Below are positions 1 to 64,000 of a stretch of 64,000 nucleotides of DNA, piece after piece; the stretch's first letter is position 1; every line of letters starts with the position of its first letter. The DNA lies in NCBI GenBank assembly GCA_947588755.1, contig CANPZB010000002.1, positions 7,954-71,953 on the forward strand. The letters are read 5' to 3'. Under the pieces are notes generated by a model. The model searched no databases and was not told the origin of the DNA. It saw only the letters and a program-made list of their open reading frames with translations. Made by a program: the position numbers and the translations under genes. The DNA is from Candidatus Gastranaerophilales bacterium. Its GTDB lineage: Bacteria; Cyanobacteriota; Vampirovibrionia; Gastranaerophilales; Gastranaerophilaceae.

Positions 1-2
1 CC

Positions 3-671
3 TTCAGGCAGCCCGTTCGTAAAGCTGTTTACACTCCGCAAAATATTGTTACGGACAAATCCGAATCCGTAAGTAATAACACTGTCGAAAATAACGTGAA
101 TTCATTCGAAAAATCCGATTTTCCAGCGGAAAACGAAAAACCTGTCGAAAAAGAACAGGAATTTTCGCCCATGCCAAAATCAAAATCACAGGAAAATATT
201 GATATATCAGTTTTGTGGGGACAGCTTCTTTCAAATATTCAAAGTGCTCCTACACGTGCCTTGTTAAAACAGTGGGCATCTCCAGTTATAATTTCCCCTG
301 AAGATACCGTTTTAACAATTAAAAATGAAATTTTTCTGAATAAAGTTCAAGCGTCTAAGCAGACCATTCTGGATGCAGTAAATGCCTTGTTCTCACAAAG
401 CGACTCAAAAGTAACCGTAAGACTTCCGCAAAAAGATGATGAACAACCGTCAATTAAAAATGTTAATATTCCCGAACCTCAAAATAATACTCCCGCAGCG
501 GAAACCGTTCCTCAGCCGGATGAAAGTGAGGATGAGCAGGAAGATATAGAGGATGTTCGGGAAGATTTAAAAGAAAATACCAAAGCGGAAGAAAATTTAA
601 GCGAAAATAATACTCATTCAGACAATGTTAACAATATGTTAGACTTATTTGACGGAAAAATAATCGAATAG
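3..671 (+). CDS. dnaX: DNA polymerase III subunit gamma/tau, C-terminal part (5' end outside window)
   Basis: Frame 3 is open from the window edge, so the track ORF 96..671 is only the part after the first in-frame start. ISVLWGQLL..APTRALLKQWASPV..TVLTIKNEIF resembles the DnaX C-terminal domain and is followed by an acidic tail. Confidence 0.5.
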   Translation, partial: FRQPVRKAVYTPQNIVTDKSESVSNNTVENNVNSFEKSDFPAENEKPVEKEQEFSPMPKSKSQENIDISVLWGQLLSNIQSAPTRALLKQWASPVIISPEDTVLTIKNEIFLNKVQASKQTILDAVNALFSQSDSKVTVRLPQKDDEQPSIKNVNIPEPQNNTPAAETVPQPDESEDEQEDIEDVREDLKENTKAEENLSENNTHSDNVNNMLDLFDGKIIE

Positions 672-676
672 AATTT

Positions 677-2008
677 TTATTGAATTTCAACGGTATTAAA
701 TTTGAAAGCTTCAAAACTCTCCGATAAATATGTTTTTTCAAGTCCAGACGTTTGTTTAAGTTCTTCTAAAAATGTTTTCGTGTCAGGATATTTTTCCCAA
801 ATTTCAGGTAAAAAAACGGCTTGATATTTTCCGTCACGAATAATTATTCCGTCTTTATACGGCGTTATATTTTCCAAAAGTTCTTTTTCGTCGGAAAACA
901 AAATTTTTTTCGGCTTGGAAAGTAAAGAGACACTGATACTTATATTTTTAAATTCACTCAAACTTAAAGGAGGAAAATTTTTATCATTAAATGCCGCATC
1001 GTGTGCATTTTGTTTTAAATCTTCCGATAATGTTTTTTGCGGAACTGTCGTACCTTTGCGGCCGTGCGGTTTACCCGATAAATTTATTGTTACAAACGAT
1101 ATACCGTTTTGTTCAAACACGCAAGGACTGTTTACGGATTCGGGCGTTCCCAGATGAAGCCCCGACATTATGCTGTTTTTACAAATTTCTTTTACGGTAT
1201 CCGAATGATACTCTTTTATGTATTGATTTTTGTCTCCTTCATATAAAAACCAGCTTCCGTAACCTACTACCCTTGATGAATTTCCTGTTGACTGCGAGGA
1301 ATTTGTTAATCCTGTTCTGATAAATGAATATCCGTTATCTTTACAAAAATCAAGCATGGCACATATTCCCACAGCCCCGCAAGCCAATTCGACATCAAAA
1401 TTCAAGGTTTCGTTATTTTCTATCATTTTTGCGGTGTATAAATCCGTTTTTTCGGCTTGTTTTGCAGGATAAAAATGGCTTAAATCACTTGATATTATAA
1501 AACTGTTTTCCTGATTTTTTCGGAAATTTTCTATTGCCCTTTTTAAATATTTAAAATTTTCACAGCCGTACAGTATCGGAACTATTTCGGATTTCGGAAA
1601 AAGTTTTTTTATAAAAGGCAGTTGAACTTCGATACCGTATTCATTTTCAAACGCATAATTATTAATCATGCATTCACAAATCCCTGCAAACTCTTTACAC
1701 AGGTTTGTGTTTACTTTCAAATTGCCGAGTGGTGTTTCAAATTCGTCGTAAGAGCATAACACGCAGCCGAATATTTTTTCGTAATGTGCAGGCGACATAA
1801 TGAATATATTTTTTGTATTTTTGTTCAAATGACATAAGGCGTTCATTGCGGTTTTGCCGGAGTATGTGTAGCCCGCATGCGGTATAATTACCGCTCTTGT
1901 CTGATAGTCATCGTATTTATTTTCAAAATCCTTAAACATTTTCGCAAGTTCATTTTTATCTGCAGGATAAAATGTACCTGCTGCGGTCATTTTTTTGATT
2001 TTTTGCAT
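677..2008 (-). CDS. fused AmmeMemoRadiSam system protein B (Memo-like) + protein A (AMMECR1 domain)
   Basis: The N-terminal half (MTAAGTFYPADKNEL..RAVIIPHAGYTYSG) is Memo-like. The C-terminal half (ISFVTINLSGKPHGRKGT..AVFLPEIWE) is AMMECR1-like. Single uninterrupted 443-aa ORF. Confidence 0.75.
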   Translation of the reverse strand: MQKIKKMTAAGTFYPADKNELAKMFKDFENKYDDYQTRAVIIPHAGYTYSGKTAMNALCHLNKNTKNIFIMSPAHYEKIFGCVLCSYDEFETPLGNLKVNTNLCKEFAGICECMINNYAFENEYGIEVQLPFIKKLFPKSEIVPILYGCENFKYLKRAIENFRKNQENSFIISSDLSHFYPAKQAEKTDLYTAKMIENNETLNFDVELACGAVGICAMLDFCKDNGYSFIRTGLTNSSQSTGNSSRVVGYGSWFLYEGDKNQYIKEYHSDTVKEICKNSIMSGLHLGTPESVNSPCVFEQNGISFVTINLSGKPHGRKGTTVPQKTLSEDLKQNAHDAAFNDKNFPPLSLSEFKNISISVSLLSKPKKILFSDEKELLENITPYKDGIIIRDGKYQAVFLPEIWEKYPDTKTFLEELKQTSGLEKTYLSESFEAFKFNTVEIQ

Positions 2009-2035
2009 AAATATAATTATAATCCGCTTTAGCGT

Positions 2036-3094
2036 TTAAACTATAGGATAGCAGGTTAATAGAATGTCGGGCGGAAATTTTTTTATTTCGCTTATTTTAA
2101 AATTCATGCATTCATTAATATTATCTATCTTTCTGTAATTAAAACAGGATTTTGATGTGTTATCACCCGTAATTTTCGGAGCGATAAAGTGATAAATTTT
2201 ATCCGTATATTTCAAAATTTCGCCGTTTAATGTTTCTCCGCTTTCGACCAAAACACTCATTATTTTGTTGTCAAACAGCCATTTTAAAATAAATTCAAGG
2301 TCCAGTTTATTGTCGGATACCGGAGTATAAATCAGGTTAATATCACATGAGGAAAATTTGTGTTCGGTATTTTTGTATTTTTCGTCGCAAAATAAAAATA
2401 TTTTACCTGATTTATATATTTGATAATTCTTATCTGTTTTTAATTCTCTGTCGAGGATAATTTTTTTGTCGTGAAGCATTGTCGGGTTGTCTGCAATAAC
2501 GGTTGAAGCTGTAGTCAGGATTGCATCATAGTGTTTCCTTATTTTGTAAACTTCTTTTCTTGCCTTTTCCGAGGTAATCCATTTGGAAGAACCGTTTGCA
2601 CAAGCCGTTTTTCCGTCCAGTGTCGTTGCGGTTTTTATGGCTGTAAAAGTTTTATTATATTTCATGTTTTTTATAAAAACCTCATTCAACTCCAGACATT
2701 CCCGTTCGAGAACATTTTCAATAACTTCCACGCCGGCTTGTTTCAGCTTTTTTATTCCTTTGCCGGAAACTATCGGATTAACATCTTTCATGCCTATTAC
2801 AACACGCTTTATACCGCGTTCGATTATTAAATCAGTGCATGGCGGTGTTTTGCCGTAATGTGTGCAAGGCTCTAAATTTACAATTAAAGTCCCGTCTTTT
2901 TCGGCATTATTTTCGATTTTTAACAGAGCATCTCTTTCAGCATGGTTATCACCGTATTTTTTATGATAACCGGTTGATATTATTTCATTATCTTTGTTCA
3001 AAACTATGCAGCCTACCAGAGGATTTGGAGAAACATGCCCTTCCCCTTTTTTAGCAAGTTTTATACATTTTTTCATCAAATTGTCATATTGCAT
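2036..3094 (-). CDS. ribD: bifunctional riboflavin biosynthesis deaminase/reductase RibD
   Basis: Cytidine-deaminase zinc motifs HAERDAL and LEPCTHYGKTPPC, followed by a reductase half (TLDGKTA..). 352 aa. Confidence 0.9.
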   Translation of the reverse strand: MQYDNLMKKCIKLAKKGEGHVSPNPLVGCIVLNKDNEIISTGYHKKYGDNHAERDALLKIENNAEKDGTLIVNLEPCTHYGKTPPCTDLIIERGIKRVVIGMKDVNPIVSGKGIKKLKQAGVEVIENVLERECLELNEVFIKNMKYNKTFTAIKTATTLDGKTACANGSSKWITSEKARKEVYKIRKHYDAILTTASTVIADNPTMLHDKKIILDRELKTDKNYQIYKSGKIFLFCDEKYKNTEHKFSSCDINLIYTPVSDNKLDLEFILKWLFDNKIMSVLVESGETLNGEILKYTDKIYHFIAPKITGDNTSKSCFNYRKIDNINECMNFKISEIKKFPPDILLTCYPIV

Positions 3095-3153
3095 AGTTGT
3101 ATTTTACATTAAAATTTGTTATATTTATACAAGAAAAATTGAGGGAGTTTAAT

Positions 3154-3813
3154 ATGGATTTAAAATATATAGGTCACAGTGCTTTTGAAATTAAAACAAA
3201 TAACAAAACGATATTGGTTGATCCGTTTGTTTCAGTTAATCCCAAGTATAACTGGCATGATTATGAAATAAATGATATTTTTGTAACCCATGCTCATGCC
3301 GACCATTTAGGTGCTGCCATTGAAATATCCAAAGAAAAAAATGCTCCCGTTACCGCAGTTGTTGAACTTGCTCAATATTTTGAAAAACAAGGGTGCAGAG
3401 CAAACGGTATAAATTTCGGTGCCTGGTTAAAGTATGAATGGGGTAATGCTTTGTTTTATCCCGCATTTCATACATCTTCTTTGCCGGACGGAGGTTACGG
3501 CGGCATGGCGGCAAGTATTATTTTCGATATAGAAAATGTGAGAATTTTCCATGCAGGAGATACTTGTCTGACAGGCGAAATGAAAACAATAAAAGAACTT
3601 TATGCTCCCGAAATCGCTCTGCTGCCTATTGGCGGTCATTATACAATGGATGTTGAACATGCCGCAGTCGCTGCTAAATGGCTTGGTGCAAAAACTGTTA
3701 TACCCATGCATTACAATACTTTCCCTAATATTCAGGCCGATTTGGAAAAATTTACCCGCCTTGTCTGTTCTGATAACAGAAATGTTGCGGTTTTAAATCC
3801 AAATGAAATATAG
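3154..3813 (+). CDS. UPF0173-type metal-dependent hydrolase (metallo-beta-lactamase fold)
   Basis: MDLKYIGHSAFEIKTNNKTILVDPF and the THAHADH metal motif. A GAGGGAG RBS sits just upstream of ATG 3154. The track start 3097 is an upstream TTG without RBS. Confidence 0.8.
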   Translation: MDLKYIGHSAFEIKTNNKTILVDPFVSVNPKYNWHDYEINDIFVTHAHADHLGAAIEISKEKNAPVTAVVELAQYFEKQGCRANGINFGAWLKYEWGNALFYPAFHTSSLPDGGYGGMAASIIFDIENVRIFHAGDTCLTGEMKTIKELYAPEIALLPIGGHYTMDVEHAAVAAKWLGAKTVIPMHYNTFPNIQADLEKFTRLVCSDNRNVAVLNPNEI

Positions 3814-3934
3814 TACTTAACAAATAGAAAAAATTTTTGAAATCTATTTACAAATTATTTTTTTATGCTATAATCATTTTGAAAAAGATTTAATAATATT
3901 TTAGTATTAAATGAAAAATTAAAGGAGTTAGAGA

Positions 3935-5221
3935 ATGAAAAAATTTTTAGCCGGCCTTATGACATTCAGTTTTATCGCATTTAATACAGTTCCTGTATTT
4001 GCTGCGGTAAGTATTTCTGATGTCGGCCAAAACTACTGGGCAAAAACTGAAATTGTAGAAGTTGTTGAAGATGGTATTATGAGTGTTGATTCTTCAAACC
4101 GTTTCGCACCGGAAGAAGTAATGACCCGTGTAGAATTTGTTAAAGCTTTATTGAAAGTTTTGACAAATGACAATTTGGACGTAACAATTAAAAATCAATT
4201 CTCGGATGTTTCAAAAGCAAATCCGGATTATGACAACATTTTACGTTCTCAACAGTTAGGTTTGGTTTACGGTTATCCCAACGGTACTTTCCAACCCGGA
4301 AAAAATATGTTAAGATCTGAAGCTCAATCCGTAATCAGCCATATCACTAAGGATGCTACTACTGATACTTCCGTATTATCTCAATTTACGGATGCTGCAG
4401 CTGTTCCTACCTGGGCTAAAAAAGTCTATGCAAAAACTATAGGTTACGGTATTTATGTAAACTATCCCGATACAAGAGAATTGAGACCTTCAGACTGTCT
4501 TACAAGAGCAGAAGCTGCTGTTCTCCTTGCAAGATTAAAAGACAGATTAGGTCTTGTTAAAAAAGAATACCTCGGTTCTGATGCAATTCTTGCAGTAGAA
4601 CACTTGGATAAAGTAAGCAGAAAAGTTAAAAATGATGTTGTTAACATTACTGAAAGAAGCAATGTAATTACTAAAGACAATGTTATCCTTGTTGCATTTG
4701 ATGAAAAATTCAAACAAAAATTGAGTGCTACTGGTGATGTTGTTTCTTTCGTTGCACCTGAAGACCTTTATACTCAGGAAGGTACTTTGGTAATCCCTGC
4801 TAATTCTAAATTTACAGGCAAAGTTATCGATGTCACAAACCCGAAATGGTTCAACAAAAACGGTAGAGTTTACATTCAATTAGAACAACTTGTATTACCT
4901 TCAGGTCAAGTTTCTAAATTCTGTGCTAAACCTTTCTACAAAAATTATGAACTTAAAGAAGGTCCTTGGATGACAGCAGGTAAAATCTTACTTTACACTG
5001 TAAGCGGCGGTGCTGTTGGTACAGGTGCAGGTGTAGGTTTTGCCTTCATACCTGATCCTACAAAAATCGGTACAGGTATTGCTATCGGTGCTCCTGTAGG
5101 TGCTGCTGTCGGTTTAGTTACAGGTTTGGTAACTCCCGGCTTGAACTACAACGCTAAGAAAGGCGAAGAAATCGAAGTTATATTACTTGAAGATGCAAGT
5201 ATTGCAAAACAAGCTTTATAA
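3935..5221 (+). CDS. SLH-domain envelope protein with signal peptide and C-terminal Gly/Ala-rich hydrophobic segment
   Basis: Signal peptide MKKFLAGLMTFSFIAFNTVPVFA. Three SLH-like repeats (..NRFAPEEVMTRVEFVKAL.., ..FSDVSKANPDYDNI..GYPNGTFQPGKNMLRSEA.., ..LRPSDCLTRAEAAVLLARL). C-terminal GGAVGTGAGVGFAF..GIAIGAPVGAAVGLVTGLV. AAAGGAG RBS. Confidence 0.8.
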   Translation: MKKFLAGLMTFSFIAFNTVPVFAAVSISDVGQNYWAKTEIVEVVEDGIMSVDSSNRFAPEEVMTRVEFVKALLKVLTNDNLDVTIKNQFSDVSKANPDYDNILRSQQLGLVYGYPNGTFQPGKNMLRSEAQSVISHITKDATTDTSVLSQFTDAAAVPTWAKKVYAKTIGYGIYVNYPDTRELRPSDCLTRAEAAVLLARLKDRLGLVKKEYLGSDAILAVEHLDKVSRKVKNDVVNITERSNVITKDNVILVAFDEKFKQKLSATGDVVSFVAPEDLYTQEGTLVIPANSKFTGKVIDVTNPKWFNKNGRVYIQLEQLVLPSGQVSKFCAKPFYKNYELKEGPWMTAGKILLYTVSGGAVGTGAGVGFAFIPDPTKIGTGIAIGAPVGAAVGLVTGLVTPGLNYNAKKGEEIEVILLEDASIAKQAL

Positions 5222-5242
5222 TCTGTGATTTAAAAATAAACT

Positions 5243-5282
5243 GATAAGGGTACTACCTTCGGGTTAGTACCCTTATCTTTTT
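5243..5282 (+). terminator. rho-independent terminator after SLH gene
   Basis: 13-bp stem GATAAGGGTACTA / TAGTACCCTTATC with a 9-nt loop, followed by a T-run. Confidence 0.75.
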
Positions 5283-5370
5283 GTATCTCGTATTAAAGAT
5301 TAAAGACGATTACAATAATTGTGTAAATATCAATTTTACTTGTTTTAGTTATTAATTATGGGAGTACATT

Positions 5371-5742
5371 ATGAAAAAATTGTTTATTTCATTAGCTTTA
5401 ATCGGTGCGGTTGCATTTTCTTCTCAGGGAGCGTTTGCGGCATGGGAAGGTATTCAGTCCTTAAATCCTTTACCTTACCTGTCATACTTAAATCCGCTGC
5501 CATACTTCGGAATTGGTGAAAATAAAACCAATTTCAGCTTAAATCCTTTTAAAGGATTTAAAAATTGTGACAAATGTCAGGTAAGAAAGACAGAATGTAA
5601 TACTTGTACGGGTGCTGCCGCTCCGATATGTCCTAATTGTGTTAAAACATTTAATAATCAATGTTCACAATGCGGTAAAATTCCGGCTCCGAGAATTTAT
5701 GTACAGCAGCCGACCTGCCCTTGTATGAAAAACAGATACTAA
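5371..5742 (+). CDS. small secreted cysteine-rich protein (hypothetical)
   Basis: Signal peptide MKKLFISLALIGAVAFSSQGAFA. NPLPY repeats, then four CxxC pairs (CDKC, CNTC, CPNC, CSQC) plus CPC. GGGAG RBS. Confidence 0.65.
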   Translation: MKKLFISLALIGAVAFSSQGAFAAWEGIQSLNPLPYLSYLNPLPYFGIGENKTNFSLNPFKGFKNCDKCQVRKTECNTCTGAAAPICPNCVKTFNNQCSQCGKIPAPRIYVQQPTCPCMKNRY

Positions 5743-5764
5743 AAACTCAGCCCTCCATTATTTT

Positions 5765-5793
5765 AAAAGCCGTCTGTTGACGGCTTTTTTTTT
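5765..5793. terminator. bidirectional rho-independent terminator
   Basis: GCCGTC-TGTT-GACGGC hairpin flanked by an A-run and a T-run, between convergent genes. Confidence 0.7.
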
Positions 5794-6628
5794 ATAAATC
5801 CATATTTTTCAGTGTAACAAATATTTTATCAGTAATTTTTCTTATGTACTCCTGGCTTACCATTCCGTTTATAACTGCGTCAGAAATCTCATAAGCGGGG
5901 CGGATATACTGTTGAGCCGTTTTGTTAACATCTTGGAACTGTAAATCTGCGGCTTTCCCTGTTTTTCCTCTCAGAGCAGCTCTTTTGTACCATCTTTCTT
6001 TTATTACTTCAAGCGGGGTAAAGACGTAAACTTTAACGTCCATTATTTCGCGTAAACCTTCGTTAAGAACGTATAACCCTTCCGTTAATAATACTTTTGC
6101 GGGCTTTTTAACATCTCCGTCAGGGTCTGATTTGCATGTTACAAAATCATATTTCGGAGAAACGATTTCCACTCCGTTTTTCAAGTTGATTAGATGTTCT
6201 TTCATTAAATCAAGGTTAATAGCCTTCGGGGTGTCAAAGCTAAATCCCGTCTTGAATAATTCTTCGTAACTTCCCGCTTCTTCCAATTCTTTGGAAGTGT
6301 CTTTGTAGTAATCATCGCATCTTATAACTGTGTATATGCCTTCTTTTTTGCTTTTTACACAGGCATTAATCGTGTTATCAACAAAAACCGTTTTCCCCGA
6401 GGCACTTTCACCGGTTATTCCGATAAGAAATGTCTTTTTCTTTTCCTGAACGACTTTTCGTGCGATATTCATTATTAAATTGTCGGATATTTTCAAAAAT
6501 AGCGGTTGAACTTCTTTTTTATCTTCTTCCAAAATCTTTTTCAGAGCATCAACAATACTTGATATTACTTCCATATCGCGTCTGTTTGAATAGTAGTCAT
6601 AACTTGTTAATTTGAAATCATTGCTCAT
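5792..6628 (-). CDS. udk: uridine kinase / phosphoribulokinase-family P-loop kinase
   Basis: P-loop GITGESASGKTVF. Udk-like blocks IRCDDYYKD, FDTPKAINLDL, SPKYDF and LLTEGLYVL. About 60-aa N-terminal extension. Confidence 0.65.
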   Translation of the reverse strand: MSNDFKLTSYDYYSNRRDMEVISSIVDALKKILEEDKKEVQPLFLKISDNLIMNIARKVVQEKKKTFLIGITGESASGKTVFVDNTINACVKSKKEGIYTVIRCDDYYKDTSKELEEAGSYEELFKTGFSFDTPKAINLDLMKEHLINLKNGVEIVSPKYDFVTCKSDPDGDVKKPAKVLLTEGLYVLNEGLREIMDVKVYVFTPLEVIKERWYKRAALRGKTGKAADLQFQDVNKTAQQYIRPAYEISDAVINGMVSQEYIRKITDKIFVTLKNMDL

Positions 6629-6787
6629 ACTTCAATATTTCCCCGCAACTCCTTATTCTTTATATTTTACTGTAAAGTTGTTATAATATCTTACAATAAT
6701 GAATTTTTGTAACAATATTTTTTAAATTATTAAAGAAATTAAAAAATTTGCCGATATATTTCATGTAAAGAAAAAGAGGAGTATGTT

Positions 6788-6961
6788 ATGTATCATGACA
6801 AAATTTTTGAAAATGCGTTGAGTGAAGTTAAAAACGAAGGCTATACGGCTTTAAAAAATGAAATAGGTGCTATGGAAACCTTAATCGAAAAGTTTTTAAC
6901 AAAAATATTTGAATCTACTTCGGGTATATCGGAAAGAGATTTCAATTTAACTTCAATGTAA
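6788..6961 (+). CDS. small hypothetical protein (57 aa, below the ORF-track cutoff)
   Basis: Hand translation MYHDKIFENALSEVKNEGYTALKNEIGAMETLIEKFLTKIFESTSGISERDFNLTSM. AGAGGAG RBS 6 nt upstream of the ATG. A terminator hairpin follows directly after the stop. Confidence 0.5.
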   Translation: MYHDKIFENALSEVKNEGYTALKNEIGAMETLIEKFLTKIFESTSGISERDFNLTSM

Positions 6962-6987
6962 AAAAGCCTCAATGAGGCTTTTTTTTA
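6961..6987. terminator. bidirectional rho-independent terminator
   Basis: AGCCTC-AAT-GAGGCT hairpin with a flanking A-run and T-run, between the 57-aa ORF and the convergent 409-aa gene. Confidence 0.65.
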
Positions 6988-8217
6988 TTATGAATGTTTT
7001 TTCTTTGATTTTTCTTCTTTTTCGTAAATTTCAGCTAATTGGTTAAAGTTGTATATTGCTGCTTGTGTGTTAAGGTCAGGGTTTACTTTGTTTTCTTCAA
7101 TTCTTTTTGCCGTAAGGCTCAAGATTTTTTTTGCATTATCAGGACTTTTTATGGCTTCATTAGCTGCCTGAATAGATTGTTTTTCCATGTGTCTTTCAAG
7201 TTCTGTCGGGCCTAATGCTTTGTTAAGGCATTTTCTTGTCAGATAACTTGTTGCAAATCCTGCCGCAACTCCTATAAATCCGCCTATAGCCGTACCTATT
7301 GCCGTTCCTATCGGGCCGCCTATTGCTGTTCCTATCGTTGCTCCGATTTTTGCACCAGCAATTCCTCCGACTTTCATACCGACTGCAAAGCTTGCCGCTT
7401 CGGCACCGGCAGTTAAAGCGGCTCTGCCGAGTTGTCTTGTACCTGCCGCACTTCCGCATGTTTTGTATGTTTTAACTATTTCAGGTGTTTGTGCCGCAAA
7501 TGCTATTGCCGCATAAAGTCCGTTACCGCCTTTTAAAAGTTTGGTGCTTTTTCTGAACAACGGTGAACTTACTGATTTTTCCGCTATTTTTTTATTCAAA
7601 TAATTATAGCCTGTATATTTTTTAACCGAAGCTAACGCTTTTCCTCTTAAAGTTACAGGCTTGATTAAACCTGCTTCTTTTGCCTTAATAACATCCAAAT
7701 TGGCTTTTGCTACCGCTTCATCGATTTTGTTCAAATATCCTTTAAGTTCAGTACCTTTTGCGGATTTTGCTTCTTCTATCAATGTTCTGACATCTTTGTA
7801 ATATTCTGATTTTGCCAATTTATTGTTGAATTTAAGAATATTATTAGGACTCATTTTTTTCATTTCTTCGGGTGTAAGTCTTTTAATTTCCGAATATTTG
7901 CCTGCAAGACTTTCTATTTCCCCGTTTCTTTCTAAGTAAAGTGCATTTTTAAATATATTGTTGCTTTTAATTTGTTGTTTTCTCAATTTTCTAAGTTCTG
8001 CAGCTTTTTTTAATTCTTCCCAGGCATTGGAATAATTTCCCTTATTTGAAATAAGCCAGTTACCGCCTTTTAAAGCTTCACCGCCAAGGCAGAGAGTGCC
8101 AGCAAATGCTATATCCCGACCGATTGACCCCTGCTCAACTCCTGTCAGACTTCCGCCTAACCCGTAGTAGGCTGCTTTTCTGTATAATTCATGTAACTGA
8201 ACAGTGTTTACTGACAT
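6988..8217 (-). CDS. hypothetical membrane protein with long glycine-zipper segment
   Basis: 409-aa ORF. K/E-rich helical N-part, then GGIAGAKIGATIGTAIGGPIGTAIGTAIGGFIGVAAGFA (about nt 7252-7368), then a polar C-terminus. No signal peptide. N-terminus resembles the next gene. Confidence 0.7.
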   Translation of the reverse strand: MSVNTVQLHELYRKAAYYGLGGSLTGVEQGSIGRDIAFAGTLCLGGEALKGGNWLISNKGNYSNAWEELKKAAELRKLRKQQIKSNNIFKNALYLERNGEIESLAGKYSEIKRLTPEEMKKMSPNNILKFNNKLAKSEYYKDVRTLIEEAKSAKGTELKGYLNKIDEAVAKANLDVIKAKEAGLIKPVTLRGKALASVKKYTGYNYLNKKIAEKSVSSPLFRKSTKLLKGGNGLYAAIAFAAQTPEIVKTYKTCGSAAGTRQLGRAALTAGAEAASFAVGMKVGGIAGAKIGATIGTAIGGPIGTAIGTAIGGFIGVAAGFATSYLTRKCLNKALGPTELERHMEKQSIQAANEAIKSPDNAKKILSLTAKRIEENKVNPDLNTQAAIYNFNQLAEIYEKEEKSKKKHS

Positions 8218-8321
8218 TTTCTATATCTTTCCCCGTTAATTTATTTAATATCCCCTTATATAATATATAAAAAATTTTATCGGTTAATTATTGCTTATTC
8301 CGAAAGAAATGTTAACAAATG

Positions 8322-8357
8322 TAAAAAACAGGTACTGTATAATACCTGTTTTTTTAA
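8322..8357 (-). terminator. rho-independent terminator downstream of 8376..9200
   Basis: AACAGGTA / TACCTGTT 8-bp stem flanked by an A-run and a T-run. Confidence 0.65.
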
Positions 8358-8375
8358 GTTATTTATTGCTTTAAT

Positions 8376-9200
8376 TTAAACATAAGTGTTCAAATTGAGT
8401 CCGTAGCCGCCGGCAAGAGCATTTTGTATCTGCATTAACTGTTCTTTTGTCATTGTCGGATTGTATATAGACGGGTCAAACATATTAAATGAAGTATTAT
8501 TTACATTTGATGTGTTGTTATTGTTCACGTTATTTGCGTTTTTAGCTTCTGCAGTGCGTTCGGAATAACTTTTCCCGACTATTTTTCTTGTAATTAAATC
8601 ACCGATTATGTAACCTACGGGTGCTCCCAGCGGCCCTAAAAGTGCTGCAGCTATTGTACCGAGAACCATGCCGCCGCCAAGTCTTGCACCTGCCTTTACG
8701 ACTTCAGCCATACCGGATACAATGCCTTCATTTGCCGTTGCTTTAATTATATTCGGAATTTCCGTTAAAACTATTAACGCAGTACCTATTAAAGGCAATC
8801 TTTTTCCAAGACCTTTAAAAAATCCTTTTGTTCCGCCCCAGAATTGATTTTTTCCTGCTTTAGCGGCTTGTTTGCTTCCTTCTTTTACGGCTTTGCGTAT
8901 TACTTCGGGAGTGGTTTTTATTGCTTCCTTTGTACTTTTCCAAAAACCGCCATGTTCTTTAATTAATGTTTCATTATGTCTTTCGCCTGCTTTGAAAGCA
9001 TCTTTAAGCTGTGTCCAAAAATCTTTGAAATATTTCCCGCCTGTTCTTTTACCTGCGCCTTTTTTAACACCGTAAAAAGAGTCTTTTAAGGTTTGTGTTA
9101 CCGTTTCCGCACCCGTTCCCAGAACCAAATCAGGATAAAGTCGTAATGCTTTTTTACCGTAATGTGAAATATCGTTTAATGTAACAGAACCGATACCCAT
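8376..9200 (-). CDS. hypothetical membrane protein with hydrophobic helix plus Gly/Ala zipper, N-rich tail
   Basis: 274-aa ORF with LPLIGTALIVLTEIPNII and GARLGGGMVLGTIAAALLGPLGAPVGYIIGDLI. Asn-rich C-terminus. N-terminus MGIGSVTLNDISHYGKKA.. parallels MSVNTVQLHELYRKAA.. of the neighbouring gene. Confidence 0.7.
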   Translation of the reverse strand: MGIGSVTLNDISHYGKKALRLYPDLVLGTGAETVTQTLKDSFYGVKKGAGKRTGGKYFKDFWTQLKDAFKAGERHNETLIKEHGGFWKSTKEAIKTTPEVIRKAVKEGSKQAAKAGKNQFWGGTKGFFKGLGKRLPLIGTALIVLTEIPNIIKATANEGIVSGMAEVVKAGARLGGGMVLGTIAAALLGPLGAPVGYIIGDLITRKIVGKSYSERTAEAKNANNVNNNNTSNVNNTSFNMFDPSIYNPTMTKEQLMQIQNALAGGYGLNLNTYV

Positions 9201-9327
9201 AATCTACCTACTTTAATTTTATAACCTACCTTATATTTATAAAAAAATTTTTCTTTATTAAATTGCCTGAAAAAAATATTTTGTTAACAATTCGTAATAT
9301 TTTTTAGTTTACAAATGCGGCAAAAAA

Positions 9328-9555
9328 ATGTATAATCAGCTTGTGTATACAAGTAACGGTAAAATTTTTATAGAATCTGACGACCAATGTATGAATTGCA
9401 CTAATTATGTAAGAGGTGTTTCTTGCCCCTTGCTTACCGCATTAGGTTTAGGTGTTGTTTACATTGAAAATTCTTTAAAGGTTGTTGATTGCGGTTTTTA
9501 TAAAAAATTTGAACGTAACCTGCATATAGTAAGTGACGGGGAAGATAGTCAGTGA
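9328..9555 (+). CDS. small hypothetical Cys-containing protein
   Basis: 75-aa ORF whose TGA stop overlaps the GTG start of the downstream dehydrogenase (GTGA), suggesting translational coupling. No recognised motif. Confidence 0.4.
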   Translation: MYNQLVYTSNGKIFIESDDQCMNCTNYVRGVSCPLLTALGLGVVYIENSLKVVDCGFYKKFERNLHIVSDGEDSQ

Positions 9556-10544
9556 GAAGAATAACTTTAATAAACGGCGACGGCATAGGGCCTGAAATAT
9601 CTGATGCCGTAATAAAAATAATAGATGCCTCAGGATTAAAAATTGATTGGGATATTCAAACGGCAGGTGCGGATATTATAGAAACGGAAGGTACTCCGCT
9701 TCCCGAAAGAGTTTTAAACTCAATAAAAGAAAATAAAATCGCTCTGAAAGCTCCTGTTACGACTCCCATTGGCAAAGGTTTTCGTTCGGTTAACGTTAAA
9801 TTACGCAAAGAACTTGATTTATATGCCAATTTAAGACCTTGCAAAAACCTTGTTAATGTTAAAACCAAATTTGATAACGTTGATATAGTCGTCGTACGGG
9901 AAAATACGGAGGACTTGTATGCGGGAATTGAAAGACAGGTTGATGTTGATACTGCTGAAAGTATAAAACTGATTACCCGAAAAGCTTCGGAAAGAATTTG
10001 TAAATTCGCATTTGATTATGCCGTTCAAAATTCACGCAGCGAAGTATGCGTTGTTACAAAGGCTAACATTATGAAGCTTTCTGACGGTTTATTTCTTGAC
10101 TCTTTCAGAAATGTTTCTCAAAACTACCCTCAAATAAAAAAACGTGAAATTCTTGTGGATAATTTATGTATGCAGCTGGTTCAAAACCCTGCTCAATTTG
10201 ACGTTTTGGTTTTGCCTAATCTGTACGGGGATATTGTTTCGGATTTATGTGCAGGGTTAATAGGCGGTTTGGGAGTAGCAAGAGGAGCAAATATCGGAGA
10301 AAATTATGCGGTATTTGAGCCTGTTCACGGCTCTGCCCCCGATATTAAGGGCTTGAATAAAGCAAATCCTACCGCATTGCTTCTTTCTGCGGTTGAAATG
10401 CTCAAGTATATCGGGGAAAGAGAGTATGCCGAAAATATTGAAAATGCTTTATATAAAACATTCAAAAACGGGTGTTTTACTTCGGATTTGGGCGGTAATC
10501 TCGGAACAAACGAATTTTGCCAAAAAATAATTGAAAATCTCTGA
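9552..10544 (+). CDS. icd: isocitrate/isopropylmalate dehydrogenase family protein, most like NAD-dependent isocitrate dehydrogenase
   Basis: [37 protein letters not shown] and LYGDIVSDL blocks. GTG start. Confidence 0.7.
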
Positions 10545-10551
10545 TATTATT

Positions 10552-10878
10552 TTATTCAAGTCCGAGGTCTCTTAAAAACCTTTTGTTGTCAGAGAGTTCA
10601 AGAAGTTTTTCATCGTCCGTAAGATTAATTATTCCCTGCTGTTCAAGTTCATTTACCATATCGATATGTGAAGTATTTTCTGGGTCGGAAAGCACAAGTT
10701 TTGAAAAGTTTCTGATATCTTTTTCCCGCTCGTACAGCTTAACTGCGTTACGGGTCAATTTATTTAAAAATATACTTTCTCTTTGCTCAAAATTAACGTC
10801 AATAGGGTTTATAGCCGCCGAGGTACTTTTTTTATTTTTATCAATGTTTAATTTTTCCGCAATTTTTTTGAATATCAT
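10552..10878 (-). CDS. hypothetical protein
   Basis: 108-aa ORF, convergent with icd. No motif recognised. Confidence 0.45.
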   Translation of the reverse strand: MIFKKIAEKLNIDKNKKSTSAAINPIDVNFEQRESIFLNKLTRNAVKLYEREKDIRNFSKLVLSDPENTSHIDMVNELEQQGIINLTDDEKLLELSDNKRFLRDLGLE

Positions 10879-10964
10879 TGATTTACACTTCCCTATCAGA
10901 CATTATACATTACATTGTCAAAAAATCAATAATTCTTAATATTTGGTAAAGTTTACTCATCATC

Positions 10965-10993
10965 TTGATTATAACTTTTCTTTAAATTATAAT
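10965..10993 (+). promoter_or_regulatory. sigma-70-type promoter candidate for serS
   Basis: TTGATT (10965-10970), a 17-nt spacer, then TATAAT (10988-10993), about 37 nt upstream of the serS ATG. Confidence 0.5.
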
Positions 10994-11017
10994 ACTTGCG
11001 TAAAAAAGCAAAAATGA

Positions 11018-12293
<1,276 letters not shown>

Positions 12294-12295
<2 letters not shown>

Positions 12296-12321
12296 AAAAA
12301 ACTCCCGAAAGGGAGTTTTTA
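12294..12321 (+). terminator. rho-independent terminator after serS
   Basis: ACTCCC-GAAA-GGGAGT hairpin followed by TTTTT. Confidence 0.75.
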
Positions 12322-12348
12322 AGTTTTATCGTAATTTATTTACGCTGA

Positions 12349-12756
12349 TTAAATTTTTTTCAGTTTAGCAATTTGTTTATCCACTTCATTTTTTAGTTTT
12401 TCAGCTTTTTTACAAACACGCGATAAAAATTTTATCGGAGATTCAAAATATCTGACCTGATTATAGCTTTTAAATAATGGTTTCGGAATAAATGATAAAT
12501 TTTTGCGTATATGACCTCCGACATCTACTGACGGATGTGCAACCGCATGAAGTAATTCCTTGCTTATTTCAGATGATACGTAAACATCAACGGATTTATT
12601 TCGGTTAAATCTTTCAACAATTTTTGACAAATCATATATCATTTCCTGTGATAAAGATTCTTTCAATATACGTGATGCATTTTCGCTTATATGAATAGCA
12701 CCGAATGCAGGGTTTGTTTGATGGTTATTAAAATTACCGTTAAAATTTACGTTCAT
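12349..12756 (-). CDS. hypothetical small protein, distant paralogue of the duplicated 131-aa genes
   Basis: 135 aa. Shares with the two downstream genes the N-terminal N-rich stretch, the P.FG(A)IH motif (NPAFGAIHISEN vs KPQFGMAIHLGDN), the KSVDVYV/KVDIRLF block and the SP(I/V)KF(L/I) + lysine-rich helix tail. Confidence 0.6.
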   Translation of the reverse strand: MNVNFNGNFNNHQTNPAFGAIHISENASRILKESLSQEMIYDLSKIVERFNRNKSVDVYVSSEISKELLHAVAHPSVDVGGHIRKNLSFIPKPLFKSYNQVRYFESPIKFLSRVCKKAEKLKNEVDKQIAKLKKI

Positions 12757-12780
12757 AAAAATTCTCCTTATAGTTGCTTA

Positions 12781-13176
12781 TTAAAAATTCATCTTATTTA
12801 AAATTTCTTCTTTTTTTATAATTCTGGCTTCTTCTTTATCTGCAACCTTTGCCAATTTTTTAATAAATTTAACGGGGCTGCTATTAAATAACCAGCTGAA
12901 GATATTTTCCGAATAGTATTTATGAAAATCATTGAGGGCGTCCGGTGTTCGCAAATAGACATTAGCACTCAGTAGTTCACCCGTTTCTTTGTCAGCAAAA
13001 AGCCTTATGTCAACTTTAGAGTTTTTTTCTTGCTTTTTAAAAATGTCGTTTATTATTTCAACATCCTTTAAAGATTTTATTCTGGATTTGAGTACACGTT
13101 TAACATTATTATCGCCTAAGTGTATTGCCATACCGAATTGCGGTTTTGGGCAGTTGCAATTCAAGTTTGTCTGCAT
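12781..13176 (-). CDS. hypothetical small protein (tandem copy 1)
   Basis: 131-aa ORF, identical to 13209..13604 except one residue (R vs G, nt 12825 T vs 13253 C). Confidence 0.65.
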   Translation of the reverse strand: MQTNLNCNCPKPQFGMAIHLGDNNVKRVLKSRIKSLKDVEIINDIFKKQEKNSKVDIRLFADKETGELLSANVYLRTPDALNDFHKYYSENIFSWLFNSSPVKFIKKLAKVADKEEARIIKKEEILNKMNF

Positions 13177-13208
13177 ATTATTTTCCCTTTCTTTTTTATT
13201 TTTATTTG

Positions 13209-13604
13209 TTAAAAATTCATCTTATTTAAAATTTCTTCTTTTTTTATAATTCCGGCTTCTTCTTTATCTGCAACCTTTGCCAATTTTTTAATAAATTTAA
13301 CGGGGCTGCTATTAAATAACCAGCTGAAGATATTTTCCGAATAGTATTTATGAAAATCATTGAGGGCGTCCGGTGTTCGCAAATAGACATTAGCACTCAG
13401 TAGTTCACCCGTTTCTTTGTCAGCAAAAAGCCTTATGTCAACTTTAGAGTTTTTTTCTTGCTTTTTAAAAATGTCGTTTATTATTTCAACATCCTTTAAA
13501 GATTTTATTCTGGATTTGAGTACACGTTTAACATTATTATCGCCTAAGTGTATTGCCATACCGAATTGCGGTTTTGGGCAGTTGCAATTCAAGTTTGTCT
13601 GCAT
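13209..13604 (-). CDS. hypothetical small protein (tandem copy 2)
   Basis: 131-aa ORF. See copy 1. Confidence 0.65.
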   Translation of the reverse strand: MQTNLNCNCPKPQFGMAIHLGDNNVKRVLKSRIKSLKDVEIINDIFKKQEKNSKVDIRLFADKETGELLSANVYLRTPDALNDFHKYYSENIFSWLFNSSPVKFIKKLAKVADKEEAGIIKKEEILNKMNF

Positions 13605-13713
13605 ATTATTTTCCCTTTCTTTTTTTTTTTATTTCTAAAACCCGTAAAAATATTTTTTGCTACTTTGTGTAACAAAATTTTACATGTCTTGATTTTTAAG
13701 GCATAATAAAGTC

Positions 13714-16002
13714 ATGTATACATTTCCGTTTGAACTGGATGAATTTCAAAAAGAGGCTTGTGAACATATAAACAACGGCAAAAGTGTTGTTGTATGTGCT
13801 CCTACGGGGGCGGGTAAAACCGTTATTGCTCAACATGCCATTCATAAAGCTCTGGAAGAAAATACAAGAATTTTTTATACAACACCGCTGAAAGCTTTAT
13901 CTAATCAAAAATATTATGACTTCGGCGAAAAATACGGTACCGATAAAGTCGGACTTTTGACCGGCGATACTTCGATTAACCGAAACGCACAAATTGTTGT
14001 TATGACAACGGAGGTTTTCAGAAATATGCTTTACGGTACAAACTTCGGTTCCGTAAAAGACAATATGAAAGACGTAAAATATGTTGTCCTTGACGAAGTT
14101 CATTATATGAATGACGAGCAAAGAGGTACTGTTTGGGAAGAAAGTATTATTTATTGTCCGACGAATGTTCAGATAATAGCTTTGTCGGCTACTGTTGCCA
14201 ATGCCGAAGAACTTACCGCATGGATTAACACTGTCCACTCAAAAACCGAACTTGTTAATACTGATTTTCGTCCCGTTCCTTTGAAATTTTATTATTTTGA
14301 CAGCTCTCAGCCCGATAAACTTTTGCCTTTACTGACTCCGAGCGGACAATTGAACAGTAAAATAAAACCCGAAAAACGAGTTTTCGGCAAGAAATTGCAA
14401 AATAAAAAATCGCCTGTGAGAAATGTCGTAAGAAACCTTCTGGAAAGAGACATGCTTCCCGCGATTTACTTTACTTTTTCAAGAAAAAAATGTGATGAAC
14501 AAATGGAAAAATGTGCTTCGTTGGATTTAATTACCAGAAGCGAAAGAGCGGAAATTCAGCAGTTTATAGATGAATATATCGCAGAAAATCCGCATTTATA
14601 CAATAACAAGCATATAGAATATTTATTATGCGGAGTCGCATCTCATCATGCGGGACTTTTGCCTGCATGGAAAAACCTTGTCGAAAAACTTTTTCAGAAA
14701 GGCTTGATAAAGGTTGTATTTGCAACTGAAACTCTTGCCGCAGGTATAAATATGCCTGCTCGTTCTACCGTTATAAGTTCGACAAGCAAGCGTACCGACA
14801 GCGGACACAGAATGCTTACGGCTAGTGAATTTCTGCAAATGTCAGGCAGAGCGGGAAGAAGGGGAATGGATGAAGTAGGTTACGTTACGGTTGTCGGAAC
14901 TCAGTTTCAGTCGCCCGAAGAAGTTGCGGAACTCGTATTGAGCGATGCAAACCCGCTTGAAAGCCGTTTCTCACCTTCTTATTCTATGGTGCTTAATTTG
15001 CTGCAAAGGTTTAGCCTTGATGAAGCTAAAGAACTTATCTTAAAAAGTTTCGGATATTTTTCATCAGGCTCACGCCTGCTCCCGCTTTTAAAGGCGAGAG
15101 AACAAATTAAAAACGATATTAAATCCCGCGAATTTATTTGTCCTTATAAACATTCCGACAGCGACTTACACGAATATGATAAAATCAGACATATTTACGT
15201 GCAAAACAGACAGACTTACAAGAAAATTTGCAAGCAGGAACGCTATAAAAAAAGACCGCTTTCCGATGAAGTTGTTAAATTCGGAAAAGAAACTAATGCG
15301 TTGCTAAAAAAAATGCATATAATGCCGTGTGACAGTTGTAAATTATATAAAAAACACACAAAAAATGTTGAGGTAAAAGAGCGATTTACTGTCCGATACG
15401 AAAAATTGGAAAAAGAGATAGAAAAACAACGCGATATTTTTTGGAATAAATTTCTCGCTCACAGAAGCGTTTTGATTGATGCAGGCTATTTGCGTGACGA
15501 TTATCCTACCGAATACGGTATTACTACTTCTCAAATACGCTCAGAAAATGAATTTTTTCTTTCGCAAATAATTTTTTCCAATGTTCTGGAAGAACTTTCT
15601 CCCGCACAGCTTGCTGCGGTTATCTGTGCGGTTACCACGGAAGATTTAAGAATTGATATACCGTATTTACCGCTTTCCGAACCCGTGAGAAAAACTTTAA
15701 ATCAAATACGTAATATAAGACGGCGTGTTGATAAAATTCAAAGCAGATATTCAGTTGATGCTCCAATGTATATTAACCCTTATTTTAGTTCTCTTATTGA
15801 GTTATGGGTTGAAGGTGCCGACTGGGAAAATATCAGCGAACAAATCGAGAGTATAGGTGAAGGTGATATTGTACGTTCTTTTAAAAGAGTTGTCGATGTA
15901 TTAAGACAGTTTACGACTGTTTCTAATATTCCCGAAGCCCTTGTATTTACCGCTCGGGATGCAATTGAAAAAATATTGCGAGAACCTGTTGACGCCGATT
16001 AA
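13714..16002 (+). CDS. Ski2-like DEVH-box helicase (HelY-type)
   Basis: Motif I APTGAGKT, motif II DEVHYM, SAT, then QMSGRAGRRG. Long C-terminal helical domain as in Ski2/HelY helicases. Confidence 0.85.
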   Translation: MYTFPFELDEFQKEACEHINNGKSVVVCAPTGAGKTVIAQHAIHKALEENTRIFYTTPLKALSNQKYYDFGEKYGTDKVGLLTGDTSINRNAQIVVMTTEVFRNMLYGTNFGSVKDNMKDVKYVVLDEVHYMNDEQRGTVWEESIIYCPTNVQIIALSATVANAEELTAWINTVHSKTELVNTDFRPVPLKFYYFDSSQPDKLLPLLTPSGQLNSKIKPEKRVFGKKLQNKKSPVRNVVRNLLERDMLPAIYFTFSRKKCDEQMEKCASLDLITRSERAEIQQFIDEYIAENPHLYNNKHIEYLLCGVASHHAGLLPAWKNLVEKLFQKGLIKVVFATETLAAGINMPARSTVISSTSKRTDSGHRMLTASEFLQMSGRAGRRGMDEVGYVTVVGTQFQSPEEVAELVLSDANPLESRFSPSYSMVLNLLQRFSLDEAKELILKSFGYFSSGSRLLPLLKAREQIKNDIKSREFICPYKHSDSDLHEYDKIRHIYVQNRQTYKKICKQERYKKRPLSDEVVKFGKETNALLKKMHIMPCDSCKLYKKHTKNVEVKERFTVRYEKLEKEIEKQRDIFWNKFLAHRSVLIDAGYLRDDYPTEYGITTSQIRSENEFFLSQIIFSNVLEELSPAQLAAVICAVTTEDLRIDIPYLPLSEPVRKTLNQIRNIRRRVDKIQSRYSVDAPMYINPYFSSLIELWVEGADWENISEQIESIGEGDIVRSFKRVVDVLRQFTTVSNIPEALVFTARDAIEKILREPVDAD

Positions 16003-16071
16003 TGTTTGCAATTAACCCGATTGTAGATTACAAATTTGTTTATTCATGTTAGATTTAGTATAGAGGCAGAT

Positions 16072-17382
16072 ATGAAAATAGCTTTGTTAAATCACGGATG
16101 TGCAAAAAATCTTGTCGATAGCGAACTAATGCTCGGAATTCTTTCACAACGCGGGCATGAGATAACATTGGATGAAAACGATGCCGAAATCGTCGTTGTT
16201 AATACTTGTTCTTTTATTCATGATGCGGAAAAGGAATCTGTTCAAGCTATATTACGGCTTGTTCAGGAAAAAAAGAAAGTTATTGTTGCGGGATGTTTGG
16301 CACAGAAGTATAAAGACGAATTAAAGAAAGCTATCCCCGAACTTGCGGGTATGGTAGGGACTTCTGATATAGCGGACATTGTTGAAGTTGTCGATAAGGT
16401 TTCAAACGGAAAACGTAAGGATTATATCGCAAGAATTTCCGAAAAACCCGATTATATTTATCCTGAAAATATAGAAAGACAACAGATTACCGTCGGTGCA
16501 AGTTCTTATATAAAAATTGCCGACGGCTGTAATTATCATTGCGGGTATTGTATTATCCCTCAGCTTAGAGGTGAATATCATTCCCGTCCGCTGGAAAATA
16601 TTATTGAAGAAGCGAAAGGACTTGTTGCAAAAGGTGTTACGGAAATAGATTTAATCGCACAGGATACAACAGGTTACGGAATTGATTTGTACGGCAAAAA
16701 TTCACTTCCCGTTCTTCTTGAAGAACTGGACAAAATAGACGGACTCGGATGGATAAGAGTTATGTATGCTTATCCTACGCAGATGAATGATGAACTTATT
16801 GAAACTATTGCAAGACTTAAAAAAGTCGCGAAATACATTGATATTCCGCTTCAGCATTCAAATTCAGAAATTTTGAAAGCAATGAGACGACCTGTTATGG
16901 ATTATGAAGAATTAATTAAAAAAATACGCGATAAAATACCTGATGTTGCAATACGTACGGCATTTATTGTCGGATATCCCGGCGAAACGGATGAACAGTT
17001 TGAAGAACTCTATAATTTTGTAGAAAAAATAAAATTTGATAAAATGGGCGTTTTTGAATATTCACATGAAAAAAATACCGCATCTTATGATATGCAAAAT
17101 CAAATTCCCGCAAAGATTAAAAAAGCACGTCGTAACAGGTTAATGGCATTGCAAAAAAATATTTCCCGTGAAATAAACAAAAAATATATCGGTAAAACAA
17201 TTCCCTGTATTGTAGAAGGGTATACGGACGACGGACTTATTATTATGCGGAGTGAATATGATGCTCCCGAAATAGACGGACTTGTTTATGCAAAATCCGA
17301 AAAGAATGTTGTGCCGGGTGATTTTGAAAATGTTCTGATTAATAATGCCGATTATTATGATTTGTTCGGGAAATTAGTTTAG
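16072..17382 (+). CDS. rimO: ribosomal protein S12 methylthiotransferase RimO
   Basis: MKIALLNHGCAKNLVDSE N-terminal domain, radical SAM CNYHCGYC, C-terminal TRAM-like region. AGAGG RBS upstream of ATG 16072 (the track start 16036 lies upstream). Confidence 0.85.
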   Translation: MKIALLNHGCAKNLVDSELMLGILSQRGHEITLDENDAEIVVVNTCSFIHDAEKESVQAILRLVQEKKKVIVAGCLAQKYKDELKKAIPELAGMVGTSDIADIVEVVDKVSNGKRKDYIARISEKPDYIYPENIERQQITVGASSYIKIADGCNYHCGYCIIPQLRGEYHSRPLENIIEEAKGLVAKGVTEIDLIAQDTTGYGIDLYGKNSLPVLLEELDKIDGLGWIRVMYAYPTQMNDELIETIARLKKVAKYIDIPLQHSNSEILKAMRRPVMDYEELIKKIRDKIPDVAIRTAFIVGYPGETDEQFEELYNFVEKIKFDKMGVFEYSHEKNTASYDMQNQIPAKIKKARRNRLMALQKNISREINKKYIGKTIPCIVEGYTDDGLIIMRSEYDAPEIDGLVYAKSEKNVVPGDFENVLINNADYYDLFGKLV

Positions 17383-17428
17383 TTTATAGTATAATACTTA
17401 TGTTGATATTTACGGGAAGTATATTGTC

Positions 17429-18883
17429 ATGGAATATATAGAAAACAGAGAAGTTGAAAAAGAACAGTTAAAAGCGATATTTAAGGATATTTTAAAATAT
17501 TCACCTTCCAAATTATGCGGAATGCTGGGGAACGCTGTTATTGTCCCTGTTTATACAAGCTTGTTGTCGCCCGAACAATACGGCTTATACTCTATTTCTA
17601 TAGCACTTTTATCCTTCTTATGTATTCTGTTTTCGGATTGGGTTGGATTATCCGCTTTGAGATTTTTCCGCAGACATCAGTTAACCGACGATATGCCAAG
17701 ATATTTAACTACTATTGTTATGATTTTGTGTATAAATCTCTTTTTAATGCTGTTAATAACTTTTATATTCAGGGATAATTTTTATTCCTTTTTCAAAATA
17801 CCCGTAAAATATTTTTTGGCTATATTAATTCTTATTTTACCTGTTGCTGTCAGAGCGTTGCTTTCTCAACTCTTAAGAGCACAGCTTAAATCTTTGTCTT
17901 TTACGTTAACAACCATAGTTAATCAGTTTTTAACAATCTTATTATCCGTGTTTTTTGTAAAATTCTTTAATTTAGGTGCCATGGGTTTGCTTCTGGGTAT
18001 GGGTGTTTCTATATCTTTAATTGATTTACTTTTGATTTATCAGAGTAATATTTTAAAATGGTTTAAGTTACAAAAAATCGAGTGGCATTCCGTAATGCCT
18101 GTATTCAAATACGGTGTTCCGATTGCTGCAACTTCTTTAAGTGCATGGATTATTAACCAGAGTAACAAGTTTATTATGAACAGTATACACGGTTTTTCTC
18201 AGGTCGGTATTGTAGGTGTTGCTTACGGTTTAACTTTACCTCTGTTAATGACGGTATTTTCGGTTATTACCGTTGCCGCTATACCGAGAATAATTAATAT
18301 GTACGAAGAAAAAATTGATGTAAGACCTATTGTGTCACGTTTTACCGGATATTATATTTTAACGGCATTACCGATAATTACTATTATATCGGTATATTCT
18401 GTTGATTATGTACAATTACTTTCTTCCAACGAGAACTTTTATATAGCTTTCAAATTAATCCCGTATTTTGCTTTCGGCACATTTTTCATGGCTTTGACGG
18501 ATTACACAACATTGCAATATCATCTGGCTAACAAGACTTATATTGACTTCATTATAAAGTTAATATCAGGGATTATAAATATTGCGATGAATATAATTTT
18601 AATTCCAAAATACGGTTTGGTCGGTGTGGGAATTGCAACGCTTTGTGCTAATTTTATTTACTTTTTCCTGAGTGCCGTTATTGTTTTGCCGGGGTTGAGA
18701 ATAAAATTTCCCGTTGCGGCAATGTCTAAAATATTTATTTCCTTCATACCTTTTGCCGGCGTATATTATCTTTTCAGACAAACTGAAAATATACCGGCAT
18801 TATTTCAGATGATAATTTTAGGCGGAATTTTCTATTTAACTTATTGGCTTATCAGTGCTGCCCTTAATAAACGTGCGGTTTAG
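17429..18883 (+). CDS. polysaccharide/oligosaccharide flippase (MOP/Wzx family)
   Basis: 484 aa and strongly hydrophobic, with roughly 12-14 predicted TM helices in the typical Wzx layout. Confidence 0.65.
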   Translation: MEYIENREVEKEQLKAIFKDILKYSPSKLCGMLGNAVIVPVYTSLLSPEQYGLYSISIALLSFLCILFSDWVGLSALRFFRRHQLTDDMPRYLTTIVMILCINLFLMLLITFIFRDNFYSFFKIPVKYFLAILILILPVAVRALLSQLLRAQLKSLSFTLTTIVNQFLTILLSVFFVKFFNLGAMGLLLGMGVSISLIDLLLIYQSNILKWFKLQKIEWHSVMPVFKYGVPIAATSLSAWIINQSNKFIMNSIHGFSQVGIVGVAYGLTLPLLMTVFSVITVAAIPRIINMYEEKIDVRPIVSRFTGYYILTALPIITIISVYSVDYVQLLSSNENFYIAFKLIPYFAFGTFFMALTDYTTLQYHLANKTYIDFIIKLISGIINIAMNIILIPKYGLVGVGIATLCANFIYFFLSAVIVLPGLRIKFPVAAMSKIFISFIPFAGVYYLFRQTENIPALFQMIILGGIFYLTYWLISAALNKRAV

Positions 18884-19087
18884 TGCTTAATATTTGTTAA
18901 TAATATAGCAAAAATTTTTATTCAGGATATTTTTAATCTGACAGGATAAATTTGAAGTTTCGGATTTATTAAGTATTATGAAAAAGTAGTTACTGATAAT
19001 AGAAATAAAGTTTTCCTCTTGGTAAAATATATGTGCGAAATATATAATAGTTTAATATGTAAATATAAATTGAAAGGGTGCAAAAGC

Positions 19088-21826
19088 ATGATTAAATCAG
19101 TTAAAAAGGGACAGAAGTTAAGTGCCGCAATATTAACGGTTTTACTTATAATGCAGCAATCTTTTTGTGTGCAGGTAATGGCCTCCCAAATATCAGGAGT
19201 TCAAGGAACACAAAACCCTAACGGGCCGGGACAAATATTTGATATTGAACCTACTGCCAAAAACGGTGATATAGGATTTAGAAAATACAAAAATTTTGAT
19301 TTAAGCGAACAAGATATTGCTAACCTTATTTTCAAATACGGTCAGGATAATGTGGAAAAATTCGTTAACCTTGTTTCTAATCAGGTTAATATTCAAGGTA
19401 TTTTGAATACAATGCGTGACGGCAATTTTTATAACGGTCATGCGGTATTTATTTCACCAAACGGTGTTGTTGTAGGTGCAAGCGGTGTTTTAAACGTAGG
19501 CTCTCTTTCCGTTTTAACTCCGACACAAGAAAGCTTTGATAAACTTAAAGGTGATATAGATAATCAACCTAACCTTATTCAAAATTACGAATCCGCACTT
19601 GTTCCCGGTAACGGTGCCGTAAAAATTGAAGGTAAAGTTATTGCACGTGATTTGGTTGATATAAAAGCTGCTGATGTTAATGTTACACCTAACGGAACAG
19701 TTTTTTCCGGTGTTAATGATGTTACTGCCCTGAATTCACGTAATCAAGCCGAACTTTTATTTAATAATCTTGTTAACACAAGTAATATGACAGACGGAAA
19801 TACTTTTGAAAGCGATAAGGGCAGTATTTCAATAAAATCTTACGGTGCTGACGGCGGTTCAAAAATCGAAGGCGAACTTAAAAACTTCGGTAAAGGTGAT
19901 ATTAAAATTTCAAACAGTGGAAGCAAAGGTGTTGATGTAACAAAAAATATTTCCAATAAAAACGGAAGAACGGTAATTGAAAATACGGGTAACGGAGGAA
20001 TTAAAATCAGCGGAATTATTAATTCAAAAGGTATTGATATTAATAACTCCTCATCTGACGTTTTGATAGGTGATAATTCCGATAAAAATAATTATTTAAC
20101 ATCTTCTGCCGATGTAAATATCAATATACAAAACGGAAACCTTTTAAATAATTCGGGTTCCGTAAAAACGCTTATTAAAACTACCGATAACGGTAATTTG
20201 AATATCAGCGTTCAAAACGGTAAAATCGGTGAAGAAGTCGGGCCTTGTGACGGCGGTATTTGTACGGGTATTGGCGACGGCGAAAGAGATTTAACAAAAT
20301 CCGTTAATACTTCAATCGACGGTAAAATAAATGCAAAAAGTACCGGCTCAAATTCAGTTATTAATATGGCAAGTCTTGATAAGGATATGCACATTGACAA
20401 AATAGAATCCGACGGCAGAGTTATTCTTCTTGCCGATACTGCCGATTTATCCCAAAAGGGAACCGTGGCTTATGATGTTTTAAATTATTCGTCTGATAAT
20501 ACTCAGCCAAATGTCAAAGGTAAAGGAATTTCAATTATTTCAAGCGGCAATATCGGAAGTGTGGACAAAAAATTAACTTTTGTCCAAACTGCGGGAGATT
20601 TTAATGATACTGCATGGAATGCCGATAAAACAAATTATACGCCTGATGCACAATACGGTGTTGAAATGCTTGCAATAAAAGATATTAATGTTAAAGGTCT
20701 TGATAATGCGGACGGTACGAAAAGTGACACTAATGTATGTGCTATGATTTCAAAAGAAGGCAGTATTAATGCTGAATTTTCAGGTGATACATATATCAGA
20801 GAAATAAATGCGGATAAAAATATTAATTTGACAACTCTCGGTAATAAAATGTATATCGAAAATCTCGGTACTACACCTACGTATTCTCAAGATTACTACG
20901 GGCCTAACGGAAATGTATCTCCCGACAGAGTTAAAATTTCCGCACTGGATTTAGGAACTTCATGGCCTGATAATCCTGCTGATTCAACCGTTGTAATCAA
21001 AAACGGCAGTATAGGCGGTGACGGTAATCTTCGCCCGAGTGCAGATCAGGATTTGACTGTGGCGGCAGACAATGTTTATGTTGACGGTAAACATTTCCAC
21101 ATGGGTAATGACAGAAACGGCGGGCCTTCGTTTGTCGAAGATGATGCTTCAACAAATCGTTTAACAAATCCTTCTCAAGATAAGGAAGTTTCTATAAGAG
21201 TAAAAGCGGTAAGACCGAATGATGTTGAAGCTGCGGGACATAACCGTAACGAACGTAATTACTATTACGGCGGAAGTTCACAAGGCGGTAATTCCGACTA
21301 TGATGTCGACGGTAATCCTTTGCCTGATGAACAAAAAGGCGGTGAAAATGATGATGATAACATTGTAGTTCCGTCAACAGGTTCTGTACCGACGGCAAAT
21401 AATGATAATACAATGTCATCCGACGATGTATACCGCGATTTGTGGAAACAAAGATTAGCTGAGGACAATGTTGATTCTATTGATAAACGTCAATACATGA
21501 GATTTAGCGTTGAAAACAACAGACATCCCGTTTCGCTTGCTCAAAACGCTCAAATCGACAGTTTGATAGATATTTCCAGAGGCGGTGTAGCAGTACATCA
21601 TAACCATACTTTAAAAGTAGGTGATGTTGTCCCCGTTAAAATTAACTACGGAAATCTGGCAATTAATACAGATGTTAAAGTAGTTACGGCGTCTGACAGG
21701 AGAGCCGGTGCGGAATTTATAAATCTTGACCAAGCGACCGCTAACAAACTTCTGTATATGAATGTTATGTTGGAAGAAGCTGAAACGGCTATGTTGAACA
21801 AACAAAACCTGTCTTATAATAAATAA
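19088..21826 (+). CDS. secreted TPS (haemagglutination-activity) domain protein with C-terminal PilZ domain
   Basis: Signal peptide MIKSVKKGQKLSAAILTVLLIMQQSFCVQVMA. TPS-like block FRKYKNFDL..NLVSNQVNIQGILN..AVFISPNGVVVGASGVLNVGSLSVLT. G/N/D-rich passenger. C-terminal RQYMR..(22 aa)..DISRGG plus a beta-barrel pattern. ATG 19088 preferred over the track TTG 19019. Confidence 0.75.
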   Translation: MIKSVKKGQKLSAAILTVLLIMQQSFCVQVMASQISGVQGTQNPNGPGQIFDIEPTAKNGDIGFRKYKNFDLSEQDIANLIFKYGQDNVEKFVNLVSNQVNIQGILNTMRDGNFYNGHAVFISPNGVVVGASGVLNVGSLSVLTPTQESFDKLKGDIDNQPNLIQNYESALVPGNGAVKIEGKVIARDLVDIKAADVNVTPNGTVFSGVNDVTALNSRNQAELLFNNLVNTSNMTDGNTFESDKGSISIKSYGADGGSKIEGELKNFGKGDIKISNSGSKGVDVTKNISNKNGRTVIENTGNGGIKISGIINSKGIDINNSSSDVLIGDNSDKNNYLTSSADVNINIQNGNLLNNSGSVKTLIKTTDNGNLNISVQNGKIGEEVGPCDGGICTGIGDGERDLTKSVNTSIDGKINAKSTGSNSVINMASLDKDMHIDKIESDGRVILLADTADLSQKGTVAYDVLNYSSDNTQPNVKGKGISIISSGNIGSVDKKLTFVQTAGDFNDTAWNADKTNYTPDAQYGVEMLAIKDINVKGLDNADGTKSDTNVCAMISKEGSINAEFSGDTYIREINADKNINLTTLGNKMYIENLGTTPTYSQDYYGPNGNVSPDRVKISALDLGTSWPDNPADSTVVIKNGSIGGDGNLRPSADQDLTVAADNVYVDGKHFHMGNDRNGGPSFVEDDASTNRLTNPSQDKEVSIRVKAVRPNDVEAAGHNRNERNYYYGGSSQGGNSDYDVDGNPLPDEQKGGENDDDNIVVPSTGSVPTANNDNTMSSDDVYRDLWKQRLAEDNVDSIDKRQYMRFSVENNRHPVSLAQNAQIDSLIDISRGGVAVHHNHTLKVGDVVPVKINYGNLAINTDVKVVTASDRRAGAEFINLDQATANKLLYMNVMLEEAETAMLNKQNLSYNK

Positions 21827-21843
21827 TAAAAATAATTATTAAC

Positions 21844-21886
21844 AAAAAAAAGAAGATAAATAAAAATTTATCTTCTTCTTTTTTTA
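21844..21886. terminator. bidirectional rho-independent terminator
   Basis: AGAAGATAAAT-AAAA-ATTTATCTTCT hairpin flanked by an A-run and a T-run, between convergent genes. Confidence 0.7.
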
Positions 21887-23647
21887 TGCATATTTTCTTG
21901 CCAGATATTGACTTACGCCGTTTCTGTATTTATTGTTCCGTTGAATTAATGCTATTGCCGTGGGGCTGAGTGTTGTATCATGATATGATGCATATTGTAC
22001 TACATTGTTTTGAGCAGGCATAATTCTACCCAGAGTTGAACCGAGTGCTTGAATATTATTTCCTAATTTCTGCATTTTTTCTATGGCTTTTTTGTCAAAA
22101 GTAAATTTTTTGACATTTTTACCGACTGTTTTTCCTGCATTTTGCGTTGCAGTTTGTGTTGCTTTTGCAGTTACATTATTTAATGTGTTGTCAGCTTTGT
22201 TTCCTGCGGCAGTCAATGCACCCTTGTAAGAATGAATATCTGCTTTAGACATTTGTTTTTGAAGGCTGGCAGCTGTTTCTTTGCGTGCTTCTCTTTTGGA
22301 TAATCCGCCTAACGCTTCTTTGGCGGCTTTTCTGCTCATACCGTTTGTTTTTTCATCTATAACCTTTTTGGCTGCTACGTTTGCGGCAAGCTTTTTGGTG
22401 GCACTATCTGCCTGTTTATTTATGGCATCAAGACTGTTTGCCATATTTGCGGAATTCCCTATAGCCGATGCTCCTATGCTGACGGCACTTGCGGCACTTG
22501 CAAATGCCGCGGTAATATTTCCTTCCGCCGCATAGCCTGCCATTTTGGTAATTCCTGCGGCTGTTTGACCGTACTGACCTACATTTTCCGCAATTTTACC
22601 GATTTTTTGCATAACTTTACCCGTCGCAATTAAGGCTTGACCTGCTCCCGGGAAGGCGGTTAATGCACCTCCCAGAGCTACAAGACTAAGCCCGGCATAG
22701 TTCAGAGCCTGTCCGGTTTGTGCTACCAAGCCGCTTACTTGCTCAATTGTATCAGCAACTTTTATGGCTTTTTGTGCAGTTGTCTCATTATCTTTCATCT
22801 GTGTTTGATAGTTGCTGTTTGTCTGAACAAATGTCGTCGACATTTTGTTCATATTTGTAATTGCACGTGATGAATTCTTTTGCAGGGTATATATCTGTTT
22901 GCTGCTTCTGTTCATTAATTGAATTTTTGTACCAAGCTGTTTTTGCAGTATCTGTATTCTGTCATTGTCAGAGTTGTCTTGAGGTCCGAATTCATTTACG
23001 GCATTGCCTATTGATAAAGAAAAGGCACTTGATTTACCGACCCCTGTTTTATCTGCATTTAACAGTGAATTTAATTCTTGCGACATTTGGTCAAATTCAC
23101 TCTGATTTTGATTTAAATTATTTGTTTCCTGCCTTATACCGTTCCGGTTACTTGTTATAGTTGATTGCTCTTGTTTAATTGCTGCTTCGAAAGTACCTTT
23201 GTCAGAGTCAATATTTCCTTTAAGTTTACTGCTCTGGCTTGCATAGAGTTTCATTGTTTGGGTACTTGATTCGGTTTGTTTGGTAAGTTCTTTTACATTG
23301 TCTTTTTGTTTGCTGACCTCGTTGGCAGCAGCTTTACCGTCTGCGGCATTGTCAATGTTGCTGTACTTACCTGCAGGGTTGTTTTCTTTGGGTGAGCCTG
23401 AGGCTGTTTTTTTCGGTAATGTAGTGTTAAATATTGATGACTGCATATCGTTAACACTTTTTTGCGTGTTTAATCTGACTGTTTGATTTGAAGTGTTAAG
23501 TGCATTAGGACCCGCAGCAAAAATTGAACCGTCGGATTTCATCCATTGCGGTTTTTGTATTAGTGTACTTGTACCGCCCTTCTTTTTGCTTAGGGCAAGT
23601 CTTACAAGTTCACTCGAATTTAGTCCTGGTGTGATACTTACAGTCAA
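21884..23647 (-). CDS. large Q/N/S/T-rich hypothetical protein with central Ala/Gly-rich hydrophobic region
   Basis: 587-aa ORF. TTG start preceded by AGGAGA 6 nt upstream. Long polar helical N-half. Hydrophobic stretch LNYAGLSLVALGGALTAFPGAGQALIATG..AAFASAASAVSIGASAIG. No signal peptide. Confidence 0.65.
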   Translation of the reverse strand: MTVSITPGLNSSELVRLALSKKKGGTSTLIQKPQWMKSDGSIFAAGPNALNTSNQTVRLNTQKSVNDMQSSIFNTTLPKKTASGSPKENNPAGKYSNIDNAADGKAAANEVSKQKDNVKELTKQTESSTQTMKLYASQSSKLKGNIDSDKGTFEAAIKQEQSTITSNRNGIRQETNNLNQNQSEFDQMSQELNSLLNADKTGVGKSSAFSLSIGNAVNEFGPQDNSDNDRIQILQKQLGTKIQLMNRSSKQIYTLQKNSSRAITNMNKMSTTFVQTNSNYQTQMKDNETTAQKAIKVADTIEQVSGLVAQTGQALNYAGLSLVALGGALTAFPGAGQALIATGKVMQKIGKIAENVGQYGQTAAGITKMAGYAAEGNITAAFASAASAVSIGASAIGNSANMANSLDAINKQADSATKKLAANVAAKKVIDEKTNGMSRKAAKEALGGLSKREARKETAASLQKQMSKADIHSYKGALTAAGNKADNTLNNVTAKATQTATQNAGKTVGKNVKKFTFDKKAIEKMQKLGNNIQALGSTLGRIMPAQNNVVQYASYHDTTLSPTAIALIQRNNKYRNGVSQYLARKYA

Positions 23648-23816
23648 TATAAGCTCTCCTGTGTATAATCTCTCTTAAATATATAAAAACTTTCCGCTTT
23701 ATCTGATTTCACAAACTTTTTATCTTGTAACATTTTTTAACATGATTAATAATTTGATTTTATAGAAATTTTTTGTTAAAATTACTTTGTTCTAAATGAG
23801 AAGGGAGATATATTTT

Positions 23817-24629
23817 ATGAAACTAATGGAAGGCAAAAAAGGGGTTATATTCGGAGTTTCAAATACTCACGGTATAGCTTATGCCATAGCAAGACAATTA
23901 TTTGAAGCAGGTGCGGATATAGCTTTCACCTATGCGGGCGAAGCTATGGAAAAGCGTGTAAGACCGCTTGCGGAAGAAATGAACGCAAAAATAATTATGA
24001 GTTGCGATGTTACAAAAGAAGATGAAGTTGCTGCCGTATTTAAAGAATGCGAAAAAGTTTACGGTAAGTTGGATTTTGTGGTTCATGCCGTAGCTTTTGC
24101 AGCTAAAGAAGATTTGCAGGGAAGATTTATTGACACTTCACGTGCGGGATGGGATCTGGCATTAGGTGTAAGTGCTTATTCTCTTATTACGTTATGCAAA
24201 AATGCCGAACCGCTTATGAATGAAGGCGGGTCAATATTTGCACTAACTTATTTGGGTTCCGAGTATGTGGTTGCAAATTACAATGTTATGGGCGTTGCAA
24301 AAGCGGCTCTTGAATCTTCTATGAGATATTTAGCGGCTGATTTAGGTAAAAAAGGTGTAAGGGTTAACTGTATATCCGCAGGTGCCGTTAAAACACTTGC
24401 CGCAAAAGGTATTTCAGGATTTGATAAAATGCTTAAAGCCGCTGTTGCCAAAGCACCTCTGGGCAGAAATGTTTCGCTGGAAGATGTCGGCAAAGCAGGT
24501 TTGTATTTGGCATCGGATTTGTCATCAGGTACAACCGGACAAATTCTTTATGCCGATTGCGGCTGTCATGCGGTTTATGCTTCGCTTGAAGAAATGGAAA
24601 TTATTGCTAATTCCATACCAAGAGCATAA
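23817..24629 (+). CDS. fabI: enoyl-ACP reductase (NADH) FabI
   Basis: GVIFGVSNTHGIAYAIA nucleotide-binding motif, catalytic YNVMGVAKAALE (Y-x6-K), INCISAGAVKT. AAGGGAG RBS before ATG 23817. Confidence 0.9.
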   Translation: MKLMEGKKGVIFGVSNTHGIAYAIARQLFEAGADIAFTYAGEAMEKRVRPLAEEMNAKIIMSCDVTKEDEVAAVFKECEKVYGKLDFVVHAVAFAAKEDLQGRFIDTSRAGWDLALGVSAYSLITLCKNAEPLMNEGGSIFALTYLGSEYVVANYNVMGVAKAALESSMRYLAADLGKKGVRVNCISAGAVKTLAAKGISGFDKMLKAAVAKAPLGRNVSLEDVGKAGLYLASDLSSGTTGQILYADCGCHAVYASLEEMEIIANSIPRA

Positions 24630-24712
24630 AATTCGGATATTTTTGTTTAAAAAGAGCGGTAAAATAATTATTTTGCCGCTTATTTTTATCTGAGTCTTTA
24701 TTTTTAAAGGAC

Positions 24713-24740
24713 TTGCAATTTATTTTTTTTATTTTATGAT
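24713..24740 (+). promoter_or_regulatory. sigma-70-type promoter candidate for rpsU
   Basis: TTGCAA (24713-24718), a 16-nt spacer, then TATGAT (24735-24740). Confidence 0.4.
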
Positions 24741-24782
24741 GTACTTGTGACACTAAAGATAATAAAGGTGGTGAAAATATAA

Positions 24783-24956
24783 ATGGCAGAAGTTAAAGTA
24801 GGCGAAAATGAATCTATTGAAAGTGCATTACGCAGATTCAAGAAAAAAATTCAAAAAGCCGGCATTCTTTCGGAAGTTAAAAAACGCGAAAGATACGAAA
24901 AACCAAGCGTAAAAAGAAAACGTAAATCTGAAGCCGCTCGTAAAAGAAAAGTTTAA
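24783..24956 (+). CDS. rpsU: 30S ribosomal protein S21 (57 aa, missed by the 60-aa ORF track)
   Basis: Hand translation [57 protein letters not shown], a classic S21. AAGGTGG RBS upstream. Confidence 0.9.
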
Positions 24957-24965
24957 AGATTATAT

Positions 24966-25001
24966 AAAAAAAACGAACCTTTTATAGGTTCGTTTTTTTT
25001 T
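24966..25001. terminator. bidirectional rho-independent terminator
   Basis: AACGAACCT-TTTAT-AGGTTCGTT hairpin flanked by an A-run and a T-run. Confidence 0.75.
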
Positions 25002-26079
25002 ATTTTGTTTCTATGTAATTTGTGTTCGGAATATATGAAGTTTCATTATTAATATCAATTTTGCTGATTATACTTGCACGTTTTTTCCTGAAAAGCATAT
25101 CAACAAAAGCTTCCAATCTGGTAATAAATCCTGCTTCACCTGTTTGTTCATCTATTGTTAAGTTAAGCAAGGGCTTGTTAAAATGTTTGGCTTTTCTGGT
25201 AATTCTTTCAACCATCAGCGAATCCGGCCCGCAGCCAAAGGCTGTAATTGTGATTATTCCGTCAATTTTATTATCTTTAAGATAATGCCCCGCAGCACCG
25301 GTCATTTCATATTCATTCGCCCAATACATATCTTGTCCGAGAGTTTTTATACCGTCCTCCATTTGTTCCGTCGATAACCGGAGTGATGAATATACACGCA
25401 CATCCATTGCTTCAAGTTTGTCAAAAACTTTCATGGAAGTTCGTTCATCAAAAATGTTGTATCCGTGCGAAATAAGTGCTATGGAAATGGGAAATTCTTT
25501 ATTCTCATTTTCAATAAATACTTTGCCCTGTAAAGCATAATTCATTGATTTTTTGTAGCTCATTCCTGATTTTGACATTATATGGAAGTTGTTATATGTT
25601 CTCCAGCCTGCTTTTGAAGCTTTTTTAATTCTTTCGATATCGGTAATCCCATAATAAGAAGCTATTTCTGTCAAAAATTCATATAATCCTTGATTTTTTT
25701 CAGATTTATCCAGAGTAGCTTCTATAATGGTAAAATCTTTTTTAACAACATTTCTAACCAAATCGGGAAGTCCTCTGATTTTTGAACAGTTGTAGATTTT
25801 CGGGGCAATGGATTGAATAGAAGGAACGAATATTTTATCAACCCCTTTTTCAATAAGGTTAAGTACATGACCGATAAAAACCTTGATGGGCAGACATGTT
25901 TCGGTAACTACAAGGCTTGAGCCTTTTGACATAGTCTGTTTTGTTGTAATATCCGACAATATAATCTTAATTCCCAAATCGGTAAAAAAGCCGTAATAAA
26001 ACGGATAATTATTATAAAATGACATGGCACGGGGTATGCCTATAACCATTTTGTCATCTTTTGTGTTAATCTTTTCCAC
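25000..26079 (-). CDS. acyl-CoA dehydratase activase-related protein (DUF2229-type)
   Basis: MVIGIPRAMSFYNNYPFYYGFFTDLGIKIILSD..TETCLPIKVFIGHV resembles the activase-related family. GTG start with AGAGGA RBS. No partner activase gene is adjacent. Confidence 0.55.
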   Translation of the reverse strand: MEKINTKDDKMVIGIPRAMSFYNNYPFYYGFFTDLGIKIILSDITTKQTMSKGSSLVVTETCLPIKVFIGHVLNLIEKGVDKIFVPSIQSIAPKIYNCSKIRGLPDLVRNVVKKDFTIIEATLDKSEKNQGLYEFLTEIASYYGITDIERIKKASKAGWRTYNNFHIMSKSGMSYKKSMNYALQGKVFIENENKEFPISIALISHGYNIFDERTSMKVFDKLEAMDVRVYSSLRLSTEQMEDGIKTLGQDMYWANEYEMTGAAGHYLKDNKIDGIITITAFGCGPDSLMVERITRKAKHFNKPLLNLTIDEQTGEAGFITRLEAFVDMLFRKKRASIISKIDINNETSYIPNTNYIETK

Positions 26080-26219
26080 TTTATTTCCTCTTTTGGTTTT
26101 ACAATTTACTACTTATATAATACTTCAAAAAAGATTTTTTTGCACATTATATTAACTTAATTTACATAAGTGTAAATATATTTTATTTTATAGTAATATA
26201 AATTAAAAAAGGAACGGTA

Positions 26220-26966
26220 ATGCCTCATTTTTTTATTAATTCCGCTATAGTAAAAGGTAATTCGGCTGCAATTTCGGACAGGGAAAATTATAATCATATA
26301 GCAAAATCTTTAAGAATAAAAACAGGCGAAAAACTTTTATTAATTGACGAAAATCAAATTCAATACGAAACTGTTGTTAAACAGGTTACAAACAAGGAGA
26401 TTATTGTCAATGTGGAAAATTCTTATAAATCTTGCAGAAGTTTGGATTTTGGATTATATCTTGCACAAAGTCCGCTTCGCAGTGAAGCCGGCAATTTTAT
26501 TATTGAAAAAGCAACTGAACTCGGTGCCGAAGGGGTATATCCCGTTATCAGTGATAATTGTGCTATTAACAGGTCATCTGTTGAAAAGAAAATTCCGAAA
26601 TGGCAGCGAATAATGTACGAAGCTTCAAAACAGTGCGAAAGAGCGGTTGTTCCAAAATGTTTTGATATTACGGATTACGAAAAACTTATTAAGAGCGGGA
26701 ATTTTCAACATATTTTGGCTTTTTGCGAGCGTGATACCGACTTGACATTAAGGCAGTATTTAACTGAAAAACCTTTGTTGAAAAATCAAAATATACTTGT
26801 GATAATAGGTCCTGAGGGTGGTTTTTCTCAAAAAGAGTTTGATTTATTTAAACGTAATAACATTGCCATGCTGACTCTCGGAAATTTAATTTTGAAAGCT
26901 GAAACTGCGGTTATTGCCGCACTCGGAAACATAATTTATGAATACAATAATTACTCAAAAAGTTAA
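26220..26966 (+). CDS. rsmE: 16S rRNA (uracil1498-N3)-methyltransferase RsmE
   Basis: MPHFFI start, PUA-like N-domain, SPOUT C-domain with IGPEGGFSQKEF. Confidence 0.85.
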   Translation: MPHFFINSAIVKGNSAAISDRENYNHIAKSLRIKTGEKLLLIDENQIQYETVVKQVTNKEIIVNVENSYKSCRSLDFGLYLAQSPLRSEAGNFIIEKATELGAEGVYPVISDNCAINRSSVEKKIPKWQRIMYEASKQCERAVVPKCFDITDYEKLIKSGNFQHILAFCERDTDLTLRQYLTEKPLLKNQNILVIIGPEGGFSQKEFDLFKRNNIAMLTLGNLILKAETAVIAALGNIIYEYNNYSKS

Positions 26967-28338
26967 AAATGATTATATTTTAAGTAGAATAACTAAAGAG
27001 TTTAACAACAAAATATATGTTGTGGGAGGAGCGGTTCGTGATTTTTATCTCGGACAGGAAAGTTTTGACCGCGATATTATTGTTACGGATGAGCATGCCG
27101 AGAATTTTGCTTTAAAATTGTGTGATTTATTTAACGGGGTTTTTGTGCCTTTGGATGTTGAAAACAAGATTTACAGAATTGTTTTGCCCGACAAAGTTAA
27201 TTATATTGACGTTACAAATCCAATAGAAAATTCTCTGGAAAAAGATATAATGCGTCGTGATTTAACGATAAATGCGATTGCAGCCGATATTCGTACAGGT
27301 GAAGTAATTGATTTTGTCGGCGGGATTACGGATTTAAATAATAAATTAATAAATTATATTAATGAAAACAATTTTGTTGATGACCCCTTGAGATTATTGC
27401 GTGTATACAGATTTCAGGCAGTTCTGGGCTTTGATTTGTCTGTCGAAACCGTTAATTCAGTATGCAAATATGCTGATTTAATCAGCAGTCCTGCCAAAGA
27501 ACGTATTAATTACGAAATAATGAAACTTTTTAACGGAAAATATTCTTATAAAGCACTTGTTAATATGAACAAAACATGGCTTTTGGAAAAGATATTTCCT
27601 TTTGTAAATGAGTTAAAGCAGGTTCCGCCAAACTCTCATCATCATCTTGATTTGTTTAATCATTCACTTGAAACAGTCAAGAATATTCAGAAAATATATG
27701 AAAATTCATCGGATGAGGTTAAAAAACATTTGGAAAAAACTGATTTTGGCGGGTTTCCGCGTTTGGCTCATTTAAAAATTGCGGGTTTTATGCATGATAT
27801 CGGTAAGTTTTCCACATGGACCATTGAAGAAGGCAGACACAGATTTATTAAACATGAAGATGCGGGTTCAAAATACTGTATTAAGTTTTTGAAAAAGCTT
27901 AATTTCTCTAATAAACAAACGGATTATATATCGTTGATGATTAAAAATCATATTTATCCCTCGTCGGTAATGTCTGCCCCTCAGATTAATGACAAAATTA
28001 TGATGCGGTATGTGAGGAAAATGGATACAAACTCAATTGATGCAATAATTCTTGCACAGGCTGACAGATTATCCGCCAGAGGCCCTGAGATTACGGACGA
28101 AATTGTAAATAAAAATATAACTTCTTTAAACAGACTTTTGGAATTTTATATAAGCGTAAAAGATACATTGGAGCCTTTACCAAAGTTGCTGAGCGGCAAT
28201 GATGTTATGGAAATTTTGAATATAAAACCTTCAAAACTTCTGGGTCAAATTATGAATGAGCTTTATGAAGCCCAGCTTAACGGTGATGTGACTACAAAAA
28301 AAGAAGCTGTTGATTTTGTTAAATCCGTAAGATTATAA
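26938..28338 (+). CDS. cca: CCA-adding tRNA nucleotidyltransferase / polyA polymerase family with HD domain
   Basis: VVGGAVRDFYLG, RRDLTINA, and an HD region HHHLDLFNHSLET..GFMHDIGK. Overlaps the rsmE 3' end by 29 nt. Confidence 0.8.
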   Translation: MNTIITQKVKNDYILSRITKEFNNKIYVVGGAVRDFYLGQESFDRDIIVTDEHAENFALKLCDLFNGVFVPLDVENKIYRIVLPDKVNYIDVTNPIENSLEKDIMRRDLTINAIAADIRTGEVIDFVGGITDLNNKLINYINENNFVDDPLRLLRVYRFQAVLGFDLSVETVNSVCKYADLISSPAKERINYEIMKLFNGKYSYKALVNMNKTWLLEKIFPFVNELKQVPPNSHHHLDLFNHSLETVKNIQKIYENSSDEVKKHLEKTDFGGFPRLAHLKIAGFMHDIGKFSTWTIEEGRHRFIKHEDAGSKYCIKFLKKLNFSNKQTDYISLMIKNHIYPSSVMSAPQINDKIMMRYVRKMDTNSIDAIILAQADRLSARGPEITDEIVNKNITSLNRLLEFYISVKDTLEPLPKLLSGNDVMEILNIKPSKLLGQIMNELYEAQLNGDVTTKKEAVDFVKSVRL

Positions 28339-29562
28339 ATATTTATCAAGGATTTCTGTTAACACAATTTTTATATGCGAGTAATTTAAACCGCCTTGCA
28401 TGTACGCAACGTAAGGCGGTCTCATAGGGCCGTCAGCCGATAACTCAATTGTAGAGCCTTCAATAAATGTTCCGCCCGCCATAATTACTTTATCTTCATA
28501 CCCCGGAATATGTTCGGGAATTGGGGTTACATAGCCGTTAACAGGCGAAAGACTTTGTATGGTTCTGCAAAATTGTTCCAAAGGTTCGGGCGAGTTGAAA
28601 GTTATATTTTGAATAATATCCGAGCGTTTTTCGTAATATTTCGGATAACTTTCAAAACCGATTTCATCAAAAACTTTAGCGGCAAGTACGGCACCTTTAA
28701 TTGCATCGCAAACAACGGAAGGTGCCATAAACAGACCTTGAAAAATAAGTCTGTGCTGGTTAAACATTGCACCGCCCTCGCAGCCTATTCCCGGTGCGGT
28801 TAACCTGTTTGCGGCTTTATCAACGTATTTTGCTTTGCCCGCAATATAGCCGCCGGCTTCGACAATTCCGCCTCCGGGGTTTTTAATCAAAGAACCGCCT
28901 ATAAGGTCGGCACCTGCTTCGAGAGGTTCGCGTGTATCGGCGAATTCGCCGTAACAATTATCCGTAAAGCATATACATTCAGGGTTTTTCGATTTTACGA
29001 TTTTGCATATTTTTTCAATATCTTCAACGGAAAGCGATTTTCTTGTCGAATAGCCTTTTGAACGCTGAATTAGAACCATTTTTACATTATCGTCAATACT
29101 TTTTTCGAGTTTATCAAAATCTATAAAGTTATTTTTTAAAGGTATTTCTTCATAAATTATACCGTGGGCGATTAAAGAATCTTCTTTTACGGAATTTTCG
29201 CCTTCTGTACCGATAACCTCCCGCATTGTATCATAAGGAGAACCCGCCGCGGATATAAGTTTGTCACCCGCTCTTAAGTTCCCAAAAAGACAGCAGGCGA
29301 GTGTATGAGTGCCAGAGGCAAAATGAATTCTGACAAGAGCCTTTTCGGCTTTAAAAACATCGGCAAAGACTTTATCAAGAACTTCCCGCCCCAAATCATC
29401 GTGTCCGTAGCCCGATACGGTATAAAAATGTTCGGGTGCGACTTTATTCTTCAAAAAAGCATCCAAAACTTTTTTCTGGTTAAAATCTCTGATATTTTCC
29501 AGTTCTTCAAACTGCTGTGTAAGCGATTTTTCGGCTTGTTTAATAAAATCTTTAGCTTTCAT
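28333..29562 (-). CDS. methionine gamma-lyase family protein (YnbB / aluminium-resistance type, PLP-dependent)
   Basis: FYTVSGYGHDDLGREVLDKVFADVF..IHFASGTHTLA blocks. ATG 29562 (MKAKDFIKQ..) preferred over the upstream track start. Confidence 0.75.
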   Translation of the reverse strand: MKAKDFIKQAEKSLTQQFEELENIRDFNQKKVLDAFLKNKVAPEHFYTVSGYGHDDLGREVLDKVFADVFKAEKALVRIHFASGTHTLACCLFGNLRAGDKLISAAGSPYDTMREVIGTEGENSVKEDSLIAHGIIYEEIPLKNNFIDFDKLEKSIDDNVKMVLIQRSKGYSTRKSLSVEDIEKICKIVKSKNPECICFTDNCYGEFADTREPLEAGADLIGGSLIKNPGGGIVEAGGYIAGKAKYVDKAANRLTAPGIGCEGGAMFNQHRLIFQGLFMAPSVVCDAIKGAVLAAKVFDEIGFESYPKYYEKRSDIIQNITFNSPEPLEQFCRTIQSLSPVNGYVTPIPEHIPGYEDKVIMAGGTFIEGSTIELSADGPMRPPYVAYMQGGLNYSHIKIVLTEILDKYL

Positions 29563-29656
29563 ATTTATAATAATATTGCAAGAGAAAGTAATCGTCAAAC
29601 GCGACAATAAACTTTAAGGTGATGTTTTTGTCATAATTTTTATAAAATTTAGTAAT

Positions 29657-30370
29657 ATGCGGAATTTTATCATAATATTAAGTTTAATTTTTTTATTGCC
29701 TGCTTACGGCGGGGATTATAATTTATATAAAAGCGGTGATTATTCAGCGGGAAATATTTCGGAAGAAGAACGAATATTGTTTATACTGGATTTTTCCAAC
29801 AGTATGACGGAATACCTAGACGGTGAGAGAAAAATAGACTTAATGCTGTCGACGATAAAGTCAATATTACCTAAACTCGGTAAAAACACTTATGCGGGTT
29901 TAAGGGTTTACGGTCATAGAATGGGATTTACACCATACGATGCGTGTCATGCATCAACGCTTATTTCACCAGTAATTTCGGATAACACGGCAAATATATT
30001 AAATTCATTATCGGGAATAAAGCCGAGAGGGATGACCCCGATAACATATTCACTAAAGCAGGCGGTCAAATATGATTTTATGGGATTTACGGGGAAAAAG
30101 CATATAATACTTTTAACAGACGGCGGAGAAAACTGTGATGAGAGTCCGTGTAAATATGTAATGGAACTTGTCAAACTGAGAAAAGATGTAAAAATTGATG
30201 TAATAGCATTTAACATAAATGATGAAGAAGATTTGGAGCAATTGGAATGCACATCGCTTGTGACCAGCGGAAAATTTTATACAGCGAATACAGCGGCAGA
30301 GTTGGCGAACAGCCTTAATAACAGTATCAATTCGGTAAAAGATGTAGAAGCCAAAATCATTTCACATTGA
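29657..30370 (+). CDS. secreted von Willebrand factor A (VWA) domain protein
   Basis: Signal peptide MRNFIIILSLIFLLPAYG. MIDAS-like DFSNSM (DxSxS). HIILLTDGGENCDESPC. Confidence 0.8.
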   Translation: MRNFIIILSLIFLLPAYGGDYNLYKSGDYSAGNISEEERILFILDFSNSMTEYLDGERKIDLMLSTIKSILPKLGKNTYAGLRVYGHRMGFTPYDACHASTLISPVISDNTANILNSLSGIKPRGMTPITYSLKQAVKYDFMGFTGKKHIILLTDGGENCDESPCKYVMELVKLRKDVKIDVIAFNINDEEDLEQLECTSLVTSGKFYTANTAAELANSLNNSINSVKDVEAKIISH

Positions 30371-30929
30371 ATTAAGAAACAGCATTTGTCATGCTGAATT
30401 TATTTCAGTATCTTAGAATTTTCGTGGCTAATGTTGATTTAAGACACTGAAACTAGGCAACGGGGGTAAGATCCTGAAACGAGTTCAGGATGACATGGTA
30501 GGGTTCACCATGACATGGTTGGTGTTCAGGATGACATGATGGTGGAAGTTGTTTGTCATAGACGAACAAAATGCCGCGAAAATTCTGTCATGTCTTTCCA
30601 TGTCTTCCCCCGCCATGTCATGCTGAATTTATTTCAGCATCTTAGCCTTATCAAGTCTTACATGGCTTAAAACCTGCCCGTATCAATGCTGTATGTAATA
30701 GACACTGAAACTATGCGACGGGGATAAGATCCTGAAACGAGTTCAGGATGACATGGTGGGGTTCAGCATGACATGTGTGTAGTGCATTATTTGTCATAAA
30801 ATGACCAATGCCACGGGGGTAAGATCCTGAAACAAGTTCAGGATGACATGGTAGGGTTCACCATGACATGGTTGGTGTTCAGCATGACATGTGAAAATTC
30901 AGCATTACATGGGGTGGGGATAGTATTTG
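30371..30929. repeat. dense cluster of hairpin elements and 20/21-bp phased motif repeats (REP/MITE-like)
   Basis: Five copies of the about 30-nt hairpin unit ATGTCAT[G/C]CTGAA-N4-6-TTCAG[C/G]ATCTTA. Two are forward (30387-30416, 30615-30645) and three reverse (30467-30498, 30725-30756, 30820-30851). Nine GTTCA(G/C)(G/C)ATGACATG motifs. Confidence 0.9.
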
Positions 30930-31667
30930 TTATTTCATGTTGTCAGGATATTCCCAGTTGTTTGAGTATATGGCATCAAAACAATTACAACCATTAAGAG
31001 TACTTGATTTACACTCATTGCTACCAGAACTCCCATATCCAGTAATATCTCCATTTGTTTTTATTTGAAGTCCAAATAAATCTCTGCCTGCCACATTTGG
31101 TTTTTTTGAACCGTTAATGTCAACAACAACATCTATTCTACCTTCTTGCTTTGAGGGCCAAACAGAATAACCGGCTGCTGTCATAAATGAATTATCACCA
31201 GCTGACACTGAAGTCGTTCCACCATTTAATGTTGTATAACTGCTTGCAAAACATGGGGCTGACTGTCCCGAACAAGTATGAGCGACTTTAAAGTATTTTG
31301 GGAATGCGTTAGCAGGGTCAGTAGCTAATGTTGTAGATAAAATACTCTTTTTACCTTCGGTTGTCAACGCCAAATCGGCAACTTGTCCCAAATCAAAGTA
31401 TACTTTTCTTATCATTGCGATATTTGCCTTGTTTTTATAATTGGTAATCAAAGAAGGCATGGTAATTGCCGATACTACCCCGATTATCCCGAGGGTGATA
31501 AGTACTTCAGCCAGAGTGAACGCGACTCTACGTTTGTTGTGTTGCCGGGCTACGTGCGTAGCACCTTCAGCCAGAGTGAACGCGACTTTACGTTTGTTGT
31601 GTTGACGAGCTAAAGCACCAAAAAAATTTGGTTTACTCTTTAATAAATTTAAGTTTTTGTTTTGCAT
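30930..31667 (-). CDS. type IV pilin-like / pseudopilin protein with duplicated prepilin leader
   Basis: ..ARQHNKRKVAFTLAEGATHVARQHNKRRVAFTLAEVLITLGIIGVVSAI.. Conserved VVDINGSKKPNVAGRDLF block. Cys-containing C-terminus ending NNWEYPDNMK. AAAGGAA RBS. Confidence 0.8.
   Translation of the reverse strand: MQNKNLNLLKSKPNFFGALARQHNKRKVAFTLAEGATHVARQHNKRRVAFTLAEVLITLGIIGVVSAITMPSLITNYKNKANIAMIRKVYFDLGQVADLALTTEGKKSILSTTLATDPANAFPKYFKVAHTCSGQSAPCFASSYTTLNGGTTSVSAGDNSFMTAAGYSVWPSKQEGRIDVVVDINGSKKPNVAGRDLFGLQIKTNGDITGYGSSGSNECKSSTLNGCNCFDAIYSNNWEYPDNMK
31505..31619. repeat. in-frame direct duplication of the pilin leader/cleavage-site coding block (60-nt + 54-nt units)
   Basis: CTTCAGCCAGAGTGAACGCGACT(C/T)TACGTTTGTTGTGTTG occurs at 31505 and 31565. 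The units encode GA(THV/L)ARQHNKR(R/K)VAFTLAE twice. Confidence 0.9.
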
Positions 31668-31697
31668 AATATAGTTCCTTTTATTAAAATTACATTA

Positions 31698-32336
31698 CTA
31701 ATAATTCATTTCCCAGTTGTCGTTTAGGATTTTACCGAAGCAAGCCTCCGGATTAGTTTGACTTGCTTGAAAGTTAGCTTCTCTCTGTGCATTAGGTGTT
31801 GTATCGCTTGACTGTGAGCCGTTTCTGATTCTGTAGTCTATGGTATCAATACTACCGTCAGGCCAGTATGGTAACCGAAAGATATCCTGACAACTTTTGT
31901 TTGGGCCTTTAGTTCCGTTAATATCAACCACGAACAATTTAACTGTAGTTCCCATCCAAACTGCCGCTCCGCTTTCCAACATAACAGCATTCGGACCAAA
32001 GCCGGGGAATGCCTGATTTTGTGTAAAACAACCAACGTAACCTAAGTTACAAACTTTGGAAACTTTAAGGTACCTGTTCAAAAAAGCAGCTGCACTGTCT
32101 ATATCGCTAAATACAAACTCACTTTTGTGATTTTCCGTCATATACAAGCTCATTGCCTGTGTCAGGTCGTTATATACCTTTTTCAAGGAAGTTACATACA
32201 GATTTTTTCTGTAATTTGCTATGACATTGGGCAACACAAGCGAAGATACTACTCCGACAATAGCCAAAGCTATCATGGTTTCTGCCAGAGTGAATGCTAA
32301 AAGTCTTTTTATACGATATTTTTTCTCTCTTTTCAT
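31698..32336 (-). CDS. type IV pilin-like / pseudopilin protein
   Basis: MKREKKYRIKRLLAFTLAETMIALAIVGVVSSLVLPN prepilin-type N-terminus. VVDINGTKGPNKSCQDIF block. C-terminal ..CFGKILNDNWEMNY. Confidence 0.8.
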   Translation of the reverse strand: MKREKKYRIKRLLAFTLAETMIALAIVGVVSSLVLPNVIANYRKNLYVTSLKKVYNDLTQAMSLYMTENHKSEFVFSDIDSAAAFLNRYLKVSKVCNLGYVGCFTQNQAFPGFGPNAVMLESGAAVWMGTTVKLFVVDINGTKGPNKSCQDIFRLPYWPDGSIDTIDYRIRNGSQSSDTTPNAQREANFQASQTNPEACFGKILNDNWEMNY

Positions 32337-32406
32337 ACCGCCTCCGAGTTATATTATATTCTTTTGCGGTATGCTTGTCAATAATGAAAATATTGTTTGG
32401 TTTTAA

Positions 32407-32579
32407 TGGGGGGGTGGCATGTGAGAGTTCAGGATGACATGGTGGGGTAAATATTCGCGGCTGAAATTGATTTAAGACACTGAAACTATGCGACGGGGGT
32501 AAGATCCTGAAACGAGTTCAGGATGACATGGTAGGGGTTCAGGATGACATGTGAGAGTTCAGCATGACATGGTGGGGTT
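32407..32579. repeat. second cluster of the same hairpin/motif repeat family, upstream of the pilin pair
   Basis: Reverse hairpin unit at 32500-32531. GTTCAG(G/C)ATGACATG motifs at 32427, 32516, 32537 and 32557. The about 100-bp block 32469-32575 is near-identical to 30436-30540. Confidence 0.9.
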
Positions 32580-32802
32580 ATACTTCTATAAACAAACGTC
32601 TGCCGACTATGTTCTGTTTGCCGTTGTAATACCCCGCAAAATAGCCGCCGCGAACAGGTGTGTTTTTTGCATAATTCGCGTAACTTCCGCTATAATTGAC
32701 AAACGGATTATTACTGTAAGGATTTGCACTCTTGACAGGCTGTGTTACCTGTGCCGGTGTCGGTAAAAATACTTGTGATAATAAATTTACTATACTTGCC
32801 AT
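32578..32802 (-). CDS. small hypothetical protein rich in N/Y/G/P
   Basis: 74-aa ORF with a GAGGT RBS 9 nt upstream. Mildly hydrophobic N-terminus. Its stop abuts the repeat cluster. Confidence 0.4.
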   Translation of the reverse strand: MASIVNLLSQVFLPTPAQVTQPVKSANPYSNNPFVNYSGSYANYAKNTPVRGGYFAGYYNGKQNIVGRRLFIEV

Positions 32803-32934
32803 TTACTGCTAACCTCATTTTAACATTTTTTATTTAATGAATTTTTTTCCTCTGTCATTATAATATCACGTTTTTAACAAAAATCTTAATTTATCTTAAC
32901 AAAATCATACTTTTTATGTAGTATAATTACTGTT

Positions 32935-34188
32935 ATGAATTCTAAAAACAAAAAGAAAGTTTTAATAGTCGGGGCGTCGGCAAAAGAGTACGCTCTCGCT
33001 AAAAAGTTTTTATCTTACGAAGAAAATTATGAAGTCTTTGTTGTTCCGGGAAACAGTATGATTGCGGAATTCTGCAAGTGTGAAGATATTCGCGAAGATA
33101 AACCCGAACAGATTTTGAAGTTTGCTATTGATAATAGTATCGATTTGACGGTGGTTTCTTCACAAAAAGCAATAAGAGCAGATATCGTTTCTTATTTTCA
33201 GATAAACGGACAGTTAATATTCGCACCTTCTTTTGCGGCTTCCGATTTCGCTTTATCTAAAGCGGTATGCAAAAAATTCCTCTATAAAATGCACATACCA
33301 GCCGTACACTTCGGGATTTTTGACAAAGAACAGGCAGCTTATGAATATTTAAAAACTTCGGACATGCCGGTGGTTATTCGCTCGGATGAGGACTGTATCT
33401 GCCCAGACAGGCTTGTATGCACTACGTTTGAAAATGCAAAAGCTTTCGCGGGCGATTTGTTTGCCCGAAATGAAAAAAAAGTTATAACGGAAGATTTTGT
33501 TTACGGTCATGAATTTACTTTTTACGTTATAACCGACGGTTACAGTGTTCTGCCCCTTATTTCCGCTGCCGATTATAAGTTCAGCGAAAACGGCGACGGA
33601 GGTATTCTTACCGACGGACTGGGTACTTATGCTCCCGATTATAAAATTACTGCCGAAAATGAAGCTTATTTAATGAAAAATGTCGTTCTGCCGATAATCT
33701 CAGCCAAAGAAAAAAGCGGGCATCCTTATCAGGGTATTCTTGGTGTTAATTGCGTTTTAAAAGACGACGGGAATATAGTCGTTCTGGATTTCAGAACATT
33801 TTTTGCCGATTATGACTGTCAGGCAATTTTAAATCTGCTTGACGATAATATTTATCTGCTGTTTGAAGCCTGTGCAATAGGCTCGTTCGCAGACGATTAC
33901 GAAAATATAAAATTTACGGATAAATCGTCAATTTCATGTATTTTATCATCAAGAAAGTCAGGCAGTGTTATTTCAGGCTTGGATTTCGCCGAAAAAGACG
34001 ATATTTCGTTTTTTAACTTATCCAAAAATGAGTACATGGAATATTTGACCGTTCGCGGTTATAATATGGTCATTACCAAAACCGCAAATACGCTTTCCAG
34101 AGCAAGAAATAATCTTTATGAGGATATTGAACTTATTAATTTCGACGGGAAAAAGTTCAGAAATGATATTTGCCCGCCTGTTTTATAA
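32935..34188 (+). CDS. phosphoribosylamine-glycine ligase (PurD) homologue with degenerate catalytic motifs
   Basis: Collinear with PurD (KVLIVG.., VPGN.., ATP-grasp core EDFVYGHEFTF, C-domain). The conserved GGREHA, GLAAGKGV, DHKR..GPNTGGMG and RFGDPE motifs are replaced by SAKEYA, DEDCICPDRL, DYKF..GILTDGLG and FFADYD. Confidence 0.6.
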   Translation: MNSKNKKKVLIVGASAKEYALAKKFLSYEENYEVFVVPGNSMIAEFCKCEDIREDKPEQILKFAIDNSIDLTVVSSQKAIRADIVSYFQINGQLIFAPSFAASDFALSKAVCKKFLYKMHIPAVHFGIFDKEQAAYEYLKTSDMPVVIRSDEDCICPDRLVCTTFENAKAFAGDLFARNEKKVITEDFVYGHEFTFYVITDGYSVLPLISAADYKFSENGDGGILTDGLGTYAPDYKITAENEAYLMKNVVLPIISAKEKSGHPYQGILGVNCVLKDDGNIVVLDFRTFFADYDCQAILNLLDDNIYLLFEACAIGSFADDYENIKFTDKSSISCILSSRKSGSVISGLDFAEKDDISFFNLSKNEYMEYLTVRGYNMVITKTANTLSRARNNLYEDIELINFDGKKFRNDICPPVL

Positions 34189-34232
34189 AAATATCCGTTG
34201 AAAATTTTTTTTATATCCTTATATATATAAAT

Positions 34233-35267
34233 ATGATTAAAGGTAAAAATTATTACGAAATATTGAATGTTACCCCTGACAGTTCGATTAACGAAATTAA
34301 AGCTTCTTTCAGGAAACTTGCAAGAAAATATCATCCGGATTTGAACCCCGACGGTGCGTTGCTTTTTAAAGAAATAAGCGAAGCCTATGAAACTTTGAGC
34401 AATACTGCCAAAAGAAATCAATATGATATTATAAACGGATTTTTTAAATCTGAAAAACAAACAACTTCCGATAAAAATAATTCTCATTTCGACAACTCAT
34501 TTAAAAAAGAAAATTTTACTAAGAAAAAAACTGATAATTCTTACGATAAACGTGAATTTTCAAAAAAAATAAATGAAATTTTTGACGAGTTTAAAAAAAA
34601 TTCCTCTAAAAAATATTCCAAAGACAGTGAAAAAGTTACTCCGATTTGCGGAACGGATATTTATGCGGACATTTTAATTAATATTTCAGAATCGGTAAAA
34701 GGAACGTCAAGAACCGTTAACATTGTCCATAGCGAGTTATGTCCGCTCTGCAGGGGAAGAAAATTTATTAACGGGGCAAAATGTTCTTCCTGCAGCGGTA
34801 AAGGCGAAATTTCCCAATATAGGAAATTAACCGTAAAAATACCCAAAGGAGTTAAAAACGGCACAAAATTAAGAATTCCCGACGAAGGCAACGCAGGTAA
34901 ATTCGGCGGAAAAAACGGTGATTTGTATTTGAATATTAAAATCGAAAACAGTTCGCGAATGAAATACGAAGGACTGAATGTACTTTATAATCTTCCTTTG
35001 ACTCCTTTTGAAGCGGTTTTGGGAACAGAAATTACAATCCCCGCATTTGAAGGCGACGTACTTTTAAAAATTCCTCCTAAAACAAATTCGGGACAAAAAT
35101 TCAGACTCTCGGGGCAGGGACTCGCCGAAAAAGAAAAAATAGGCGATATGATTATTACCGTTCATATTGAAATTCCCTCATCTTTGTCGGATGATGAAAT
35201 TAAGCTTTATGAAAAGCTTAAAAAGTTATCGCGTTCAAATATAAGAGAAAATTTGTTTAATGAATGA
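34233..35267 (+). CDS. DnaJ-family J-domain protein with reduced zinc-finger region
   Basis: J domain YYEILNV..KYHPDLNP (HPD). K/S-rich linker instead of a G/F region. Only two CxxCxG motifs (CPLCRGR, CSSCSGKG). DnaJ C-terminal beta domains. Confidence 0.75.
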   Translation: MIKGKNYYEILNVTPDSSINEIKASFRKLARKYHPDLNPDGALLFKEISEAYETLSNTAKRNQYDIINGFFKSEKQTTSDKNNSHFDNSFKKENFTKKKTDNSYDKREFSKKINEIFDEFKKNSSKKYSKDSEKVTPICGTDIYADILINISESVKGTSRTVNIVHSELCPLCRGRKFINGAKCSSCSGKGEISQYRKLTVKIPKGVKNGTKLRIPDEGNAGKFGGKNGDLYLNIKIENSSRMKYEGLNVLYNLPLTPFEAVLGTEITIPAFEGDVLLKIPPKTNSGQKFRLSGQGLAEKEKIGDMIITVHIEIPSSLSDDEIKLYEKLKKLSRSNIRENLFNE

Positions 35268-35943
35268 TAATTGCAAAGTGAAAATTAAAGAAATATTTAC
35301 TTCCGTTCAGGGGGAAGGCCCTTATATCGGCGTAAAACAGCTTTTTATCAGATTTTGTAACTGTAATCTTAAATGTAACTATTGCGATACGGATTTCGCT
35401 TCCCGAAATGATTACGAAGAACACACTCCCCAATCGCTTTTAAAAAGAATTAATGAGTTTGATACGGATAACGTGCATTCAATTTCGCTTACGGGCGGTG
35501 AACCTCTGCTATCCGCAGATTTTCTCAAACAATTTCTGCCTTTGACAGGTAAAAAAATATATTTGGAAACAAACGCCACGCTCGCCGATAAATTTTACGA
35601 AGTTAAACCTTTTATCGGTATTGTCGCCGCTGATATTAAACTTGAAAGTGCTTCCGGCCTGAAAGATACTTTTAAATTTCACGAAAAATTTTTTGAAGCA
35701 TGCCGAGGGGTTGAAACTTTTGCCAAGGTTGTTTTTAATCAAAATATTACTGATTACGAAATTTCCGCATGTACTGATTTAGGTCAAAAATTCGGTATTG
35801 AACTTATTCTTCAACCCGAAACCGTCGAAAATTTACCCGCTGTATCCGCGGATTTTGCGATTTCCGTTACCGACATGTTCCTTAAAAAGTATAAAAATGT
35901 CAGGCTGATTCCTCAGGTTCATAAATTTTTGGGCTTGAGATAA
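35260..35943 (+). CDS. queE: 7-carboxy-7-deazaguanine synthase QueE (radical SAM)
   Basis: IFTSVQGEGPYIGVKQLFIRFCNCNLKCNYCDT signature. Overlaps the dnaJ-like gene by 8 nt. Confidence 0.8.
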   Translation: MNDNCKVKIKEIFTSVQGEGPYIGVKQLFIRFCNCNLKCNYCDTDFASRNDYEEHTPQSLLKRINEFDTDNVHSISLTGGEPLLSADFLKQFLPLTGKKIYLETNATLADKFYEVKPFIGIVAADIKLESASGLKDTFKFHEKFFEACRGVETFAKVVFNQNITDYEISACTDLGQKFGIELILQPETVENLPAVSADFAISVTDMFLKKYKNVRLIPQVHKFLGLR

Positions 35944-36006
35944 ATAATACTGAAAAGTTTGTTTTTTAACCGATTTGTTATATAATACTTCTTAAGAGAG
36001 GTGTGT

Positions 36007-36570
36007 ATGGCTGTAAAAAGAGTTTTACAATACGGGGAAAAATCTTTAAGAGAACCTTCCAAAGAAGTGCATAAAGTTTCAAAAAAAATAACGGAACTTG
36101 TTCATGATTTGTTGGAAACAATGTATGCAAAGAACGGTGTCGGGCTTGCCGCACCGCAAATCGGGGTTAATTACAGGGTTTTTGTCATTGATGTTTCTAC
36201 TAACAAAGAACCTCTAAACCCTATTGTGTTTATAAATCCGAAAATAATAAAAAAATCGGGTGCCGTTATCGCTCAGGAAGGTTGTATAAGTTTTCCCGAG
36301 GCTTACACTGACGTTAAGCGTTATAAAAATATTATGGTTAAGGCTCTTGATGCTAAGGGAAAACCCTTTGTACTCGAAGCAAATGACGGCTCATTATTGG
36401 CCAGAGCCATACAGCATGAATATGACCACCTTGACGGTATTTTATTTATTGACCACTGCGTTAACAGATTTGAAACAGATGAAATTCTGGCAAAATATCA
36501 CTTACCGCCCGTTGAACCCGAAAAACTTCTCGATGAACCCGAACTTGATAAGGAATTAAATAATGATTGA
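36007..36570 (+). CDS. def: peptide deformylase
   Basis: GVGLAAPQIG, EGCISFP and QHEYDHLDG motifs. ATG 36007 follows a GAGAGG RBS. Confidence 0.95.
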   Translation: MAVKRVLQYGEKSLREPSKEVHKVSKKITELVHDLLETMYAKNGVGLAAPQIGVNYRVFVIDVSTNKEPLNPIVFINPKIIKKSGAVIAQEGCISFPEAYTDVKRYKNIMVKALDAKGKPFVLEANDGSLLARAIQHEYDHLDGILFIDHCVNRFETDEILAKYHLPPVEPEKLLDEPELDKELNND

Positions 36571-37477
36571 TGTCGTATTTTTCGGAACTCCCGCTATTGC
36601 TTTAAAATCTTTGGAATATCTTTATAATTCGGATAAATTTAATGTGAAAGCCGTCGTTACTCAACCCGACAAACCCGCAGGACGCGGTCATAAATTGACA
36701 ATGCCCCCGATTAAACAGTTCGCTCTGGCTAACGATATTCCTGTTTTCCAGCCGTTTTCACTTAGAAAACAGCCGGAAATTATTGATGAATTGAAAAAAT
36801 TGAAACCTGATTTTTTTGTTACTTTTGCTTTCGGACAAATTTTGTCGCAGGAAGTTCTTGATATTCCCAAATACTCGACAATTAATCTGCATGCTTCTCT
36901 GCTTCCTAAATACAGAGGTGCAAACCCCATTCAGCGTGCAATTATTAACGGCGATAAAGAAACAGGTATTTGCACTATGGTAACGGAACTCGGTTTGGAC
37001 TGCGGTGATATTTGCCTTGTCGAAAAAATTAACATTGATGATGATATGAATTGCGTTGATTTGTTTGAGATTATTGCCGACAAATCCCCCGAACTGCTTG
37101 AAAAAACTTTAACAGGGATAAAAGAAAATTCAATTATCCCCGTTCGTCAGTGCGAGGACGATGTTTGTATCGCTTCAAAACTTTCAAAAGAAGAAACTTT
37201 AATTGACTGGAAAAAGTCTGCCGCGGAAATACATAATCTTGTCCGCGGAATATATAAATTTCCTTGTGCATACTTTGTTCATAACGGTAAAATTATTAAG
37301 GTATTAAAAACAAAAGTTTTGCACAAAAAAGGAAATTGCGGTGAATTTATGTGTGTATCGAAAGACGGCATTGAAGTCGGATGCGGTCAAGACTGTATTT
37401 TACTTGTTACGGTCAAGCCCGAAGGTAAAGGCGAGATGCCAGCAAAAGACTGGTATAACGGATTAAAAAACAGGTGA
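36563..37477 (+). CDS. fmt: methionyl-tRNA formyltransferase
   Basis: Overlaps the def stop. VVTQPDKPAGRG, NLHASLLPKYRGANPIQRAI, and the C-terminal Fmt domain. Confidence 0.9.
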   Translation: MIDVVFFGTPAIALKSLEYLYNSDKFNVKAVVTQPDKPAGRGHKLTMPPIKQFALANDIPVFQPFSLRKQPEIIDELKKLKPDFFVTFAFGQILSQEVLDIPKYSTINLHASLLPKYRGANPIQRAIINGDKETGICTMVTELGLDCGDICLVEKINIDDDMNCVDLFEIIADKSPELLEKTLTGIKENSIIPVRQCEDDVCIASKLSKEETLIDWKKSAAEIHNLVRGIYKFPCAYFVHNGKIIKVLKTKVLHKKGNCGEFMCVSKDGIEVGCGQDCILLVTVKPEGKGEMPAKDWYNGLKNR

Positions 37478-37481
37478 TTTT

Positions 37482-37832
37482 ATGATTACAAAAGGTATAC
37501 GCGGTGCAATTACCATTGAAAACAACACGGCTGATGATATAAGAAACGCTGTTTTACAACTGCTTTCACAGATGTTTAAAGCCAATAATATTAATCCCGA
37601 TTTGATTTCGCATATAATTTTTACGTTAACAAACGACTTGAATGCCGCATTTCCTGCCAAATTTGCCCGTGTGGATATGAACTTAAAAGACACGGCAATG
37701 ATGTGCTATTCAGAACTTGATGTGCCTCATGCATTGAAAAAATGCTTGAGAATTCTTATTGTGTACAACTGTGATAAGGATTTCAAGCCTGAATTTGTTT
37801 ATTTAAAAGGTGCAGCAGATTTAAGAAAATAA
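37482..37832 (+). CDS. aroH: chorismate mutase, AroH class
   Basis: IRGAITIENNTADDI.. N-terminal signature of AroH-type monofunctional mutases. 116 aa. Confidence 0.8.
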   Translation: MITKGIRGAITIENNTADDIRNAVLQLLSQMFKANNINPDLISHIIFTLTNDLNAAFPAKFARVDMNLKDTAMMCYSELDVPHALKKCLRILIVYNCDKDFKPEFVYLKGAADLRK

Positions 37833-37833
37833 A

Positions 37834-40203
37834 TTAGTCTTCCGGTGTTAATTGTGACATCGCAGGATCTAATAATCTTCTTCCTATGGTTGTATTTTGA
37901 AAACTGATTGAATAGAGTGTTTTGTTACCGTATTTAATATGTTTTTCTATCACACCTTTTCCGTATCTCGGATGAATAACGGTTTGACCCGGTTCAAGTA
38001 ATTCCGTTTCACCTTGCTCCGTATCTTCTGAAAAATATTCGGGCAAAGGCTCATCGGATTTGCCGTTTTCTTCATCAATGTCATCCTGACCGTTTTGCAG
38101 AAATTCTTCCGTTATGGAATCTTTATTGTTTTCCTTTTCAATTATTGCATTTGCGGCTTCAAGAAGAACATCCGTTGAAACCGATTCTGAATTTACATCT
38201 TCGTTTAAATCGTCAATGTAATCCAAATCCGCTTCGGTAAGTTCATCTTGGACTATATCAATATCAGGAAGTTCTTCCTCTATATTTAATTCATCATCAA
38301 TATCTTCAATTATGGTCTGTTCTGCCGGACTTTGTTCAGTTTCTTCATTTGCAGACGTTACATCAGGAATTTCGTTATCAAGCGGAAGTTCTTTTTCGCC
38401 GTTATCAACTGCCGTTTCAACAAGCGGCTCTGTTTCGACAATTGGCTCAGGTTCTATGGCAGGTTCTTCCGCAGGGATTTCCGATGTACTTTCAGGAACA
38501 TTTATTAAAGGTTCTTCGTAAGTTTCAGCAACAGATTTATCATTATCATCTAAATCACCGGTTAAGTTTTCATCAGGAGAAGTTTTTTTTTCTTCAATGT
38601 TTTCTTCAACCGATTTTTCCGTTGTTTCAATATTTTCAGCAGTAGCCGTTTCCGATTTAATTTGAGGCTGTTCGGGTATTTCCGCCGTTTGAATATTTTC
38701 AACAACGGGGGTTGGTTCAATTGTGTCCGAATTTATTTCTAAAAGAGGTTCTTCCGATAACTCCAAAACAGGCTCCCGCAAAATTAATTCAGGTTCCTGA
38801 ATTTCTTCCTTTACCGTAATATTTTCTTTTATCGGACTATTTTCCATTTGTGTATCAGATGTTTCGGCTTCGTGAGGAGTTTTTATTTCTTGTGCCGGTT
38901 TGATTTCTTCGGCAGGTATTGTTTTCGCAACCTCTTTTGGTTCTTGATTTTCCGATGGTGCTTGTGCTGTTTCATCAGGAATATTTTCTGTTTCGTTGTC
39001 AAAACCGAGTTTGTGTAATTCGACAATTAAAGGAATATTCTGTGTAAGTCCGCCGTAAATAATAAATTCATCGGGGTTCAGTTTGTTTAAAAATGTATTA
39101 TATGCCGCAAAATCATGCTGCATTGTAAGTGGTGCAAAGAATATTATATTTTCCGCATTTTCCTTTATCTCTGCAATATATTTATAATTATGACCGCAAA
39201 TTATGCTTGACATAACATTTTTACCGCCAAAAAGCAGTTTTTTGAGCAGTACTTTTGTAATTACGTTATTTTCTGCTTTTACAAACGAATATATGACAGA
39301 TTTTATCCTGGACATAACATCATACGCATAAGATATTATTTCATTTTGAAGATTTACATCATAGTCGGAAATGTCAATAACGGTAATGCATTCTTTTTCT
39401 ATCGCTATTGAAAGATTAAGAATATCTTTTAAATCCTGTGCGAAAACTTTTTCATCTCTGTATTTTAACAATTTATTTTTTAAAAGAAGCAGTTCACTGA
39501 TACCGGTTTGTTTGTATTGTTCATCAATAACCGAAAAGAAAGTGTCAAAAGGTATAAATCCTTCAGGCAAAGTTTTTGTATATTCCTGTAATTCAAGAAG
39601 AATTTCCTGAATAAGTGCTTTTGCGGATGTATCAATGTCATTCAGTTCATTTTCATAAATGTAATTTATGGTATCATAATTCAGCGGTAGTTTGAAATTT
39701 TTGCCGAATTTAATTTTATTTGTCCAGTCAAATTCGCCGTTTGTATCAAAAATAACACAGGTCTGCTGCATTTTTTCCATTTGTTTAAGAATGTTATCCA
39801 GCAATATATTTGTGTTTTCCGTTTTATTTGAACAAATTAAAAGATTATTTTCAAATATTGTTTTATCGACATATAAATTATAATTTTCATGCATAAGTTT
39901 ACCGACCGTAACAGGAGTTTCGACAGGTAAAATCTCAAGCAGTTCTTTTGCGGGGAGTTTTGAAACGTAAGCCTTAATTGAGGGAATAGTACCGTCATAA
40001 CTTTTTAAAATACCTTCGTTATTAAAAGTGAAAAGTAATTTTACTATGGCAAAATTCGATGAAATATCAGCTTTTGTATTTATAATCTGACCGACATAAG
40101 GAGTATTTTCATCTTCTATAACTACAAATCCGGACATAGCAAGATTATCTTTTACATCGTAAGCTATCTTAACTAAATTATTTTTAATTTCCAGTACTTT
40201 CAT
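37834..40203 (-). CDS. HerA/DUF87-like protein with degenerate P-loop, long acidic disordered linker and PcrA/UvrD-type Tudor C-terminus
   Basis: The N-terminal 400 aa are collinear with HerA, including the HAS-barrel-like start. NLLICSNKTENTN sits where hhhG.TGSGKS is expected, followed by CVIFDTNGEF. About 340 aa are E/P/T/I-rich. C-terminal GQTVIHPRYGKGVIEK..ISFQN..RRLL. Confidence 0.55.
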   Translation of the reverse strand: MKVLEIKNNLVKIAYDVKDNLAMSGFVVIEDENTPYVGQIINTKADISSNFAIVKLLFTFNNEGILKSYDGTIPSIKAYVSKLPAKELLEILPVETPVTVGKLMHENYNLYVDKTIFENNLLICSNKTENTNILLDNILKQMEKMQQTCVIFDTNGEFDWTNKIKFGKNFKLPLNYDTINYIYENELNDIDTSAKALIQEILLELQEYTKTLPEGFIPFDTFFSVIDEQYKQTGISELLLLKNKLLKYRDEKVFAQDLKDILNLSIAIEKECITVIDISDYDVNLQNEIISYAYDVMSRIKSVIYSFVKAENNVITKVLLKKLLFGGKNVMSSIICGHNYKYIAEIKENAENIIFFAPLTMQHDFAAYNTFLNKLNPDEFIIYGGLTQNIPLIVELHKLGFDNETENIPDETAQAPSENQEPKEVAKTIPAEEIKPAQEIKTPHEAETSDTQMENSPIKENITVKEEIQEPELILREPVLELSEEPLLEINSDTIEPTPVVENIQTAEIPEQPQIKSETATAENIETTEKSVEENIEEKKTSPDENLTGDLDDNDKSVAETYEEPLINVPESTSEIPAEEPAIEPEPIVETEPLVETAVDNGEKELPLDNEIPDVTSANEETEQSPAEQTIIEDIDDELNIEEELPDIDIVQDELTEADLDYIDDLNEDVNSESVSTDVLLEAANAIIEKENNKDSITEEFLQNGQDDIDEENGKSDEPLPEYFSEDTEQGETELLEPGQTVIHPRYGKGVIEKHIKYGNKTLYSISFQNTTIGRRLLDPAMSQLTPED

Positions 40204-40273
40204 TTACAACTCCTCTTATTGTCATTATTTTAGCATGAAAATCTTTTATGCCGATTAATTTATTTTTAAATTG

Positions 40274-40873
40274 TTAATTAACTGCAACATTTACGGATTC
40301 TTGGAGACAATTATATATTTCGATCGTTACCGGACAAATTTTTAAATCACGCTTGACAAGACTTTTTATCGTTTCTTTGTATAACTTTAACAGAGCTTTA
40401 TTTATTCCGTTTTCTTCTTTGAGAATAGTTCTTATTTCGTCCGTGTATTTTTTATCCCTCGTAACAGGTTCTATCTTATCAGCTATAAATACTATTTTTT
40501 CAAGTGTACTCATATCTTTTTTCCCGAGGGTGTGCCATCTTATTGCAGACAAAATTTCCTTGTCGCATACTCCGTATTCTTTATGTGCAATATATGCACT
40601 GACAGGTGCATGCAGCGTCTTATAATTCATCATTTCGCTGTCATCAATTTCAAGATTATCTTTTATGATCTCCAGAAGCTTTTCTTTTGAAAAACATTTG
40701 GCACAGTCGTGCAATAATCCTGCAATATAAGCTTTTTCACAGTCAATGCCGTAAATTTTTGCCAGCTCTTTCGCACATTGTGCCGTTGCTACTGTGTGAG
40801 TGTATCTTTCTTCCGATAGTATTTTTTTTAAATCTTCCAATATTTCCTGACAATTTTTATTTGTATAATCCAT
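40274..40873 (-). CDS. yqeK: HD-domain bis(5'-nucleosyl)-tetraphosphatase YqeK
   Basis: RYTHTVATAQCAKELA..AGLLHDCAK HD signature. Overlaps the nadD 3' end as in the conserved nadD-yqeK operon. Confidence 0.85.
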   Translation of the reverse strand: MDYTNKNCQEILEDLKKILSEERYTHTVATAQCAKELAKIYGIDCEKAYIAGLLHDCAKCFSKEKLLEIIKDNLEIDDSEMMNYKTLHAPVSAYIAHKEYGVCDKEILSAIRWHTLGKKDMSTLEKIVFIADKIEPVTRDKKYTDEIRTILKEENGINKALLKLYKETIKSLVKRDLKICPVTIEIYNCLQESVNVAVN

Positions 40874-41444
40874 TTTCTTTTATGTAACCTCTTACTTTTT
40901 CGGGCAGTAAAGTTCTTGTATCAAGCCCTTTTTTAATATTTTCACGTATTCGGGTCGAAGATATGTCACAAAAATCCATATTTGCAAACGTAAATTGATA
41001 ACCCTTTTCTCTCAATTCTTCAAATTTGATGTCGTTAATTTTATTTTCTCTGACAAATACAATAAAATCAACTGAATTTTTTAACTTTTTGCTTTCATAC
41101 CAGCTTTCTATTTTTAAAAAAGCATCCGTACCTATTATAAAATTTATTTTGCCTTCTATCGGAAAAAGTTCCTGTAATTTTAATATCGTCAGATAAGTAT
41201 AAGACGGATTTTCTGATTTGTATTCAATGTCTGACACGTCAAATTTTGGATTATCAGCCGCAGCCAGCCTAACCATATTTAGCCGGTGAATGCTTAAATT
41301 ACCGTCATAATTCTTATGCGGCGGTTTATATGCCGGTATAAACAATATCTTATCAAATTCGAAATTGTCTGCGGCATATTTCGCCATTTTTAAATGAGCG
41401 TTATGTATCGGATTAAACGTACCCTGAAAAACACATAATTTCAT
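40857..41444 (-). CDS. nadD: nicotinate-nucleotide adenylyltransferase
   Basis: GTFNPIHNAHL (HxGH-type) motif and ISSTRIRE. ATG 41444 preferred. The track start 41459 is a TTG. Confidence 0.9.
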   Translation of the reverse strand: MKLCVFQGTFNPIHNAHLKMAKYAADNFEFDKILFIPAYKPPHKNYDGNLSIHRLNMVRLAAADNPKFDVSDIEYKSENPSYTYLTILKLQELFPIEGKINFIIGTDAFLKIESWYESKKLKNSVDFIVFVRENKINDIKFEELREKGYQFTFANMDFCDISSTRIRENIKKGLDTRTLLPEKVRGYIKENGLYK

Positions 41445-41557
41445 AAAAAAATTATACAATAAACCGTTTAATAATAAAAAAAACCTGACATCGGGAAGGA
41501 GCCAGGTGTAAAATTTGTAGGGGAAAAATTAATTGGAGTTATTTAAAAAAAATATTT

Positions 41558-41722
41558 TTATATTAAATGTAATGCTTGTCTGGAAGCCATTGCGATAAAA
41601 TTCATTTGAGCAAAAAGCATTTCGGAACGGTCTTCATAAGGTTGATTATTATTTACGGTTACTTGTTCTTCGTAAATCTCTTTCAATTTGTTATCAACTT
41701 TTTTTAAATTAGCTATTGCCAT
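41558..41722 (-). CDS. small hypothetical protein (54 aa, below track cutoff)
   Basis: Hand translation MAIANLKKVDNKLKEIYEEQVTVNNNQPYEDRSEMLFAQMNFIAMASRQALHLI. A purine-rich stretch lies upstream. A weak hairpin plus T8 follows (about 41487-41515). Divergent from the 734-aa gene. Confidence 0.35.
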   Translation of the reverse strand: MAIANLKKVDNKLKEIYEEQVTVNNNQPYEDRSEMLFAQMNFIAMASRQALHLI

Positions 41723-41887
41723 AACTTTTTACTCTCTCTTTCGTCATCTGTTGTATATATAAAGTATATAAAATTTTTCAAATTTCACTTTTTCTAAAAC
41801 TTGTTACATAACTTTACATTAATAGCAATAAGTCAATTTTGATACGAAAAATGTTTTTATAAATATATAGGGAAAATAGGGATAACT

Positions 41888-44092
41888 ATGTACGAAAATT
41901 CCGTCAATCAAAGATATCAGGTACCTTTGCAGGCAATTTATCCTGAACAGATACGTGAAGCAGTTAATGCTTCACAGCAGCAGGCTGCAATGCAAGGTAT
42001 TGATTCCGAGGCTTTGAAACAAAGAGTTGAAGATAATTATACGGTAAATCGTGTTTCGGATGTGGCATTCCCTAAAGAAACAAAAGAGTTACTGGCACAG
42101 TATGCACTTGCCGTTCCTATATGGTACGGCTTATCTCAGTCAATGGATGTTTTTGCCCGAAAATGCAGAGGAGAATATAAAGATACCATTCAGTACAGAA
42201 TTGGAAATCTGGGCGACAGAATGGTCGATAAGTTTAACGGTACTCGTTTGGGTAAATCAAGTGCGGTGAGCGGAATTAAAAACGGTGTTAAATCGTTAAG
42301 CGGTTGGCTTAATCGTAATATTGTACAAAAATCTGCCGTGTTGAGAGCGTTTACTTCAACACCTTCAACACCTTATCATAAGATGGTTGACTCGCAAGCA
42401 AAAAGTATGATTGGTTTTCTCGGAATGGACTACCCGCAGATTACCGAAAATTTTGTTAAGCCTTTGAAGTATGCGGAGGATTTAGATTGTTACGGGGCTG
42501 ACAAGAATTTTATTCAAAAGATAAAAAATCAACTGGCTAACGCACCTGATGCTTCCGCAAAAAAAATGATATTGGAACAGGCTGAATTTGAACTTGTTGC
42601 ACCTAAAGGCAATAAAGCTAAATTTGCATCTCTGCCCGAAGCTAAGCGTGCAGAAGCTTTAAGAAACCTTAAAGCACGTCGTTTCGGTTTTAATAATATA
42701 AAGCACATGGAAAAATTAATGAAGCATCCTCATGAAAATGTTGATGAATTAATAAAATGTTTTCAAAAAGCCGATAAAAATATGTATTCCAAAATTTGGG
42801 TGCATGATAACAGCCGTATTAACAAGGTTAAAGGTCACTTAATCGGCAGAAAAGTTTATGCTTCCGAATGCGCAAACAAATTTATCGGTTCACTGGGTAA
42901 GAAAAATACGTTTCATAAATCATGGATAGGTAAAATGATGCCTAAATTGAGTAACATTTTCCTTGAAGGTGCTACAAACAGGGTTGCCGGCGGAAAACTT
43001 GTTGCCGCTATGCAAGCATTTTTCCTTGCGGAATGTTTGATTAAAACTGCTCAGGCACAAGGCGTAAGTGAAAAAGTAAAAACTTTTGCGGAAAGATTTA
43101 CCGAACTTGTAGGATTTTTTATTGCAACACCTATAGCTATTCAACTTCTGCATAAAATGGGCGGTATTCAATATGCCGGTATTTCCGAAAGTTTTGTTAA
43201 GGAAGCACTTACTAAATTCAAAGGTAAAAAGTTGTCTGCCGAAGAATTAAATGCGGCTCAAAAAGTTATAAAAGATTTTCAGGAGGCTTGCAAAACCATG
43301 AAACCTCATGAAGCTTACGTAAAAGTTTTGAAAGAATTTAACAAAAGTGCTTTTGCAGCCGAATTTACAAAAGCACAACACAAAGGCGGTTTCAAGGCTT
43401 TAAAATTCTTAAGAAAAGGCGATACAAGAAATCCGATAACCAAATTGTTTAAAAAGGCGGCACGTGTAATAACGGTCGGACTTGAACAAATTGCACCTTA
43501 TCGTAAAAAAGGTATTACGGTATTTGAAGGCGGTTTCTTCAAACAATTAAAAACGGTTGCACTTGATTTATTTAAGCATCCTAAATATTGGCTTAAACAG
43601 GGGGCAGGTTATCCGATGAGATTTTTACTAGTAATGATGTCTATAATGCCGTTTATCAATAATTTAGGCGTAAAAGCCATACATAAAATTTTCGGACGTC
43701 CCGAACATTCGGTACTGGATAAAGAAGAAGATGAAAATGAAAAGAATAATCCTGCAAAGAATTTCCCCGCACAACCGATTGCAGGAATTCCGATAGAGGG
43801 AACAGTTTCACCCGAGACACTGAATAATTCCAATTATATTAAAAAATACATGAACGGCGAAGCGGTAAATTCTTCATCATCAGCACCTGTCAGAAGTTAT
43901 ATACCTTCACCGGAAAGAGTTAAACTCGATAATGATGAGCCTTTAAGAACTTATGTTCCCTCTCCGCAAGGTGCTTTGATTAATAATAACACGGATACTT
44001 CGGCTGCGGATGCCGCTTTAATGCGTGCGGACGCGGTTGAAAAAAACGTAATGGAAGTTTTGGGAATTGAAGGTAAATCATCCTTATTTTAA
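41888..44092 (+). CDS. large hypothetical membrane-associated protein
   Basis: 734-aa ORF with a GGGA RBS. K-rich helical regions. Hydrophobic segments (LVAAMQAFFLAECLI, LVGFFIATPIAIQLL, MRFLLVMMSIMPFI). P/S/N-rich C-terminal tail. Confidence 0.65.
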   Translation: MYENSVNQRYQVPLQAIYPEQIREAVNASQQQAAMQGIDSEALKQRVEDNYTVNRVSDVAFPKETKELLAQYALAVPIWYGLSQSMDVFARKCRGEYKDTIQYRIGNLGDRMVDKFNGTRLGKSSAVSGIKNGVKSLSGWLNRNIVQKSAVLRAFTSTPSTPYHKMVDSQAKSMIGFLGMDYPQITENFVKPLKYAEDLDCYGADKNFIQKIKNQLANAPDASAKKMILEQAEFELVAPKGNKAKFASLPEAKRAEALRNLKARRFGFNNIKHMEKLMKHPHENVDELIKCFQKADKNMYSKIWVHDNSRINKVKGHLIGRKVYASECANKFIGSLGKKNTFHKSWIGKMMPKLSNIFLEGATNRVAGGKLVAAMQAFFLAECLIKTAQAQGVSEKVKTFAERFTELVGFFIATPIAIQLLHKMGGIQYAGISESFVKEALTKFKGKKLSAEELNAAQKVIKDFQEACKTMKPHEAYVKVLKEFNKSAFAAEFTKAQHKGGFKALKFLRKGDTRNPITKLFKKAARVITVGLEQIAPYRKKGITVFEGGFFKQLKTVALDLFKHPKYWLKQGAGYPMRFLLVMMSIMPFINNLGVKAIHKIFGRPEHSVLDKEEDENEKNNPAKNFPAQPIAGIPIEGTVSPETLNNSNYIKKYMNGEAVNSSSSAPVRSYIPSPERVKLDNDEPLRTYVPSPQGALINNNTDTSAADAALMRADAVEKNVMEVLGIEGKSSLF

Positions 44093-44119
44093 TATAACTA
44101 AATAATACTTGTGTATATG

Positions 44120-44147
44120 TTGACCTTTAAGCAAAATATGTTATATT
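44120..44147 (+). promoter_or_regulatory. sigma-70-type promoter candidate for the hydG leader
   Basis: TTGACC (44120-44125), a 16-nt spacer, then TATATT (44142-44147). This places the transcription start just before the 5' strand of the leader closing helix. Confidence 0.45.
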
Positions 44148-44153
44148 AGTATT

Positions 44154-44324
44154 ACTCTGTGCGGATGTTAATTTTGTTCCTACATCTATTATAAAGGGAG
44201 AATTGACTCTGTCAGGATATGAAGTATACCCGCCGATATATTATCGCCAGCGGGAAACGGATTTTCCGGGGCGTTCACCCACCTGCGAGAACAAGCAGGT
44301 AACAAAATCATATTCGTACAGAGT
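44154..44324 (+). promoter_or_regulatory. candidate structured cis-regulatory leader RNA (riboswitch-like, class unknown)
   Basis: The closing helix pairs ACTCTGTGCG (44154-44163) with CGTACAGAGT (44315-44324). Internal hairpins are GATGT/ACATC, CCCGC[CGATA-TAT-TATCG]CCAGCGGG, CGGA-TTT-TCCG and ACCTGC-GAGAACAA-GCAGGT. It is locally GC-rich in an AT-rich genome. Confidence 0.45.
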
Positions 44325-44377
44325 TCTTTACTTTTAGATTTTATGATTTATCATAGTATTGGAACGGGGAAATTATC

Positions 44378-45796
44378 ATGTATAATCCGAAATCTGATAA
44401 TGCAGATGAATTTATTTGTCATGAAGAAGTTTTAGATACGCTGGCATTTGCGGATAAAAATAAGAACAATAAAGAATTAATTAATTCCGTTTTGGCTAAA
44501 GCGGAAAAAGGTAAGGGACTTACTCACAGAGAAGCTTCCGTGCTTTTGGCATGTGATGACGAAAATTTGAACGAAAAAATATTTGCTCTTGCTCAAAAAA
44601 TCAAACAAGACTATTACGGTAATCGTATTGTGCTTTTTGCACCGTTATATTTGTCAAATTACTGCGTAAACGGTTGTGTATATTGTCCTTACCATGCAAA
44701 AAACAAAACCATTCCGCGTAAAAAACTTACACAGGAAGAAATTAAGAATGAAGTTATTGCATTGCAGGATATGGGGCATAAAAGAATTGCAATAGAAGCA
44801 GGTGAGGACCCGATTAACAACCCTATAGAATATATACTTGACTCGATTGAAACCATTTACGGCGTTAAACATAAAAACGGTTCGATAAGACGTGTAAATG
44901 TCAATATTGCCGCAACGACAACGGAAAATTATAAAAAATTACATGATGCGGGTATCGGGACATACATTTTATTTCAGGAAACTTACAACAAAGAAAGTTA
45001 CGAACAACTTCACCCGTCAGGCCCGAAACATAATTACAGATATCATACCGAAGCTATGGACAGAGCTATGAAAGCAGGAATAGACGATGTCGGGCTTGGT
45101 GTTTTATATGGTTTGGAGTCTTATCGCTATGAATTTGCAGCTTTGTTAATGCATGCCGAACATCTGGAAGCCGTTTTCGGGGTAGGTCCGCACACAATTT
45201 CATTGCCAAGAATTAAAAAAGCGGACGACATAAATCCTGATGATTTTGATAACGGAATTGATGATGACATATTTGCCAAAATAGCTGCTTGTATCAGAAT
45301 AGCCGTTCCTTATACCGGCATGATAATTTCAACAAGAGAAACTGCCGAATGCAGGGAAAGAATATTAAAACTGGGGGTATCTCAGATTTCAGGCGGTTCT
45401 AAAACAAGTGTCGGCGGTTACTTTAAACCGATGCCGGAAGATGAAAATTCTTCGCAATTTGATGTTTCAGACCGGAGAACACTCGATGAAGTTATAAAAT
45501 GGTTAATGGAATGCGGATATCTGCCGAGTTTTTGTACCGCATGCTACGGAAGCGGAAGAACAGGAGACAGATTTATGGAAATATGTAAAAATAAACAAAT
45601 TCACAATTTCTGTCATCCGAACGCAATTATGACTTTGAAAGAATATCTTGAAGATTATGCTTCCGAGGACACTAAAGCTATTGGTTACAGACTTATTGAA
45701 AACGAATTAAAGACTCTGAATAATACTAAAATTAAAGAGGAAGTCGGCAAAAATTTGGTCAAAATCGCAAACGGTGAAAGGGATTTTAAGTTTTAA
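44378..45796 (+). CDS. hydG: [FeFe]-hydrogenase H-cluster radical SAM maturase HydG
   Basis: YGNRIVLFAPLYLSNYCVNGCVYCPY radical SAM block. C-terminal auxiliary-cluster region SFCTACYGSGRTGDRFMEICK..FCHPNA separates HydG from ThiH. Confidence 0.85.
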   Translation: MYNPKSDNADEFICHEEVLDTLAFADKNKNNKELINSVLAKAEKGKGLTHREASVLLACDDENLNEKIFALAQKIKQDYYGNRIVLFAPLYLSNYCVNGCVYCPYHAKNKTIPRKKLTQEEIKNEVIALQDMGHKRIAIEAGEDPINNPIEYILDSIETIYGVKHKNGSIRRVNVNIAATTTENYKKLHDAGIGTYILFQETYNKESYEQLHPSGPKHNYRYHTEAMDRAMKAGIDDVGLGVLYGLESYRYEFAALLMHAEHLEAVFGVGPHTISLPRIKKADDINPDDFDNGIDDDIFAKIAACIRIAVPYTGMIISTRETAECRERILKLGVSQISGGSKTSVGGYFKPMPEDENSSQFDVSDRRTLDEVIKWLMECGYLPSFCTACYGSGRTGDRFMEICKNKQIHNFCHPNAIMTLKEYLEDYASEDTKAIGYRLIENELKTLNNTKIKEEVGKNLVKIANGERDFKF

Positions 45797-46734
45797 CCGA
45801 CGAAATGTTTTATGTAAAATTCCGTGAAAGGTTTGTTGAAAAACCCGTACAGCTTAACATCACTCATTTTTAACGCTTTATTTTTCAAACACTGCACTGC
45901 TATCATCCTGCTTTTCGGGTCAAAATCGACTATTTCACCGACTTTATCACTGATATTTTTGTATATTTCCAGTTTATAAGGATTAGGTATAAAAAATTTA
46001 TTTTTATAAGCGAAATAACATGGCAGCCACGGGTGAAAAGCCCTTATTCGTGCCGATATTTTTTCGGCAGTTTCGGTTTCAAAATCAAGCATCATATCTT
46101 CCCGCTTTATGTTCGGGTAGTAAGAAGCTTTGTTTTCGTCCTGCCTGATAGGTATAACAAGCCCGTTTTCAAGATTTTTAAGAGTTTCGGCACACAAAAG
46201 CCTTGCATTATGTACAGTTCGCTCTTTTAATTCTTTTGAAGTGTCAGCGGGCAGAATATCAATTTCTTTTCTTAATAAAATATTTCCCGTATCAAAGTTT
46301 TCATCCATCAGGTGAAAAGTTATTCCTGACTTTACTTCCCCGTTCAATATATTTTGTAAGTAAGGATTAGGTCCTCTGTATGCCGGAAGATATGACGGAT
46401 GAACATTTATTGAGGCTATAACGGGAAGATTAATGACCTCTTTTTTTAATTTTTCTTTCCATGTGCCGACAAGTATTATATCAGCGTTAAGTTTTAAAAT
46501 TTCTTTTTTAAATTTGTCACTATTGGCGGATTTGCATTTTATTTCATGAAGTTTGTATTGTTTAATCAACGTATAGTCGTGAGATGTCTTGAAAAAATCA
46601 TGTATCATTAATTTGAAAGGTGAACAGGCAGTTCTTTCGTATCTGAAAACCCCGACAATGCTGTTTCCCGAATCTAAAGTTCCTTCTATCAGATTTGCAA
46701 GCATTTCGCCTTTACCTAAAATCACAACTTTCAT
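45793..46734 (-). CDS. formyltransferase family protein (Fmt/ArnA-like paralogue)
   Basis: INVHPSYLPAYRGPNPY and HLMDENFDTGNIL blocks. Distinct from the bona fide fmt at 36563. Confidence 0.7.
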   Translation of the reverse strand: MKVVILGKGEMLANLIEGTLDSGNSIVGVFRYERTACSPFKLMIHDFFKTSHDYTLIKQYKLHEIKCKSANSDKFKKEILKLNADIILVGTWKEKLKKEVINLPVIASINVHPSYLPAYRGPNPYLQNILNGEVKSGITFHLMDENFDTGNILLRKEIDILPADTSKELKERTVHNARLLCAETLKNLENGLVIPIRQDENKASYYPNIKREDMMLDFETETAEKISARIRAFHPWLPCYFAYKNKFFIPNPYKLEIYKNISDKVGEIVDFDPKSRMIAVQCLKNKALKMSDVKLYGFFNKPFTEFYIKHFVG

Positions 46735-46752
46735 AATTTCTCCTTAAGACGG

Positions 46753-47205
46753 TTAATATTTTATTTTAGATGCTCTGTCCATTTCTCTTTGTTGAGTTTT
46801 TTTAGCTATATCATCGCGTTTATCGTGAATTTTCTTACCTTTTGCAAGTGCAATTTCCAATTTGGCAAAACCGTTTACTATAAAAATTTCCAGCGGAATT
46901 ATCGTATATCCGTCTTTTTTAATTTTACCGAGCATTTTAAGTATTTCTTTTTTATTCAGAAGCAGTTTTCTGACCCTTTCGGCTTCGTGGTTAAACCTGT
47001 TTCCCTGCTCATAGGGGGATATATGGCAGTTATACAGAAAAATTTCACCGTCCTCAATCTTGCAAAAACTGTCTTTGAGATTTACGGCATTTTTTCTGAT
47101 TGATTTTATTTCCGTACCCGTCAGAACAATTCCCGCAACATATTTTTCATAAACGGTAAAGTCGTGGAACGCTTTTCGGTTTGTGGTTATAACTTTTTTA
47201 TCCAT
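46753..47205 (-). CDS. smpB: SsrA-binding protein SmpB
   Basis: NRKAFHDFTVYEKYVAGIVLTGTEIKSIR signature. 150 aa with a basic tail. Confidence 0.95.
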   Translation of the reverse strand: MDKKVITTNRKAFHDFTVYEKYVAGIVLTGTEIKSIRKNAVNLKDSFCKIEDGEIFLYNCHISPYEQGNRFNHEAERVRKLLLNKKEILKMLGKIKKDGYTIIPLEIFIVNGFAKLEIALAKGKKIHDKRDDIAKKTQQREMDRASKIKY

Positions 47206-47252
47206 AAGCGAATTATAACACAGTTTTCGTTAAAACAAAAAATTAACGTCAG

Positions 47253-48218
47253 CTAACTGTCATAAAGAAAACACCTTACCGTGTGTGCGGGTGAAATCTC
47301 TGTACCGAAAGGCACCTGTTGTCTGCATTTTTCCATTGCATAGGGACATCTTGTATGGAATTTACATCCGTCGGGCAGGTTTGCAGGTGAGGGTAAATCG
47401 CCTTTTAATATAATCTTTTCCGAATTGTTTTTGGTAATTTGCGGTGCGGAACTCAAAAGTGCTTTTGTATACGGGTGTTTAGGGGTTTTGAATATTTTTT
47501 CCGTAAGACCGTATTCGACAATTTCTCCCAGATACATAACGGCAACCCTGTCTGCCAGATACTTAATAACGCTTAAATCATGTGTAATTAACAGAAAAGT
47601 AAGATTGCATTTTTCTTTGAGTTCTTTTATCAGGTTAATTATTTGTGCCTGTATACTTACATCTAAGGCACTTACAGGCTCATCCGCAAGTATAAATTCG
47701 GGATTAAGCATTAAAGCACGCGTAATTGCAATTCTCTGCCTTTGCCCGCCCGAAAACTCGTGCGGATACATTTTCAGACAGCTTTCATCAAGTCCCGTGA
47801 GGATTAATTTTTCTTTTATTGTCTTTTCAATGTCGCAAATCCCTAAATCGGTGTTGATTTTAAGCGGTTCGGCAAGTGTTTCAAAAATAGTCATTTTGGG
47901 GTTTAAGCTTGAATACGGGTTTTGAAATACCATTTGTGCTTTTTGTTTGTAATTTTTAAGTTCGGGTTTTGTCATTTTAAAAATATTTTGGTTCTTAAAA
48001 AATATTTCTCCCGAAGCTGTCGGTACAAGCTGTAATATTGCTTTTGCAAGTGTCGATTTACCGCATCCGGATTCACCTGCAACGGCAAAAATTTCACCTT
48101 GTTTTATCGTTAATGATACTCCGTTTACCGCATAAATATTGGTAGGTTTACCAAAAACACCCTTTGATGTCTTATAAGTTACGTTTAGTCCTCGTACCTT
48201 GATTAAATCTTCACTCAT
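47253..48218 (-). CDS. oligopeptide/dipeptide-type ABC transporter ATP-binding protein (OppF/DppF-like), orphan
   Basis: Walker A GESGCGKST, signature SGGQRQR, Walker B ILADEP, and the C-terminal Opp-type extension CKFHTRCPYAMEKC. ATG 48218 preferred over TTG 48224. Confidence 0.85.
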   Translation of the reverse strand: MSEDLIKVRGLNVTYKTSKGVFGKPTNIYAVNGVSLTIKQGEIFAVAGESGCGKSTLAKAILQLVPTASGEIFFKNQNIFKMTKPELKNYKQKAQMVFQNPYSSLNPKMTIFETLAEPLKINTDLGICDIEKTIKEKLILTGLDESCLKMYPHEFSGGQRQRIAITRALMLNPEFILADEPVSALDVSIQAQIINLIKELKEKCNLTFLLITHDLSVIKYLADRVAVMYLGEIVEYGLTEKIFKTPKHPYTKALLSSAPQITKNNSEKIILKGDLPSPANLPDGCKFHTRCPYAMEKCRQQVPFGTEISPAHTVRCFLYDS

Positions 48219-48334
48219 AAACAAAGTTTATATTAATTCATTACTAATTACAACTGCATAAAAGGATTATTATAAATATATTAATATAAATTTTATAACA
48301 ATGTTTTAGAACTTATGCGTAAATGCCGATACGT

Positions 48335-48550
48335 TCAATTATTCTTTTTCTCAATAAATTCAAGATTATACCCGAGAATATCCGCTATAATATACGCTTC
48401 TTCAAGAGTCAGCCTGTTTAATCTGAGTTTATGAGATATTTTTTGAAAATTATAAGGCTTACCTGTTTTTTCAGACATAAGCTGTGCCAATTTCGTTATC
48501 GTAACGCATTTTAAAGCCAGTAGTGATTTTATTTTTTCTCTTATTTGCAT
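48335..48550 (-). CDS. small helix-turn-helix DNA-binding protein
   Basis: 71 aa. VTITKLAQLMSEKTGKP.. resembles an XRE/Cro-like HTH. Divergent from the pilin-like gene. Confidence 0.55.
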   Translation of the reverse strand: MQIREKIKSLLALKCVTITKLAQLMSEKTGKPYNFQKISHKLRLNRLTLEEAYIIADILGYNLEFIEKKNN

Positions 48551-48568
48551 GTCTTGATTATAAAATTG

Positions 48569-48597
48569 TTGACTTTTACGGCATAATAATATATTAT
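48569..48597 (+). promoter_or_regulatory. sigma-70-type promoter candidate for pilin-like gene 48679
   Basis: TTGACT (48569-48574), a 17-nt spacer, then TATTAT (48592-48597). Confidence 0.4.
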
Positions 48598-48678
48598 TTA
48601 ATTATTATTTTAATTAAATCATCAAAATAGTAATTAAATATTTAAGAAAGGAAGGACACATGAAAGAAGGAATTAAAA

Positions 48679-49347
48679 ATGAAAGAAGGAAAAACCGCAT
48701 TTACTTTGGCTGAAGTTTTAATTTCTTTCGGGATAATTATTATTGTTTTATTAATTACAATACCTGGTTTTTTGCAAAAATATACCGAAAAAGCCACGGT
48801 AGCTAAAGTTAAAAATATTAACTCTCTTTTAAATCAAATATATTTATCGTATAAAACCGATAAAAGCAAGTTTAGACATTTAAAGAACAATTCGGGAAGT
48901 GCATATATTTTTTTTAATAAATTTAAAAATAATTTAAAAATTAATAATGATTGCGGTACAAAAGTTCAGTATAAAGGCGAAAATTGTTATCATTCGTTTA
49001 ATATCAATTCGCAAGAATATTATATGGTTTTGTTCAAGGATGGTTCATTTCTTACTTTTCAGGACAGTACATCCGATAAAGATTCATTATTTGAAATAGT
49101 TTACGATGTTAACGGAAATGGTTTTCCTAATAAGTTCGGTAAAGATTTGTTTAAATTTGGTATTAAAGCCGATAATACCGTTATTGAACCGTATGGTTCA
49201 GGCAAAGACTTAAAAAAGGAATGTATTGAAAAATTAGATACAAACCGCGGTTGGTCTTGCACCGCGTGGGTTGTTTATAACGAAAACATGGACTATTTGC
49301 ATTGTGATGATTTAAGCTGGGACGGGAAACATAAATGTTCAGACTAA
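48679..49347 (+). CDS. type IV pilin-like / pseudopilin protein
   Basis: MKEGKTAFTLAEVLISFGIIIIVLLITIPG prepilin-type N-terminus. VYDVNGNGFPNKFGKDLF block shared with the other two pilin-like genes. Cys-rich C-terminus. Confidence 0.8.
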   Translation: MKEGKTAFTLAEVLISFGIIIIVLLITIPGFLQKYTEKATVAKVKNINSLLNQIYLSYKTDKSKFRHLKNNSGSAYIFFNKFKNNLKINNDCGTKVQYKGENCYHSFNINSQEYYMVLFKDGSFLTFQDSTSDKDSLFEIVYDVNGNGFPNKFGKDLFKFGIKADNTVIEPYGSGKDLKKECIEKLDTNRGWSCTAWVVYNENMDYLHCDDLSWDGKHKCSD

Positions 49348-49459
49348 AACCGTGTTGCAGGGTAAAAAAAAGGAAGGTAAGCATAAGTGTTCAGACTAAA
49401 ACTGTCAGAGCGGGCTACGTGCGTAGCACTGGGACGGGAAACATAAATGTTCAGACTAA
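49317..49459. repeat. direct repeats of the pilin gene 3' end, plus 18-nt palindrome shared with the other pilin locus
   Basis: The 31-mer CTGGGACGGGAAACATAAATGTTCAGACTAA occurs at 49317-49347 (gene end and stop) and again at 49429-49459, with a partial copy at 49381-49402. GGGCTACGTGCGTAGCAC at 49412-49429 is identical to 31547-31564. Confidence 0.9.
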
Positions 49460-49482
49460 GCCTGTGTAAAAGCACAATGTTG

Positions 49483-49518
49483 TGAAAAAGTGAGAAGTGA
49501 GAAGTGAAAGGTGAAAAG
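49483..49518. repeat. short tandem heptamer repeat GTGA(G/A)A(A/G)
   Basis: GTGAAAAA GTGAGAA GTGAGAA GTGAAAG GTGAAAAG. Confidence 0.8.
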
Positions 49519-49583
49519 ACCGTATCGGCACTGCGTGCAAAATATTTTTAGTTTGTATTGTGTCGTTATGTTGCAGGACATTA

Positions 49584-50339
49584 CTATTCAATTTCGTAGT
49601 CAATATGAAATTTTTTAAACAGACCGTTAAAAAAGTCTTTATTTTTCAAAACATCATCTTTTTTCAAAACCATGTCAAAACCGCCTGTTGATATTTGATA
49701 GTCGTTGTTTTTATGTAATTTATGTTTGATTACATTCGTGCAATATTCATAAATAATTTCATTACCTTCATTTATGCTTTCTTTAGAATTTTTTTCGTGT
49801 CTGTTAAGCCAGTTTTCCGCCTTATTAACTATTTTTTCAAATCTGTTATCACCTTTGCGGCATAAAATATTATATGTAATAAAACCTGCGATATTATCGG
49901 GGTCTTGGATTATCGGTTTAAATTTAAACATGGTGTGAAAATATACCGCTTGCCCCAGTGAATTCAGTTCAAGTTTATTAATATCATTTTCAAGCATTGT
50001 TATTATTTGTCCGAGTCTCATTGCACTGCCCGCTCCGCTGTGCTTTTTGCGTTCCGATAAAACCCTTATATCCGTATTTCTGAGAATATCTTTATATTTT
50101 ATTAAATTACTTTTGCCTATTTCTATGTAATTGTTGTCATTTACGTTAATATTAAATTCTCTTTCAGGCATAGGTGAATAAAAATCGCACATTACGCGAT
50201 ATTCGCGGTATTTATCTGAAAATTCATCCGCCTTTACTTTACAGTGAATTTCATCAAAAAAATTCATCTTATTTATTTTTATAAGCGGGATTTTTTGAAA
50301 AGATATTGAATTGCGATTTTTATAATTGTTAATTATCAT
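49584..50339 (-). CDS. hypothetical protein, possibly GNAT-like fold
   Basis: 251-aa ORF. KHSGAGSAMRLG resembles GNAT motif A (R/Q-x-x-G-x-G/A) and is followed by QAVYFHTMFKF. Weak evidence. Confidence 0.45.
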   Translation of the reverse strand: MIINNYKNRNSISFQKIPLIKINKMNFFDEIHCKVKADEFSDKYREYRVMCDFYSPMPEREFNINVNDNNYIEIGKSNLIKYKDILRNTDIRVLSERKKHSGAGSAMRLGQIITMLENDINKLELNSLGQAVYFHTMFKFKPIIQDPDNIAGFITYNILCRKGDNRFEKIVNKAENWLNRHEKNSKESINEGNEIIYEYCTNVIKHKLHKNNDYQISTGGFDMVLKKDDVLKNKDFFNGLFKKFHIDYEIE

Positions 50340-50444
50340 TGTGTATTTTGTAAAACTCGTAAATTTAAAAAATTGCTATATATTTTTTTTTAAAGTATAA
50401 TGATTTTGAGTTTAAAATAATAATGATTAAGGGATATAAAATAT

Positions 50445-51311
50445 ATGACAGTTCAAGATTGGTTTGAAAAGCGAAAACAAGCTCAAATTCAACGCAGAGA
50501 GTTGGAAGCCAGAGCGGAAGTTGAACCTAATCCCGATTTGTGGATAAAATGCGTTCACTGTGATGCTCAGCTTTTAAAAGAAGATTTGAAAAATAACAAC
50601 ATGGTTTGTCCTATATGTGATTATCATTTCAGAATAAATGCAAGAACACGTATTGCACAGTTGTTTGACGAAAATTCTTTTGAAGAAATGTTTAACGAAA
50701 TAAAGCCTGCCGACCCGTTGAAATTTACCGATACGGAAAGTTACAAAGACAGACTTAAACGTGCAAATGAAAAAACGGGACTTGACGAAGCTGTTATAAC
50801 CGGTGTAGCTTCCATTAAAGGGCATAAAGTAGCGACTGCTGTAATGGATTTTGATTACATGGGCGGTTCAATGGGCAGTGTTGTCGGGGAAAAAGTTACA
50901 CAAATAATGGAAAAAGCAATAGAATTAAGACTTCCCGTACTGGCTATTACTTCGTCAGGCGGGGCAAGAATGCAGGAAAGTGCTTTAAGCTTAATGCAAA
51001 TGGCAAAAACATCCTGTGCGGTTTCCCGTTTGGACGAAGAAGGTATTTTGTATATAAATTTATTGACAGAGCCTACTTTTGGCGGTGTAACGGCAAGTTT
51101 CGGTATGCTGGGTGATATTATTGTAGCGGAACAAGGTGCAAGAATAGGTTTTGCAGGCAGACGTGTAATTGAACAAACCATAAGACAAAAATTACCGTCT
51201 GATTTCCAAACTGCCGAATATCTTTTGAAATACGGGCAGGTTGACATTGTTTCATCTCGGAAAGACTTGCGGGATACTCTGGCAGGTATTTTGGAAATGC
51301 ATTCAATGTGA
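50445..51311 (+). CDS. accD: acetyl-CoA carboxylase carboxyltransferase subunit beta
   Basis: Zinc ribbon CVHCDAQL..CPICDYHFR. GGSMGSVVGEK and SSGGARMQE blocks. Confidence 0.95.
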   Translation: MTVQDWFEKRKQAQIQRRELEARAEVEPNPDLWIKCVHCDAQLLKEDLKNNNMVCPICDYHFRINARTRIAQLFDENSFEEMFNEIKPADPLKFTDTESYKDRLKRANEKTGLDEAVITGVASIKGHKVATAVMDFDYMGGSMGSVVGEKVTQIMEKAIELRLPVLAITSSGGARMQESALSLMQMAKTSCAVSRLDEEGILYINLLTEPTFGGVTASFGMLGDIIVAEQGARIGFAGRRVIEQTIRQKLPSDFQTAEYLLKYGQVDIVSSRKDLRDTLAGILEMHSM

Positions 51312-51342
51312 TTATTTCGTAATAATATGAGGTAAAATTATA

Positions 51343-52296
51343 ATGACGGCAATTTTAGATTTTGAAAAACCTATAGCGGAAATTCAGGAAAAAATTGAAG
51401 AATTAAAAAAAATAAGTATGGAGTCAGGTATGGATTTAAGCAAAGAAATTGATACATTTGAGCAGCAGGCTAACGATTATCGCAAAGATTTATATGCTAA
51501 TCTGAAACCTTCTCAAAAACTGCAAATCGCCAGACATCCCGAAAGACCCAATTTCCTAGACTATGTTAACTGTATCTGTGAAGATTTTATAGAACTCCAC
51601 GGTGACAGAGAAGGCATGGATGACAGAGCCATTATCGGCGGGTTGGCAAAAATTAACGGGAAACCGATTATGATTATCGGTACCATGAAAGGTAAATCTA
51701 CCAAAGAAAATTTGGAATATAATTTCGGCATGCCGCAGCCTCAGGGCTACAGAAAAGCTTTAAGACTTTTCAAACATGCAGACAAATTCAATATTCCGGT
51801 TGTAACTTTAATTGATACCCCCGGAGCATATCCCGGTATAAGTGCCGAAGAAACAAATCAAGGCGGTGCTATTGCTGTTAATTTGCGTGAAATGGCAAAA
51901 CTCGGCGTGCCGGTTATTGCTATAATTACGGGTGAAGGCTGTTCAGGCGGTGCTTTGGGACTTGCCGTGGCAAACAAAGTTTATCTTTTGGAACATGCTT
52001 ATTACACGGTTATTTCTCCCGAAGGTTGTGCATCTATCCTGTGGCGTGATGCAACTAAGGCTTCCGAAGCCGCTAAAGCATTGAAAATTACCGCTAAAGA
52101 CCTCTTAAAATTCGATATTATCGACGGTGAAATTAAAGAACCCGTAGGAGGTGCTCATACCGATTATAAAGCCGTGTCGGCAAGTATGAAGAAAATTATT
52201 GTGAAGTGCTTGAACGAACTTTCAAAACTCTCTAAAGATGAATTAAAAAAACAGCGTTATGAAAAATTCAGAAATATGGGAGTCTTTTTACGGTAA
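51343..52296 (+). CDS. accA: acetyl-CoA carboxylase carboxyltransferase subunit alpha
   Basis: LDFEKPIAEI.., ARHPERPNFLDY, IDTPGAYPGI, GEGCSGGALG. Confidence 0.95.
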   Translation: MTAILDFEKPIAEIQEKIEELKKISMESGMDLSKEIDTFEQQANDYRKDLYANLKPSQKLQIARHPERPNFLDYVNCICEDFIELHGDREGMDDRAIIGGLAKINGKPIMIIGTMKGKSTKENLEYNFGMPQPQGYRKALRLFKHADKFNIPVVTLIDTPGAYPGISAEETNQGGAIAVNLREMAKLGVPVIAIITGEGCSGGALGLAVANKVYLLEHAYYTVISPEGCASILWRDATKASEAAKALKITAKDLLKFDIIDGEIKEPVGGAHTDYKAVSASMKKIIVKCLNELSKLSKDELKKQRYEKFRNMGVFLR

Positions 52297-53198
52297 TGGC
52301 AGGTTACTTTGAACTTCAACTGCGTATAAATCCTCAAATTGAAGATGTTGTTTCCGAATTTTGTTTCGCTAATCTTCCGTGCAGAGGCGTTATTCTGGCT
52401 GAAGAAACTTACAAAGATTTGGAAATGATTTCGACTACCGAAGGAACTCTTAAAATCTTTTTAACGTCTGAACCTGATGATTTGGCAAATATATTGCAGG
52501 GCGAACGCAGCCTTCTCAAAACCCGCGGGTTTTCGGATGATGAACTCGGGAGTTGGGAATACTTGATTTCCGACAAGCCTGACGAAGACTGGTCTAAAAA
52601 ATGGAAAGAAAAGTGGGATGTCACTCATGTATCCGAAAAAATAACGGTTGTGCCTGATTGGATTGATTACAAACCGAAAAACAGTAACGAAATTATTATT
52701 AAACTTGAACCGGGGTGTGCATTCGGAACCGGTACGCATCAGACGACTCAGTTATGCATGAAGGCACAAGAAAAATATATGCAAAAATCTTCAAGAATGG
52801 CTGATATAGGAACGGGTTCGGGCATTCTGGCAATTTGTGCCAAAAAACTGGGAGCATCTTATGTTTACGGATGTGACAATGATGAAACCGTTATTGATGT
52901 TGCAAATGAAAATGCACTAAAAAATAACGCCGAATGTACATTTGAACTCAATACGGCTGACAAAATTACCGAAAAATTTGACTTTGTATGTGCAAATATC
53001 CTTCATAATGTTTTGGCTGAAATCATGGGGGATTTAAAAAATATTATGGACAGTAAAGCTATAATGGTTTTATCGGGAATTTTGGATGAAAAGAAACCTG
53101 TCGTTCTTGAAGCACTTCAAAAACACAATTTGGAACTCCTCGGGGAAATGCATCAAGATCAATGGGTTGCTTTAATTGTTAAAAAAATGATTAAATGA
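52296..53198 (+). CDS. prmA: ribosomal protein L11 methyltransferase
   Basis: FGTGTHQTTQLCM and the SAM motif DIGTGSGILAI. The start overlaps the accA stop. Confidence 0.9.
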   Translation: MAGYFELQLRINPQIEDVVSEFCFANLPCRGVILAEETYKDLEMISTTEGTLKIFLTSEPDDLANILQGERSLLKTRGFSDDELGSWEYLISDKPDEDWSKKWKEKWDVTHVSEKITVVPDWIDYKPKNSNEIIIKLEPGCAFGTGTHQTTQLCMKAQEKYMQKSSRMADIGTGSGILAICAKKLGASYVYGCDNDETVIDVANENALKNNAECTFELNTADKITEKFDFVCANILHNVLAEIMGDLKNIMDSKAIMVLSGILDEKKPVVLEALQKHNLELLGEMHQDQWVALIVKKMIK

Positions 53199-53213
53199 TA
53201 AAAAGGAGAAAAC

Positions 53214-53939
53214 ATGTCTAAAACAGCAATAATTATTCCCGCACGCTACGGCTCATCAAGGTTGGAAGGTAAACCGCTTATTGAAGTATGCGGAAAACCG
53301 ATTATTCAATGGGTTTATGAAAAAGCTTTGCTGTCTGAACTTGCTGATATGATTATTGTGGCTACGGATGATAAGAGGATTTTTGATGTCGTAAAAGCTT
53401 TTGGCGGAAATGTCGAAATGACTTCCGTAAATCACAAATGTGGAAGCGACAGGATTGTGGAAGTAATGAAACGACATCCCGAAATCTCTTATGTGGTAAA
53501 TCTTCAAGGGGATGAACCGCTTATAAAGCCGGAAAGTATTGATGAAGTTATAAAAAATGTCAAAAATGATAAAAATGCCGATATATCAACTCTTATCAGA
53601 GAAATTACGGCACAAGAAGCTCAAAATCCTAACCTTGTTAAGTGTATAATCGATAATTTCGGATATGCAATGTATTTTTCACGTGCGGTTATACCTTATG
53701 AGAGAAATAAAAATATTGCAAAATTTTACGGTCACATAGGCATTTACGGTTACAAACGCGAAGCACTGATTAGAATGTCGGAATTAGAACAGTCTGTTTA
53801 TGAAAAATCCGAAAGTTTGGAACAGTTAAGAGCAATTCAAAACGGTATGAAAATTAAAACCTCCGTCGTGGACTTTGTCCCCGTGGGAATTGATACAAAA
53901 GAAGATTTGGAAAAGTTTAAAAAGGAAATGAATAAATAA
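53214..53939 (+). CDS. kdsB: 3-deoxy-manno-octulosonate cytidylyltransferase (CMP-Kdo synthetase)
   Basis: IIPARYGSSRLEGKPL, NLQGDEPL, and LEQLRAIQNG-type blocks. Confidence 0.9.
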   Translation: MSKTAIIIPARYGSSRLEGKPLIEVCGKPIIQWVYEKALLSELADMIIVATDDKRIFDVVKAFGGNVEMTSVNHKCGSDRIVEVMKRHPEISYVVNLQGDEPLIKPESIDEVIKNVKNDKNADISTLIREITAQEAQNPNLVKCIIDNFGYAMYFSRAVIPYERNKNIAKFYGHIGIYGYKREALIRMSELEQSVYEKSESLEQLRAIQNGMKIKTSVVDFVPVGIDTKEDLEKFKKEMNK

Positions 53940-54161
53940 TTATTTCCTTAAAAATAACGTAGGGTTGATATTAAAAATTTTTGAAAGCTTAAACATCATA
54001 TTTAAGCTTATTCTTTCTTTCTTATTTTCCACTCTGCTCACAAATTCTCTGGAACATCCCATTTGTTCCGCGAGTTTTTCCTGTGACATTTTAAATTTGA
54101 GTCGTAATCGTTTTATATTATCAGATATTATATTGTGATATTTATGATTAATTTCTTTCAT
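53940..54161 (-). CDS. XRE-family helix-turn-helix transcriptional regulator
   Basis: 73 aa. IKRLRLKFKMSQEKLAEQMGCSREFVSRVENKK is a typical XRE HTH. Confidence 0.75.
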   Translation of the reverse strand: MKEINHKYHNIISDNIKRLRLKFKMSQEKLAEQMGCSREFVSRVENKKERISLNMMFKLSKIFNINPTLFLRK

Positions 54162-54410
54162 ATATGTATATTAAATCTTTAGATTAAAAATTTTTCTATG
54201 AAGTTGTACATCACATGTATAATTCAATTATGTTGATAATATTAGTTTATTAAATAATATTAAAGAATTAAGAAAAATTTTTGAAAAAATACTTGCATTT
54301 TTTAAGTTATTTAATTAATATATAGTTAACAAAAATTTAGAAAAATAAATATTTTGTAATATATAAAAAGTATATAAGTGTTAGATTATACAAAAATAAA
54401 GGAAAAAACT

Positions 54411-55160
54411 ATGACAGAAAACGCAGAAATTCCAAATGAAACAGATGATCGCCAAAGGATACTTTTAGCTGATGATGAAGCAAGTATCAGACGTATTTTA
54501 GAAACACGTCTAAAGATGGTTGGATATGACGTTTATACTGCTCAGGACGGAGAAGAAGCAATAAACGCATTCAACAAGTATAATCCTGATTTGGTGGTTC
54601 TGGATGTAATGATGCCGAAGGTTGACGGATACGGCGTAACTCGTGAAATCAGAAGAACATCCGATGTGCCGATTATTATATTGACGGCATTGGGTGATGT
54701 TTCCGAAAGAATTACGGGTTTGGAACTTGGTGCAGACGATTATGTAATCAAGCCTTTCAGCCCTAAAGAATTGGAAGCAAGAGTTAAAGCTGTTTTGAGA
54801 CGTACCAACAACAGAGAAACTTCAGCACCGACAGGCAAAGTAACTAAAAATGTTATTACAACAGGTAATATAAAAATTGATACCGCACGTCGTCAGGTGT
54901 TCAGAAAGAACGAAAGAATAAGACTGACCGGAATGGAATTCAGTTTATTGGAACTCCTTGTTAACAATTCGGGTCAAGCATTTTCAAGAAATGAAATATT
55001 ACAGCATGTATGGGCATATCCGCCTGACCACAGAATTGATACGCGTGTTGTAGACGTACACATATCCAGATTACGTTCAAAACTTGAATCTGACCCTGCA
55101 AATCCCGAGTTGATATTAACAGCCCGCGGTATCGGATATATGTTTCAAAGAATAAGCTAG
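54411..55160 (+). CDS. OmpR-family response regulator (cyanobacterial RpaB/Ycf27-like)
   Basis: Receiver ILLADDEASIRRILE..DLVVLDVMMPKVDGYGV..IIILTALGDV..ELGADDYVIKPF. Winged-helix C-domain ..RVVDVHISRLRSKLE..TARGIGY. ATG 54411 preferred over GTG 54378. No adjacent kinase. Confidence 0.85.
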   Translation: MTENAEIPNETDDRQRILLADDEASIRRILETRLKMVGYDVYTAQDGEEAINAFNKYNPDLVVLDVMMPKVDGYGVTREIRRTSDVPIIILTALGDVSERITGLELGADDYVIKPFSPKELEARVKAVLRRTNNRETSAPTGKVTKNVITTGNIKIDTARRQVFRKNERIRLTGMEFSLLELLVNNSGQAFSRNEILQHVWAYPPDHRIDTRVVDVHISRLRSKLESDPANPELILTARGIGYMFQRIS

Positions 55161-55176
55161 AAATTCAATTTTAATT

Positions 55177-55206
55177 AAAAAACCGATATTTAATATCGGT
55201 TTTTTA
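55177..55206 (+). terminator. rho-independent terminator after the response regulator
   Basis: AACCGATAT..ATATCGGTT inverted repeat followed by TTTTT. Confidence 0.65.
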
Positions 55207-55250
55207 ATACTTGATAAAGATATTTTTTGTGTTAATATAAAAATACGGAT

Positions 55251-55327
55251 GGCGTCTGTCGTCAAGCGGTTAAGACCTCGGATTGTGGTTCCGATATGCG
55301 TGGGTTCGAATCCCACCAGACGCCCCA
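55251..55327 (+). tRNA. tRNA-His (anticodon GTG) with encoded G-1 and 3' CCA
   Basis: Hand-folded cloverleaf. Acceptor stem GCGTCTG/CAGACGC, extra 5' G pairing with discriminator C, anticodon stem TCGGA/TCCGA with loop TTGTGGT, T-arm GTGGG-TTCGAAT-CCCAC, terminal CCA. Confidence 0.9.
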
Positions 55328-55329
55328 TT

Positions 55330-55494
55330 TTTAACTTTTTTCCAATATTTTAGCTTATAAAATATCGGAAACAGTTCTATTTTAAGGGTTTCGCCATTAT
55401 AAGACAGGGTTCGGATGCAAGTTTGAATAATCTCTCTTTTTACTTGCGGCTCTGCTAATCTGAACAGTTCGGGTAATTGGTTACAAAATGCCAT
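55330..55494 (-). pseudogene. short ORF fragment reading into the tRNA 3' end, possible remnant of a mobile-element gene
   Basis: Track ORF 55270..55494 has an in-frame stop just upstream of its ATG and runs antisense into the tRNA. The segment LAEPQVKREIIQTCIRTLSYNGETLKIELF vaguely recalls recombinase C-terminal tails. Not verifiable here. Confidence 0.25.
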
Positions 55495-55575
55495 TATTAA
55501 ACTTAAATAGTAAGTTGGAGTTTTTCACCACAATGATAGATTGTTTCACCCATCTTACTTTCTTGAAATTATGCG

Positions 55576-56640
55576 TTAAACCAGCCCTTTTTCAAGAATA
55601 TTATCTATAGAATAACAATGTTGACTTAGCCAATTTTCAACCATTTTTACCATTTGATATGTATTTACACTATCAGCGTATTGAGGGAGTTCTTGTATTA
55701 ATTTCCGAACCTCATCATTAGGTGTTCCCGCTTTTATTTCACTATAATTTTTCATTAATAATAATGTATTTTTGGAGAACTTCTTATAGAAAGCAGCATC
55801 ACATAATTCCATATAAATCTTTATTTTTTCTTCATCTGAAATCCCCATTTTATCCAAATGAGAAATGATATTCTTTAATGGTTTTCCACAAGCATCAGCA
55901 AGAACAATATCATTTTGCCCTAAAGCATGCAGAATTTTTTTCTGAATAGCATATGCAGATTCTTCCAAGGGCTCAGTCGCATATAAATGGGCATTCCTTA
56001 TGCAATTATAATCGTATTGACTTTTAACGGTAAAAAATTTAGTATTATTCCAAGCATCCAAGAATCTTTCAACATTAAAGTTTTCTACATTTGAATCTTG
56101 ACTCATTTTTTCCCAGAAATTCTTATCAACATTAGCACCTGGATATCTTTTTTTCAAGGCGGAAACATAACTGTCATGTCCAACTGATTTATAAATTTTA
56201 GCTGCTTTATCAAAATGATCTAATTCATGTCTTATCAAAGCTATTTTTTGTTCTTTTGTAATGATATTAGGCAGTTTACCTACTGTCAAAGTGCCATCAG
56301 CAAGATCAAATGCACACATACAAACAATATTATTATCCTGAAAAGGCTTTACCTTTATCAATTCCGGTTTTGAATACCCCATTGTTCGTAACATTTCATC
56401 TTTAACCGTCGAACAAAAAGTTATATCATTTTTATCATCAATTTTCATTAGTTTTTCCAAGAACTTGTGGCACAAAGTTCTATCCGACTTAAATGTGCAA
56501 ATATCAGTCTTTAAGGGAGTATATTTTAACCCGATTGTATTTATTTTTACGGGTTTTGTCGCAAGCAAACTTTTCCCGCTTGTTCTAGTCCAAGCAATAA
56601 TTTCTTTTCCCAGTTGTAATCCTGCTTTTTCTATTCCCAT
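55576..56640 (-). CDS. hypothetical protein with HExxH zinc-metallopeptidase-like motif
   Basis: 354-aa ORF. LIRHELDHFDK (HExxH) and a possible third ligand in TEPLEESAY about 75 aa downstream. No signal peptide. Confidence 0.55.
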   Translation of the reverse strand: MGIEKAGLQLGKEIIAWTRTSGKSLLATKPVKINTIGLKYTPLKTDICTFKSDRTLCHKFLEKLMKIDDKNDITFCSTVKDEMLRTMGYSKPELIKVKPFQDNNIVCMCAFDLADGTLTVGKLPNIITKEQKIALIRHELDHFDKAAKIYKSVGHDSYVSALKKRYPGANVDKNFWEKMSQDSNVENFNVERFLDAWNNTKFFTVKSQYDYNCIRNAHLYATEPLEESAYAIQKKILHALGQNDIVLADACGKPLKNIISHLDKMGISDEEKIKIYMELCDAAFYKKFSKNTLLLMKNYSEIKAGTPNDEVRKLIQELPQYADSVNTYQMVKMVENWLSQHCYSIDNILEKGLV

Positions 56641-57022
56641 ACAAATATCCTTAATTTCCCCTATATATGAAAAGTATTTTTCTCATCAAAAATTGCCTGA
56701 TTATTACAAAAGTTTAAATGGGAATTTTTATTACTATGCTAAAAATAGTTAAACCTTCTGATTTACGTAATCAAGTTAAATGTTTACACAAAAATTACTT
56801 TATTGATTTTAAAACTGTAAGTTGTGGTTTTCTTTACAGTTACTTTAATATTTTGTCAAGCGTAAAAAAAAGCGGTTTCGCATTTGTGGCTTTGCCACAG
56901 TATGTTCAATCTGCTCGCTATCCGGACTCGTTACCACTCCGTCCGTCCGCAAATCCGTAAGTTCAGCATGACATTATCTTTGATTTCATAATTTATACCT
57001 CCTGAGATTAATTATAACTTAA

Positions 57023-57041
57023 AATGGATTTAAAATCCATT
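57023..57041. promoter_or_regulatory. perfect 9+1+9 palindrome, operator candidate for the adjacent XRE regulator
   Basis: AATGGATTT-A-AAATCCATT lies immediately upstream of the HTH gene start. Confidence 0.45.
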
Positions 57042-57042
57042 A

Positions 57043-57285
57043 TTGTTAAAAAATGTATATCATAATTGTGTTGTGAATGAGTCAGTTGTTGAAATATTTA
57101 TAAAAAATCTTAAAAAATTACGGCTTCGTCATGGATGTTCCTGCAAACAATTATCCGAGCTTATCGGTTGTGATTCATCTTATATAAGTAAAGTAGAAAA
57201 CGGCAGAATATTACCTTCAATTGATAAAATTATATCTCTGGCAAACTATTTTCAAATTAAGTTTATAGATTTCTTTAAAGAATAG
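57043..57285 (+). CDS. XRE-family helix-turn-helix transcriptional regulator
   Basis: LKKLRLRHGCSCKQLSELIGCDSSYISKVENGR HTH. The start is uncertain (TTG 57043 or GTG 57073, no clear RBS). Confidence 0.65.
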   Translation: MLKNVYHNCVVNESVVEIFIKNLKKLRLRHGCSCKQLSELIGCDSSYISKVENGRILPSIDKIISLANYFQIKFIDFFKE

Positions 57286-57354
57286 TTTTTTTTTCTTGTT
57301 TGAAAAATAAGTAAGTTTGCAGGTCGGATTTACTAATTTGCCAAAACTATATTA

Positions 57355-57825
57355 TTAAGAGAAAAAGTGTTCAAGGTTCAGAAGCTTTTGTTTCTTTTCA
57401 AGACCGCCTGCGTAACCCCCTAAATTCCCGTCGGATGCTATTACTCTGTGACAGGGTATAATTATTGCTATAGGATTTTTGTTATTTGCCATTCCTACGG
57501 CTCTGCATGCTTTTATGTTACCGATTTTCCCCGCTATTTCTTTATAACTCCGTGTTGAACCGTAAGGAATTTGCATAAGTTCTTGCCAAACAAGGTTTTG
57601 AAACGGTGTTCCATGCGGATTTATTTTTATGTTAAAGCTTTTTCGTTCACCTTGCAAATATTCTTCAATCTCATTTTTGCACTGCATTATTATCGCTGTA
57701 TTTTTTACGGTATAACTTTGCGGAATTTTTTCTTGTGTAAAAGTTAAACAGGTTATTGAATTATCTTCCTGACCTATATAAATCTCGCCTATTTCCGTTT
57801 TGAAAGAATATTTATACTTCATCAT
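57355..57825 (-). CDS. ogt: methylated-DNA--protein-cysteine methyltransferase
   Basis: Active-site IPCHRVI and the YGSTRSYKEIA helix. ATG 57825 chosen to avoid overlap with the upstream MFS gene. Confidence 0.9.
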   Translation of the reverse strand: MMKYKYSFKTEIGEIYIGQEDNSITCLTFTQEKIPQSYTVKNTAIIMQCKNEIEEYLQGERKSFNIKINPHGTPFQNLVWQELMQIPYGSTRSYKEIAGKIGNIKACRAVGMANNKNPIAIIIPCHRVIASDGNLGGYAGGLEKKQKLLNLEHFFS

Positions 57826-57835
57826 CAGAACTTTT

Positions 57836-59239
57836 TCAGTTTTGTGCCGTACCGTTATTTCTGTAGGCATAATACGCAAATGCCAGACAAGTTATTCCAA
57901 ACAGAATTCCAAAACACATTGTTACTCTGTAAGAATATAAAAATGCTGTTTGATATAATTTACCATTATTTAAAAACAGATTTTTAAAAGTCTCAAAAAG
58001 CGTTATCGTAACGGCAACACCGAGGATATTTCCCATATTTCTTGATAATGCCAATATACCAGAAGCAATTCCGAGTTCATGTACATCTACGCTTGTTATT
58101 ATTGCATTGTTTGAAGGTGATTGAAATAAGCCGTTACCTATTCCCATAAGTCCGGAGGCAAATATAATTTGCCAGGCGGAAACATTTTTGTCATACAACG
58201 TAAATAACAGCAAGGCTATGCAGTATACTATCGGGCCGGCAACGGTTAAATATCTGCTGCCGTATTTCCCCGAAAGCCTTCCGCTTATCGGTGCCGTGAC
58301 AGAAAGGGTTATTGAATAAGGAAGGATTAACAGTCCGGTTAAAAGCGGGTTATACTTTAATATATCTTGCAAAAAAAACGGCAGAAGAATACTGTTTGTG
58401 TACATTGCCATATAAGAAGTCATAACGGCGAGATTTCCGAAAGTAAACGGTTTAATTTTGAACATGGAAAAGTTTATCAGCGGGTAATTAATTTTGTGGT
58501 CCCTAAAATAAAATAATCCGCCGAAAATTAACGATATTGCACCCAAAATAATTATTCTAAGCGAGTTCCAGCCCCATGTGTGTCCTTCCGATATTGCAAG
58601 AAGCAGGGCAAAAAGGCTTATTGTGAAATATAAAAATCCTTTATAATCAAATTTAAAGTTTTTTATATCCGTATTGACTCTTTTAGGCAGCATTCCGTAA
58701 GCGAAGTATGCACCAGCCGCAGCTACCGGTACACAAGGAAAAAATACTGCCTGCCAGTTGAAATTATGAATTAATATACCGCCCAATGCGGGGCCTGTCA
58801 TTCCGCCTATAGCAACTATACAGCCGTTAAGACCTAACGCTTTTCCGCGTCTTATTCCTTTAAAAATCATTGCAATGACGGCTTGTGCGTTTGATAGCAT
58901 TATTGAAGCCCCGATAGCTTCCAAACAACGGAATGCTATTAAAAGATTAAAACTTTCAGCGGTGGTATTCAGGTATGCACCTAAGCCGAAAATAAGAAAC
59001 CCTATACTGTATAGCTTATTTTTAGGGAAAATGTCTCCGAGTTTTCCGAAAAACGGCAAAAAAACGGTTAATACGAGCATGTAAGCAATCATTACCCATT
59101 GAATTTGTCCCATTGTTACGTTTAAGTCAATGGACATAGGATATAAAGCGAGATTAACTGATGTTGAATCCAGCATCGCCATGAAATTGCCCGCAGCAAC
59201 TATAACAAACATAATCCATTTGATAAATTTAATACTCAT
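57836..59239 (-). CDS. MFS transporter, DHA2 (14-TM drug:H+ antiporter) type
   Basis: 467 aa with about 14 hydrophobic segments. Includes the motif-A-like GKLGDIFPKNK loop. Confidence 0.8.
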   Translation of the reverse strand: MSIKFIKWIMFVIVAAGNFMAMLDSTSVNLALYPMSIDLNVTMGQIQWVMIAYMLVLTVFLPFFGKLGDIFPKNKLYSIGFLIFGLGAYLNTTAESFNLLIAFRCLEAIGASIMLSNAQAVIAMIFKGIRRGKALGLNGCIVAIGGMTGPALGGILIHNFNWQAVFFPCVPVAAAGAYFAYGMLPKRVNTDIKNFKFDYKGFLYFTISLFALLLAISEGHTWGWNSLRIIILGAISLIFGGLFYFRDHKINYPLINFSMFKIKPFTFGNLAVMTSYMAMYTNSILLPFFLQDILKYNPLLTGLLILPYSITLSVTAPISGRLSGKYGSRYLTVAGPIVYCIALLLFTLYDKNVSAWQIIFASGLMGIGNGLFQSPSNNAIITSVDVHELGIASGILALSRNMGNILGVAVTITLFETFKNLFLNNGKLYQTAFLYSYRVTMCFGILFGITCLAFAYYAYRNNGTAQN

Positions 59240-59262
59240 ATAACGATTTCAATAATCAAAGT

Positions 59263-60864
59263 TTATAATCTTTTTACTGCCGCATCAATTAAACCTTTAA
59301 ACAAAGGATGCGGTTTTTCGGGTCTTGACTTGAATTCGGGATGGAATTGTGAAGCCACAAACCAGTCTAATTCGGGTAATTCAACTATTTCGGCAAGCAT
59401 TCCGTCAGGAGACATTCCCGAAAATACCAGTCCGGCATCGGATATTTGCTTCATATACTCATTATTAAATTCGTATCTGTGTCTGTGACGTTCGGAAATA
59501 ACATTTTTCCCGTACGCTTTAGCGGCAACCGAACCTTTTTTAAGATGACATTCGTAAGCACCGAGCCTCATTGTGCCGCCATATCCCTGTACATTTTTTT
59601 GTTCAAGCATTAAATCAATTACGGGATATGCGGTATTTTCATCAAATTCCGTCGAGTTTGCTTCCTTTAAGCCCGCAACATTACGTGCATATTCTATTAC
59701 GGCACACTGCATACCCAGACATAATCCCAAAAAAGGTACATTATTTTCACGGGCATATCTGATTACATTTAATTTTCCTTCAATACCTCTGACGCCGAAA
59801 CCGCCCGGAACTACAACAGCTTTTACATCTTTCATCAGATTTTTACAGGTTTCGTAATCCATACATTCTTCGGAATTTATCCATTTTATATCAACTGCGG
59901 CATCATTTGCATATCCTGCATGTTTTAAAGATTCTACGACTGATATGTACGCATCGGAAAGTTTAGTATATTTTCCCGCAATGGCTACTTTTATAACTTT
60001 TTTGGGATTTTTAATTCTTTCAACAAGATTTTCCCATTCTTTAAGATTAGCTTTTCTGTTCTCGGTATTAAGAGCATTAAGAACAACCCCTGCAAGGTTT
60101 TGTGCTTCTAATGCAAGCGGAACTTCATATATACTTTTCATATCGCGGCATTCAATTACCGCATCTTTAGGTACGGAGCAGAATAAAGCGAGTTTTTCTC
60201 TTTCGGTTTTCGGAATTGGTTTTGTGGTACGACATACAAGCACTTCGGGATTTATGCCGTAGCTTCTCAAGACATTAACACTGTGTTGTGAAGGTTTTGT
60301 CTTTAATTCCCCCGATGTGGGCAGGTAAGGAAGCAATGTTGTGTGTATTGAAACTGCATTTCCTATACCGACTTCCGATTTGAATTGCCTTATTGCTTCA
60401 ATAAACGGTAAACTTTCAATGTCACCTATGGTACCGCCGATTTCGATTAACTGAAAATCTGGCTTAAATTGTTTTGTAGCCCCTACAATTCTTGATTTAA
60501 TTTCATTTGTAATATGGGGGATAACCTGAACCGTACCGCCGAGATAGTCTCCGCGGCGTTCTTTTTTTATAACGTGCTGATAAACACTTCCGGAAGTTAC
60601 GTTGTTGTATTTTCCCAGAGAAGTGTCCGTAAATCTTTCGTAATGCCCCAAATCCAGATCTGTTTCGGCACCGTCATCGGTAACAAAGACTTCACCATGC
60701 TGAAAAGGGCTCATTGTCCCCGGATCTACGTTAATATACGGGTCAAATTTTTGGTTAATAACCGAAAATCCTCTTGATCTGAGTAATCTGCCCAAAGATG
60801 CGGCTACTATACCTTTTCCCAGTGAACTTACTACACCGCCTGTTATAAAAATATATTTTGTCAT
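59263..60864 (-). CDS. pyrG: CTP synthase
   Basis: [19 protein letters not shown], and a glutaminase domain with GLCLGMQ and HRHRYE. Confidence 0.97.
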
Positions 60865-60902
60865 ACATATCCCGCCTTTTTAATAATCCGATTTACTATA
60901 TA

Positions 60903-61184
60903 TCAGTTAATTTTTGGAACTTTAAAAAATCCGTTTTCTTCTTCGGGTGCATTTGCCAAAAGTTCCTCTTTAGTTTGTTCATAATGAACTTCATCTTCTC
61001 TCATTACATTAACAAAGTCGATTACCTGAGTCATGGGTTTTACTTTGGAAGTGTCAACTTCGTTCATTTGGTCAACATATTTCAATACATCGCCGAGTTG
61101 TTTTGTATATAACTCTTTTTCTTCCTCTGTTAATTCCAGTCTGGCAAGTTTTGCAACATGTTCAACGTCTTTAATAGTAATCAT
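60903..61184 (-). CDS. gatC: Asp-tRNA(Asn)/Glu-tRNA(Gln) amidotransferase subunit C
   Basis: ITIKDVEHVAKLARLELTEEEKE.. signature. 93 aa. Confidence 0.9.
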   Translation of the reverse strand: MITIKDVEHVAKLARLELTEEEKELYTKQLGDVLKYVDQMNEVDTSKVKPMTQVIDFVNVMREDEVHYEQTKEELLANAPEEENGFFKVPKIN

Positions 61185-61325
61185 TTTTTACTCCATTCAA
61201 ATACATTTTTTATATTATCATGGAAAATTTTTTTCTTACAGGTTATATTAAAAAAATTTAATTTAAGTTAAGGATTTTATTTTTCGGGGAAAATATGTTA
61301 TACTAAGTAGTGGAGATAATTCAAA

Positions 61326-62111
61326 TTGGAAGAGATAGAAATAAATACCGAAGAACTTGATAATCTGCTTGTCTCATATAAAAATTGTGCTGACGGGAAA
61401 AAAAAACGTGTCTTGCATTTGAATATTGTTGAAAAATCAATGTTTTTGGTTAAAAAAATTGCAATGACACTTGCCTTCCAATTTGGTATGTCTACGGAAG
61501 ATTTAATACAGGTAGGTTCAATAGGTTTGATAAAAGCTATTGAGATGTATGATTGTCAAAAAAATACCAGATTTAAGACCTATGCGTCATATTTTATCCG
61601 CGGTGAAATAAGACATTATATAAGAGATAAAGGCCCTATTATTAAAGCTCCGAGAGAACACAGGGACATGTTTTTACGCGTTAGTGCCGCTATAAAAGCA
61701 CTTAAAGAGCAAGGATTTGATGAGCCGAGTGAAGAACAAATCGCTAATGAAGCGGGATTACCTCTTGAAAAAATAAATGAAGTTTTGGAAATTGAACATT
61801 GTAGAATGATTCTTTCTCTCGATCAGGCATGTTTCACTGACGATGACGAATATTCTTTGCTCGATAAAATTCCCTCGGGTGATTATCGGGAAGTTTTAAA
61901 TTCTTATGAAGATAAAATTATGATAGTATCTGCTATTAATAAGCTGCCACCTAAATTAAAGCAGATAATAGAGATGAGTTTTTTTGAAGACCTGAATCAG
62001 CGGGAAATTTCAGAAAGAATACATATTTCTCAAATGCAGGTTTCAAGACGTATAAAAAAAGCATTAAGTAAAATGTACGAAATAATTAAATCAAGTGAAA
62101 GCAGTTCATAA
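61326..62111 (+). CDS. sigma-70 family RNA polymerase sigma factor, group 3 (SigF/SigB-like)
   Basis: Region 2 (DLIQVGSIGLIKAIEMYD.., YASYFIRGEIRHYIRD) and region 4 HTH (REISERIHISQMQVSRRIKKAL). No region 1.1. TTG start. Confidence 0.85.
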   Translation: MEEIEINTEELDNLLVSYKNCADGKKKRVLHLNIVEKSMFLVKKIAMTLAFQFGMSTEDLIQVGSIGLIKAIEMYDCQKNTRFKTYASYFIRGEIRHYIRDKGPIIKAPREHRDMFLRVSAAIKALKEQGFDEPSEEQIANEAGLPLEKINEVLEIEHCRMILSLDQACFTDDDEYSLLDKIPSGDYREVLNSYEDKIMIVSAINKLPPKLKQIIEMSFFEDLNQREISERIHISQMQVSRRIKKALSKMYEIIKSSESSS

Positions 62112-62125
62112 AAGGAGAGACATAT

Positions 62126-63136
62126 ATGACATTATTATTAACGGTTATTGCGTTTGTATTTATTGTAGGACTTTGTATAGGAAGTTTTTTGAATGTTGTG
62201 ATATTAAGAAGTTTGGAAGGTGAATCGATTGTTTCCCCGCCTTCAAAATGTCCGTCTTGCGGGCATGCTTTAAAATGGTATCACAATATACCTCTATTTT
62301 CGTATATATTTCTCAGAGGTAAATGTGCTTTTTGTAAGGAACACATTAGTCTGCAATATCCTATAATTGAACTTTTGACGGGAATTCTTTTCTGCCTGAT
62401 ATTTATTGCGGGAGGAATTTCTGTAAATACTCTTGTAATGATGATTGTGGTAAGCTTGCTTATTGTCATTGCGGGTACGGATTTAAAAGGAAAAGTTGTG
62501 TTTGATGTTCATACACTTTCCCTTGTGGGGGTATGTCTTATATATTCCGTATACGCTACCGCAAATATACTTTATTTAGCTCATGTCAGACCCGAATATA
62601 TTACTTTGAATAAAGATACAATAATTTTTCTGCCTGTAGTTTCTTCCATATTAGGTTGTCTTGCGGGTATTGTTATTATGGAAATTCTTGCCAGATTTGG
62701 AAGTATTGTTAAAAAAGGTACAAGAATGTTTGAAGTCGGTGATACTTATATCGCCGCAGGTCTGGGAGCATTGTTCGGCTGGCAAATGATTGTACCCGTT
62801 ATTTTATTGTCAATTGTTGTTCAGGTTGTACTTTTCCTTCCGATATTTATAAGGGATTTATTTTTGAGAAAAGAAACCAAAACCCTTGTTGCACTTTTGT
62901 CTTTTATTGCTTACGCGATAATATTTTTTGCTTTGGAACAAACTGGTATAATTACGGTCGATAAGCTTATTGTGTATATACCTGCCGTTTTGGTTCTTGC
63001 ATTGCTCGGTATTTATTCTTGCGTAAGGATAATTACAAATTTAAAAGAAAATCCGTCCTCAGGTACATGCATGCCTTTCGGGCCTGCTATGGTTGCTGCG
63101 GCATTTTTGACTTTTATTTTAACAGCATTTATTTAA
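62126..63136 (+). CDS. pilD: prepilin peptidase (A24 family, PilD-like)
   Basis: N-terminal zinc motif CPSCGHAL..CAFCKEHI with WYHNIPLFSY. Multi-TM body with AGTDLK and VGDTYIAAGLGALFGW aspartate blocks. Confidence 0.8.
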   Translation: MTLLLTVIAFVFIVGLCIGSFLNVVILRSLEGESIVSPPSKCPSCGHALKWYHNIPLFSYIFLRGKCAFCKEHISLQYPIIELLTGILFCLIFIAGGISVNTLVMMIVVSLLIVIAGTDLKGKVVFDVHTLSLVGVCLIYSVYATANILYLAHVRPEYITLNKDTIIFLPVVSSILGCLAGIVIMEILARFGSIVKKGTRMFEVGDTYIAAGLGALFGWQMIVPVILLSIVVQVVLFLPIFIRDLFLRKETKTLVALLSFIAYAIIFFALEQTGIITVDKLIVYIPAVLVLALLGIYSCVRIITNLKENPSSGTCMPFGPAMVAAAFLTFILTAFI

Positions 63137-63873
63137 TCAAATAAACTCAATTGGTTTTGTTTACCGTAATGCTTTTGTAAATACGAAATTCTGTGATATT
63201 TGCAAGTTCCGTATTTATCTATTGCTGCCATGTGTGATTTTGTCAAATAACCCGCGTTATCTTTCCAGCCGTATTCGGGAAATTCTTCATCCAATTTGTT
63301 CATATATCTGTCACGCGAAACCTTTGCAAGTATGCTGGCTGCCGCTATGGAAGCCGATTTACTGTCTCCTTTTACGACATATCTTTGCGAGTAATCAAAA
63401 TCCCATATTCTTTTATTTCCGTCCAAAAGTATCAAAACTTCACTTCGGGCAAGCAAATTTCGGGCTATAATCTTAGACGGAGTGTCGGGCATGGGGTATA
63501 ACTGATTTATAACGTTTTCACAAACTGTCTGCATACCTTTCAGGGATGCTTTTAAAATATTTAACCTTTCAATTTCATCAACATCAACGCAAATTGTTGA
63601 ATTAATTGTGTTTTCCTTAATAATATCGTAAAGTTCTTCGCGTTTTTCGGGTTTAACTTTTTTACTGTCGTTCAAATCAACAAGTTTTTCGACAAGCTCT
63701 TTTGAACGCTTATTGAAGCATACGGCACTTACAAAAACTCCCCCTGCACCACAGCCCCTTCCTGCTTCGTCACTGCCGATTACAACACGATTATTTTCTA
63801 AATCGAATGCAAAAAGTTTTATTACGGTAGAGTCTACGGTTAATTCAGTTTTATCGCTATTTGTTTTTTTCAT
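63133..63873 (-). CDS. rnhB: ribonuclease HII
   Basis: IGSDEAGRGCGAGGVFVSAV, DSKK, and ASILAKVSRD blocks. Confidence 0.9.
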   Translation of the reverse strand: MKKTNSDKTELTVDSTVIKLFAFDLENNRVVIGSDEAGRGCGAGGVFVSAVCFNKRSKELVEKLVDLNDSKKVKPEKREELYDIIKENTINSTICVDVDEIERLNILKASLKGMQTVCENVINQLYPMPDTPSKIIARNLLARSEVLILLDGNKRIWDFDYSQRYVVKGDSKSASIAAASILAKVSRDRYMNKLDEEFPEYGWKDNAGYLTKSHMAAIDKYGTCKYHRISYLQKHYGKQNQLSLFD

Positions 63874-63906
63874 AATTATTCCCGAAAGTATAAAAAATTT
63901 ATAAAA

Positions 63907-64000
63907 CTAATTATCAAATTCGTCAAGTATAAATTTACCGATTAGACCTTCTCTAAAATCTCTTAAAATATAGACCGATGTTCTTTCAATGTCGGGTAAA
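63907..64000 (-). CDS. rbgA: ribosome biogenesis GTPase A (YlqF/RbgA), C-terminal end (5' part outside window)
   Basis: Minus-strand frame open to the window edge. It ends ..ERTSVYILRDFREGLIGKFILDEFDN*, like the RbgA tail (..ILNDFR.GKLG.ITLE). ylqF-rnhB synteny is known from Bacillus. Confidence 0.5.
   Translation of the reverse strand, partial: LPDIERTSVYILRDFREGLIGKFILDEFDN

Follow-up and report, generated by a model that had tools for sequence, protein, structure and literature searches.

We found that one gene in the 64,000-nucleotide stretch of DNA analysed here (the window) encodes a two-partner-secretion (TPS, type Vb) style beta-helical surface adhesin of the LktA family, and that its extreme C-terminus is, as predicted from the sequence, a PilZ c-di-GMP receptor domain with every binding motif intact. 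The gene is specific to the gut Melainabacteria (Gastranaerophilales), an uncultured order from the guts of humans and animals in which the receptor is fused to the cargo. Control of adhesin retention by c-di-GMP is a central theme of biofilm biology, and in every worked-out case the exported adhesin receives the cytoplasmic signal either by way of a relay (LapD/LapG) or along an unknown route (ExlA). A TpsA-like adhesin that itself ends in PilZ suggests a direct way to tie adhesin display to c-di-GMP. The original prediction for this gene, made from the letters of the DNA, knew of no such fusion; our literature searches (PilZ with two-partner secretion, TpsA, filamentous hemagglutinin and Melainabacteria) likewise found no TPS-PilZ architecture, nor did a term search within the Galperin and Chou PilZ survey.

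The gene is one unbroken 912-aa open reading frame (ORF) plus stop, which contains no N and no frameshift. The listed ORF begins further upstream, with a TTG at 19019. The ATG at 19088 is preceded by a Shine-Dalgarno-like GAAAGGG 8-14 nt upstream, and homologues share this start position. The GC fraction of the ORF (0.371) is similar to that of the window (0.352), and a contig look-up found no contig on record encoding the window protein itself. The features of the gene and of its immediate neighbours are collected in Table 1.

Table 1. Coordinates of the adhesin gene, its predicted domains and motifs, and the adjoining genes in the window.
Feature	Residues	Position (nt)	Strand	Basis or conservation
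LktA-family TpsA-like adhesin with C-terminal PilZ domain, whole gene		19088..21826	+	ORF, Pfam, NCBIfam, AF2
Predicted Sec-type signal peptide	1-32	19088..19183	+	read from sequence
Right-handed beta-helix passenger	about 35-760	19190..21367	+	AF2 pLDDT mostly >90
LktA/FxxPxG-type TPS-like secretion domain	51-201	19238..19690	+	NF012204, E 4.3e-46
FxxPxG motif, F121-I-S-P-N-G126	121-126	19448-19465	+	P124 and G126 invariant
Acidic disordered linker	766-799	21383..21484	+	pLDDT <50 over 766-802
PilZ domain	800-888	21485..21751	+	PF07238
RxxxR motif, R801-QYM-R805	801-805	21488..21502	+	invariant in 67 sequences; kept in 118/123 PilZ-bearing relatives
D/NxSxxG motif, D828-I-S-R-G-G833	828-833	21569..21586	+	kept in 120/123 PilZ-bearing relatives
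C-terminal alpha-helix after the PilZ barrel	882-908	21731..21811	+	AF2 secondary structure
Wzx/Polysacc_synt-type flippase gene, directly upstream		17429..18883	+	Pfam
Convergent 587-aa coiled-coil protein N605 with Gly/Ala-rich hydrophobic hairpin		21884..23647	-	conserved neighbour

The protein begins with a signal peptide that is predicted to be of the Sec type, neither Tat nor lipoprotein, and to be conserved in the family. Read from the sequence, it consists of a K-rich n-region, the h-region LSAAILTVLLIM and the family 'QQS' motif, and on a heuristic reading V-M-A precedes the predicted cleavage site A32/S33; residues 6-25 are helical in the AF2 model. A heuristic check found the n/h/c regions and the V-x-A site kept across the family, and conservation at A32 and I35 is 90% or more, in support of the signal peptide that had been claimed for this gene. 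Of 131 family members, 1 has a Tat-like motif and 1 a lipobox. Given so rare a Tat-like motif, and no RR in the window protein, we discarded the idea that Tat exports PilZ folded around its nucleotide.

What follows at the N-terminus is a TPS domain of the LktA/FxxPxG variant. A TPS domain had been predicted here, and its presence was upheld, although not by the profile that had been named as the check: Haemagg_act (PF05860) gave no match to the window protein at E up to 1. Because this Pfam profile was silent, we used an NCBIfam profile and a fold search instead. The match was to NF012204, the NCBIfam family 'adhes_FxxPxG / leukotoxin LktA family filamentous adhesin', and Foldseek matched the AF2 model to the TPS secretion domains of HxuA, EtpA, HMW1, FHA and HpmA (entries 4i84, 8cpk, 2odl, 1rwr and 5kkd). 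A sequence search of the PDB with the N-terminal 337 aa returned ankyrin/DARPin matches only, which we discarded as spurious hits to low-complexity G/N repeats.

In the AF2 model of the whole protein (pLDDT 88.3), the beta-helix spans residues 35-760 and is followed by disorder over residues 766-802, the PilZ barrel and the terminal helix. The closest PDB match of the passenger in Foldseek is the full-length TpsA HxuA (4rt6_A, E 6e-6), consistent with the beta-helical exoprotein that had been expected. The linker between passenger and PilZ (D 34%, T 17%, P 9%) provides only about 37 flexible residues in the window protein according to AF2. In relatives it grows to 70-405 aa, measured from an NYYYG motif, with DTDTD or PTEPT repeats, and in giant TpsB-linked paralogs it is nearly absent. 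PilZ is not set apart from the exported part by a transmembrane segment (over 19 residues, hydropathy reaches at most 1.75 anywhere in the family apart from the signal peptide), so its location depends on whether export completes.

The C-terminal domain matched PF07238 with an E-value of 2.1e-9 and a score of 38 bits (cut-off 22.5), covering profile positions 2-96 of 102. Its two signature motifs, RQYMR and DISRGG, stand at the canonical spacing and exactly where the original prediction had placed them, and S830, R831 and G833 are invariant in 67 homologues. The structure prediction that had been suggested for this region yielded a PilZ barrel, which Foldseek matched with probability 1.00 to the c-di-GMP-bound PilZ domains of MapZ, YcgR, Alg44 and BcsA, with TM scores (target) of 0.54-0.75 to 5xly, 4q63, 5y6g, 4xrn, 4rt0 and 4i86; the LLDLSAGG segment of Alg44 aligns with the D828-G833 motif. 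Compared with the PDB by sequence, the PilZ part gave marginal E-values only, the evidence coming from the Pfam profile and Foldseek.

Among 201 long relatives, 123 carry PilZ, always at most 60 aa from the C-terminus, and 118 of these retain the two motifs. PilZ is the best-conserved segment of the protein, with a mean identity of 60% compared with 45-50% in the helix, and is never gapped; mean column identity across the aligned sequences is only 25%. Since RxxxR is lost in 5 of the 123 PilZ-bearing relatives and some tandem paralogs are without PilZ, the domain is not indispensable.

That the fusion is a product of mis-assembly or frameshift, or that the hydrophobic segment at the N-terminus fails to work as a signal and leaves the protein in the cytoplasm, is highly improbable, and we regard it as largely refuted. 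The databases do list numerous short PilZ proteins that seem to 'stand alone' and share 50-71% identity with the C-terminus, and these would fit a separate cytoplasmic ORF. At the four loci that we inspected, however, they are gene-call fragments that begin downstream of scaffold gaps (55-100 N) in the repeat linker of that same adhesin gene, whose syntenic position is unchanged. The fusion itself is seen in over 100 independent assemblies, and the complete genome CP017245.1 has it in both copies; this recurrence excludes the sequencing frameshift that had been raised as an escape. Fragments of these adhesins can figure in databases under names such as 'membrane PilZ domain protein Epm44', as was true of the four loci checked.

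As had been noted, no TpsB gene lies in the 64-kb window: Pfam on all ORFs of at least 409 aa and tblastn with two TpsB seeds, from Selenomonas and Gastranaerophilales, were both empty. None was found beside the gene in 85 related loci by neighbour clustering, tblastn or a heuristic for outer-membrane proteins that asks for a signal peptide and an aromatic residue at the C-terminus. Across 1.65 Mb of related loci, a TpsB turned up only at the loci of giant paralogs; use of a TpsB in trans is therefore assumed. Three such distant paralogs (1948-6025 aa), built on the same plan of signal peptide, FxxPxG domain, helix and PilZ, adjoin TpsB genes of the POTRA_2+ShlB type. One of them comes from an organism closely related to that of the window (SmpB 85% and a radical-SAM protein 80% identical, in the same gene order). 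An LktA-family adhesin of Selenomonas likewise has an adjacent ShlB/FhaC-type TpsB. The presence of paralogs next to genuine TpsB genes indicates that this is a real two-partner-secretion family, and the topological paradox to which the original prediction drew attention is thus real. Of the three explanations offered for it, gating or delaying of export by the C-terminus in response to c-di-GMP fits best. A PilZ fold repurposed extracellularly is weakened because the nucleotide-binding residues are invariant, and a protein that is not exported is weakened because the signal peptide, like the TPS-like domain, is conserved and TpsB partners exist.

We tentatively propose that the c-di-GMP-stabilised PilZ domain serves as a cytoplasmic stopper, by which the adhesin would be held at high c-di-GMP and released at low c-di-GMP. 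Synthesised in the cytoplasm, the adhesin would enter SecYEG by its N-terminus and continue through the pore of a TpsB, which for the window protein would be encoded elsewhere and act in trans; the helix would fold outside, and PilZ would be the last part made. At high c-di-GMP, PilZ would fold round the nucleotide in the cytoplasm and be too stable for SecA to unfold. The C-terminus would then be left behind, and the adhesin would stay attached to the cell by the acidic linker and the final turns of the helix, which would span the envelope. When c-di-GMP falls, PilZ would lose its ligand and be pulled through, releasing the adhesin. Such retention at high and shedding at low c-di-GMP would follow the logic known from CdrA/CdrB with LapD/LapG, from LapA and from ExlA, except that the sensor would here be built into the cargo. 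C-di-GMP binding, export and tethering of the window protein are all inferred. More doubtful is the further suggestion that this is a natural ligand-gated translocation arrest, in which the folding state of the stopper decides between threading from Sec to TpsB and release.

Several observations argue for a cytoplasmic stopper. The intact, near-invariant motifs in the best-conserved segment of the protein point to selection on nucleotide binding, and the acidic or Pro/Thr-rich spacer of 70-405 aa before PilZ gives a layout like that of a stalk before an anchor. C-di-GMP signalling exists in the clade, as seen from a GGDEF gene near one paralog and the presence of an MshEN-type pilus ATPase. 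Against the proposal, cargo stuck in SecYEG is normally harmful in E. coli. In addition, with about 37 linker residues in the window protein and nearly linkerless giant paralogs, spanning the envelope needs the last part of the helix to be unfolded.

Known systems provide partial precedents. The C-terminal region of Bordetella FhaB stays in the envelope during secretion and controls maturation and release; its prodomain of about 1200 aa is periplasmic, is degraded and lacks a nucleotide-binding domain. The likeness to the window protein lies in a C-terminal region that would govern release, and the difference in that this region is here a PilZ domain of the nucleotide-binding type. BcsA and Alg44 use a canonical PilZ domain to make polymer passage over the inner membrane dependent on c-di-GMP, but there PilZ sits on the membrane machine and the cargo is a polysaccharide, whereas here it sits on the exported protein itself. 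Closest in behaviour are two Pseudomonas aeruginosa systems: a TpsA that is retained by its C-terminus and set free when c-di-GMP is low is an established case in CdrA and a reported one in ExlA (PMC8472254). CdrA, secreted with CdrB, is a beta-helical TpsA held through its C-terminus at high c-di-GMP and freed at low, the signal passing from c-di-GMP to the inner-membrane LapD, then to the periplasmic protease LapG and finally to cleavage of a disulfide 'hook' (PMC8472254). This relay is indirect, whereas the C-terminal element here is itself a c-di-GMP receptor domain; the comparison with LapA/CdrA-type adhesins is by mechanism only, and no membership is claimed. In the case of ExlA, a pore-forming toxin secreted with ExlB, high c-di-GMP acts post-translationally to keep the protein at or within the outer membrane; ExlA has no PilZ domain, and its authors call the pathway indirect and unknown (PMC8472254). 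As for the arrest itself, a C-terminal DHFR domain locked by methotrexate cannot unfold and arrests translocation of proOmpA-DHFR in SecYEG, the stalled channel barely leaking (PMC4148884). That substrate is an artificial laboratory construct, and a natural counterpart is hypothetical.

It is also conceivable, though unlikely, that c-di-GMP plays no part: the whole protein would cross the inner membrane, and the small PilZ barrel would refold in the periplasm and, unable to pass the TpsB pore, act as an anchor like the cysteine hook of CdrA or the retention module of LapA. Sec would then not be jammed, the layout of a spacer followed by a globular domain suits an anchor, and the FhaB prodomain is a known C-terminal periplasmic retention domain. 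Such retention is also established in TPS by the CdrA hook (PMC8472254). Yet a periplasmic plug needs neither RxxxR nor DxSxxG, and both are (nearly) invariant in a family with 25% mean column identity, in the very segment that is best conserved.

The conserved binding motifs imply a cytoplasmic step, which could also be the only one. PilZ with c-di-GMP might act before export and have no later role, PilZ being afterwards exported or degraded. It might bring the long pre-protein to SecA, to some cellular site or to a partner such as those encoded next door, or it might keep the pre-protein export-incompetent. PilZ domains often act by protein-protein contacts, and MapZ-CheR1 and YcgR are among the fold matches. 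Candidate partners are conserved neighbours: N605 is adjacent in 28 loci, and a superfamily of large unannotated membrane or coiled-coil proteins (N1015/N926/c76) in about 30. We nevertheless consider such licensing quite unlikely, since it leaves unexplained the constant extreme C-terminal place of the sensor behind a stalk-like spacer, and the partner is hypothetical. The AF2 model of N605, all-helical and of low confidence (pLDDT 48), is uninformative. N605 has no Pfam match, its sole NCBIfam match is to SMC at 19 bits against a 567-bit cut-off, a PDB search returned no relative, and hhalign detected no homology to the N1015 family. Any link between N605 and the adhesin is hypothetical.

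A very unlikely role for PilZ is that of a payload or extracellular tip, delivered into another cell in the manner of CdiA or binding c-di-GMP or a similar ligand outside. C-terminal modules that reach the cytoplasm of target cells are indeed found in TpsA/CdiA proteins, and the C-terminal modules of the LktA family vary. The family as a whole, to which the Fusobacterium necrophorum LktA proteins and an adhesin on Selenomonas pSRC1 belong, shares the FxxPxG N-terminal secretion domain with the window protein; the Selenomonas member, however, ends in a Hint domain beside an adjacent TpsB, and the window gene ends in PilZ with no TpsB adjacent. The PilZ C-terminus, by contrast, is highly conserved rather than polymorphic, Pfam found no PT-VENN domain, and no receptor-binding or translocation regions were identified. 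Nor is there a small immunity-like gene downstream, the next gene encoding the convergent 587-aa protein. A CdiA-like reading of the VENN tetrapeptide at residues 808-811 was rejected, as the tetrapeptide is not conserved in relatives and matches no PT-VENN profile.

If the cytoplasmic stopper holds true, a single polypeptide would link a second messenger to adhesion at the surface with no protease involved, and this PilZ domain would be the first for which an action on its own export is known. Should PilZ work as its conserved residues suggest, the family would offer a minimal system in which a cytoplasmic nucleotide governs a type Vb substrate, and one of the few concrete functional leads into the surface biology of Gastranaerophilales. 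Another question that arises is whether both membranes can be spanned by one parked protein.

A functional link between the adhesin and the flippase encoded directly upstream is possible. The flippase gene adjoins the adhesin gene in 44 of the 85 loci, and a copy that is 45% identical adjoins the TpsB gene at one locus (L095).

The adhesin gene is an uninterrupted open reading frame on the plus strand that ends at 21826 in the ORF list of the window. Its start is likely the ATG at 19088, which agrees with homologue N-termini and is preceded by a GAAAGGG motif for ribosome binding and by a promoter-like element, TTGGTA-18-TATAAT; the predicted product is 912 aa long. The DNA contains no N, and its GC content is 0.371 compared with 0.352 for the whole window. 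PilZ was the sole Pfam domain of this protein (PF07238, E 2.1e-9, 38 bits against a cut-off of 22.5 bits), covering residues 800-888 and profile positions 2-96. Both PilZ motifs stand exactly where the original prediction had placed them, R801-QYM-R805 at nt 21488-21502 and D828-ISRG-G833 at nt 21569-21586. A VENN tetrapeptide just past RxxxR (window 21509-21520, residues 808-811) recalls the pre-toxin motif of CdiA; it is not conserved in the relatives, and we take it as coincidence.

The N-terminus had been assigned to the two-partner-secretion (TPS) type. The NCBIfam profile NF012204, which describes an N-terminal FxxPxG domain found in filamentous adhesins of the leukotoxin LktA family, matched residues 51-201 (E 4.3e-46), with FISPNG at residues 121-126 as the FxxPxG motif, whereas the Pfam TPS profile PF05860 did not match the 912-aa protein. 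An AlphaFold2 model computed with 67 homologues as input (mean pLDDT 88.3) gave the features listed in the table. The top PDB match of this model in Foldseek was the full-length TpsA HxuA (4rt6_A, E 6e-6), and further matches included the solved TPS secretion domains of HxuA (4i84), EtpA (8cpk), HMW1 (2odl), FHA (1rwr) and HpmA (5kkd), as well as, with probability 1.00, the c-di-GMP-bound PilZ domains of MapZ (5xly), YcgR (5y6g/5y6f), Alg44 (4rt0/4xrn) and a BcsA-type protein (4i86). Taken together, the agreement of profile matches with the model confirms, by independent methods, that a TPS-type exoprotein is fused to PilZ, and supports the interpretation originally placed on this fusion. From its sequence, the fusion is predicted to be a TpsA adhesin that carries its own c-di-GMP receptor.

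Features of the 912-aa protein in the AlphaFold2 model
Feature	Residues	Source
Signal-peptide helix	6-25	AlphaFold2
Continuous beta-helix	about 35-760	AlphaFold2, pLDDT mostly >90
Disordered segment	766-802	AlphaFold2
Small beta-barrel	about 803-880	AlphaFold2
C-terminal helix	882-908	AlphaFold2

A word-indexed search returned 1707 relatives, the best 120 of which mostly carried a precomputed PilZ match, and among 1.84 billion cluster representatives searched exhaustively, 690 matched at E <=1e-3 and 173 at E <=1e-30. In a scan of GTDB species genomes, the family was found almost wholly in gut MAGs of Candidatus Melainabacteria/Gastranaerophilales, with several adhesin paralogs per genome (two in the complete genome CP017245.1). 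Some genomes (L050, L072, L076 and L079) hold tandem arrays of two or three paralogs; in some of these arrays the final copies are without PilZ, several of them being truncated at a contig edge. PilZ was present in 123 of the 201 relatives with 600 aa or more, always ending at most 60 aa from the C-terminus, and 118 of these 123 kept both binding motifs. Residues D799, K800, R801, R805, S830, R831 and G833 were invariant in a 67-sequence alignment with a mean column identity of 25%. PilZ is the best-conserved segment: it is gap-free, and its mean identity to the window protein (60%) exceeds that of the TPS-like domain (47%) and that of the helix (45-50%). The predicted Sec-type signal peptide is indeed present, in short form and with a family 'QQS' motif, at the start of all members; a Tat-like motif and a lipobox each occurred in 1 of 131. 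No hydrophobic segment was found in the family between helix and PilZ. The spacer from NYYYG, the last conserved helix motif, to RxxxR spans 70-405 aa (median 193) and consists of 34% Asp, 17% Thr and 9% Pro, with DTDTD or PTEPT repeats; that of the window protein is of the shortest kind (72 aa, about 37 of them disordered in the model).

Many database entries of 100-220 aa, 50-71% identical to the window C-terminus, appear as stand-alone PilZ proteins, including one from Melainabacteria annotated 'membrane PilZ domain protein Epm44'. For those inspected, the called start falls within the repeats or at the Met that first follows them. At four loci (L087-L090, about 3900-8400), the stand-alone PilZ occupies the same syntenic position 3' of runs of 55-100 N, and the rest of the adhesin lies upstream, left uncalled. 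Judged by these four loci, such entries offer no evidence of a separate cytoplasmic PilZ gene, and we regard them as adhesin fragments, with gene calls truncated because the DTDTD repeat linker breaks scaffolds or assemblies.

The reported absence of a TpsB gene from the window was borne out by Pfam searches of every ORF of at least 409 aa and by tblastn with two TpsB seeds, and no TpsB adjoined the adhesin gene in 85 related loci (1.65 Mb in total). On Selenomonas ruminantium plasmid pSRC1 (NC_017078.1), a ShlB/FhaC/HecB-family protein lies directly 5' of an annotated LktA-family adhesin that shares its N-terminal domain with the window family (E 1e-13). This TpsB-paired adhesin (L097 3-1172) ends in Hint, an autoprocessing domain of the intein/hedgehog type, indicating that C-terminal modules vary among lineages of the LktA family. 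Three more distant members of the window family, the paralogs P0321 (5093 aa), P0288 (6025 aa) and P0326 (1948 aa), share the family signal peptide, an N-terminal region of the FxxPxG type and PilZ at the C-terminus. The two domains were assigned by direct runs of NF012204 and PF07238 for P0321 alone; PilZ is a precomputed weak match in P0288 and a motif pattern in P0326. Each of the three paralogs stands head-to-head with a 608-613-aa protein bearing POTRA_2, ShlB and Omp85 domains; the three TpsBs share 50-67% identity among themselves and 27-29% with the Selenomonas TpsB. The P0321 contig belongs to an organism closely related to that of the window (SmpB 85% and a radical-SAM/BATS protein 80% identical, gene order kept). 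These partners indicate, at the sequence level, that proteins built of signal peptide, FxxPxG domain, helix and PilZ are true TpsA proteins with a true TpsB partner. The window protein is most readily interpreted as a dispersed paralog, which would be served by a TpsB in trans. Given such partners and a recurrence in >100 assemblies, it is extremely improbable that the fusion is an artefact or that the protein stays unexported. A TolC-like OEP gene lies beside TpsB in L093 (6463-7752), and OEP homologues (49-53% identical) lie just 3' of adhesin-PilZ genes in seven loci (L028, L049, L055, L057, L066, L075 and L084). An OmpH/Skp periplasmic chaperone gene directly follows the 6025-aa TpsA (L095 22833-23303).

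PilZ is a receptor for a cytoplasmic nucleotide. The predicted topology is paradoxical: the rest of the protein is built for exit via Sec and a TpsB pore, and no membrane anchor separates PilZ from that part. The strict conservation of nucleotide-contacting residues argues that c-di-GMP binding still matters and that a cytoplasmic phase would hence be needed; a nucleotide-independent periplasmic plug would leave these residues unexplained and is unlikely. PilZ is always the last part synthesised and in most members lies behind a stalk-like spacer, the same place that the anchors of other adhesins occupy. This obligate C-terminal position does not fit a PilZ acting solely in cytoplasmic licensing or targeting, which we consider rather improbable even though it would suit the conserved neighbours of no known family. 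Delivery of PilZ to another cell, or an extracellular role, is very improbable, since the C-terminus is conserved rather than polymorphic and neither a VENN domain nor an immunity gene is present.

Known TPS systems hold their cargo by a C-terminal element and let it go as c-di-GMP falls, CdrA through a disulfide hook cut by LapG, itself under LapD control, and ExlA through an unknown indirect route (PMC8472254). A ligand-locked C-terminal domain, in proOmpA-DHFR with methotrexate, arrests SecYEG translocation with negligible ion leak (PMC4148884). Combining this retention and arrest with the conserved binding residues and the C-terminal position, we tentatively regard a cytoplasmic stopper as the most economical reading: c-di-GMP-loaded PilZ would keep the adhesin on the cell until, once the ligand is lost, SecA would pull PilZ through and free the adhesin. 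The TpsB-linked giant paralogs have almost no linker and the window protein a short flexible one, so that under the stopper reading the last helix turns would have to stay unfolded. This demand counts against it, as do the few members without RxxxR or without PilZ altogether and the harm that Sec substrates left parked cause in model bacteria.

CdrA/CdrB-LapD/LapG and ExlA/ExlB are the closest systems by mechanism. By descent of the N-terminus it is the LktA family, in which the Selenomonas member carries Hint where the window family carries PilZ. The logic would parallel that of BcsA and Alg44, in which PilZ gates polymer export, except that the window protein carries the sensor on the very polymer to be exported. 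Neither literature searches nor a term search of the main survey of PilZ architectures turned up a TPS-PilZ or adhesin-PilZ fusion, and in NCBI these proteins bear no label beyond 'leukotoxin LktA family filamentous adhesin'. It is reasonably possible, though less likely than not, that adhesin-PilZ works by a mechanism so far undescribed in nature.

Nearly all adhesin-PilZ loci have a large neighbour without annotation, of one of two types. Neither type matches a known family, and the two have no detectable homology to each other. The N605 type (window 21884-23647, minus strand; 28 loci including the window) is convergent, about 600 aa long, and combines a coiled coil with a hydrophobic hairpin rich in Gly/Ala. 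The N1015/N926/c76 superfamily (900-1200 aa; e.g. L003 6049-9096, L004 6535-9711 and L086 6631-9846) showed, in two members read, an N-terminal coiled coil, 'KRxLHVLK', a hydrophobic segment, beta-rich repeats and a second hydrophobic segment. In 44 of the 85 loci, the gene directly 5' of the adhesin encodes a Wzx/Polysacc_synt-type flippase (window 17429-18883, plus strand), and a 45% identical copy adjoins the TpsB of a giant paralog (L095 1103-2572); this adjacency may reflect glycosylation of the Thr-rich stalk or a linked polysaccharide.

Elsewhere in the window, two proteins have no Pfam or NCBIfam match: one of 789 aa (37834-40203, minus strand), whose C-terminal half is very acidic and rich in Glu/Pro, and one of 734 aa (41888-44092, plus strand). 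A third, of 409 aa (6988-8217, minus strand), contains a long glycine-zipper segment (GGIAGAKIGATIGTAIGGPIGTAIGTAIGG) and has no Pfam match. SLH-domain proteins are outer-membrane tethers in Cyanobacteria and Negativicutes, and the SLH-domain protein encoded at 3935-5221 (plus strand) is consistent with a diderm envelope in the window organism.

Follow-up and report, generated by a model that had tools for sequence, protein, structure and literature searches.

The window, meaning the whole 64-kb stretch of DNA that was analysed, carries a two-gene pilin-like operon on the minus strand. The two intergenic regions around this operon contain six full hairpins of the form TGTC-AT[C/G]CTGAA-5 nt-TTCAG[G/C]AT-CTTA, along with half-units and a longer repeated block. 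The features of the locus, and one outlying copy, are listed below.

30387-30416, plus strand: full TGTC-tagged REP hairpin, ATGCTGAA / TTTAT loop / TTCAGTAT; left partner of tags-outward heterodimer 1, 17 nt after the stop of a vWA gene
30436-30469, minus strand: conserved spacer block (..AAGACACTGAAACTAGGCAACGGGGGTA), D2 family
30467-30498, minus strand: full REP hairpin, ATCCTGAA / CTCGT / TTCAGGAT; right partner of heterodimer 1, 57-nt spacer
30504-30516 and 30525-30537, minus strand: two tag-side half-units (tag and 5′ arm only) in 20-21-nt tandem with the full hairpin (13-mer scan, TRF)
30615-30645, plus strand: full REP hairpin, ATGCTGAA / TTTAT / TTCAGCAT; left partner of heterodimer 2
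30697-30727, minus strand: second copy of the conserved spacer block (D2, 74%)
30725-30756, minus strand: full REP hairpin, ATCCTGAA / CTCGT; right partner of heterodimer 2, 86-nt spacer
30762-30774, minus strand: tag-side half-unit (13-mer scan)
30820-30851, minus strand: single full REP hairpin, ATCCTGAA / CTTGT (pattern match and folding)
30857-30869, 30878-30890 and 30898-30910, minus strand: three tag-side half-units, the nearest about 20 nt away from the pilin-like gene 1 stop
30930-31667, minus strand: pilin-like gene 1 (245 aa); its N-terminal methylation motif lies in a region that is duplicated in tandem (60 bp, D6)
31698-32336, minus strand: pilin-like gene 2, which leads the pair and encodes 212 aa with an N-terminal methylation motif
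32353-32381, minus strand: sigma-70-like consensus promoter TTGACA-17-TATAAT (12/12), directly upstream of pilin-like gene 2
32428-32440, minus strand: tag-side half-unit; the -35 hexamer follows about 47 nt downstream
32469-32502, minus strand: third copy of the conserved spacer block (D2 copy 32450-32536, 92% identical to the reference copy 30417-30503)
32500-32531, minus strand: single full REP hairpin, ATCCTGAA / CTCGT (pattern match and folding)
32538-32570, minus strand: two tag-side half-units in 20-nt tandem (13-mer scan, TRF)
56962-56974, minus strand: orphan tag-side half-unit (TTCAGCATGACAT on the plus strand), adjoining a different shared repeat motif

Hairpins, half-units and duplicated blocks

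The window and 100 shuffled versions of it were scanned with the degenerate pattern GTCAYNCYGAA-N3-7-TTCRGNRTC. Six matches were found (30388-30412(+), 30470-30494(-), 30617-30641(+), 30728-30752(-), 30823-30847(-) and 32503-32527(-)), against none expected from the shuffles, and these recovered all six unit positions of the original prediction. The arms of the plus-strand copies are ATGCTGAA/TTCAGCAT, with copy 30388 carrying TTCAGTAT and therefore the single G-T wobble that had been described, and the arms of the minus-strand copies are ATCCTGAA/TTCAGGAT. The G/C difference is mirrored in both arms and keeps the 8-bp stem, a real case of structural covariation. Each copy has this stem and a 5-nt loop, with DNA folding energies of -6.1 to -6.8 kcal/mol (z -3.2 to -4.2). 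Only in copy 30388 is this fold outcompeted, by a terminator-like hairpin (30380-30396) that overlaps the 5′ arm. The tag is TGTC in all six copies, and a C follows the palindrome on its 3′ side in all six as well. Four of the hairpins form two HH heterodimers, 30388/30470 and 30617/30728. All full copies inside the window sit at this one locus; elsewhere there is a single orphan half-unit, the isolated half-motif noticed earlier in the tRNA-His islet.

A 13-mer, TTCAGSATGACAT, has 15 occurrences within 1 mismatch across 30386-30910 and 32428-32570: beyond the six full units, nine copies are half-units made of the tag and one arm. Over the whole window, at up to 2 mismatches, it has 20 matches against 2.9 expected. 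The tag-side half-units form 20-nt tandem arrays adjoining full hairpins (TRF 30483-30538, 30836-30891 and 32516-32579), so that the earlier repeat inventory was accurate for the six full units and under-described the nine half-units. The longer block of about 100 bp also reported there corresponds to family D2, which is 87 nt long and has four copies (starting at 30417, 30675, 30770 and 32450) of 67-92% identity. Its spacer block at 30436-30469 opens with a degenerate tail-side REP half (about 13/17 to TAAGATCCTGAAACGAG, by eye). Half-units and duplicated blocks make up the majority of the local copies, so the cluster has largely expanded by local duplication and not by six independent insertions.

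The repeats are not an artefact of assembly. Two independent ENA assemblies (L001 and L002) show 100% identity over the covered part of the upstream cluster and pilin-like gene 2, and rabbit-gut contigs span the repeats. One of these assemblies, L001, diverges abruptly 36 nt into pilin-like gene 1, and the pilin protein is found elsewhere only on contigs of 0.9-1.1 kb. In the source metagenome, the word depth of the repeat bins is 40-490x, compared to 3-4x for the unique flanks. A REP lies within 300 nt of three of four pilin-like ORFs elsewhere, against 30% of other ORFs, numbers too small for a claim of association.

Spread and covariation across genomes

Far from being confined to this locus, the unit of about 29 nt is present in more than 111 genome loci and more than 10 phyla, including Melainabacteria/Gastranaerophilales, Patescibacteria (CPR), Elusimicrobia, Nitrospirota, Chloroflexota and Dependentiae. 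The class with the ATSCTGAA stem also spans the FCB group, Spirochaetes and Proteobacteria, and the hairpin family is neither local nor lineage-specific.

The stem covaries strongly. The stem position left free in the genome scan is complementary in 115 of 116 copies. Among 105 distinct hairpins, 98% of cells pair, while slid controls are 22-48% paired, and both-side changes affect 112 cells compared to 33±4 in shuffles (0/500). The second stem pair is U-A in 93/105 and C-G in 11/105, and loop positions 1 and 4 covary too (C-G 62, T-A 32). G-T wobbles are found on the side of the TGTC strand in eight cases, against two on the other, an indirect hint of the ssDNA-only, one-strand binding and cutting expected of an SRM. 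The flanking bases are similarly constrained: the base before GTC in other genomes is T in 203 copies, C in 22 and another base in 7, and where the flanks were unforced, a C closes the tag in 86/88 hairpins. The tail reads CTT(A), its first base being C in 81/88 (flanks unforced) and its second T in 221/232, a figure partly forced by the scan pattern.

Dimers in the other genomes are mainly HH, with tags outward (54, compared to 14 TT and 15 HT). The HH dimers are hetero to homo in a ratio of 54:2, where 28% homo would be expected, and the commonest pair is ATCCTGAA+ATGCTGAA. The mirrored G/C swap seen in the window is the canonical heterodimer of the hairpin family, and the near-universal use of heterodimers suggests that pairing between units is disfavoured. 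Only 15% of REPs lie inside long ORFs, compared to 84% of random positions. Across the 111 loci, convergent intergenic regions are enriched in REPs and divergent ones depleted, and orientation relative to the upstream gene is unbiased (47 sense, 51 antisense). Short ORFs of 43-51 aa run over the repeats, but a protein-coding reading is ruled out by the occurrence of both orientations, the unrelated flanks and the covarying stems; the ORF clusters ..VTLNLFQGL.. and ..KILKRVQDD.. are translated REPs.

Association with small GIY-YIG genes

In Neisseria, the dRS3/NTS hairpin is the ssDNA target of a small GIY-YIG nuclease, SsnA (Chenal et al. 2025, PMC11893778). Recognition by SsnA depends on sequence as well as structure; for the N. 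meningitidis enzyme, binding depends above all on the C that directly follows the palindrome, and cleavage, which takes place a few nucleotides upstream, on the three nucleotides 5′ of the palindrome (PMC11893778). The GTC 5′ and the C 3′ of the present hairpins (86/88 and 81/88) correspond to these determinants.

Guilt-by-association clustering of the 789 ORFs in the 111 REP loci gave GIY-YIG as the only relevant-looking recurrent non-housekeeping family, some small clusters being unannotated. A GIY-YIG ORF of about 95 aa is present in 5/111 of these REP-ascertained loci, the one in L024 being truncated where its contig ends. The other four, all complete, match PF01541 at E 1e-15 to 1e-17 and have REPs within about 80 nt on both sides, and the polarity of this REP-gene-REP cassette agrees with that of the window dimers. 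The ORFs are 48-77% identical to homologues flanked by NTS-like hairpins. They probably belong to cd10448, the single-domain GIY-YIG group of about 94 aa that SRMs typically flank on both sides, to judge from their size, single domain, identity to NTS-flanked homologues and cassette geometry, the Pfam match being to PF01541 only. A Gastranaerophilales homologue lies at L096 6439-6726. Searches of NCBIfam and PDB sequences with these ORFs gave nothing useful.

A second sample consisted of 80 metagenome loci chosen solely by a GIY-YIG homologue. A GTC-tagged hairpin occurs within 200 nt of the GIY-YIG gene in 67/80 of them, and hairpins are found on both sides of the gene in 43/73 evaluable loci, with tags outward in 36/44. 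Hairpin density is 4.43/kb near the gene, compared to 0.21/kb beyond 500 nt (a 21-fold difference) and 0.024/kb in shuffles. The CTGAA type of the window occurs in 34 of the 67 loci, and 24 carry hairpins fitting the published SRM pattern, including the NTS-like CGTCATTCCCGCGAAAGCGGGAATCC; ATTCCCGC stems are found beside homologous GIY-YIG genes elsewhere. The hairpin class matches that of the nearest protein neighbour in 57/60 cases. The CTGAA hairpin class is linked to GIY-YIG genes as tightly as the published motifs.

The published SRM query, HGTCWYN(0-2)YYVSBRHN(0-5)WNVSBRGN(0-2)RNCYNB (PMC11893778), matches the NTS control and gives no match on either strand of the window (0/6 hairpins) and 0/227 on CTGAA-type hairpins. 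No Ssn-like ORF was found in the 64-kb window (best HMM E 0.59; tblastn), and ssn-like contig fragments occur in the same rabbit-gut metagenome at similar depth.

Interpretation and relation to known systems

Describing the units as a REP/MITE-like structured repeat family was right as far as it went, and they can now be placed in the CGTC/TGTC-tagged REP superfamily. We consider it probable (about 0.7) that they are TGTC-tagged REPs serving as ssDNA hairpin targets of Ssn, including ssn-less miniature dimers, in a NIME-like mosaic. The units would act as DNA, and not as coding sequence or regulatory duplex: the strand 5′-TGTC|AT(C/G)CTGAA-loop-TTCAG(G/C)AT|CTT-3′ would fold into the 8-bp hairpin once single-stranded, during replication, repair or in incoming transforming DNA, and would then be bound by a small Ssn-family endonuclease, encoded in trans and consisting of a single GIY-YIG domain. 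Half-units alone could not be bound, as they have neither the 3′ arm nor the 3′ C. The autonomous unit of the family would be REP-ssn-REP. The two tags-outward heterodimers of the window may be ssn-less miniature derivatives of it, because their polarity is the same (ATCCTGAA partner ... ATGCTGAA/TTTAT partner) but their spacers are only 57 and 86 nt; BLAST of these spacers against all fetched loci gave nothing significant and no trace of ssn flanks. The rest of the cluster, that is the duplicated block of about 90-100 bp and the 20-nt half-unit tandems, probably arose by local duplication or slippage, the outcome being a NIME-like mosaic either side of the pilin-like operon. A cognate Ssn would be encoded in this genome, for which the ssn-like contig fragments of the rabbit-gut metagenome are the only support, and would cleave the hairpins. 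Any effect on the pilin locus might take the form of strand-specific nicking, and of recombination hot or cold spots bounding exchange of the flanked pilin genes.

It is improbable that the cluster works as a 'recombination fence', convergent with the NTS/NIME arrays of Neisseria, in which Ssn cuts flank the pilin operon and delimit a transformable segment. Here the tandem tag-side half-units would serve as alternative 5′ arms for one 3′ arm, giving a phased ladder of cuts; extended loops are tolerated by Ssn, as are stem halves provided in trans. The abrupt divergence of L001 within pilin-like gene 1 would fit such a fence, and a surface-exposed pilin cassette could in this way be kept or diversified as a unit.

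Several other roles were weighed against that of Ssn targets. One is at the RNA level: the vWA gene and the pilin operon, which converge, would carry the hairpins in their transcribed 3′ UTRs, where these would act mainly as mRNA 3′-end stabilisers or terminators, as proposed for classical REPs. Most of the REPs come after an ORF, being over-represented in convergent regions and under-represented in divergent ones, and a similar placement is reported for CGTC REPs; copy 30388 is 17 nt past the vWA stop and is overlapped by a terminator-like hairpin, and three minus-strand copies come after the stop of pilin-like gene 1. Yet the hairpins have no T-run and no orientation bias to the upstream gene, the 32428-32570 cluster lies upstream of the promoter, and none of the RNA runs searched contained the locus. 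No role in RNA is known for the conserved unpaired tag and 3′ C, which instead match what SsnA needs for cleavage and binding, and RNA is not bound by SsnA (PMC11893778). A role in RNA is unlikely as the main explanation, and could coexist with nuclease targeting as a side effect. That the 20-nt phased half-sites are a duplex-DNA operator array for a regulator of the pilin promoter is very unlikely. Their spacing is about two helical turns, one lies about 47 nt upstream of the perfect sigma-70-like promoter, and among the genes of the window are those of a response regulator and a sigma factor; however, identical units occur downstream of the operon and adjoin unrelated genes in more than 10 phyla, and the covariation of different stems within each hairpin at the same locus points to intrastrand pairing and not to the half-site of one protein. 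The weak Rfam rsmX match at 30466-30572 (+) (23.7 bits, E 0.1) would suggest a CsrA/RsmA-sponge small RNA with repeated CAGGAUG motifs, but the rsmX gathering score, 56, is far higher, GCA or CCA replaces GGA in about half of the units, and the GGA of full hairpins is buried in the stem. What defines the family is its stem covariation and not GGA, and the sequence itself effectively refutes the sponge. At the gathering threshold, Rfam detected tRNA-His alone in the window, and at E<=10 on 30300-32700 it returned this weak match and noise. A literature search by sequence strings gave chance primer matches alone.

Two further alternatives concern mobility. The hairpins might be landing sites for mobile DNA such as IS110-type elements or filamentous phage, like dRS3 in Neisseria, which is a known phage recombinase target. 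In related Gastranaerophilaceae/Vampirovibrio loci, nested insertions of about 45-95 nt split REP loops or arms (L099 6384-6500, 6586-6660 and 6740-6815; L097 4209-4275 and 4430-4500). The window copies, however, have no inserted element or recombinase, and insertion would be a consequence of the hairpins' existence that gives no account of their conservation and spread, which makes this quite improbable as an explanation. Classical REPs or REPINs moved by a RAYT (a Y1/IS200-like transposase) look similar, with a tagged hairpin in inverted doublets and BIME-like clustering. Here the tag is TGTC and not GTAG, the recurrent neighbour gene is GIY-YIG, and no recurrent transposase family was found in the 789 ORFs of the 111 REP loci. 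CGTC REPs are without a linked transposase according to Di Nocera et al. (PMC3733652). The statement that the window holds no RAYT or transposase held up in a Pfam search of ORFs >=120 aa, which gave no Y1_Tnp match; such an absence is expected, because the partner enzyme of the superfamily is the GIY-YIG ssDNA nuclease Ssn and not a Y1 transposase. Mobilisation by a RAYT is hardly credible.

The window and the loci reached from it add a single, highly conserved AT-rich hairpin class (ATSCTGAA stem) across many phyla, whose dimers strictly follow a rule of heterodimers and polarity, the mirror of the REP-ssn-REP cassette. Because the ATSCTGAA class is invisible to the published SRM pattern, counts based on that pattern understate the hairpin/nuclease system. 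Together, SRM-like mosaics at pilin-like genes and the NTS clusters of Neisseria turn 'hairpin/nuclease control of exchange at surface-protein loci' into an idea that can be tested. Any hairpin class, paired with its cognate nuclease, is also a candidate for a new specificity in cutting ssDNA at defined sites.

Compared to the GTAG REP/BIME/REPIN-RAYT systems, the shared features are a tagged hairpin, inverted doublets, mosaic clusters, miniature non-autonomous doublets and an enzyme acting in trans on ssDNA hairpins, whose single-copy gene lies between repeats of its own kind. The tag (GTAG vs TGTC) and the enzyme fold (HUH/Y1 vs GIY-YIG) differ, and REPIN doublets fold into one long hairpin whereas the dimers here are almost always heterodimers.

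CGTC REPs are defined, in Di Nocera et al. 2013 (PMC3733652), by a CGTC tag (TGTC or CCTC allowed), an 8-9-bp stem opening A-T/T-A, a 4-5-nt loop and an unpaired 3-nt tail mostly fitting CCA. They are described there as multicopy, dispersed and mainly intergenic, downstream of ORFs, with HH dimers predominating and heterodimers in the 5-nt-loop families. The present units share the tag, the 8-bp stem with its A-T/T-A opening, the 5-nt loop, mostly hetero HH dimers and the lack of an associated transposase. Over the 111 loci they are also intergenic and mainly downstream of ORFs, while the copies of the window itself sit at one locus. The closest type is CGTC-2 (8-bp stem, 5-nt loop), an assignment by stem and loop length only. 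A short unpaired tail is present but reads CTT(A) and not the CCA consensus; the units further differ in spread (more than 10 phyla, vs five in that survey) and in having clusters and tandem half-units, which are rare there.

With NTS/SRM and Ssn, the family of the window units shares an oriented hairpin whose palindrome is directly preceded by GTC and directly followed by C, a REP-gene-REP cassette around a single-domain GIY-YIG gene of about 95 aa, and clusters around particular genes; NTS clusters surround virulence genes in Neisseria (PMC11893778). Unlike SRMs, the ATSCTGAA stem of the window is AT-richer and the ssn gene is not in the window. The dRS3 repeat is placed as the CGTC-1 member of the CGTC REP superfamily in PMC3733652. 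Common to dRS3/NIME and the present locus are clusters in which tagged hairpins alternate with other short repeat blocks, and which flank surface or virulence-type genes. The dRS3 stem, ATTCCC-N8-GGGAAT, is of the 4-nt loop class and from another phylum, whereas the window stems are AT(C/G)CTGAA, and unlike NIMEs the window mosaic is partly built of the hairpin's own half-units. It was at the pilin loci of Neisseria that repeats of the RS type were originally described. The repeats of the window belong to a known, very widespread small-hairpin class, placed here on both sides of two pilin-like genes of a gut Melainabacterium in an echo of Neisseria.

Hairpin units and half-units around the pilin-like genes

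The degenerate pattern GTCAYNCYGAA-N3-7-TTCRGNRTC matched the window six times (none expected by chance), and recovered all six units of the original prediction. That prediction understated the extent of the cluster, as nine half-units (the tag with one arm) lie beside the full units.

Repeat units, pilin-like genes and promoter
30388–30412, + strand, full hairpin (degenerate pattern)
30470–30494, − strand, full hairpin (degenerate pattern)
30617–30641, + strand, full hairpin (degenerate pattern)
30728–30752, − strand, full hairpin (degenerate pattern)
30823–30847, − strand, full hairpin (degenerate pattern)
32503–32527, − strand, full hairpin (degenerate pattern)
30930–31667, − strand, pilin-like gene 1, with prepilin N-terminal methylation motif
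31698–32336, − strand, pilin-like gene 2, with prepilin N-terminal methylation motif
32381–32353, − strand, promoter TTGACA-17-TATAAT (12/12)

The arms of the plus-strand copies are ATGCTGAA/TTCAGCAT, with TTCAGTAT in the 30388 copy, and those of the minus-strand copies are ATCCTGAA/TTCAGGAT. As single-stranded DNA, the units have an 8-bp stem and a 5-nt loop (dG −6.1 to −6.8 kcal/mol, z about −3 to −4), and in unit 30388 a rival hairpin at 30380–30396 outcompetes the REP fold. This rival is terminator-like (CAGCAT-TTGTC-ATGCTG, then AATTTATTTC) and overlaps the first REP at its tag and 5′ arm; that arm can alternatively pair with the CAGCAT lying upstream, which may be the leftover of another 3′ arm.

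The 13-mer TTCAGSATGACAT has 15 copies at up to one mismatch, all within 30386–30910 and 32428–32570, and 20 matches in the whole window at up to two mismatches, compared with 2.9 expected. Nine of the 15 are the half-units (tag and 5′ arm, reading the minus strand), arranged in 20-nt tandem arrays adjoining full hairpins. Four copies of an 87-nt block occur (67–92% identity), and the full units make up two heterodimers (30388/30470 and 30617/30728) plus two singles. Two independent assemblies agree with the window base for base, each over its covered part of the upstream cluster and pilin gene 2, so the repeats are not an assembly artefact.

The cluster at 30387–30910 occupies the space in which a vWA-domain gene and the operon end converge. 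The position of the promoter places the 32428–32570 cluster upstream of it. Pfam scans of all window ORFs of at least 120 aa found ordinary chromosomal genes together with PilD, a PilZ-domain protein and a sigma factor; no transposase, Y1/HUH protein or GIY-YIG protein was found among them, in agreement with the earlier statement that the window lacks a RAYT or transposase. The 935-aa PilZ-domain protein, sigma-70-family factor and prepilin peptidase (PilD, A24) are encoded at 19019–21826 and 61326–63136, indicating that the organism has type IV pilus or pseudopilus machinery, which the REP-flanked pilin-like genes could feed. At the 5′ end of pilin-like gene 1, a 60-bp tandem duplication (31505–31612, 94% identical) doubles the ..KRKVAFTLAE.. 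prepilin cleavage/methylation motif, so that the annotated N-terminus has two candidates for the processing site; the true start may lie downstream. The window DNA is present in rabbit-gut metagenomes (DNA runs only), and in rabbit-gut contigs the N-terminal part of this gene (31424–31651) is at 3–5x the depth of the rest, which would fit the presence of many paralogous pilin N-termini, either in the community or within the genome.

An independent assembly of the locus (L001, 1020–1104 against window 31560–31640) is 100% identical over the upstream REP cluster and pilin gene 2, and for 36 nt into pilin gene 1, where an unrelated ORF (MQNKNLNLLKNCVLIRNIIDRDGEHKK..) abruptly takes over. The break reflects either replacement of the downstream gene between strains or a chimera formed at low coverage (1.7). 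In other REP loci, a REP lies within 300 nt of three of four pilin-like ORFs, and for at least two of these (L044, L095) it stands immediately upstream. Both observations are hints only.

Elsewhere in the window, a 428-bp unit occurs twice in tandem (12781–13634, 99% identity), producing two near-identical 131-aa ORFs (12781–13176, 13209–13604) beside a third, of 135 aa (12349–12756); none of the three has a Pfam match. The region 55252–57300 carries tRNA-His, a 354-aa ORF with a weak phage-metallopeptidase-like match, then AT-rich non-coding DNA and a small ORF (about 57080–57285), XRE-type-HTH-like by eye. It may be what is left of a small integrated islet, though without any integrase seen. 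At 56915–56960, the motif CGCTATCCGGACTCG..(C)CGTCCGT.. abuts an orphan half-unit at 56962, and because a Muribaculaceae MAG and a deer-gut bacterium (L012, L014) also carry this motif beside REPs, it probably represents another small repeat family.

Distribution and covariation in other genomes

One genome per species was searched for AAGATSCTGAA-N3-7-TTCAGSATGACAT; matches came from at least 111 loci across many phyla, and the unit is not confined to this locus.

Loci by group among the matches listed (approximate counts, from record titles)
Gastranaerophilales/Melainabacteria, about 29
FCB group, including cultured Tamlana, Gramella, Flagellimonas, Pedobacter and Gillisia, about 30
Patescibacteria, about 14
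Proteobacteria, about 12
Treponema, 7
Elusimicrobia, 3
Nitrospirota, Chloroflexota, Dependentiae, Caldiserica and TA06, also among the matches listed

The flanks of these CTGAA-type hairpins are unrelated between loci, and sibling hairpins in the same loci have stems CCCTGAA, TCCGAA, CCCGAA or GCCGAA with tag, loop type and tail unchanged. Only 15% of copies fall within long ORFs, compared with 84% of random positions; convergent gaps are enriched and divergent gaps depleted, with no orientation bias relative to the upstream gene. Neighbouring copies form 54 tags-outward dimers, 14 tags-inward and 15 tandem, and the tags-outward class divides into 54 hetero to 2 homo (28% homo expected). The commonest tags-outward pair is ATCCTGAA + ATGCTGAA, which is what had been described in the window as a mirrored, compensatory arm change. 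Inserts of ~45–95 nt interrupt the loop or arm of several REP hairpins in Gastranaerophilaceae and Vampirovibrio MAGs (L099, 6384–6500, 6586–6660 and 6740–6815; L097, 4209–4275 and 4430–4500); some inserts are repeated, so these hairpins appear to be landing sites for other miniature elements.

The structural covariation called for by the original prediction was found. The two S positions, which the pattern left free to mismatch, are complementary in 115 of 116 copies. Across 105 distinct hairpins, 98% of cells are paired and 112 are changed on both sides, compared with 33 ± 4 in shuffles (0/500), while slid-partner controls give only 22–48% pairing. Loop positions 1 and 4 also covary (C-G 62, T-A 32), and among DNA hairpin loops, mini-loops of the CTTG/TTTA type are especially stable. 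G-T wobbles number 8 on the TGTC-reading strand against 2 on the other. Different stems occur within one locus, and the covariation therefore reflects intrastrand pairing rather than one duplex-binding protein.

Association with a GIY-YIG nuclease gene

Clustering of 789 ORFs from the REP loci (at least 111) gave no transposase family among the listed loci. A ~95-aa GIY-YIG ORF was present in five of them, one (L024) cut at the contig end. The four complete ORFs (Roizmanbacteria, Gastranaerophilales, Balneolota-type Aliifodinibius and one unclassified) are 49–62% identical, and each is flanked on either side by REPs no more than ~80 nt away.

In a second sample, 80 metagenome loci fetched by the GIY-YIG protein alone, a GTC-tagged hairpin lies within 200 nt of the gene in 67, on both sides in 43 of 73 evaluable loci, and with tags outward in 36/44. 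Hairpin density falls from 4.43/kb beside the gene to 0.21/kb at distances above 500 nt, compared with 0.024/kb in shuffled sequence. CTGAA-type hairpins occur in 34 of the 80 loci and hairpins fitting the published Ssn-related motif (SRM) pattern, including near-canonical Neisseria NTS, in 24, the two together in one locus only; the nearest protein relative has the same class in 57/60 cases. With flanks unforced, the last base of the tag is C in 86/88 hairpins and the base after the stem is C in 81/88. The cassette has a polarity: the upstream hairpin is of ATCCTGAA or ACCCTGAA type, the downstream one is ATGCTGAA/TTTAT, and they are 298–454 nt apart. The window dimers have this polarity on the minus strand, with partners only 57 and 86 nt apart, and no Ssn-like ORF was found in the 64-kb window. 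In the rabbit-gut source metagenome, ssn-like fragments occur at about the depth of the window, though they are not assignable to the window's genome; repeat bins, likewise not assignable, reach 40–490x word depth compared with 3–4x in unique flanks.

Readings of the element and known systems

Mobilisation of the units as a RAYT-dependent REPIN, a duplex operator array and a CsrA sponge are contradicted by the tag, the neighbours, the cross-phylum distribution and the Rfam score. That the hairpins are mainly insertion targets was also considered. A role as RNA stabiliser or terminator may coexist with the nuclease-target reading.

Under the nuclease-target reading, which is the mechanism proposed, the window hairpins would be ssDNA targets of an Ssn-type nuclease encoded in trans, and the heterodimers would be miniature REP-ssn-REP units without ssn. 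Local duplication or slippage would have produced the half-unit arrays and duplicated block, leading to a mosaic like the neisserial intergenic mosaic elements. The expected effect would be strand-specific nicking, shaping recombination around the pilin operon. Half-plus-full tandems recur in an alphaproteobacterial MAG (L013, 19-nt period), and for this reason may be a footprint of the mechanism.

The CGTC-tagged REP superfamily has a CGTC tag (often TGTC), 8–9-bp stems opening A-T, T-A, 4–5-nt loops and a short tail; its members form dimers with tags outward (heterodimers in 5-nt-loop families), are sited downstream of ORFs, are without a dedicated transposase, and include Neisseria dRS3 (CGTC-1) (PMC3733652). 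In tag, stem, loop and dimer form the window units fit this definition, which supports the original assignment to a REP/MITE-like structured family. The dRS3-containing NTS was identified in 2025 as the target of SsnA, a 94-aa single-domain GIY-YIG nuclease that is ssDNA-only and strand-specific, and whose gene typically has hairpins on its flanks (PMC11893778). Mutagenesis with N. meningitidis SsnA assigned cutting to three nucleotides 5′ of the palindrome and binding to the C just 3′; the loop is dispensable, stem halves can be supplied in trans, and in N. meningitidis transformation by NTS-flanked DNA is ~5-fold lower with the system (PMC11893778). Of 227 CTGAA-type hairpins, not one fits the published SRM pattern, and the window has no match to it either. 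The window element is probably a member of a known hairpin/nuclease system in new phyla, with a stem class outside the published SRM pattern; locally it is distinctive in having half-units in tandem and in bracketing pilin genes.
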